Of a DNA stretch of 64,000 bases, positions 1-64,000 are shown piece by piece. Each line of letters starts with the position of its first letter. The stretch's first letter is position 1. Both the position numbers and the translations under genes were made by a program. Where the stretch lies: NCBI GenBank assembly GCA_965153355.1, contig OZ231126.1, positions 38,688,001-38,752,000 on the forward strand, given 5' to 3'. The notes below the pieces were generated by a model, which saw only the letters and a program-made list of their open reading frames with translations, did no database searches and had not been told where the DNA came from. This DNA is from Flaccisagitta enflata. Its lineage: Eukaryota.

Positions 1-681
1 GACCAACAGACCAACAGATGGACGGACTGAGGGACAAACGGACGGACCGACAAAGCGGGGTGTAGAGTCGCGTAGCACGCGACTAAAAAGGAGCATCACG
101 AGAAAGAATCATTGAGTGTTAAATAATCCTCAACGATGCAGAAAAGCAAGTCCAAAAAGAAACATCACGATTGAATCATTAGGTGCATTTGTTTAATGTA
201 TAGTTCAGAACACCATTTCTTTTAAAAATATCTGAGCAAGGCAAACATTTTAGCTCTAACGTCTATCATGGAATAAAATCATGGCACGCATTATGTTCTT
301 GTTAATTTTTTAGAATGCTAAAATACTGCTGTTTAAATACAACTAACAAAATATATGAAAAATACGTAAATTTCCACTGGTACTAAAACGCAGCTTTTAC
401 AGCCTTGTAAAAGAATCATAGGATACTCAACTAGATATAGTAGATATACCTTTGCCAGTAATAGTTCAAGGTATCATGCTATTGGTTAAGTTCTCTTTGT
501 CAGTTACAAATGACATGATGTAAACCATTTCTATTCGAATTCTACAAAACATAAAGAAAAGGAGGAAAACTTTAAAAAAAGGAGGAAAAATTTTCAAGGT
601 GAAGGGATTGGATAACTTTTAATGTGCGGTTGTTGATTCGAGTTAAGTCTCAAATTGTTCATGCCTGAGGTTGATTCTGCC

Positions 682-3600
682 TCAGTTGCCAAAACTGAAG
701 TTGACATTTTGTTCCTTGTTAACTTCAATCACCAAGTTAAGTGATGGAATTTCTATGTCTCCTGAATCAGAACAAATAGAGTTAGAAGGAAGTTTCAAAC
801 TCTGACTTTCTTCAAGCACAATGATGGTATCACAAGATTTCTGTTTGGTTTCATGATCAACCTTAGGAAGTACTGTTTCTTCTTGGATTTGTTCATCATG
901 TGCTCCACTTCCAGGCGTCAAGTCAACCTCCTGATCATGACCCCCAACATCATCTGAGTCTATTTCTTCACCTTTTGAGGCGTTCAACTCCGTCATTTTA
1001 CTTTCTTCGGTAAATCTATTAGTAACACCAAGAACATCCTTCATCCAAGTTCTAAATGACTTGCTCTTAGAATTTTGCTCCCCATTTGTTTGAAAATTTG
1101 GGTTGAGGATCTGGGGTTCTGAGGCAGCAGTGGGAGAAATTTTATCAGGGTGATTTAAAAGATTATCAACCTTTGGACCTTCCTGAGAAACAATTTTAGT
1201 ATTTGACTCCTCTTTCTCCTCAAATTTTTCAAATGTTGAGTTGGTCTCCAAAATCATTTCATTTTCTCCTTCAGGGTGAAAGGAGGAACTGAAAGCCTTG
1301 TTGTTTACAATATGGGAAGCCTGTTTGGTCAAGGAAATTTTTGGTAGTTGACCATGCTTGTTATCATATCTAATGCTTGGACCATCTGCTTCACTTTCAT
1401 AAGTGTGGCTTTCTTCAATGAATTCCTTTTCAAGTTGCAATGGAGCTGTTGCACTTAGGTAATCAAAATCGCTTTTGCTGTCTGCAATCAAATTTTCTTC
1501 CTCCGTTTGTGGAACAGGGAGAGATACTTCCCCATTGACAGAATTTAAAATGTCTGCAGTCTTATTCTCATGACAAGGATTTTGATCATGGCTTTTATGT
1601 TCTTCACTAGAATTATCATCATTGAAACCAGCCATTGTCAATTCTGCTTCCTCTATATCAAGTTGTTCTTTACTTTGTAAACTGTTATTTACACCAAGAA
1701 ACTCCATCAGCTGCAGCTTAAATGGTTTGCTCTCATCATCTCTCTCCTCATCCATTTGCAAGTATGAATTTTGCTCCCCATTTGTTTGAAAATTTGGGTT
1801 GAGGGTCTGGGAATCTGATGCATCAGGGCAAGTCATTCTATCAGGATCATTCATAAGATTATCAGCCCTGGGACCTTCCTGAGCAACAAACTTAACAGTT
1901 AACTCCTCTTTCTCATCTAGTTTTTCATCATGTTTCTCATCTGCAACAAATGTTGAGTTACTCTTTAAATTCATTTCATATTCTCCTGCAGGGTGAAAAG
2001 AGGAACTGACAGGTTCATTGTTCACAATTTGGTAAGCCTGTTCAAGGGAAGAAATTTCTGGTGATTGATCCTGCCTGTTATCATATCCAGTGCTTGGATT
2101 GCATGCTTCACTTTCATAAGTGTGGCTTTCTTTGATGATTTCCTTTTCAAGTTGCAATGGAGCTGTTGCACTTAGATAATCAAAATCGCTTTTACTGTCT
2201 GCAGTCAAAATTTCTTCTCCCTTTTGTGGAATAGGGAGATATCCTTCCCCATCCATTGAGTTTGGAATATCTGACGTCTCATTTTCTAGATATGGATTTT
2301 GTTCATGGCCTTTTTGTTCTTCACTAGAATTATCATCATTCAAACCAGCCGTTTCTGCATCAGCTTCCTCTGTAGTAAGTTGCCCTTTAATGCTATTTAT
2401 GCCAAGAAATTCCATTAGCCGGAGCTTTAATGGTTTGCTCTCAGCATCTCTCCCATCATCCATTTGGAGGTATGACGATGGGACTTGTAATGTAGAGGCT
2501 TCAGGTGATTGGGTCTCAATTGTTGCACTCAGATAATCAAAATCGCTTTTACTGTCTGCAATCAAATTTTCCTCCTCCTTTTGTGGAATAGGGAGAAATC
2601 CTTCTCCGTCTACAGAGTTTGGAATGTCCAATGTCTCATTTTCAAGATATGGATTTTTTTCATGGTCTTTTTGTTCTTCACTGGAATAATCAAAATTTAA
2701 ACCAGCCATTTCTGAATCTGCTTCCTCTGTTGTAAGTTGCTCTTTACTTTGTAAACTGTTATTTATGCCAAGAAACTCCATTAGCCGGAGCTTTAATGGT
2801 TTGCTCTCAGCATCTCTCCCATCATCCATTAGAGGGTATGAGGATGGGAGTTGTAATGTAGAGACTTCAGGTGATTGGGTCTCAATTGTGTCAACTTTAT
2901 CTGCAGTGATTGAAACATCAGAATCATTTTCTTTGACCAAGTTACCATTTCTCTGATCTATCAATAATTCTTCTGCCGCTTTCTCATCAAGTTTCTCATC
3001 TGAAACAAATGTTAAACTTGTCCTTAAATTCATTTCATTTTCTCCTACAGGGTGAAGAGAGGAACTGACCTGCTCATTGTTCACAATTTGGTAAGCCTGT
3101 TTAGTGGAAGAAATTTCTGGTAGTTGATCCTTCCTGTTTTCATATCCGATGCCTGGACCACATGCTTCACTTTCATAAGTGTGGCTTTCTTCAATAATTT
3201 CCTTTTCAAGTTGCAATGGAACTGTTGCACTCAGATAATCAAAATCGCATTTACTTTCTACAGTCAAATTTTCCTCCTCCTTTTGTGGAATAGGGAGAAA
3301 TCCTTCTCCATCCACAGAGTTTGGAGTATCCAATGTCTCATTTTCAGGATATGGATTTTTTTCATTGCCTTTTTCTTCTTCACTGGAATGTCCAATATTC
3401 AAACCAGTCATTTCTGAATCTGCTTCCTCTGTTGTAAGTTGCTCCTTACTTTGTAAACTGTTATTTATGCCAAGAAACTCCATTAGCCGGAGCTTTAATG
3501 GTTTGCTCTCAGCATTTCTCCCATCAGCCATTTGAAGGTATGAGGATGGGAGTTGTAATGTAGAGGCTTCAGGTGATTGAGTCTCAATTGTGTCAACTTG

Positions 3601-6600
3601 ATTTGCAGTAATTGAAACATCAGAATCATTTTCTTTCTCTAAGGCATTAACCAAGTTACCACTTCTCTGATCTATCAATAATTCTTCTTCCGCTTTCTCA
3701 TCAAGTTTCTCATCTGTAACAAATGTTGAACTTGTCTTTAAATTCATTTCATTTTCTCCTGCAGGGTGAAATGAGGAACTGACCTGCTCATTGTTCACAA
3801 TTTGGTAAGCCTGTTTAGTGGAAGAAATTTCTGGTAGTTGATCCAGCCTGTTATCATATCCGATGCTTGGACTGCATGCTTCACTTTCATAAGTGTGGCT
3901 TTCTTCAATAATTTCCATTTCAAGTTGCAATGGAACTGTTGCACTCAGATAATCAAAATCGCTTTTACTGTCTGCAGTCAAATTTTCCTCCTCCTTTTGT
4001 GGAATAGGGAGAAATCCTTCTCCATCTACTGAGTTTGGAGCTTCCAATGTCTCATTTTCTAGATATGGATTTTTTTCATTGCCTTTTTGTTCTTCACTGG
4101 AATTTTCAATATTCAAACCAGTCATTTCTGAATCTGCTTCCTCTGTTGTAAGTTGCTCCTTACTTTGTAAATTGTTGTTTATGCCAAGAAACTCCATTAG
4201 CCGGAGCTTTAATGGTTTGCTCTCAACATCTCTCCCATCATCCATTAGAAGGTTTGAGGATGGGTCTTGTATTGTAGAGGCTTCAGGTGATTGGGTCTCA
4301 ATTGTGTCAACTTTATCCGCAGTGATTGAAACATCAGAATCATTTTCTTTCTCTGAGGCGTTGACCAAGTTACCATGTCTCTGATCTATAAATAATTCTT
4401 CTGCCGCTTTCTCATCAAGTTTCTCATCTGAATCGAATGTTGAACTTGTCCTTAAATTCATTTCATTTTCTCCTACAGGGTGAAGAGAGGAACTGACCTG
4501 CTCATTGTTCACAATTTGGTATGCCTGTTTAGTGGAAGAAATTTCTGGTAGCTGATCCTGCCTGTTTTCATATCCGATGCTTGGACCGCATGCTTCACTT
4601 TCATAAATGTTGCTTTCTTCAATGATTTCCTTTTCAAGTTGCAATGGAACTGTTGCACTCAGATAATCAAAATTGCTCTCACTGTCTGCAGTCAAATTTT
4701 CCTCCTCCTTTTGTGGAATAGGGAGAAATCCTTCTCCATCTACTGAGTTTGGAGTATCCAATGGCTCATTTTCAAGATATGGATTTTTTTCATTGCCTTT
4801 TTCTTCTTCACTGAAATTTCCAATATTCAAACCAGTCATTTCTGAATCTGCTTCCTCTGTTGTAAGTTGCTCCTTACTTTGTAAACTGTTATTTATGCCA
4901 AGAAACTCCATTAGCCGGAGCATTAATGGTTTGCTCTCAGCATTTCTCCCATTATCCATTTGAAGGTATGAGGATGGGAGTTGTAATGTTGAGGCTTCAG
5001 GTGATTGGGTCTCAATTGTGTCAACTTGATTTGCAGTGATTGAAACATCAGAATCATTTTCTTTCTCTAAGGCATTGACCAAGTTACCACTTCTCTGATC
5101 TATCAATAATTCTTCTGCCGCTTTCTCATCAAGTTTCTCATCAGTAACAAATGATGAACTTGTCTTTAAATTCATTTCATTTTCTCCTGCAGGGTGAAAT
5201 GAGGAACTGACCTGCTCATTGTTAACAATTTGGTAAGCCTGTTTAGTGGAAGAAATTTCTGGTAGTTGATCCAGCCTGTTATCATATCCAATGCCTGGAC
5301 TGCATGCTTCACTTTCATACATGTGGCTTTCTTCAATAATTTCCTTTTCAAGTTGCGATGGAACTGTTGCACTCAGATAATCAAAATTGCTTTTACTGTC
5401 TGCAATCAAATTTTCCTCCTTTTGTGGAATAGGGAGAAATCCTTCTCCATCTACAGAGTTTGAAATATCCAATGTCTCATTTTCAAGGTATGGATTTTTT
5501 TCATGGCGTTTTTGTTCTTCACTGGAATCATCACTATTTAAACCAGCAATTTCTGAAACTGCTTCCTCTGTTGTGACTTGCTCTTTACTTTGTAAACTGT
5601 TACCTATGCCCAGAAACTCCATTAGCCGGAGCTTAAATGGTTTGCTCTCAGCATCTTTCCCATCATCAATTTGGAGGTATGAGGATGAGACTTGTAATGT
5701 AGAGGCGTCTGGTGATTGGGCCTCAATTGTGTCAACTTTACCTGCAGTGATTGAAACATCAGAATCATTTTCTTTCTCTAAGGCTTTGACAAAGCTACCA
5801 CTTCTCTGATCTATCAATAAGTCTTCTGCTGCTTTCTCATCTGCAACAAATGTTAACTTTGTCTTTAAATTCATTTCATTTTCTCCTGCAGGATGAAAAG
5901 AGGAACTGACAGGCTCATTGATCACAATTTGGTAAGCCTGTTTAGTGGAGGAAATTTCTGGTAGTTGATCCTGCCTGTTATCATATCCAATTCTTGAATC
6001 GTATGCTTCACTTTCATAAGTGTGGCTTTCTTCAATGATTTCCTTTTCAAGTTGCAATGGAATTGTTGCACTCAGATAATCAAAATCGCTTTTACAGTTT
6101 GTTATCATATTTTCCTCCTCCTTTTGAGGAACAGGGAGAAATCCTTCCCCATCTACAGAGTTTGGAACATCCGATTTCTCATTTTCAAGATATGGATTTT
6201 GTTTGTTTGATTCTTTTAGAATAGCTTGGAATCCTGAAGATAAAGAATTGTCTTCTGAACTAACTGAAAGGGAAAATTTCGGATCAGTGGCAAGACTGGA
6301 GCTAACAATTTCATTTACTGGATTAAGACGGCTGTTTTCCTTGACAATATTGATTGCATCATCAATATTTTCATCTAATTTTGAACTACAATTATCTGTA
6401 GTAGCTTCCTCACTCTCTGCCTTTGATAGCCCAAGAAGGGTCACATTTTCAGGAGGGTCATTGGTCATCATTACATTTGCTTGAGCCTTTTCACATGACT
6501 CTACCTTCATAATAAGAGATGGTTTACTACCTTGCAGATAATCTTCTAATGTATTTGGTGCACCTAAGCCTAGAAACTCCTTTACTTTTGTACTGAAAGA

Positions 6601-9230
6601 TTTGGATAAATCAGCACTTTCATTTTCATCATTTTGCTCAATATCTTTTACTTTGAAAACTGAATGATTTTTAGTTGTTATAGGTGGGGACTGATTGATG
6701 TCTTGTAATTCTGAGGGTTTCAATTTCTTTTCATTTGAACAGTCACTGATAAATGTACCAGGCAATGCAACAGACTCAATATCCTTTGAACCTGTAGTCC
6801 CTTCATCCATGTTTTCAACCAATTTATCTGAAGCTTTCCTGTCTGGTTTAGCATCAGGCTTCTCATTATTTTTACCTGAGTGCCTTTCTTGTTCCTCTAA
6901 CCAATGTACAATGTTGAACCTATCTCTTGGTTTTCTCACTCTTGATGGCATCAAATTTCTTTCTGTATCAAATACGACCACATTTCCAAGTTCTTTTGTA
7001 CCACTGCTTGATTCAGTGTATGGCATGTCACTTGACACAATATCTGAAACTGATGTTTCTTTCAACAATTGTAATTTGGCATCTTGTGAGTGATCCTGAA
7101 TGGTACCGTTTACATATAAATCATAAGTTTTTTGTTCCACATCAATCAAAACAGATACACTGTCATATTCTTTATCTGATTTGGATCTATCATCGTTGAC
7201 AACTGGCTCAGCAACTGTTGAATTATTGTCTTCCAATGTTGGATTGTTAGCTTTACTGTTTAGAGCCTCCGGTTCAATCACTATGGTGGGGCTAAATATT
7301 TGGTGCTCATCATTCACATCAAAGTGAATTGTAGCTTTGTCTTGAAGATGAGTTTCATGTTGAAAGTTTTGGGCAGGGAACATCACATTTTCAGTGATGA
7401 TGTCTTGGTTCTCCTTTGAACCTTTCTCTGATTGCTTCAAAAATTCCTGCATCTTTGAAGAATGATCATCAATGTATGCTACAGGTTCATCATCAGTTTC
7501 CTTGTCTAAGATTTTTTCATCTCTGTGATTATTTACACTTGAATTTTTCCCTTTTTTCACAGGAATTGGGATATTGGAAGCAATTGCAAATTCATGATAA
7601 TAAACGTCTTCCATAACAGAGTCCTCAGTTTCTGTTTCTAGATCAACTTGAGTGCTAACAACAGCAGACTGTTCCATGCTTTTGCATTCATCAATTGTCA
7701 TATGAGGTTCTGAATTTTCTTGGATGGTTTCAAGAGACATAGTCTTCAAATGATCGGACTCATCATTAGTGAGACTCTCGTCAATTAAATTAGAATTTTT
7801 GACTGTGTTCTTGCCATGGAGTTCTACCATTGGCGTTATCCCTGTAGATCTGTTTTCTTTTAAGTTGAGTTTCTCTACATCAATTTGCGACTTAATTCTT
7901 AAACCTCCTCCAGATTTTAGAGGGATCATGGTTTCCAAATGACTTACTTCTTGATCATAATCAGGTTCTTCAACTGCACTCTCTTCAGTTTCTTGATCTA
8001 GCTCTACACTGTCTAAAGTACATGCGTTTTGTAGAGTTTGAAAATCTACATCACAAACACTCATCAAGATGCTGGCTTTGTCATCGTCATTTTTACAAAA
8101 ATCTTTTTCCGGCAGATCATTACAATCAAGATAAACCGAAGGAACTCTCGATGAATTGCCAATATTAGCTTCAAATGATGCATCATGAGTGTTACTTCTA
8201 TCAATTTTGTGACTCGACTTAAGATCCATGACAATGGATTTATCATCAATAAAATCTGTAAGAAGACACTCCTCAGATGGTGGTGTCTCACAATCAAAAT
8301 AGACGGAGGTCCTCCTTGAAAGTGAACTGTCAGGTCCTTTATCCAAGCTATAGCTATCTAACAGGGGGAAAGAGTTGGTTTGACTGATGGGGGAAATATT
8401 GCTGCTGTCAGAAATATGGTATTTTGGTTGATATTGGGTGGAATATGACAATTTCTCAGGGTTTTGGTTTGTACATGGTACAGTTGCACCACCTTCAGCG
8501 TTAGATATTAAAGGCAACTTTTTAAGGCTCGTATGAGTATGATTGTTTCTCCCATTGTCATCTTCTGCTTTTTGATCTGACGTAAAAGTGTGCAGATCAT
8601 ATGATGATGGTGGCACTGATGTTGCGGAGATATATTTTTTGGAATGTGTCTCTGGGTCAAATGAAGAAGCAGTTTCATATTCAAAAACAGTATGGTGAAC
8701 AGGTGCATGGATTGTAATATGAATAGGTGTGTAAATAGTTTGGTTCACAACTTCAACCTCTTTCAATTGACCATCTTCGATGGCTAAGGGATTTTCACAC
8801 TTGTTGTGTATGTCCTCTGGGGATATAGCTTGGAAACGTACTGTGTTAACATCTGTTCCAGGTTGAAGAATGTCATTTTCTGTGGTATCTTTAAATTTTT
8901 CATTTGAGCTATTTGGCAAAATAGTTTTTATTTGGCCAGCCAACGAATATGGAGAAACTGCTTTTGATATACATGGAAATGCTTCTACTTCATTTGAATC
9001 TGTTTCTGCAACAACCGTGGCATCATCTTGTGTCATGTGGCTCACCATTTTGAAATCGTTGATAGCAACATGAAAATTTTGCGAAGAATCTGCATGACTC
9101 GCGTTGATAGAATTTTGCTCATCAAAAGCGTTGCTTCCCTGACGTTTGGTTTCTTTAAAAATGGTGTTCCAGTCTCCTTGGTCATTGGATTCATAGACAA
9201 CCCAAATTTCTTCTTCGTCACTTTCGGGAT
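682..9230 (-). CDS. Giant exon (~8.55 kb) of a ~2,900-aa acidic, probably disordered protein with eight ~235-aa tandem repeats; function unknown
   Basis: Stop-free frame of 2858 codons in the track (682..9258). Phase-1 acceptor (cattaaAG|atccc) at 9231-9232. Repeat indels preserve the frame. ATTAAA ~60 nt past the stop. Confidence 0.85.
1000..6200 (-). repeat. Coding tandem repeat, ~700-714 bp unit, 8 copies (one internally deleted)
   Basis: NPYLENE...DGEGFLP...DFDYLSAT...KPLKLRLMEFLGI recurs. The NPY anchors lie near 6190, 5490, 4778, 4062, 3350, 2648, 2290 and 1575. Confidence 0.95.
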
Positions 9231-10355
9231 CTTTAATGAAGTGGGTAATTGAAAACATAAAGGATTATATTTGGTTCAGTGCTTCCAAAGTGGAGAATCA
9301 ATCAACAAGGCCGGATCAGTAATACCAGTAAAGGCGGCTCATGACCGAAAAAGTTTTAAATAAAGTCTCTTTTTCGCACGAAAATTTTTTCAGTATATTA
9401 CGCTTTGTTGTTGGCTTGATTGTTTGTCTGTGACTAAAGATTAATTTTGGTTCTTTTTGTTTTTGTTCTTTCTTGTCTGTGTGTGTTTGTGTGTTGTGAC
9501 TGTGTTTGTCCGGTGTTTAATTTCCTTTCTTCTTCCTCTCTATTCTTTTGTCTGTGTGTGTGTGTCCCTCCTCCTGTGTCTGTGTCCTGTGTGTGTCCCT
9601 GTGTGTGTTGCTCCTGTGTGTCCCTCTCTCCTCCCTTGTCCCCTATCTGTGTCCCTGTGTGTCCCTCCCTCTCCTTCCTCTCTCCCTCTCTCCCTCTCCC
9701 TCCCTCTCTCCCTCTTTTCTTCTTGTTGGTCGTCTTCTACTTTTCTTCCTTTCTTCTTTGCATTCTAATTTTCTCCTATGTTGGGGAAATTCTGCGTAAC
9801 ATTTTACTTTTTCCTTCTGTAGGGATCAAAATTGATCCATGAATATCACTTTGCAAAATGCGAAAAAATATAAGATTCAAAATTCATAACTCCTAAACTA
9901 TTGATCGTAGAGATTTCTGCTGGCGCCATTTGAAAGAGAAAATTAAGTTTTTCTAATAACACGTGCTATCATCTCAGCCCCAAAACTGCACAACTTAAGT
10001 AAATTGCTCAACCAAAAATGGAAAACTTTGCTTCTCTCGATGCTTCAAAAGTCGAATTACGTACTTCGACTTTTTTTTCAATTACTTTGCATTTGTTGTA
10101 CTTAGTTTTAATCAATATATTTTGGTAACACGACAAATGACATATGGTGAAGATTAATGAACTACAGCGGTGGATTTAATTTTTTAGATGCTGCTACCTA
10201 CGCATCTCTATAAGAGAGGCTTTGGCCTGGTCCGCTATTGCTGCTGGTTGGTTGGTTGTTGGTTTGCTGGTCCGTCAATGTCGAGGTTGAAAATGCACGC
10301 AACACTCCAGAGTCGATTTCACTGCTTTAGGATCTGGTATAGGCGGTTGGCAATG

Positions 10356-10451
<96 letters not shown>

Positions 10452-10696
10452 TTGTCTGTTTAGTTTTAGTAAGAATGTCATTGATGAGCTGCTGCATGGA
10501 TTTACCGTTGTACCCCTGCATTGTTTTTCTTGCACTTGTGTGTGTGTGTAGCCTGTAATGAAAACTTGTGTGTGTCTGCTTTTGTTTCATATTTTTAGTC
10601 ATTTTATCCACCCTGCCCATTTATTAAGTTATTGTTGTTGGTTTGTTGGTTGGTCTCTTTTGAGTGAGTAGGCTGAAGGGGCCATGACTCCATGCT

Positions 10697-12590
10697 TTTG
10701 GGCAGCAGCCCCAAAGGGGACAATGTCCTGAGAACACAGGGGACTTCACTGCTTATCTGTCCTCTCTTCGGCTTCTGCTCTAAATGTTGTTTCAGCCTGA
10801 AATTCGACCTTCCAGGCTTGAATTGACCCTTTTCAGGCCTGGAATTCTGCTTTCTTGCAGGCCTTGAATTCATGTATGTCTGGAAATTTACCTTTCTAGG
10901 CTTGAAATTCCACTCCAGGCCCAGTACCCATTCCTCTCAGGCCTGAAATGTACCCTCCTGTGCCCAAATTCAGCCTCTCAGGGCTCTGAAATCTGACCTT
11001 CCTTTTCAGGTAAGGTGAAATCTGACTCTGTATGTGAAATCTGCCCTTCTGAGGTCTTTTGGAATCTTTCCTTCAGGTCTGAAATCTATCCCTCTCAGGC
11101 CTGAAATCTGGCCTCTCAGGCCTGAAATCTGCCCTCTCAGGCCTGAAATCTGCCCTCTCAGGCCTGGAAATCTGCCCTCCTTAGGCTCTGGAAATCTGCC
11201 TCGCAGGCTTGAGAAATCTGCTCCTCTCTCAGAGCTTCTGAATCTAAACAGGGCAGATTTCAGGCCTGAGAGGGCATTTCAGTACTGTGGGAGGGGCCTT
11301 TGGGGGAGAGTGACAAACAGACACAACAACGAAACCCCTGTTCACAGGTCGTCCTTCTAGTCACGGCCTGCTTCTTCACTACACCACAATCATGCAAAGT
11401 AGGCAATGGTATCGCTGACTACATATTGCTCATGACGGCTTTGGGCAGCGGCCCCGGGAGGACGGTTCCAGAACATAGTGGGATTCTTTTGCCCGCCCGC
11501 TGTCCGCGTCTGCTTCGTTAGCGTCTCCTTCATCAGACTCCTCAGGCTCTCCAATCACAGCCTTTGTGGCCTTTAAACCAGCCTTCTCAGGCTTTGAAAT
11601 CCAGCTTCAGGCCAAATCTGGCCTCCAGGCCAAATCTGGCCTCTGCTTCAAATTCGGCTTCAGGCTCAAATCTGGCCTTCAGGCTCAACAGCCTTTGAGG
11701 CTTCAACGGCTTTCAGGCTCTCAAAACCAGTTCAGGCCTCAAACCTGGCCTCATGCCTCAAATTAGGCCTCTTGTAATTTCAAATCAGCCATCTAAACTC
11801 TCACTCTAGTTGCTCTGTAGGCTGAATCAGTCTCTGGCCTTGCCTTTAACTAGTCTTCAAGCCTCAAGTCGCCTTTCAAGCTTCTAATTTGGCATTCCTA
11901 GGCCCGGCATCAGCTCTCTTCATAGACTCCAGTTTAGGGTTTGAATGCCTTTCAGTCAGCCCTATAGCATCTCATCCCATTCTTCATGTAGGACGAACAA
12001 AAGTCCCCCTGTGTTCTACAGGACTTCGTCCCCTTCGGGGCCGCTGCCCTGCTTCCCCTCACTCCAATTCACAATCACTCAAAGCAGGGCAACGGGTATC
12101 GCTGACCACATATTGCCCTTGGGCGACCTGTCCTTCTTCTTCTTCTCCTTCTACTTTGTATCCCCATATCTCAGCCTTGAGGCCCAAATATCAGCCTTGA
12201 GGCCCAAATCCCAGTCTTCAGGCTCAAATCCCTGCATGAAGGCCCAAATCCCAGTCTTCAGTCTCAAATCCTTGCCTCAAGGCCCAAATCCCAGCCTTGA
12301 GGGGGGGGGCATAGGAGAAGAAGAAGAAGGAGAAGGAGAAATTTCTGAATATGTCAAAGCATAGGTCATTGTCCTATTTGGGGCCACTACTCTGCTCCCT
12401 CCCTCAACTACGATCATAACCTCTCAGGGCACCGGTACCGCTGACCATCTAACGCTTTTGCCAGTATTTACTTTATCGGCGTTTATGAGCTTTTTAAGCT
12501 TACCGATCCTGCCCAAATGCTCGTGTGACTTTCTCCATCACTGCCCCTGCCCACCCGCACGAAACTGGGGTAGCCGTGTATCTGGCCTTG
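10697..12590. mobile_element. Cluster of minisatellite-bearing DINE-1/HINE-like elements
   Basis: Repeated gggcagc.gcccc / ggggccgctgccc blocks, caggcctgaaatc and ggcccaaatcccagccttga repeats, and a ggccttgtt end. Confidence 0.6.
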
Positions 12591-12678
12591 TTTACACGAG
12601 AAAATATTTATTAAGATTGTTTATCGTCTCTCCCTTGCTAATAAATCAATGGCTAAATCTGAATGTAACCAGTAATAC

Positions 12679-12835
12679 CTGTGTGCATGTTTTTGTCTTG
12701 TTCCACGGCTGTCAAGGTGATGTCACCGACGCTGACGGGCAGCAAAGCCGCTGAAAGAAGACGATCTCGCACTTCGTCCCCAGAAAATTCTCTCCGAAAC
12801 ACCGAACCGTCTTCGTCTGTGGCCGTTACACTCAT
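12679..12835 (-). CDS. Probable first coding exon of the giant-protein gene (MSVTATDEDGSVFRREF...QDKNMHT)
   Basis: CpG-rich exon-like stretch. Acceptor tttctttcAG at 12848-12849, ATG at 12835, donor cacag|GTattac. The 157-nt length gives phase 1, matching the acceptor at 9230 (joined: NMHT-D-PESDEEE; 2901 aa in total). Confidence 0.6.
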
Positions 12836-13126
12836 TTTCAAGGGTGGCTGAAAGAAACGAGAGAAACTAGCCATTCAGTGATAGCGCATGTTGTGAACGG
12901 AATCCGCGCCCCGCCCAAGTCGAGTGTTAATCTATCAATGTAATGTACGGCTGGAAGTGTGGTTGCGGAAATTGAACCATTCGCTTTATAGGACATCAGT
13001 CCCTTGGAGGGCGCTGCCCAAAAAAGGAGACCAAGTCGTGCCGAGGTTCCCATTTTTTTTTAACAATGAAGGCGGCTTTCGCTGTAGGAAAAAAGTCGTA
13101 AATGCCAAAAGAGAAAGAGAAACAGT

Positions 13127-13342
<216 letters not shown>

Positions 13343-13544
13343 TAGATGGACAGACAAACAGATAGGAAGAAATATAGAGAGTGCATAGGTGTGTCTGTAT
13401 GTGCAGGTGAGCACATTTGAATTAATTCAAAATTGCATTTACTAGTTTTGATAATAGTTTAGATGCCTCACTACTGCTGGTGAGGAACAATATAAATCTT
13501 TGCTATTGAATGTCAGATGAGTATTTCCTAGTACCATCATAGAA

Positions 13545-13860
13545 ACAAAAATCTTCCGGCATGATTATATGTATATCTCTGGTTAGAATCAACCAATCAT
13601 AAAAAAATTGGTGAGATAAATAAAGCCCTTCAAATTTGCAAGAGATTTACGCAAACCGCATCCCTTTTGCTCTATGCAATTAAAAGTTATTTAACTTTGA
13701 TTGAAATACTTCAATTTCGCCTATGCTATTTCTACACAAAATTTAAATGAGATCTTTTCACTGTTTTTAAAATTCTTTCTAAACGCATTGAGCTAGACAG
13801 ATGCGGTTTGCGTAAACAGCTTGCAAATTTAAAGGGCTTCATTTCTGTCACCGACTTTTT
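13545..13860. repeat. Inverted-repeat MITE-like family; second copy at ~63840-64000
   Basis: aaagcccttcaaatttgcaag...cgcaaaccgcatc and its reverse complement at ~13800-13840. The same block recurs at 63912-63955. Confidence 0.7.
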
Positions 13861-14279
13861 TATAAGGACGAGCGATTTATATGAGGTTTGTGGCAGAGGT
13901 CCGATATGAAAAAGATCGGACCTATCACTCCAGTATACACGTTGGTCTGTTGGTCCGCTAGCCAGGTAGTCGAAAGTGGAAAACCAGTGTTTCCACCCCT
14001 GCCCACCCGTCCGCGACTGGTATTGGCCGTGTATCCGGCCTTGTTATAATTTGATAAGCTTTTTGGTAGCTATGAGTGTAAATGTAGCGGGAGAGGAGAT
14101 CAAAAAAAGATATGAAAAAGATTTGAAGACCAATCACTCCAGTATACAACGAGAGGCTCTACAAATTGTTTTCCCAACAAATGGCGGCCCTGATTCAGCC
14201 AAAAAGATTTCATACTAATTATTCATGGTTTTGTAACTGCTTTATATCTATTTTGATAACATTAAATACATTTTCATTA

Positions 14280-14800
14280 CAGGGCGGAAGATTTTTTTTT
14301 CTAAGATAATATGTTTCACATTGTTTTCTGTATTTAATCCCATTTTGGTTGCTTCATATTAACTTAATCACCCCTTGACCACTAGCCAGCAACGCCCAGG
14401 TATAAATTTCTCCATAACTTTGGTTTGAAGTTTTAGAGGGTTCACCTTTCAGAAATCCATTAAAATCATTAAAAAACCTTTCAGATACTTTTTAGCGGTG
14501 AAATCCGGATCTGAGTATCTATCTTTATATAGATTTGGTAGGTATCTGAAGTTGATTAAGTTTTTCTGGTAATTTTGCAATGATTTGTATGAGCAATGTT
14601 TTTACTGTTTTTAATCTTATTCAATTTTGCATGAAGCAATCCAGGCAAAATTCATAAGCAAAATGAAGATTTTTCCAAGCTCTAACTGGTGGAAAAATCT
14701 GCATGTAACTAAATATCCCCGTTTTGATTTGACAGTCGTTTGATTTTGGGACAATGATATCCGGACAGGTGTTACTGGTCCACTCAATAGGTTACCGGCA
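14280..14800. repeat. Dispersed repeat; diverged inverse copy at ~59560-60060
   Basis: Homologous spurious ORFs (QTTVKS..YL..C.FFHQL.L.KIFI.LMNF) occur at both sites. Confidence 0.75.
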
Positions 14801-15354
14801 TGCACAATTATCATTTTGGACATTTCATAGTTCAACAAAACTTCAACTAACTTGATATCTCATTTCTGAGAAAAATGTAAATAATACAAAAAAATAAATT
14901 TTTTTAAAAAAATCATAATTCCAAAAATAACAGAATTTTGCATAGTGCCAACTGAAAAACAAATCAGCACTTTCTTAGCCATAAACTTTATATGATTTCA
15001 GAAAAGCATCAACTTTCACAAACACCTCACCAGAAGAATGGAAAACAGGGTATGTCTGTAGGTCTCTTAAAGTCGAAGGATCTTCGTTTTTTTTACTTTT
15101 TTTCCCAAATCAAGAGATCGACGGTACTACCATCATGATAGCACAGATGGACAAAAATGAAATGAAATTTTGGTCGAATCCGAATCTTGTCTTCCTGGCG
15201 CATCATAGATGATGACTCTAAAGTTTGGTGAAGATCAAAGTTTACTCATGACCGCCACCCCACCTCCTCTCCCATTAAAATACATTGGGAACTTTAATGG
15301 CCAAAGTTATTTGCTATAGGATAAAAGACACGACGTCTCCGCCATGTCGGCATA

Positions 15355-15850
15355 CACTTATTTTTTTTTATAAGAACCAAGTTTATAAGAACGTTAGGCT
15401 TCAAATCGTCAAAAATTTAAGAACATGTTAAGAACATTGGAAGGCTACATTTTTAACAAAATTTAAGAACATTAGGCTTAAGATCTTAAAATTTAAGAAC
15501 ATTTTCTTTCTGTACTTTTTTTGATCAATTGTTCTTTGTAAATAGACAGACTCTGTATGTTTTATGTTCAGCAAATCATGTCTCACTTTAAATAGCGTAT
15601 ATTTTTCTATTTACATTGATCTTAATTCACTTTAAGCATTTAAATCTGCTAGTTTCTTGTTTCATTGATATTTCCCTTTATTTTCTCTTTAATGACAAAC
15701 TTGAAACTAATTAAGAACATTCTTAATCGAAGGTTAAAAAGTGCATTTAAATTAAGAACAATTTAAGAACGTTCAAGCCTTGTAACTGCTCGAAATTTAA
15801 GAACATTGAAGGCTTGCTCAAAAAATGACGTTCTTATAAAAAAAAAAGTG
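15355..15850. mobile_element. TA-flanked MITE with reiterated TAAGAAC motifs (copy 1)
   Basis: ta|CACTT..TATAAGAAC...GTTCTTATA..AAGTG|ta. Same family at 53955 and 55997. Confidence 0.8.
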
Positions 15851-16179
15851 TAGGCTGACCAAGGAGATCTATCAGATTCTGTCTAATCTAATCTAAAAGG
15901 GGGGTGCTGGTCATATATGTTAACTTTACCTGATGATCATCAGATCTTTAAGTCATTATTTGTGACGGAAATGGACACGTTTCTCCCGCGAGGAAGACGA
16001 GATTCGAGTTTTCCCGTATTTTCAGTCACCTATGTAATGAAATGGCTTCTACAGTCGCAAGAATGAAAGACCTTTCAATGTCAAGTTGGTAAAAATATTA
16101 TGAAGTATAAACAGATGCGGACGGGACTACAGAGAAAGTCAAAGACACGTTTAAAGTAAAATAAGATAAGATACACGGA

Positions 16180-17232
16180 TACCCAAGTCACGTGCGGGTG
16201 GGCAGGGGCAGTGAGAAAAAGCGTTTGGGCAGGAGCAGTGATGCAAGAGTCATACAAGAGGCCAAATAGTCGCAAAAGCGTTAGATGGTCAGCGGTACCC
16301 GTGCCCTGCTTAAGTAGGTTATGGTTGAAGCTGAGGGAGCAGGGCAGCGGCCCCAAAGGGGTCAATGACCTATGCTTTAACACACATGGGGGATTTTTTT
16401 TGCTCCTCCTTCTTCTCCTCCGTCCCCCCCCTGACTCAGATCCTAGCCTCAAGGCCCATATCCCAGCCTTGAGGCCGAAATCCCAGCCTTGAGGACCAAA
16501 TCCCAGACTAGGGGATTCAAGGATGGGATTTGGGCCTCAATGTTGAGATTTGGGCCTCAAGGCTGGGATTTAGGCCTCAAGGCTGGGATTTAGGCCTCAA
16601 GGCTGAGATTTGGGCCTCAAGGCTGGGATTTGGGCCTTGAGGCTAGGATCTGAGTAAGAGGGGGAGACATAAAAGGAGGAGCAGGAGGAGGAAAAATCCC
16701 CCATGTGTGTGAAAGCATAGGTCAAGGACCCCTTCAAGGCCGCTGCCCGAAAAGCAAAATGTTACCAACCATCCGACAAAAATTAAGTCACCCAAGGATT
16801 GCACATGGTCAGCTGTATCCAATGCCCTGCTTAGAGTAATTAGCTAAAGATACAGGAGTGAAAATCCATACGTCCTGAGAGGGTATATTTGAGGCCTTAA
16901 CAGCAATTTTCCATGATATTCAATGAGAATTTTGCATTTTTTGGTATTTCTTGTCAATTTGCCATGTTATTCAATGGGAATTTTACATTTTTCTTAGTTT
17001 TCATCAACTTTCCATGTTATTTTAAAGGAAACATGCATTTTTTTGCTTATTTGTAAATTTTCCATGTTATTTAATGGGAAGTTTGCATTTTGACAATTTC
17101 CCAAGTTATCCAATAGGAATTTGGAGGATTGGGGGGGGGGACGTACGGACATACGGATGGACGGACGGACGTATAGAAATTCACCCCTGTGTCCTACAGG
17201 ACATCGGCCCTTTGGGGCCGCTGCCCAAAAAG
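16180..17232. mobile_element. Adjacent DINE-1/HINE-like elements (palindromic 20-bp arrays; ~50-bp tandem repeat)
   Basis: Same terminal blocks as 57460-58023. The 20-bp arrays face each other. Confidence 0.6.
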
Positions 17233-17573
17233 GATGAACTGACATGTTAAAAATTCTGTTTCTTTATTCAAAACTGACCTGATTTTATCGAATCCTTTGT
17301 GGAAAAACTTTAAGATACGAAATGCATAAATAATTCGGGAACAAGGAAAAGGCTTAATCCGCGGAGGACCGTTGCGTAATTATGAATGACGATTCAATGT
17401 TATTCTGTATATATTTAAGCCAATATTTTTTCTCTTCTCTTCTTCACGTCAATTGTTAGTTCTGGAGACAAGTTTAGATCTTCCTTGTTTCGCCGTTGGA
17501 CGAAATTAATAAGGCGGGAGGTCGGTTGTTAAAGAACTCGTCCCGTCACCACAGAAGTGTAGAAAATGAGAGA

Positions 17574-17693
<120 letters not shown>

Positions 17694-18207
17694 AGATTGA
17701 TAGATAGACTGAGAGACAGACAAACAGAGAGGCAGCTCTATTTTGTAGCTAGAATCAGGAACTAACACCTCTCACAAAATTAGGCGAACTGGGTTGAGAA
17801 CTTGTCCATAATTGCGTTTTTTGGGCAGCGGCCCCGAAGGGGACGAAGTCATGTAGAACACAGGGGGATGTTTGTTCGTTCGTTCGTCCGTCCGTCCCGC
17901 CCCTCGAGGCCTCTCAGGCCTCAAATCTGGCCTCTCAGGCCTCAAATCTGGCCTCTTAGGCCTCAAAATAGACCTCTCGGGCCTTAAATCTAGTCTCTCA
18001 CGCCTCAAATCTAGCCTCTTAGGCCTCAAATTTGGCCTCTCAGGCCTCTTATCTGGCCTCTCAGGCATCAAATCTGGCCTCTCAGGCATCAAATCTGGCC
18101 TCTCAGGCCTCAAATCTGGCCTCTCAGGCCTCAAATCTTGCCTCTTAGGCCTCAAATCCAACCTCTTGCCTCAAATTAGGCCTCTCACAGTGGGCCTTAA
18201 CTGGGTA

Positions 18208-18589
18208 TAGAGTTCGGCGATCTGGCTTGTAAAAATCGGTTCAATTAGGTTCAATTAATAAATTAAAAATCGCGAATATAGGTTCGGTTCGGATCCTGCT
18301 ATACCCAACTTATTATCAATTTTTTTTGCATACTGACACTTTTTTTTGCATGATGATTAAGTGTTGATCATTTAGGAATAGCACTAGAATTTTTTTTTAG
18401 AAATTCTGCACTTTATTAGTTTTTTTTTGTTTTTTATATGTGTCACTTTATATTCTTTTTTTTTTCATTTCTATTTATTTTTCATAAATTGTTTTAAGTT
18501 TTTTTTTACTTCTGCATTTGTTTTTTTGTCTACTTTCAATTTATGAAAATCAAGCAAATGATCATCAAATTTGATGGATGCTAATATCC

Positions 18590-18670
<81 letters not shown>

Positions 18671-19488
18671 TGGAGAAGGGGGATATGAGATTAGGATTAG
18701 AGAAGAAACCGAGCCACTCGATCGGTTTATTGTTGTTTTCCGATTTCCGGTAATTGATAAAATGGTAACCTAGTTTAGGTTATTATCGGGTACCCTCAGG
18801 GTTGTTAAAAAATCCATTTCTTTTGAAAAAATCCATTTGGATTAATCCATTTTGGATTAATCCGGATAAAATCGTGGATTTTTTCAATCGGTGGATTTTT
18901 TCAAAAATGCGCCATACGATGTGATTAACTACTGGTTATGATATTGATATAGGGCATACAATGATTAAATGTGATAAGTAACAGATAAATGATTAATAAA
19001 ATGAATATAGAGCAGTTCAACAGGCAACAGTGGAAATGTTTTTCACACTAAAATTACATACACGTAGATATGATAAAAGGATACACATAACTTTAATAAA
19101 ACTATTTAATAAGATAATATGCATGGCGCATTCTTGAAAAAATGTAATTCATAAAATCGATTGCTAGCGTTCTACTGTATCCTGGATTCAATCACACAGA
19201 GTTCGAGATGCTTTAGGTCAAGAGAAAGTTTCTCAGAAACAAAAGCCCTCATACGTTCAAAGACAGAAAAAAATCTGAGAAAATAAAAGTTTGTCTCATT
19301 CAGGACTTGAAATCATTGAAAAATATCTTTATTTTGGGTCATTTTTGCAAAAAAAAATAAAATTTGAAAAAATCCAGATTTTTTCAAAAATTTTTTTGAA
19401 AAAATCCATTTTATCCATTTGGATTAATCCAGGATTTTTTCAAATGGATTAATCCACCCTTCCAACCCTGGGTACCCTTCGACCGCTG
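18208..19488. mobile_element. hAT-type non-autonomous element
   Basis: 8-bp TSD actgggta at 18200-18207 and 19489-19496. Ends are TAGAG.../...CGCTG. Confidence 0.7.
18797..19470. mobile_element. hAT-type MITE
   Basis: 8-bp TSD ggtaccct on both sides. TIR CAGGGTTG/CAACCCTG. Subterminal aatcca/tggatt repeats. Confidence 0.85.
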
Positions 19489-22036
19489 ACTGGGTATGAG
19501 TTAAAAAAAATCCCCAATGGTAGTGACTGGCATTAGTAGGTACAATTTATAGTGCAGAATTGATAAAAACCCTTAAAAAAAATTTCCTTTGAAAATTTTT
19601 GCAAAAATCGTTAGAAAGCATCAAATTGTCATATATATTCGCATATAGATCTCAAGGATACATCAGTTTTAAAAATTCCAACTCAAGATTCACATTTCTG
19701 ATGAAATTTTCAATCATTTGATAGGTCACACTATATACTTTCATGAAAAAATAAGATTTTCATTCTTTATGCCGCCGTTACAAAGAAAGCAACGGTGGCT
19801 TAAAATATGAAAATCTTATTTTTTCATGAAAGTATAAAGTGTGACCTATCAAATGATTGGAAATTTCACCAGGAATGTGAATCTTGAGTCAGAATTTTGA
19901 AACTAATATATCCTTGAGATCTATTTGTAAATATATGCAAAAAATTGATACTTTTAGCGATTTTTGCAAAAATTTTCAAGGGAAATTTTTTTTAAAGGGT
20001 TTACATCAATTCTCCACTATAAATTGTACCTACTCATACAAGTCACTATCATTGGGGATTTTTTTAAACTCATACCTAGTTAAGGCCCACTGTGCTCTCA
20101 AGCCTCAAATCAGCTATCTGATCCTCAAGTCAGTTCTCTATGGCATTCCAAGCCTTGATCCAGCCCATTCAAGCCCCCAACTGGCTTTCTGGCCTTACAT
20201 CACCCCTCTTAGACCTGAATTCAGCCCAAACGGACGGACGGACGGATGGACGAACGAACAGACGAATAAAAGTCCCCCTGTGTTCTACAGGACTTCATCC
20301 CCTTTGGGGCCGCTGCCCTGCTTCCCCTCACTCAAATTCACAATCATGCACAGCAGGGCAACGGGTATCGCTGACCACATATTGCCCTTGGGCGACCTGT
20401 TAAAGTCATAAACAGGAGTCCAGGTTAATGATATTTTCAGAACATGTAATTCTCATGAGGGCTCTACAAAAAAAACTTCAAATCATGTCATCCAACAGCT
20501 GTAATTAGCGTCATCAAACAATATCATGCAAATTCTAGGTATAGTTTAGCATCAAATTTGTGGCCAAAACCATCGATTTTGACAAGGGGTTTAGATATTT
20601 TTTGCAGCTGCCACTGACTGTATCTTGGTACTGTTGACTCATTTTTGTCTGTGAGTGATACAAGAACCCATAAACTGATGTTTTCTTGCCTTATTTATGG
20701 TAAATTTTAAAAAAGTTTATGCTGTCTCATCATCAAAAGTTTCCTCGTCAAAATCAGTCAAAATCTTTCACTGGATTTTTGGCATAACCCTTTCCCAGAG
20801 CCACGCACTTTCCCGGGTACATAATTTTGCCCCAATTTGCGAAAATACTATATTTTAGCTCCCTCTGTGTCAAATTTTAGCCCACTGAATGCATTATTTC
20901 TGTCAATTTTGATCGTTTTGCCAGTTCGTTTAATTATGTGAGAGGTGTTATGATGCGATGACCAAATGGCGGTTTACACGCAACATTTGGAGGAAAAAAT
21001 TCATGCTCGCTTTGTCCCTCAGTAACACGTTTGGCAGACCTAGTTCTTGAGCGTGTCTTATCTAAAAAGAAAATTTGATAAATTGCAGTTTCAGGTACTA
21101 TGTACCTGCTTTTTTCACGGAAGGATGCGGGGGTTTGAGTTTCCGGGTGAAATTTCTTGTTCGCCATGAGTTCTTTTAATTCTTTTTTCAATAAAACAAT
21201 CATCGGTCCATTATGTTTGTCTCTTTCCATTCAATTTCTGTTTCTAATTTTTTTTTCTTTTTTTTTTGTTTGTCTTTATTTAATTCATTTTTCAATTTCT
21301 ATTGCTTGTTTGGCGAGATTTTAAAATCTTGCTGGGTATTTTTCCTCAAAGAAAAAATCTTTCGAAAGTCGAAACGATATCTATTCATCATGGCTTTACA
21401 CTTTTCTTTTGGGTTGTTCATCACATAAGACTCGTTTTGAGTGTATTCATTATCCTCCAAGAGCTTCTGCAGATCTGAATCAGTAACCACAACCCAATCA
21501 TCCTCTTGGATGCCCGAGTACTCCTTTCTGTCCAGAAGGTTGATAATCATTTCATTTGATGGTGGAACATTTCTGCCATCATTCTCAACGACAAATAAAC
21601 TCATTTCAACTTCCGTTGCTTGTAAGGTCGATACTGACATCGACACTTCGAAGTCCGTTAGAGTGTCTTCCGCAGCTTCTTCGCAAGAGTCCAACTTTTC
21701 CTCAGTACCCACTTCCTCTAGGTTCTGAGAATTATCTGATGACTCAAACTGTATCCTTAAAAGCTCCATAGGCATAGGCTCAATATTTGATATTTCACTT
21801 GAAACAAAGCTCTCCTCTTGAGAAAAATGCAGAGCCGAATTTTCTTTTCTGTGGCTACAATTTTCGAGGGAAAACTCAATATCAATCTGTGGAGACTGAT
21901 TGCATGCCTTTGGTTGATCAAATGGAGTTGCTTTGTGCAAATCATGCATCGATTCGTTGCTGAACCTTGTTGACGGCTTCAAGTCAATAATTGGTGTCTG
22001 ACAATTCATCTTTATCATATCACGAGGCTTTTCATA

Positions 22037-24308
22037 ACTATGGCAAAAAAAAAAGCGAACAACTTGTTTGTCAATGTTTCACATACAAGCAATGAGAAAA
22101 ACATAGCAAAATCCATGACCATTTTAAAGATCTGCGAAAGATCTTTCAAGTGAGACCTTGCTGAATGTTCTAGCTCTATCCGTTTAGAAATGGCATTAGA
22201 ATGAAGACAGGTGGTCAAGAATTTGGAAATTCACTACGCCACTTTCATGGGTTATCTTTATTCTAACATAACAAGGCCAACACCTATAAGTCGCGTGCAG
22301 GACAAAAATAACTGAACTGACCTGACTCCTTATTGTATCTTTTTATCGGAAGTCAGACTAAAACCAGACCCAAACCAGACTGAAACCAGACTCAAACCAG
22401 ACTCAAACCAGACTCAAACCAGAATTAAACCAGACCGAAACCAGACCTAAATCAGACATAAACCAGACTTAAACCAGACATAAGCCAGATATAAGCCAGA
22501 CTCAAACCAGACTCAAACCAGACTCAAACCAGACTCAAACCAGACTCAAACCAGACTCAAACCAGACTCAAACCAGACTTAAACCAGACTTAAACCAGAC
22601 TTAAACCAGACTTAAACCAGGCTCAAACCAGGCTCAAACCAGGCTCAAACCAGGCTCAAACCAGAATCAAACTAGACTCAAACCAGACTCAAACCAGAAT
22701 TAAACCAAACCAAAACCAGGCCCAAACCAGACCGAAACCAGACCTAAATCAGACCTAAATCAAACATAAACCAGACAAAAACCAGACATACACCAGACCT
22801 AAACCAGACCTAACCCAGACCTAAACCAGACATAGATCAGACATGAACCAGTCTTAAACCAGAGGTAAACCAGACGTAAACCAGACTTAAACCAGACTTA
22901 AACCAGACATGAACCAGACTTAAACCAGAGGTAAACCAGACGTTAACCAGACTTAAACTAGACTTAAACCAGACTTTAACCAGACTTTAACCAGACTTTA
23001 ACCAGACTTTAACCAGACTTAAACCATACTTAAACCATACTTAAACCAGACTTAAACCATAGTTATCTTTAATATCATTTTAACCAGCGGACTTAAACCA
23101 GCAGACTTAAACCATTAGACCAGCAGACTTAAACCATTAGATTTAAACCAGCAGACTTAAACCAGCAGACTTAAACCAGCAGATTTAAACCAGCAGACTT
23201 TAACCAGCAGACGTAACCCATTAGATTTAAACCAGCAGACTTAAACCAGCAGATTTAAACCAGCAGATTTAAACCATCAGACTTTACCCAGCAGACTTTA
23301 ACCAGCAGACTTTAACCAGCAGACTTTAGCCAGCAGATTTTAACCAAAAATGACCAAAAATGGCCAAAAATGACCAAAAACGACCAAAAATGATCAAAAT
23401 GACCTAAAATGACCTAAAATGACCAAAAATGACCAAAAATGACCAAAAATGACCAAAATGATCAAAAATGACTAAAATGACCAAAAATGACCAAAAATGA
23501 CCAAAAATGACCAAAAATGACCAAAAATGACCAAAAATGACCAAAAATGACCAAAAATGACCAAAAATGACCAAAAATGACCAAAAATGACCAAAAATGA
23601 CCAAAATGACCAAAATGACCAAAATGACCAAATATGACCAAATATGACCACAAATGCCCAAAAATGACCAAAAATGACCAAAAATGACCAAAAATGATAA
23701 AAAATGACCAAAATGACCAAAAATGACCAAAATGACCAAAATGACCAAAATGACCAAAAATGACCAAAAATGACTAAAAGCAACCAATAATTCCCAAAAC
23801 CAACAAAAAAATGACTCAAAATAACTCCAGACGACCCAAAAAGACGAAAAAAAGCAAAGTGTTACGGACCGACAGACGGACGGACGGACGGACGGACCGA
23901 CCGACCGACAGACAGAGCGGGTTGTAGAGTCGCGTGCACGCGACTAAAAACTAAACGCATTGAGTTAAAAAATCATTTTTGGCGCCATTTTAAAGAAAAT
24001 TTGAAGCTCTTTAATTTGCTCATGGATAACGAGTAGCTAAGACAATCCTGAGCTGCATTATTGACAAAAACGGAAAGACTAAAATCGCTCATTGGAAAAA
24101 AAGTTGGAATAAGCACTTTTTTCAATCGGCGATTTTTTTCTTCAAACCATTGCCATTTCTAAACGAATAAAGCTACAATGACCAGCAACGTCGCATTTGG
24201 AAGATTTTTTGCAGAGCTTTAAAACGGTCATGGATTTTCTATGGTTCAGGCCCATAGTTGAGCAGAAACTAGCAAAACAAAGTGTTCGCTTTTTTTCTTT
24301 GCCATAGT
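22037..24308. mobile_element. TA-flanked TIR element interrupting the pseudogene ORF
   Basis: ta|ACTATGGCAAAAAAAAAAGCGAACA ... TGTTCGCTTTTTTTCTTTGCCATAGT|ta, with ~200-bp imperfect inverted arms. Confidence 0.8.
22270..23950. mobile_element. DINE-1/HINE-like element filled with satellite arrays (11-, 14- and 10/9-bp units)
   Basis: Starts aacaaggcc and ends (GACG)n...gtagagtcgcgtgcacgcgactaaaaa. Arrays are CTYAAACCAGA (~22358-23060), TTAAACCAGCAGAC (~23082-23345) and CCAAAAATGA (~23345-23780). Confidence 0.75.
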
Positions 24309-24822
24309 TAGATGTTGAAGTTTTCATCTAGGGAGGAAAGATCGAATTTTGGCTGTCCATCGCTTTTGTGCTTTTGGCTCTCTTTCATTGCGGGTCTCAG
24401 CATGGACGGGGTGCTGGTAAGGTCCTTTTCCTCGATTCGCCCAAAACTTTCCATGATCATACCTCCATCAATTTCATCTGCCGGTTTCCTTGAAATATTC
24501 TGTGTTTCATTTAACCGTCGAGAATATGACCATTTTATTGGACCATATTTGACTCCACTACCATTTTTATCAGTTGACAAGTTCTCAAGATTGGATGGCA
24601 CTTCCTGGAGTTCCAAGTCTTCAAACTCGTACATGACTTCATGCTCTTGGTGAATTGGCTCGTCGGATTGGTCAAAATCAAATTCAACATTTTCATCAGG
24701 CTCCATCAAACCATCGCCATTATCCGCGGCGAAACCTAAATCCTCCTCAGCAAAATCTATATTCTCCTCAACTTGTTTCTTCTGAACTTTCTTCCTTGAA
24801 CTTGTGTCTGCTTGAATTTTCT

Positions 24823-24952
24823 TTTTAGGTGCGACAAAGCACCTCTATAACTGGCTGTGTCCGTTGGTTGGTTGGTCGGTTGGTCTGTCTGTGGGGTAAC
24901 GCATTCGTTCGACGATCCACACGTCGCACCTTATTGGCCTACTTGGCCTTGT
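24823..24952. mobile_element. 130-bp DINE-1/HINE-like element inserted into the ORF
   Basis: ttttaggtgcgacaaagc...ggcctacttggccttgt. A near-identical copy lies at 51065-51703. Inserted in a T run with no TSD. Confidence 0.8.
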
Positions 24953-25328
24953 TAATGTAAAATAGGAACCCAATTGATGATGATTTGGTGGTGCCTTCAA
25001 TGGCTTCGTCGTTGTCTTTCCCTGACATTTGCTTTTGCCTGACAACCAATTCCATCATTTTTTCTTTGAATGATTTAGGGGTAGGATCTGATTTCCTTTG
25101 AGAATACTGCGCCATGCACGCATCAGATAATTCATCTCTCTTTTCTGAGTTTGTATTTGAACTTGAAGAGTGGGTAAGCATCATGTTAAGTTCCTCTCTC
25201 TTTTTGTCATCGTTCTCATCATGCAGGGTGGGTAGTGCTGCGTCTTGGTGAGAGGATTTTGTTCTCTTTGTTGAAATAAGCATAGTCATAATCTGTTTTT
25301 TCACTGTGGGCCGACCCTTCTCAGTACC

Positions 25329-28300
25329 TCAGATTTTTGGAACCGCTTGGTTTAAAGTAGGAGAACTGTCACTTTTTCTGCGGTTTCTAGTGGTTCAGTC
25401 CATGCATAATCCATGGCAAAAAATAGCAAAATCATTCCAGTAGCTCATTTTTGTAAATTTCCATTTTTTTCCGTGTGGTTGGTACAGGTCATAAAATTTT
25501 TCCTTTTTTTGACCTCCTCCCTTGTTTTGCTTATAATTCTTAAACGAAAAGAGCTAGAAATGCCAGATTGGGCCCATTTAAAAGATCTCTTCAAGATCTT
25601 TCCAACTGTCACCAATTTTTTGTGAATCCGTTGAAAAACAACCAAGTTAGAAGCTGTCAAACATGAGCAAGATTTAGAGATTCTGGACGATTTTCTAGAT
25701 TGTTATTTTTTTGCTTCTTCTTTCACAATTTCACTTGTTTTGCTCATAACTTGTAAACGGATAAAGCTAGAAATGCCTGATTGGTCTCATTTTAAAGATA
25801 TTTTCAAGATCTTTCAAACCGTCACCAATTTCATGACAGTCCCTTGAAAAACAACCAGTTTATAAGCTATCGAACATGAGCATTGTCATGAGCATTTTGG
25901 AGAAATTTCCCTCTATCTTTCTTCATGGTCTCATCCTGTTTTATGATCCACTCTGTGAAGTGCTGTGTCTGTGAGCCAGTATATTGGTTTTTCCAATGAT
26001 TATTCTGCCCACCTGTCAGTCCACATATCAGGGAGATTGTAAATAATTGCAAAATATGAGCAATGACTAATGGAACACAATGGAAATACACTTTTGCAAT
26101 GGAATCATATAGTTATGGGTTTCCCAAGTGTAGTCAGCCCTTATTAGCAAATTTGGAGAAGCAGGGTGGCAGTCTGAAAGGGGACAAAGTCCGTAGAATA
26201 TAAGGGGACTTTTTTTTGTCCATTCATTTATCCAACTAATTATGACTAATTTGAGGCTCGGGATGGCTAACTGATAGGACTGATCTAATGCAGGAGAAAA
26301 TTGATTTCAGGTAAAAGAGGGCAGGTTAAGGCGTGGGAGAGCCTTAATGAGACAGTTGTGTAGATTATAGGAGTTTTGAGGCTTGAAATAACTAACTAGC
26401 GAGGACGGATTTTAGGGGCTAGTTTGTTGTCTGGAAGAGTCAATTTGAGGCCTGATGTGACTAAAGAGGCCAATTTACAGCCTGAGTTGGCTGATTTGAA
26501 ATCTGAGAAGGCTGATAACGCTAGCAAGGGCTAATTTGAGGCTTACAAGGGCACATTTGATGTCAGGCAGGGCCCCAAAGGTGACAATATCCTCTAAAAT
26601 ACAGGGGTTCTTAACTTCTTATATCAGGTTCCATAGGGCTGGTTGAAGGTCTGATGGGTAGATTTGACGCCAGAGTGGGCCTGATTCCAGGCCTGAGAGG
26701 GCTTATGTGAGGCCTGAGTCAGCCAACTCAAGGCCTGAGAGGTTCTTCCAGACCATTAACTGACCCCACAATCCTCAAATCCACCCCCTCCAGTCAAAAG
26801 TGAATGACCCTACTAATTCTCATTATTGGCATCTATGACGCAACTACCTAAGATCCACACCTGAGTTCAGATCACTGACCTGATTTTGAGACAATATGTT
26901 TAAAAAAACAAACAATCAAAGTAGGGGGATCCTCATTCCACTAAGTACATATTTAGTCAAATTTTCATAAAAATCAATTCTGACAACCTGACTTGCAACC
27001 ACCCCTATAAATTCAATGTTGAGATTCAAACTACAGAGCTACACCCCTACTACTCATGGGTGAAGTGATCCTGGAAAAAAAATCTGAAATCATTGCTATT
27101 CAAGTATTTCTCAGAATTTAATGATCCTTGATAGGAACATAATTGTCTGTTGTCAGTGAGCAAAGCAAGCTCTAACACCTGCTCAAACATGCTTTCAGGC
27201 CAAAGCTCTCCTAACCAAATATGTACCACTACCTGACAGTGAAGTCAGGAAAAATAGATATTGACTTGACAGCAACATGATACAAAAATGACAACTAGAG
27301 TGTCACTACATCCGTAATTGGTAATTAAAAAGCCAGAGGGGTTAAAAGCACTTGCAGTCCTCCCAAGCCTCAGAACCCCTATATTCCACACAACTTTGTA
27401 TTCTTCAGGCTCCTCCACACCATAACCTGCCCTCTTCTACCTCGAATCAATTGTCTCCGGCATAAAATCAGTGCTATACGTCTTCTAGTTAGCCATCATA
27501 AACCTAAAATCATTGAGCTGGATGATGTGGATGAATGGCATCAGATGAATGGATAGACAAAAAAAGTCCACTTGTATGCTTTGGGACTTTGTCCCCTTTA
27601 AGACTACTGTATGATTCATAGCCAAAGTGTATTTGCAACGTGTTTCATTGGATGTTGAGCATATTTTGCAATTATTTACAATCTCCCTGATATATGGACT
27701 GACTGGTGGGCAGATTAACTATTGGAAAAACCGATATACTGGCTCACAAACACAGCACTTCATAGCGATGTGAGGGTGGATCAAAAAACAGGATGAGACC
27801 ATGAAGAAAGATAGAGGGAAATTTCTCCAAAATGCTTATGACAATGCTCATGTTTGACAGCTTATAAACTGGTTGTTTTTCAAGGGACTGTCATGAAATT
27901 GGTGACGGTTTGAAAGATCTTGAAAATATCTTTAAAATGAGACCAATCAGGCATTTCTAGCTTTATCCGTTTACAAGTTATGAGCAAAACAAGTGAAATT
28001 GTGAAAGAAGAAGCAAAAAAATAACAATCTAGAAAATCGTCCAGAATCTCTAAATCTTGCTCATGTTTGACAGCTTCTAACTTGGTTGTTTTTCAACGGA
28101 TTCACAAAAAATTGGTGACAGTTGGAAAGATCTTGAAGAAATCTTTTAAATGGGCCCAATCTGGCATTTCTAGCTCTTTTCGTTTAAGAATTATAAGCAA
28201 AACAAGGGAGGAGGTCAAAAAAAGGAAAAATTTTATGACCTGTACCAACCACACGGAAAAAATGGAAATTTACAAAAATGAGCTACTGGAATGATTTTGC

Positions 28301-28397
28301 TATTTTTTGCCATGGATTATGCATGGACTGAACCACTAGAAACCGCAGAAAAAGTGACAGTTCTCCTAGTTTAAACCAAGCGGTTCCAAAAATCTGA
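25329..28397. repeat. Long inverted repeat: arms ~25329-26100 and ~27620-28397
   Basis: The outer ~600 bp are nearly identical in inverse orientation, and the same spurious ORF (MTASNLVVFQRIHKK) appears on both strands. Confidence 0.9.
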
Positions 28398-29018
28398 TGT
28401 GCAGAGGGCACTTCTATGCCAGAAATGGAAAAACAAAAAACGCCAAACCTAATCTTTGAACTATATGATTGATATTAACCAGCCATAGAACCCTAACTTT
28501 ACCGGAAGTAGGTGCCCACTACGTAATCACCCGGACTCGGGCTCTGGAGGCTGAAATGGCAAATTTTGTCAAAATTTAAAAGTGAAAGAAATAAAGCAAA
28601 TATGGCTGAAAATTACAGTTAATGGTTAGTATGTAAAATACCAATCACAATTTTGGCTGATTTTTTCATGGGGGGGGGGGGGGCTAGAGCGCTCTAAAAT
28701 CGCCTGGCGAGGCTTATTTTTTATTAAAAAGGGGGGGTCAGCAACCTTTTTTTTTTTTTTTAAACCATAGTACACCCAAATTTTAAGATAATATTATAAA
28801 TGAAATTTGAAGAGGAGACCCTTAGGTTTTATAATCAGGTTTCCATATATGGGTACCTCTCTTAGTTTTTGCGCAATACTAAAAAATGCAATTTTTAAAA
28901 TTCAACGAGTAACTTCCCATTGTAATCCTATGGAAGGGGGAAGAGCAAAAAAAACAGTTTTATTTTTTTTTATCTATGTACACCAGGGACTTAAGGTACT
29001 TTTTTTGGTGAATTTCTA

Positions 29019-29592
29019 CAGTAGATGTCGTCTAGACTTGGAAATACGGGGGAATTTATTACAGGATGACAAATTTACTTAAGAGACTGATATTTGAAAT
29101 ATAGACTAATAAAAGGATGCTTTGTTGCCCATGGGTGTTGGTTGCTATGGAAACACATTTTCATGTTTTCACGCTAAAGTATCAATATTTTGAAAAATTT
29201 TTTTAAGGAACATTGTTTAAAATGAAATTTGCCACAACTTTCCCACAGTATGTTCTGTAAGAATATTGCTCTTTTAGCCGTTGCTAGGGAGCGTAACTAT
29301 GTGTGACAGCCCTGTGATGCTCCCTAGCAACCGCTAAACCAGCGATATTCTTACAGAACATACTGTGGGAAAGTTATAGCAAATTTTATTTTAAACAATG
29401 TTCCCTCAAAAAATTTCTCAAAAAATTGATACTTTAGCGTAAATACATGGAAATGTGTTTCCATAGCAACCAACACCCATGGGCAATAAAGCATCCTTTT
29501 ATTAGTTTATATTCCTTATATCACTCTCTTAACTTGATTTGTCTTCCTGTAATGAATTCCCCCGTATTTCCAAGTCTAGACGACATCTACTG
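29019..29592. mobile_element. Tc1/mariner-type palindromic MITE
   Basis: ta|CAGTAGATGTCGTCTAGACTTGG...CCAAGTCTAGACGACATCTACTG|ta. The arms extend to the centre near 29305. Confidence 0.85.
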
Positions 29593-30211
29593 TACCTTTT
29601 GGTGATGGCCTACAAGGGACTAGTTTCCATATATGGGTACCTCTCACCATTTTGGAGAAATAGGACCTTGCTATTTTCCCGTGTCTCAAAAGGGCAATTT
29701 GATATCCAGCTCCATTGGTAATAATCTATTTCAGCCCTACTACTAGAAAGCAATTGTTTGTTAGGAAAGTGTAGTCTTGTTGCTAGTTCTTTTGTAGAGT
29801 TTACAATTTAAGATGAGATGGTTAATCAAAAAATGGGGGGTAAGAGGAGGAGGAGGAGGAGGAGGAGGAGGAATAAAAGGTGGCGGAAACAGCTAATCTC
29901 AAGTAAATTGAGCATATGACCTAGCTTTATATATCTTTGAGATGACAGCTAAAACAGGACATTGGTTATAAAGATAACTTGTGGCATTGTATAAAGAAAG
30001 AGGAGGAGGGGGAGAGGAAGAGAATGAGGAGGCGGCGGTGGCAGCAAATTTCCAGCAAATCGAGAATATTGGCTGTACTTCATACATCTCTAAGATGACA
30101 GCTACATTAGGACACTGATTTAAAAGGAAAAATGTTGGACTGTAACAGGAAAAAGAAAGTGGAGGAGGAGGAGGAGGAGGAGGAGGAGGAGAGAGGGTAA
30201 AGACGATCCCA

Positions 30212-30308
<97 letters not shown>

Positions 30309-30501
30309 AAGAAAGAGAGAAAGAGAAAGAGAGAAACAGAAAGAGAGAAACAGAAAGAGAGAAACAGAAAGAGAGAAACAGAAAGAGAGAAAGAGAGGAA
30401 AGAGAAAGAGAGAAAATGAAAGCAAGAAAATGAAAGAGAGAAAAAGAGAGATAAAGAGAAAAAGAGAGAAAAAGCGAAAAAGAGAGAAACAGAAAGAAAC
30501 A

Positions 30502-30609
<108 letters not shown>

Positions 30610-32049
30610 GAGGAAGAGAGAAAGATAGAGAGAGAAAGAGGGAGAGAGAGAGAGGCCTTGAGGCCCATAATATTTTAAGATCTTGCTTGCTAAAACCTTT
30701 TTCACATTAACAACATTAAAATTTACTGTAAACAACAAAAATCCCATGATTGTTAGCAAAAAAAAACAAAAATAGCCTAAAAAAACCACTTTTATGGTCT
30801 CTAGGGGCCCCTAGGGCCCATAACACCCCAAAATTTTCCTTGGTAAGACCTCTATTACATTAACAAAGATAAAATTTACACTACACATCAGAATAAAACA
30901 TGATTTTATGGTAAAAAACTTAATATAGCCTCAAAAAACTACTTTGCGGCCTTTAAGGGCCTTTAGGGGCCCCTAGGGCCCTTACCACTGGAAATTTTAT
31001 CTTGCTAGGGCATCTATTACATTAATAGGGTTGAAATTTACCATAAATAACCAAAATAGAAAATGATAACAGTGGAAAAAACCCTTAAATTCCTTAAAAA
31101 CATGATTTCGGGCCCTATTGGGCCCTTTGGGGCCCCTGGGACCCATAAAGCTGGATATTTTTGCTTGCTAGGGCATCTATTACCCATACAGGGTTCAACT
31201 GTGCAAAAAAAATTAGGTTAGAAGCTTCTGGAGGTTTTGAGAAAGGTTCGCCTGAAAAAGCCCACTGTGTTTTTCCCAAGTTTGAATTCATGAGACAGGG
31301 ACCATCCAGGTTCTGAATGATTAACGCTCTGATTCATCTCAACGCCATTTCCTCTGAAAGTCTCGGGTAATTTTATTTGCCGGTCAGCAAATTCCAGCAA
31401 TCTTTCTTTCAACGGTTTTTGGCTGCTTTCAATTGTTTCCATCTTTTTTGACCCGAAACTTGAGAACTGAAGTTTAGGGAGTTTGAATGAATCGGACTTC
31501 CAAACGCTTGTGCCCTGCATAACATCAGTTGGTTGAGTTTTTGCTAAATCCTTTTCGGCATCCATATTTTTCAGTCGTTTCCCAAGTTTCACCCACTTCT
31601 CTGTCCAGGAGTGATTCGCGCCATCGTTATCATCAACTGTCATTGTTTGGTCGTTGTGAAGTTGTACTCTTTCATCACATTCTTTCTCACTTTCTTGAAC
31701 CTCCAACCATTGAACGATGTCAAATACATCTTTTGCTGCCCTACCCCTTGGTAAAATCATTTTCCTATCGTTAAGGAAAGTTTTATTCACGTCAGATTGG
31801 TTGGTTCCAACAACTGATTCATCTTTGATAGGCGCAGATGCTGCAGTGACCTCATCCTCATTCTCGCATTTATTGCAGATGAAATGAGATGCATCCTCGG
31901 GAAGTTGTTGTGGGGCAGAATAGCTCCCCTGTCCTTTTTTTTCCATGACCACCTTGTTCTTGATTAGTTTCAGATTTATTATCACACAAGCTGGGATAAG
32001 ATGGGTAAAAAGTAAGGTGAAAATTTTGACCGTCGTATTAGATGAGAAT

Positions 32050-32247
32050 AAACAAGGCCGGATACACGGCTACCCCAGTCGCGTGCGGGTGGGCAGGGGC
32101 TGTAATTGAGGTCACTTCATCATTTGGGCAGGTGCAGTGAGGCCAAAGACCGCAAAAAAAAAAAAGTAAAGTGTAACGGACGGACGGATGGACCAACGGA
32201 CGGAGCGACAAAGCGGGGTGTAGAGTCGCGTAGCACGCGACTAAAAA
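32050..32247. mobile_element. Short DINE-1/HINE-like element; related copies at 1-89, 13960-14045, 33315-33565, 34938-35120, 37088-37335, 42540-42715, 43597-43743, 49813-49945, 51885-52160, 55669-55828
   Basis: aacaaggccggatacacggc...gggtgggcaggggc...(GACG)n...agagtcgcgtagcacgcgactaaaa with a terminal stem-loop, A/T-run flanks and no TSD. Confidence 0.7.
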
Positions 32248-32328
32248 GGAAGAGGATTTACCGAAATTACGGAACAAGGAATCTTTTTGAATTCATTTTA
32301 TTTTCCTAATTTTTGCCTGCCTTACCTA

Positions 32329-33075
32329 CAGTATGATTTTTCTCAACTGCAACATAAGATGAGGACATAATGCAAAAACTAGAAGAGCTAGCCAAATTCT
32401 GAAAGAAGCCCCTGAAAGATGAGAGTTTGCAGTTTTATGTTGGGAAATTCCAGGAACTTATTCTTTAAATATGTTCCTTTTTAGAGATTTTGAATTAAAG
32501 GGCATATTTTGCAAAAAAGGCGATTTTATTATGATGTTAGTTGAACTGCCTTCCTTTAGAATGCTCTTAATATTAAATGGTTTGAGCTACTGATCCCTGA
32601 TTGGTCTCTAATGAATGATATTGTAATGTAGTTTAAGGAGCAAAAGAGAGAAACAGATATTTTCAAAGAGTTATCACGCCAGGCATAAATGTTTTAGTTT
32701 TTTTTCTGGAAATTTTTTTTGCAGAATTGACTTTTAATTCACCAAATGCATTCAAGACTTAAAATAAGTATGTTTGTCGAGTTTTAACCAAAAACTACTT
32801 CAAAATATCTTTCATTTGAGACCAATCTGGCAATTTGAAGAAAAACAGTTCAGCCAATATCTCTTCAATTTTCCTTAATTTTTAACTTTGCAGAAATTCA
32901 TTAATAATGGCACAGACATCAGGAAGATCATATTTTTTTCCAGAAAATCCTTGAAATCTTTCAGCAAAAAAACGCAAACTCTTATCTTTCAGGGGCTTCT
33001 TTCAGAATTTGGCTAGCTTGTCTAGTTTTTGCGCAATGTCCTCATCTTTTGTTGCAGTTGAGAAAAATCATACTG
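32329..33075. mobile_element. Tc1/mariner-type MITE
   Basis: ta|CAGTATGATTTTTCTCAACTGCAAC...GTTGCAGTTGAGAAAAATCATACTG|ta, with ~100-bp TIRs. Confidence 0.85.
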
Positions 33076-33734
33076 TACGTCTTTGAAACTCGTTTTATTC
33101 TGATGCAGGTCAACCCTGAGAGGCTGAGTGGGTCAAACGAGGAAAACCCGTCCCTGCACACGACTCTTAGCCGCTGAACAATTCGATGAAGCAGGTGCAC
33201 TGGTTAGCGATATTACCCTGGTCATGTATGACATACACTTTTCATACATGTATGTGTTTGTTCAAATAATAACTGATGATAAGTTTAAACTGCCAAAATT
33301 CTTGCGTCCTTGCATTTTCAAGTGCGTCCTCGCACTTCTATAAGAGGTAATGTCCGTCTGTTGGTCGGTCGGTAACGTAAACGTTAGAAATATGCAAAAT
33401 GGCTGATTCTGACGGATTTCTTCATTCCTATCACCTTAATCGCCTTACCACATTCATTTTCATTCATTTAATCAATCATTCATTTATTCATTCATTCAAA
33501 ACGTTGATTCACAAATTCTTAATCATGCGAGGCGCACTTATTGACCATCACTTGGCCTTGTTTTTAAAAGACAACGATCTACTACCAAGTCCTTGTTGAT
33601 TTTCATTCTCAGCCCCAGAGATGTTGAGTGGGATGAAACATTCCTATCAGTCTGATTATTCTTTTATTGCCTTTCTAATTCTATCTTTATTCTTTTCTAT
33701 TTCTATTTGGTTTTCGTCTGTTTTTCTCTTTTTG

Positions 33735-33791
<57 letters not shown>

Positions 33792-34021
33792 CAGCTTTTT
33801 TCTCTTTGTTAAGATTTGGAAGGGCAATAAATGACACAACTTTGAAGTCGATTGAGACCGATAAGGTGACACTTATCTTGAACAGCGTAACTAAGTTACG
33901 GATCATAAACGGGATCGCTCCAATTGCAGATAATATTACACATTGAAAAAAAAAACAACGAAATTACGAAAAAATGTACAAGGGATATTGGTAGGTACGT
34001 GTAATCGGCACACGTTTCGAA

Positions 34022-39512
<5,491 letters not shown>

Positions 39513-39613
39513 ATTACAATGATCATGAATTGAAATCTTTGTTTACATCTTTCTTTGCATTTTAATCGTTTAAGAAAAACACGCCAACACCAAACCAATC
39601 TACATTGTGCAAT

Positions 39614-39619
39614 TTTATT
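39614..39619 (-). terminator. Candidate AATAAA polyadenylation signal of MSH5
   Basis: tttatt on the + strand, ~330 nt past the MSH5 stop. Confidence 0.45.
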
Positions 39620-39820
39620 TAAGTCAGTTATTTGAATTAGGTATGGAATAGTTGATACGAGAATGAAACGTAGGTGAACAATGACACAAAGTTAATGAAT
39701 ACATTGCATCAGCACATTCAGCCGATCGGTGAAAACAAGGGACGTTGCCTGGGGTCACATTATCGTTGCGGACGGGTGGGCAGGGGCTTCCAACCCCCAG
39801 CCATACCCCCCTTCCAGCCC

Positions 39821-39914
<94 letters not shown>

Positions 39915-39950
39915 CAGTAGATCATTGGGCGCGACGCATTCAACATTCAA

Positions 39951-52686
<12,736 letters not shown>

Positions 52687-53184
52687 GTCGCAATTTTGAC
52701 GAACGAACTGTATCTGGAACAAAAACATCCATGAGTGTGAACGAGATCGTCTTAACAAATCATTTTACGAATAACCGTTCGTAATAAATAAACAAAAACC
52801 CAGTGTCAAGGGCAATGAGTAATGACTGATAATGAAAAGTAACCAAGATCAAACAAAACTTTGGAGATAGGACATGTTAGGCAGTTTTAACGAAATAATG
52901 AGGTGTTGTAATACATATGATTTTCAAAAATAAATCAAATAAGCTAAATCGGTATTGATTTAGTTCCGGGACACGCTCCAAAATCGAGATAATGAAGTAT
53001 GGGAAACTCCCAGCAGTACACAAGAGAAATTAATAAAAAACTACAAATCAGTGCCATATATGATCAACGAGCCCATGAATACGATGATCATTTGATTATC
53101 AATACTCAATAGAACGACTAGGAAAAAGGCTTTTCTTCAACTGGTATCAACTGGTAAAAGAGTCAAGGACATGCATTAGCCGCC

Positions 53185-53937
53185 TCACAGTCCCATGGCT
53201 TGCAGTCTTTTAGCCCTGAGATCTGCCACATCGACTTTCTCCTTCTCCTGCGTCTTTTGTTCGTTTCTAACCGCCTGCTGCCTCGCCTCTTCCTTCTTCT
53301 TGGCCAACTGCTCTTCTTCCTTCTCTCTCGCTTCGGCGCGAATGGCGCGCGCTCTCTCGGCGGCGCGGGCCGCGTCGAAGACCGGATCTGTTTGCAGACG
53401 AAGAACGCCAGCCGAAGCGGGCGCCGGCCTGGAGGCGGATGAGGAGGCCGCTGAATCGTCGAAGAAATGACTGCGACTCTGACGGACAAAAACAAGACGC
53501 TCTTTTTCCAACTCGACTTTCTTCTCCTCATTCCTCTCGGCTTTTCTTCGCGCTTCCAACTTTTTGACTCTCCACTTTTCGTCCTCTTCCTCTTTGGCCT
53601 TCTCCCGCGCTTCCCTCGCTTTATTGGCGGATCGGATCTTGGCCGTGGACAACAGATGTTGCTGACGAAGACGCACTTCCATCAGAGAACACGCGCCTTC
53701 TTGGACGTCGCCGCCCAGACGACGCGGAGGCATCGAGATGCTGAGCTGTTGCTGCTGCGAACGAGCCTGTTTGTACTCCTCGTAGGCGCGGGCTTCCATC
53801 TCGGCGCCGTTTATAATCTGCTGTCTCTTGCGTTCGTTTGGACGCACCACCGTAAAGGGGAAGCTCGGAGCGGCTTGCCCCGGCTGCTGCTGCTGCTGCT
53901 GCTGCTGCGGAGTCGCAGACGGATCGTTGCTCGCCAT
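53185..53937 (-). CDS. EPSTI1: Epithelial-stromal interaction protein 1-like coiled-coil protein, intronless CDS, 250 aa
   Basis: FTVVRPNERKRQQI...PRRLGG...SLMEVRLRQQ...EARRKAERNEEK matches the EPSTI1 family pattern (FT.I.PNE.RR, P.RLGG, E.R..QQ) as recalled. Confidence 0.75.
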   Translation of the reverse strand: MASNDPSATPQQQQQQQQPGQAAPSFPFTVVRPNERKRQQIINGAEMEARAYEEYKQARSQQQQLSISMPPRRLGGDVQEGACSLMEVRLRQQHLLSTAKIRSANKAREAREKAKEEEDEKWRVKKLEARRKAERNEEKKVELEKERLVFVRQSRSHFFDDSAASSSASRPAPASAGVLRLQTDPVFDAARAAERARAIRAEAREKEEEQLAKKKEEARQQAVRNEQKTQEKEKVDVADLRAKRLQAMGL

Positions 53938-53954
53938 CTTTTGGTTTCCATATA

Positions 53955-54382
53955 CACTTTTTATTTTTTATAAGAACCTAGTTTATAAGAACATCAAGGC
54001 TTCAAATTGCCCGAAAATTAAGAACATCTTAAGAACATATGAAGGCTTCAAATTCTAGAAGAAAATTTTTTGCTAACAATAAAACTTTTAAAATATTGAT
54101 AAAAAACTTGAAATTAGAAGATTTATAATAGAATTCTGTTATTTTTAACATAAATGCCATAAAAATATCCCTTGACTTTTTAATTTTGTATTAATTTTAA
54201 CAATTATTGATAAAAATACATTTATTTCTAATAATTAATAGTGAATTTAAAGGTTTACTATAATTTGTTTGTTGTCTAGAATTAAGAACGCTCTAAGAAC
54301 AGTAAAGGCTTAATTTTGCCTCAAAAATAAGAACATAAAGCCTTTGGAAAAAAAATGATGTTCTTATAAAAAATAAAAAGTG
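53955..54382. mobile_element. TA-flanked TAAGAAC MITE (copy 2), just upstream of the EPSTI1-like ATG
   Basis: Perfect TIR CACTTTTTATTTTTTATAAGAAC / GTTCTTATAAAAAATAAAAAGTG with a TA TSD. Confidence 0.85.
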
Positions 54383-54683
54383 TATATTTATACCAGACTA
54401 TGTTTCTTGACCGGCTTGGGGACAAAGCGAAGTTACCGAGGTTCAACGGTGGCCAATCTGTTTCACAGTAAGAGATCATAAATTATCAGGACTTTAAGAA
54501 TAAATTATTATGCTCGTATGCGTTTATAATTTCGTTTTTTTTCTTTTTGGTCCGTCTTTCTGTCCGTCCCTCTGTTTGTCAATTTGTATGCATGTCTTTT
54601 TCTCATCTGCTTTCCTCATTTTTTCTGTATACATGTCAATCATTCTGTGTCTGTCTCTCTGTGTCTGTCTGTCTGTCTGTCTG

Positions 54684-54768
<85 letters not shown>

Positions 54769-55996
54769 GCATGCCGAGAAAGAAGAGGAAAAAATGAAAT
54801 TTAAAATTTGAATGTTGGGCTCAAGGCAGGAGCTGAAAACTCCAAAAAGCAACTTTGTAACGGACGGACCAATTGCCGGACCGACGGACCAGCAATTCTA
54901 CATCATGCTCTAAAAGAAGGCCAGCGTTGCCTCTTTGAAGGACGGAAAAGTGGCTTGTAGAGTAGCGTGTCCGTGACTGAAATCAACGTATTATATTGAC
55001 GTTGTATGCTTTATCTTTTTTTACAGCTTTATCTTTATCTTTATCTTTATCTTTATCTTTATTTCTGCTCCTAATCTTTTTCGTTTCAACTTTTTCCTAT
55101 TTCTCGGAAACGACAAATGAGCAAGGTTCATTTTCGTGACGTCAAGAGGACGCTAGGAGTGCCTATCCATCGCTAGTGCGGGCCCTAGGACACTCGACAA
55201 AAGAACACTACAGATATTAATTGTGTCGCATGATTTAAAAGAAAAATGCAAACCAAAGCCAATGATGTGTGATACCCGTTGCTCTGCTATACAGGTTTGT
55301 GAATATTAGTTGGAGGCAGGGCAATGGTCTTTAAGGGGCGAGGTCCTGTAGAACAGAGAGGAAGGGGGGAGGGATGAGGGGGAGTCAATTAATGAGATGC
55401 AGAAGGGGGATAATTGAGAGTATATGATGTCCTAAGGCCGGAGCTGCTGATTGAGTCTCTGCACGATTTTGTTTTTCTTTCAGAATCCTCCGCCAGAGCG
55501 AATTAAATTCGAATAGCTTCGGGTCGTAATACATAAAACCCAGCCAACCCTTAGCCCTAAAGCAAACCTTGTCCCTAACCCTAACCCTAAAACTATCCCC
55601 AACCCTAACCCTAACCCTAACCCTAAACCCATCCCTAACCCTAATTTAAAAAAACGCTTAAAAAGTCTTAACAAGGCCGGATACACGGCCAATACCAGTC
55701 GCGGACGGGTGGGCAGGGGCGGAAATGCGTGTTTTCCCACTTTTCAACTCGAGCGTGACGGACCAACGGACCGACCGACGGACGGACGGACAAAGCCTCT
55801 TATAGAGTCGCTAGTCCGCGACTAAAAACAAAAGATCGACAGATGCTTGTACAAGTGTACCCTAAGGCCTACCATCAGACTGATTCAAAGCCTGAGGAAA
55901 TTGGTTGGGCTTATTTAAGGCCTGACAGGGCTGGTTTGATGTTTGAAAGGTCTGATTTGGGTTCTGTGCTTGCTTATTAGAGGCCTGAAAGAACTA

Positions 55997-56627
55997 CACT
56001 TTTTTTTCAATAAGAACCTCGATTCTTGCCTCTAAGGGTATGGTTTTCTACATTGAAAGCTTGCAAGGCTTTCATCCTTTGTTAATTGGAGAATTCTGGC
56101 CTCCTTTTATAAGGGCAATGTTGTTTCAACTTTCATAAGTATCATTACCTTGGTAGAGAATGCCGGCGGTCCCAGTTGGTTGTACCTCGATTCTTGCCTC
56201 TAAGGGTATGGTTTTCTAATCAATATTGCTAGTGTCAGTACTTCCATCAGTACATTAGTAATATTTGATTGTACCTTTGGTAAGATATTTTGTGTATACT
56301 AAATGGTATAGGCCTGTCCAACCCTATACTAATGAGGTATGCAGTCAAGCTGATTGTTTTGTCGGGTAAGCTTTTTGTTTGTCAGTAGTAAAGGATAGTT
56401 GTGAGCAATCCGGAGTAAACACCATTGAAAGCTTGCAAGGCTTTCATCCTTTGTTAATTGGAGAATTCTGGCCTCCTTTTATAAGGGCAATGTTGTTTCA
56501 ACTTTCATAAGAACATCAAGGCTCCAAAATGCCCTAAAATTAAGAACGTTGTAGTTTTTTATTAGTAGGTATTTTTATCTCTTTTGAAGGCTTTGAAAAA
56601 AATGATGTTCTTACAAGAAAAAAAGTA
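55997..56627. mobile_element. TAAGAAC MITE (copy 3) with an internal foreign insert
   Basis: Same termini, degraded on the right. Interior 56017-56511 is unrelated to the other copies. Confidence 0.65.
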
Positions 56628-57158
56628 TGATCCGAGGCCTGCGAAAACACATTTCTGGCTTGATTTGAGAAAAACGATGGACTAACAAATTTGAAAAAAA
56701 CTGTAGCTATGTTCTACAGGACTTCGTCCCTTTGAGGCCGCTGCCAAACGTCAAAAAGAAAAATATTGTCTCAAAGCTGCCAGGGAATACTGGAACATTC
56801 AAATCACTTGTGTACATATCAATAACTTGCTGAAGGAAACAGAAGAGGATAACGAGCGGCGAAATCTGGCACGTATATAGAGCAATACTGTCAACAAGAT
56901 GACGATGAAGGACTTATCACTTCCTCAGCCGAGAACGGAGTCTTTGGATCATCGATCATATGTGACCATCCCTGTCTCATAGTAAAGAAACAATCATAAG
57001 AAAATATTACCATTGTAGACACTGAGTGAAAGAGTAAATGAGTATAGATAAAGGATTCACAATCTAGGAGTAGCCAGTTCACGCATCAAATTAACCGAAT
57101 CAAATTAACCATAGCGTCAATAGATCTTGCCGTTTTTTATAACCATTTTTTTATTATC

Positions 57159-57303
57159 ATGACAACGAACGTCAACGGAAGCGTACGAGATGGAGGAAAT
57201 GGCGTGGAGACGATCGAACTAAAGCAGACGCCCGGCTCCACTTTGGGAATATCCATCAAAGGCGGCGTCGATCATCCGTTTCTGATGTCGAAGGATAATA
57301 AGG

Positions 57304-57376
<73 letters not shown>

Positions 57377-58226
57377 AAGAAAGAAAGAAAGATAGAAAGA
57401 GAAAGAGAAAGAGACAGGCAGGCAGACAAAGAGATAGAGAAACAATTCTAAGGTTTAATAGTCGCAAAAGCGTTAGAAGGTCAACGGTACCAGTGCCCTG
57501 CCAAAGTAAGTTGTGGTTGAAGTTGAGGGGGTAGCAGGGCAGCGGCCCCTAAGGGGTCGATGACCTATGCTTTCACACATATGGGGGATTTTCTCCTCCT
57601 CCGCTCCCCTCAAATCCCAGTCTCGAGGCCCATATTCCAGTCTCAAGGCCCAAATCCCAGTCTTGAGGCCAAAATCACAGCCTCAAGGCCCAAATCCTAG
57701 CTTCAAGGCCCAAATCCTAGCCTGGAGGCTTAGATTTGGGCCTCAAGGCTGGGATCTGGGCAACTTGGCTGAGATTTTGAACTGGAGCATGAGATTTGGG
57801 CTTTAAGACCATAGTATTGGCCTCCAGGCTAGGATTTGGGCCTTGAGGCCAGGATTTGGGCCTTGAGGCTGGGATTTGGGCCTCAAGACTGGGATTTGGG
57901 CCTCTAGACTGGAATTTGGGCCTCGAGGCTGGGATTTGAGGGGGGGGGTGACGTAGGAGGAGAAAATCCCCCACATGTGTGAAAGCATAGGTTATCAACC
58001 CCTTCGGGGCCGCTGCCCAAAAAGGATCATGGACATCAGTAATGGAAAGAAGGCAGAGGAAGTGGCAGTGGTTTCATATCTTTAATTCTTGATTTTTTTT
58101 CCAAAGTCTTTGGACCCGGGTATCTTCGTGATTCACGTGTACGCGGGCGGCGCTGCGGCCATCGACGGTCGCCTTCGTCTCGGCGACCGGATCCTTCAAG
58201 TCAATGGCGTGAGCGTGGAGTCAGCG
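57159..58226 (+). CDS. PDZ-domain protein (SYNJ2BP/LAP-type PDZ), exons 57159-57302 and 58107-~58226; 3' exons unresolved
   Basis: [26 protein letters not shown] joins [34 protein letters not shown] in phase 0 across a GT-AG intron. These are classic PDZ strand/helix motifs. Confidence 0.8.
57460..58023. mobile_element. HINE-like element with head-to-head 20-bp arrays, inside the PDZ gene intron
   Basis: Collinear with 16265-16752 (aatagtcgcaaaagcgttaga...ggccgctgccc). Confidence 0.7.
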
Positions 58227-58323
58227 GTGGAGTGAAACGAGACGGAATTCTTAGACTTACCGTCAAACACAACGAAGCTTTACTGAAAAGATAGAGTGAG
58301 TAGGAAACAAAATAAGTCTCAGA

Positions 58324-58363
<40 letters not shown>

Positions 58364-59464
58364 AGCTAGAAGGAGGTGGAGAAAAAGAGAGGGGACGAGA
58401 AAGAGAGACAGTGCGGGCCAGATACTGTGCGCCCAATCGTACATGGACGCTTCATGCTTCATGGTATAATTTCCCTCCTCTCGTTTCTCTCAGGTGCCCA
58501 CAAGACTTCGTTCGCTTTTTCGGAGGCTGACCGAAACCATACGACACCGTCAGTCGCTGCCGGTCTCGCCCCTACGCGAGCGCCTCTCAACAGCGTCCAG
58601 ATTCTTACAGGACATTTTCTGAATTAAGAGGATCTTTCTTGCGTCTGTTCAATTTGACATCTTTCAAAATTCCTGCATCAACGCAATTTTTACCGATTTC
58701 TACATGATTGTATCCAGTCAGCAACAAGCGAAAGGAAGTTGCAAAGGACGAAGATGAGGACGAGGTGGAAGCGAAGGATTCGAGAAAGTCTCAGTCTTGC
58801 AAAAGGCGCTTACTATGGTGCCACGCCTGCCATGGGCATTGGGAATGAGGCGCTCTGATCTGAGTGTGTATGACAATCTCGCCAAAACTGTGTTATCGAG
58901 TAATAAACGCGCAAGTTTTCCTTTGCAATTTGTATTTGATGCAAATTAATGTTCACAAAAAAAGGGCGACTGTTGCGATTACATTGATCAGTTATCTCTG
59001 ACTAGAATTAGTTAAGTTCACATACGTAATTACGTATAAACATTAAATCCGGGCTAGCTTCTCCGACATTGATTGGATATTTGAATGGACACGGGGATAA
59101 AAGATTGATCAAAAGAATCTTATTTCTATCTTAAGCGCAAATCTTCACGGGATGGACAGTGAAAAAGGTTCAAATTACGACGCAGAATATGTACAAAAGG
59201 ATTGCGGAATGATAAATAATTTCGGGTGATGCGTGCACGCGAGGTGCGCAGAGAATTTCTGTCGTGAAACAACCAAACGTTCAAATCAAAGCCAAAACTG
59301 TCGCCATTGTTCAGCGGTGATTGTCTGCGAATCATTTTTTTTTTATTTCTTAGTACGGTCGCAGTTTGTTGATGATGTTTCAGATGCAGAGTTCTTGCGC
59401 CAATTTATTAGTGGATAGGAAGGAAGGGCAGTAGGTTATGTGAGTTCATAAATACGCAGTAGTT

Positions 59465-59511
<47 letters not shown>

Positions 59512-60344
59512 ATGTCATGAAACATAGGGGGCATAGCAGTGTTCCTAACTCCCCTGTCTAATGGTCGGCTCGTTAAGAAACAACGAACAATTAACATCTG
59601 TACACTTATTATTGTCAAAAGATCAAACAACTGTCAAATCTGAGCAGACATATTTAGCCATATGCAAATTTTTCCATCAGTTAGATCTTGAAAAAATCTT
59701 CATTTTTCTCATGAATTTCACCTCAATTGCATTCTACAAAATCAAGTAAGATCAAAAACAGTAAAAACATTCCCTACGCAAATCATGGCAAAATTACCAG
59801 AAAAACCTTATCAACTTCAGTTGTTCACCAAATCTACATAAAGATAGATAATCAGATGCGAATTTCACGGCTAAACAGCTTTTGAAAAGTTCTTTAATTT
59901 GCCCACCGATTTCAATTGATTTTGTGCAAGTGAATGCTTTCAAAATTCAAACCAAAGTTATGGAAAAATTTTTACCTGGATATAGTTTGTTAGTTGTCAA
60001 GATGTGATAAAGTTTAAAACAAGCATCCCAATTGGTACAAAGTACAAAAAACAATGTGGAATACATTGAGAAATACTCATCAAATATATAACATCAAGGA
60101 GTTGCATCGTTCCTAACCAGTAGTAGCGAGGTATGCATATTTGTAATACTACCTTGACAATAATTAGTGTACAGGTGTTAGTACATGTATAAATCGGTGC
60201 AAATGTAAATCAAGACGATGTCATGATCCTTTTAAATACTACACACGTTATTTTTCAATTTGCGCGTTGACGAGATGGGAGACGGTATAAATAATGCCAG
60301 TAAAAGAAAAGATAATGATTTAATTCAAAGCGTTAGGGTTGTTT

Positions 60345-60404
<60 letters not shown>

Positions 60405-60478
60405 TTGTTGTTGTTGTTGTTGTTGTTCAAGTTTATGCATCAAAAGTATGGAAAAGAAGCGGAATCTCGAGTTTTTTT

Positions 60479-60789
60479 TTATGTTGCGGAGTTGTTTTGG
60501 AGAAACGAGTTGTGTTGCGAATCATCTTCGGAGACATGGTCTCCTTGCGTCGGGTTCAGACGTTCCATCTGAAGAGTTTCGCCTCCCTTTTGTTGGGCGG
60601 CGGCGTTTTTGCCCCTGGACAAGCTTTCGCCCTTGGGCAGGCTCTCGCCCCTTTTGAGGCTCTCCCCTTTGGCGTGGGCGGAAGCGGCGGCGGCGGCGCC
60701 ACCAGCGACATTGCCGGCGCCGTCTGCCGGGCGTTTGAAGTAGTCGTAACGAGTCAAGATCGTGTCTCGCGTGATCAAGCTCGTCCCAC
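60479..60789 (-). CDS. Probable terminal coding exon of an unidentified gene
   Basis: GC/CpG-rich island. Acceptor catgcAG at 60790-60791. Three GESL repeats vary only synonymously in this frame (ggg/ggc, gag/gaa, ctc/ctg/ttg). Confidence 0.5.
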
Positions 60790-60947
60790 CTGCATGACGT
60801 GGTTGGCACGCAAGGTGGGGAGAAAAACAACAACGACCACGACAATAACAACCAAGGATACGGCAACAACATATACGATAACAATAACGATTACAACACA
60901 TGACAGCAACCACAGTGATAACAACAAAATCAACAACATAAACATCG

Positions 60948-61022
<75 letters not shown>

Positions 61023-62178
61023 AAACAACAACAAAAACAACAACAAAAACAACCACAACAACCACAACAACAAAAACAACAAAATAAAAAACAATAGCAA
61101 CAACAACAGAACAACATTTGTTCGATGGACGTTTTGAAATGGGTGGAAAAAAGGAGAATAAGCGACATTAGCACAATCCGATTAAAGTGTATGGATTAAA
61201 ACGCAGGGAAAAAGACATGAAAACGTGAATACTTTCAAAAAAAAGATAACGAGGAAATGGTTGGCGAGGAACGACCGATATTTTGAGGCTGAGGAAGCGC
61301 TGTTTTGAGAACATGGGGGACAGTGAGGACACACCGAAGGAAATTTACAATGATGATCGTTCATAAGACGCGTGCTTCGCGAATCTATTTGCCACTTGTC
61401 AGTCTGTCCGCCGTCCCTTCCGTCCGTTTGTCGCGCCGGCCTTGTTCAAATATAGATGTCGATTCATTGATGGTGCGATAGGTCTTCTGCGATCTGTCTT
61501 TTGATCTATCTATACCGAATATGTCACCAGGAAACCGCGTTATTATGTAAATGGAATATAGCTTTTGAGAAAGCCACCATCACCGTCATCTTACATAATA
61601 GGTATAGGGTGGATTAAGCGATTGATGAGACCCTGAAACACCGCTCGCGCTTCTCTTCACCAATTGGCCAATCAGTCACTGAGTCTTCTTGGCCTAGTCA
61701 CATGCAGAGTAGAGAGAACTTAGAAGATATTAGGAAGAAAAGGATTTTTCGTGCAAGCAGCTTTACAGGGAGAGGTAGAAAAAAACGAACCATTTTGACG
61801 GCATTAATAGCTCTTTCATTTTGGATGCACGGGATCCTCAGGGACTTCTGGATCTTTGGGAGGCAGTTAGGAAAGTAAATGGAATGAAATACTTTGATAC
61901 AAACGAGCTAATGTTATTCCAAACCGCTCTTCACAGTTGTGCAATTCAAGGGTAAATTGCAACATTTGAAACACTTCCAGCCCTGCCAAGGCTTAATAAA
62001 TCAGTTCTAGCTTTTGTTTCTGAAATTTTTACAAGCGACACATCACCATGCAGCGGCGTAGGAGACTAAAGACTTTTGGGACTTCCGCCCTCAATTGGTG
62101 TCCGACCAATTTAGTCTCACAATTAAAACCAACTTGTAATTTTTACCATATAACTATAAAAATTTGTGATTATTACAA

Positions 62179-62985
62179 TTTTTGGGCAGCGGCCCCGAAG
62201 GGGACGAAGTCCTGTAGAACACAGGGGGAATCTGTCCGTCCGTCCGTACGTCCCCCCCCTCTGCCCCACCCTCAGGGCTTCGTCTCCTTTGGGGCCCAAA
62301 TCCAAGCAATATGGCCAAAATCCAAGCAAAATGGCCTAAATCCAGCCAAAATGGGCCAAATCCAAGTAAAATGGGCCAAATCCAGGCAAAATGGGCCAAA
62401 TCTGGCTAGAAAACCTGAATTCTGGCCTGAATTCTATTATTTTGGCCCCTAAACTTAGATTCTGGCTCCTTAAACCCACAACCTAGCTATAGACACCCAA
62501 ATCCTGACCTTTGGGACCTAGATTGGAACCTCCAAGACTAAGGTTCTGGCCTCAAAGACCTAAATCCTGGCCTCAGAGGCCCAAATCCTAGCGTCAGAGA
62601 CTGAAATCCTTGCCTCTGAGACCAAGAAACTAGTCTCAGAGACTAAAATTATGGTCTCAGAGACCCAGATCCTGGCCTGCCCCTCCCTCAACATAACCTA
62701 CAAGCTATACAATAAGGGCAAGGATACCATTGTCCATATACTGCCTTTTGTCATTTCTCTATGGTATTCAATGAAAATTTGAATCACAGTCACAGAGCAT
62801 CCTGGACAGAAGGAAGGCAGACAGAAGGACGTATGGACGGATGGAAGGACGGACAGATTCCCCCTGTGTTCTACAGGACTTCGTCCCCTTCGGGGCCGCT
62901 GCCCTGCTCCCTCTCAACCTAAATCACTTTCTACTCAAGCAGGGCACGGGTACCGCTGACCACTTACTGCCTTTGGGCTGCTATT
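62179..62985. mobile_element. HINE-like element with a 20-bp minisatellite
   Basis: Near-perfect subterminal inverted repeat gggcagcggccccgaaggggacgaagtcctgtagaacacagggggaatctgtccgtcc, followed by a 3' tail containing gggtaccgctgacc. Confidence 0.7.
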
Positions 62986-64000
62986 AAGCATATGATCATT
63001 GAATTTTTCTTTTCTTTCTTTTACTTCCCTTTTTTTCTTCTTTTTTTCCTGTTTTCCTTTCCTTCTCCTCTTTTTTTCCTTCTTCCTTTTTTTTCTCTTG
63101 GCTAATTTAGTGTCCCGACAACTTTAGTGTCCCGACAACAGGGACTTCCATGGAAGTCCCGGAAGTCCCTTCTCCTACGCCGCTGTCACCATGCATTCTT
63201 CCATACATGGCTCCCCAATGTTTCACAACAATGGAATACCATGAAGTTGCATCAATCTCGAATTATTTCTGTAAGCATGGAAGTACTACTGTTTATAAGG
63301 AGCTTAGAAAAAATTCAAGATTGGTTTACTAAGCGTACGTCTAAATATGACACACCAACTGCTTTCTAGTTGAGTTTCACTCCCACTCTTCCATTTGAGA
63401 GTAAAAACAATATTTTATTACTGACAACAAATAATTCTTGGAAATAAAAGGAAGTTAAAGTTGAAATTACAATTGATAAATGTAAAAAGAATATGTATGG
63501 AAAGAGAGGGAAAAAAGATTCAATTTATTTTATCTTACGTTTGAAAAGTGGGAAAAGAAGGAGCCTCTCAATGTTCCTCGCTGGATAGATTGAAAGAAAA
63601 TGTTGAAAATCAAACCGAAATTAGTAATCAAAGAGACATGTTAAGTAACGATTGTTTCTAATGTGATTGGAGATTTTACATCACAGCAAAAATCAATCAG
63701 TCGGCTTTCAAATTTTCGTTGTCGACACACGTTTGTACGTAGACGAGCGAGACTGTGTCTTTTCAGTTATGACAACTAAGGTACGCCACTCTTATGATAG
63801 GATGATAGTATGAATTTGTTGTACTATCTAGGCGGAAAAAAATCTTTCGGTATGTTTACATGCATATCTCAGGTTAGAATCATCCAATCATCAAAAAATT
63901 TGTGAGACAATTAAAGCCCTTCAAATTTGCAAGAAATTGACGCAAACCGCATCTTTCTAGCTCAATGCGTTTAAGAGCTATTTAACTTTGACTGAAATAT

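Follow-up and report, generated by a model that had tools for sequence, protein, structure and literature searches.

This locus, in a window of 64,000 nucleotides from Flaccisagitta enflata (contig OZ231126.1), raises two questions: whether a very long acidic open frame is a real gene, and what a short basic-hydrophobic helix that recurs along its product might bind.

The open frame on the reverse strand (682-9258) gives an uninterrupted translation of 2858 residues. Its ATG at 9258 lies within an intron and is not the start codon. A metatranscriptome contig of run X8 joins position 9232 directly to 12681, in frame and with GT/AG sites. Its source runs are only guessed to be RNA, and a DNA retrocopy could produce such a joint too. 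The upstream exon starts with an ATG at 12874 or 12835, encodes 52-65 residues and ends at a GT donor (12678-12677); the spliced frame is open over 2914 codons. The splice acceptor derived from the contig coincides with position 9230, at which the original prediction had ended the feature. The intron contains minisatellites and a (GA)45 microsatellite. Metatranscriptome contigs also cover the giant frame at 7175-7983, 8717-9040 and 9078-9232. A polyA RNA run from this organism (X13) yielded no reads in the ~6% of it sampled, which is no test either way. Between individuals, the frame differs at 35 sites (11 synonymous and 24 non-synonymous; pN/pS 0.56), none of which introduces a stop codon, and by one in-frame deletion of 6 nt. 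Since the contig splices the giant frame in phase to the upstream exon, the gene of this marine animal is taken to be real, spliced and coding for protein. A scan of the window for Rfam families at gathering cut-offs and for tRNAs returned nothing.

Table 1. Features of the locus and its neighbouring frames. Positions are those of the window; residues are those of the 2858-aa frame.
Feature	Position	Strand	First residue	Sequence, evidence or remark
Upstream coding exon	12679..12874	-		metatranscriptome splice contig, hydropathy of translated sequence
Intron, GT...AG	9231..12678	-		splice junction of contig
Giant exon	685..9230	-		stop codon 682-684; phase 1 junction with exon 1
Acidic N-terminal region, non-repetitive, ~875 aa	6604..9230	-		
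Conserved box, predicted helical	6877..6939	-		RVRKPRDRFNIVHWLEEQERH; BLASTP, AF2
Tandem array, 714-bp units (~237 aa each)	1063..6360	-		
Motif copy 1	6565..6603	-	886	KSFSTKVKEFLGL; diverged array-edge copy
Motif copy 2	5605..5643	-	1206	KPFKLRLMEFLGI
Motif copy 3	4894..4932	-	1443	KPLMLRLMEFLGI
Motif copy 4	4180..4218	-	1681	KPLKLRLMEFLGI
Motif copy 5	3466..3504	-	1919	KPLKLRLMEFLGI
Motif copy 6	2764..2802	-	2153	KPLKLRLMEFLGI; within shortened unit
Motif copy 7	2398..2436	-	2275	KPLKLRLMEFLGI
Motif copy 8	1690..1728	-	2511	KPFKLQLMEFLGV
Motif copy 9	1024..1062	-	2733	KSFRTWMKDVLGV; diverged array-edge copy
Neighbouring open frame, box and motif copy	31221..32069	-		BLASTP, motif search
Neighbouring open frame, motif copy	24942..25328	-		KSFKEKMMELVVR at 25038-25076

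The product has a mass of ~325 kDa and a pI of 4.3; the giant frame carries a net charge of -344, with 12.2% Glu and 7.9% Asp. Its most hydrophobic 19-residue segment lies within the upstream exon. A secreted biomineralisation matrix protein was rejected, as the start of exon 1 does not resemble a signal peptide; the maximum 19-residue hydropathy over the first 30 windows is 0.32. The charge-hydropathy plot classes 85 of 94 windows of 60 residues as disordered. The AF2 model of the repeats places 259 of 303 residues below a pLDDT of 50, which is weak evidence of disorder, since the alignments behind the models have just 7 and 3 rows, none from outside this locus or its family. Helices appear only at the motif copies, at one acidic island (pLDDT ~50) and at the IVHWLEEQE box (pLDDT 78), with everything else below 50. 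Both modelled motif copies form a helix at residues 3-10, the u1 variant is helical as well, and the 10-residue blocks that hold the motif reach a pLDDT of 69-73, compared to 33-51 for the other blocks. The models thus agree with the original prediction of short helices separated by disordered spacers, and the protein is predicted to be almost entirely disordered.

Homology searches were likewise in line with the earlier statement that the protein has no recognised domain. Over the full length of the protein, Pfam gave no known domain at E up to 1, and for the neighbouring frame and 50-residue motif segments its sole entries were far under the curated cut-offs. The repeat alignment, run as a profile against PDB, had no match at E up to 1, and a word-indexed search with the whole protein none among 7996 scored candidates. 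With the C-terminal 872 residues as query, an exhaustive HMMER search over 1.84 billion representatives retrieved only two fragments of 97-98% identity, both unnamed and each in a singleton cluster; the N-terminal 900 residues, compared with shorter proteins, retrieved one fragment of 99% and another of 83-84% identity. The profile of eight repeat units matched only fragment P0003, which had already been found. In JGI metagenome contigs, none of 131 pattern matches of the repeat profile and 89 of the box profile was confirmed, and two repeats gave no usable match in the ESM Atlas. The N-terminal 890 residues scored best there, at 0.80, with a ‘cardiomyopathy-associated protein 5’ cluster, a match set aside because one third of shuffled proteins reach this score. 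Across the protein sets and JGI metagenome contigs searched, no orthologue in another species was found. Among the literature matches listed, nothing resembled an acidic disordered tandem-repeat protein with amphipathic helices, and those for ‘MEFLG’ were entomology or insect-collection texts, without a protein motif among them; neither result shows absence from print. This is an orphan protein of a familiar architectural kind.

The motif K-[PS]-[FL]-x3-[LVM]-x-[ED]-[FV]-L-G-[ILV] occurs nine times in the giant frame, at successive intervals of 320, 237, 238, 238, 234, 122, 236 and 222 residues; four copies are identical, and a tail of 126 residues follows the last one. The basic-hydrophobic motif had been described as recurring about once per repeat in a very acidic chain, which holds. 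The copies of the array and its edges were found exactly as quoted, and the two assigned to the paralogue lie on the same strand. The regular spacing arises because the coding DNA is a tandem array of 7-8 copies of the 714-bp unit (71-96% identity), so that repetition within it adds no independent evidence. Identity is 92-96% for the inner units and 60-83% for the outer ones; unit u6 is shortened to 122 residues by an internal deletion. Unequal crossing-over has probably expanded the 237-residue unit into the array. Evidence from beyond the array comes from two neighbouring exons. In the longer frame, the box (31692-31820) precedes by ~100 residues a motif copy, KPLKERLLEFADR (31380-31418), an order collinear with the giant protein; this frame belongs either to a paralogue or, further upstream, to the gene of the giant protein itself. 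The box is shared with this exon (BLASTP E 2e-5) and with fragment P0006, which is identical there. A class-based motif pattern, composed after the instances had been seen, matches nine times in the giant frame and three times among the remaining 245 ORFs (70 residues or longer), two of the three lying in the neighbouring exons; shuffled ORFs give a mean of 0.16 matches and reach three in 1 of 1000 shuffles (P ~0.001). By this count, the diverged copies exceed chance.

Comparison of the copies bears on whether the motif has a role of its own. K1, E9, F10, L11 and G12 are invariant across the eight aligned units, and K1, E9, L11 and G12 are retained while their codons change synonymously; positions 1, 2, 3, 7, 9, 10 and 11 are conserved in all 11 copies. 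These invariant positions and synonymous changes, together with the persistence of diverged copies and the collinearity of the box, suggest that the motif is under selection. Whether the motif is better conserved than the spacers, however, has a divided answer. Within the array it is not exceptional, ranking 83rd of 226 windows among the diverged units behind three acidic islands of the spacers (KEIIEESHTYESE, FDYLSATVPLQLE and SSFHPAGENEMNL), whereas the diverged copies at the edges and in the neighbouring exons have survived. The pN/pS ratios between units (0.39-0.91) point to weak constraint on the repeats. The protein might be a bulk polyanion, such as an entropic spacer, a cation buffer or a condensate client, in which the motif has no role of its own and recurs through duplication of the unit; the array accounts for such recurrence, and the better-conserved islands and the relaxed pN/pS between units and between individuals would fit. 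Nevertheless, no part of the unit but the motif stays recognisable at the two edges of the array as well as in the neighbouring exons, its conserved residues show synonymous changes, and within every unit it forms the chief hydrophobic cluster, supplying 9 of the 13 matches to the class-1c hydrophobic pattern, which makes this explanation unlikely. Extremely improbable is that the array is a decaying or non-functional expansion, transcribed without a useful protein: homologues are absent from the collections searched and pN/pS is near 1 in some unit pairs, but the 8.5-kb frame is free of stops in DNA of 38% G+C, its splice is phase-correct, and the changes seen between individuals leave it open.

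As for what the helix would bind, the copies differ in how far they resemble the MinD-type amphipathic helices of the original prediction. Strong amphipathicity is limited to the edge copies, with hydrophobic moments of 0.58 and 0.69 in 11-residue windows (at least the 99th percentile of the protein's own windows), whereas the seven core copies are moderate, at 0.34-0.44 (82nd-95th percentile) and 0.16-0.31 in 18-residue windows; these also expose two hydrophobic residues, L5 and M8, on the ‘polar’ side and are hydrophobic all round. A multivalent membrane tether or ruler driven by avidity would agree with predicted helices that are short and basic-hydrophobic (net charge +1 to +2 each), with the edge moments, and with interfacial sums of +0.1 to +2.1 kcal/mol for the nine giant-frame copies before any helix-formation gain, as many weak sites near zero could add up. 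The repeated, lipid-induced helical K-segments of the disordered dehydrins offer a precedent (PMC10358736). However, besides the moderate core copies, the flanks of every copy carry a net charge of -1 to -8 per 30 residues, so that anionic membranes would repel them and the chain as a whole, and the two neighbouring-exon copies keep the hydrophobic face although their sums of +5.9 and +6.7 kcal/mol make them too charged to partition; we consider a membrane ligand quite unlikely. Alternatively, the helices may bind each other, or the conserved acidic helix (LQLEKEIIEES), whether of their own chain or of a second one, yielding compaction or condensates of the stickers-and-spacers type. Each unit indeed pairs the basic motif with an acidic island as predicted helices of opposite charge, no segment is better conserved than that island (identity 0.92-0.95) and most faces of the core motif are hydrophobic, but AF2 leaves the two helices unpacked (pTM 0.14) and the acidic one poorly defined, and this arrangement seems distinctly unlikely. 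The class-1c pattern of leucine-rich nuclear export signals, Phi-x3-Phi-x3-Phi-x-Phi, fits all nine copies, which would make the protein a multivalent ligand of CRM1 (exportin). Judged from sequence, this is highly improbable, as the pattern is so loose that the shuffled protein gives ~8 matches per class, and both neighbouring-exon copies misfit at the last positions (A or V, then R).

The reading that we favour, though only tentatively, is that the motif is a protein-docking helix, displayed multivalently along a disordered polyanionic scaffold. The conserved positions 3, 7, 10 and 11 fall inside a 100-degree arc, and this face, together with the modest core moments, the unfavourable sums of the neighbouring copies and the acidic flanks, argues for a protein rather than a lipid ligand. 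In the proposed arrangement, the product would be an intracellular polyanion, in which each unit contributes one short capped α-helix that starts at a Ser-Lys-Pro N-end, displays Phi3, Phi7, Phi10 and Phi11 on one face and stops at Gly. Through this face the helices might act as docking ‘stickers’ for a folded protein partner, with nine sites per scaffold, or 11 if the neighbouring exons are included, a valency that may matter in itself. The role of the acidic spacers would be to hold the chain in an extended, soluble state. The weak constraint on the repeats and the intermediate rank of the motif within the unit weigh against docking. A broader proposal is possible but doubtful: the K-P-Phi-x2-[KR]-Phi-x-E-Phi-Phi helix and the RDRFNIVHWLEEQE box may define an undescribed gene family of one animal lineage that encodes modular disordered scaffolds. 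Here the docking helix would have been amplified to 9-11 copies, to gather about ten copies of one conserved partner or to bridge membranes, with valency tuned by changes of repeat number between individuals.

If the helices dock, the protein would be a natural high-valency scaffold with a fast-evolving number of repeats, and a useful case of how arrays of short motifs arise and get tuned; with it would come a short helical motif and a lineage-restricted gene family, both of them new. DNA of this abundant marine animal is often met in ocean metagenomes. Should the motif have no specific role, this would be an ordinary case, another lineage-specific acidic repeat protein.

Readings of the motif as a KNL1, WH2, dehydrin, PP1-binding or LIR motif were rejected, each with no regular-expression match. 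KNL1 has N-terminal PP1-binding SILK and RVxF motifs and a C-terminal coiled-coil/RWD domain. The giant protein contains neither SILK nor RVxF, and a kinetochore-type C-terminal domain is absent from the window, beyond the start of which further exons may lie. Both proteins are large disordered scaffolds with a short motif inside rapidly homogenising repeat units; in the MELT-type arrays of KNL1/Spc105, the units expand and homogenise fast, with lineage-specific copy number and sequence (PMC4558858). The motif itself differs, as it reads MEFL, with a non-phosphorylatable Leu at the fourth position in place of the Ser or Thr of the MELT-type phospho-docking motif, and M-[ED]-[ILVMF]-[ST] has no match in the 2858 residues.

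WH2 arrays have short linkers, compared to the far longer spacing of ~237 residues here. The two share the tandem use of a short helix in a disordered chain, and a hydrophobic residue ~6 positions past the helix is kept as in WH2 (L17, F17 or M17, by eye). In the tandem actin-binding WH2 motifs of Spire, Cobl and N-WASP, an N-terminal amphipathic helix is followed by an LKKV-type motif (PMC8102491). The corresponding tail of the giant protein is LQSK, LEDY or FTEE, and L[KR][KRH][VT] has no match in the 2858 residues. Pfam WH2 (PF02205) matched neither the full-length protein (E up to 1) nor six 50-residue motif segments (E up to 10), in searches whose HMMER filters may drop the weakest matches.

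The membrane-targeting helix of MinD is short (~10 residues), mixes Lys/Arg with Leu/Phe, and is weak alone and dependent on avidity. The motif resembles it in length and in this mixture of residues. It differs in being internal and repeated, in its strongly acidic flanks and its moderate core moment, and in belonging to a protein without an ATPase domain.

Dehydrins, the class II LEA proteins of plants, share with the giant protein a short lysine-containing segment repeated in a hydrophilic, disordered chain. According to PMC10358736, they have up to 11 such K-segments, each of which folds into an amphipathic helix only once it has bound a ligand or a membrane, and at least one K-segment with the core (D/E)KIK(D/E)K defines the class. 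That core has no match in the 2858 residues, nor does the Pfam dehydrin family. Compared to dehydrins, the present protein is of animal origin, about ten times longer and strongly acidic, and is built of 237-residue units with a far more hydrophobic core helix.

The minus strand carries a single open frame of 2858 codons (682-9258; residue numbers refer to its translation), whose product is a strongly acidic chain with a net charge of -344 (E 12.2%, S 11.5%, D 7.9%). Several marine-metagenome runs contain DNA of the same organism, and contigs from two runs labelled as metatranscriptomes cover the frame at 7175-7983, 8717-9040 and 9078-9232. One such contig departs from the genome at 9232, where its following 30 letters match 12681-12710 exactly, and the splice sites read CACAG/GTATTA at 12679/12678 and TTAAAG/ATCCC at 9231/9230. 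The gene is real and spliced, with a GT-AG intron of ~3.4 kb and exons joined in phase; that the two runs are RNA is itself a guess, and an identical joint would come from a retrocopy in DNA. The organism's single polyA RNA run yielded 0 reads in ~6% of its data, which is no test either way. As the joint connects 9230 to 12679, the ATG at 9258 falls within the intron, and the protein truly begins in an exon of 52-65 aa at 12679-12874 (minus strand); position 9230, the end coordinate given in the original prediction, coincides exactly with the splice acceptor. The spliced frame stays open for 2914 codons, corresponding to a protein of 325 kDa with a pI of 4.3.

Exon 1 also encodes the 19-mer that is the most hydrophobic in the protein, with a mean Kyte-Doolittle value of 1.74 and an internal Asp; it might act as a weak membrane anchor or contribute a strand or helix to a small N-terminal fold. 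Within the same exon, at ~12850 (minus strand), a polypyrimidine tract followed by CAG forms a strong acceptor-like site shortly before the second ATG and in phase 0 with the giant frame. The gene may have more exons upstream, possibly the frames at 21302-32069 that bear two extra motif copies.

The motif, a basic-hydrophobic 13-mer, occurs nine times in the giant protein, at aa 886, 1206, 1443, 1681, 1919, 2153, 2275, 2511 and 2733. All nine copies in the acidic chain read as quoted in the original prediction, and both copies assigned to a paralogue were located as well, which confirms the observation. At the DNA level, ~1063-6360 consists of tandem copies repeating every 714 bp, with identities of 92-96% for the inner copies and 60-83% for the outer ones. 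Translated, the units share 57-90% identity with unit 3, and one is short by 115 residues. Units 2-5 show a synonymous divergence of 0.06-0.13 from one another, which rises to 0.3-0.5 towards units 1, 7 and 8; thus the middle of the array is young or homogenised. The motif recurs once per repeat because the unit was duplicated, hence this regularity is no independent evidence that the motif matters.

The picture of helices on a disordered string agrees with the structure predictions, which are indications rather than proof because the alignments are shallow. AlphaFold2 modelling of a 303-aa stretch with two motif copies, fed with a 7-row alignment built from units of the array itself, gave pLDDT <50 at 259 residues and helices at residues 3-10 of both copies (10-residue-block pLDDT 69 and 73); the third and last helix is LQLEKEIIEES, with a pLDDT of about 50. 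A second model (aa 692-900, 3-row alignment) has helices only at the conserved IVHWLEEQE box (pLDDT 78) and at the diverged first motif copy (~70). In the charge-hydropathy plot, 85 of 94 sixty-residue windows of the giant protein fall on the disordered side.

The amphipathicity claimed for these helices stands for the two edge copies (first and last), with hydrophobic moments of 0.58 and 0.69 in 11-residue windows, and is weaker in the seven core copies between them, which reach 0.34-0.44, the 82nd-95th percentile of the protein's own windows. Over 18 residues the core copies have moments of 0.16-0.31, and L5 and M8 sit on their otherwise polar face. Conservation was scored for the diverged full units 1, 7 and 8 against the unit 2-5 consensus, and units 6 and 9 were left out. 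The motif window has an identity of 0.72 and ranks 83rd of 226 windows, below three islands, KEIIEESHTYESE (0.95), FDYLSATVPLQLE (0.92) and SSFHPAGENEMNL (0.92). Both the core moments and this rank speak in part against the original prediction by its own standards, and the islands show that the spacers have features of their own. In the motif's favour, K1, E9, F10, L11 and G12 are invariant in eight aligned units, with synonymous codon differences at the conserved residues.

Similarity searches extended the family beyond the array. The neighbouring frame 31221-32069 has a 43-aa stretch in common with the giant protein (40% identity, pairwise E 2e-5), centred on RDRFNIVHWLEEQE versus KDVFDIVQWLEVQE, and in both a motif copy follows ~100 residues later. 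Elsewhere in the window this stretch is the only similarity to the giant frame (E 0.019; next match 5.0). The neighbouring exons, 31221-32069 and 24942-25328 (minus strand), may belong to a paralogue or else form an upstream portion of the giant gene. A 184-aa protein fragment from the collection search (P0006) is 83% identical to aa 692-816, with the 22-residue box unchanged; directly after this match comes a stretch like aa 71-96, so that the module order differs, which suggests that modules were shuffled or that the same or a related organism has a second locus. At 21302-22078 (minus strand), an open frame for an acidic chain of 259 aa contains EDDWVVVTDSD, which resembles DEEEIWVVYES at the start of the giant exon and, by eye, an LC3-interaction-type motif.

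The window has a eukaryotic character, with dense micro- and minisatellites and a G+C content of 33-50% in 2-kb windows. Very long simple repeats account for long open frames that are spurious and occur in several reading frames. The dispersed minisatellites (units such as GGCCTCTCAGGCCTCAAATCT and CCCAAATCCCAGCCTTGAGG) lie also within the intron of the giant gene, and the family may be part of a mobile element. A 468-aa open frame at 43958-45364 (minus strand) matches Pfam MutS domain III (E 1.4e-15), with no PDB sequence match at E <=0.001, and probably represents a large exon from the gene of a divergent MutS homologue.

Positions of motif copies in neighbouring exons and of repeats
Feature	Positions	Strand	Remark
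Motif copy, putative paralogue	31380-31418	-	same strand as giant frame
Motif copy, putative paralogue	25038-25076	-	same strand as giant frame
Dispersed 20-21-bp minisatellites	11073-11228, 11608-11771, 12163-12302, 16440-16649, 17908-18187, 37451-37577, 57611-57938, 62293-62678	both	
(AAAG)n	46025-46917		~225 units
10-14-mer arrays	22354-23779		1.4 kb
(TGT)n	50512-50937		~140 units
(GA)n	30215-30654		440 bp
Interstitial degenerate CCCTAA (TTAGGG-type) repeats	55546-55644		short tract; 12 units, 78% matches

At both array edges the motif is the sole recognisable part of the unit, its surroundings no longer aligning. The class pattern K-[PS]-Phi-x3-Phi-x-[ED]-Phi-Phi/A, composed after the instances had been seen, matches nine times in the giant frame and three times among the remaining 245 open frames of 70 aa or more (246 frames, 30,610 aa in total): twice in the neighbouring exons and once in a microsatellite-bearing frame (10330-10620). 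Shuffles gave a mean of 0.16, and three matches were reached in 1 of 1000. Against these observations, and with the duplicated array and the weak constraint on its side, a bulk polyanion in which the motif has no specific role seems unlikely to us. Compared with contigs of other individuals, the window has 11 synonymous and 24 non-synonymous differences (736 and 2873 sites; pN/pS 0.56), one in-frame 6-nt deletion and zero stop codons in the giant frame; this variation points to weak purifying selection, and a non-functional frame is hardly credible. In collapsed contigs of another individual, depth at 5962-6117 is ~6.8x that of the unique part, a crude figure that is not a copy number.

All 11 motif copies keep K1, [PS]2, Phi3, Phi7, [ED]9, Phi10 and Phi11, with positions 3, 7, 10 and 11 within a 100-degree helix arc. 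Ser-Lys-Pro precedes the helix and Gly follows it, typical helix caps in these places. Both neighbouring-exon copies retain the arc face, with interfacial partition sums of +5.9 and +6.7 kcal/mol versus +0.1 to +2.1 for the nine copies, and every copy is flanked by sequence with a net charge of -1 to -8 per 30 residues. As the face is kept despite unfavourable sums and acidic flanks, the conserved thing would be a binding face rather than lipid affinity. We tentatively favour, at a little short of even chances, a polyanionic disordered scaffold in which the helix would be a multivalent docking site for proteins. Membrane binding by avidity, the original view, which the edge moments would suit, is improbable; association of the helices with one another or with the conserved acidic helix is a somewhat fainter prospect. 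All nine copies also fit the exportin-type pattern Phi-x3-Phi-x3-Phi-x-Phi, but shuffles yield ~8 matches per class, and such a signal is very improbable.

Pfam searches with the whole giant protein, its N-terminal 875 aa, exon 1 and six 50-aa motif segments returned no family, nor did a PDB profile search, in keeping with the earlier statement that no known domain was recognised. Searches of two very large protein collections yielded, besides the 83% fragment, nothing but near-identical ones; the term orphan is provisional, because both collections seem to cover the organism's relatives poorly. Acidic repeat proteins specific to one lineage occur commonly among animals. What makes the giant protein a reasonable candidate for a new family of motifs is its short, selectively retained helix, together with the second conserved box.

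Among known systems, dehydrins have a similar architecture of repeated short helical segments, their K-segments becoming amphipathic upon ligand induction (PMC10358736), but the K-segment core motif is absent from the giant protein. WH2 motifs are likewise helical, yet they require an LKKV tail (PMC8102491), which the giant protein lacks. KNL1-type arrays combine a docking motif with rapid repeat evolution (PMC4558858), as does the giant protein, whose docking role is putative, whereas it has no MELT-like motif. Altogether, these comparisons place the giant protein, without a family among those tested, in a kind familiar in its working, that of the disordered multivalent repeat scaffold.
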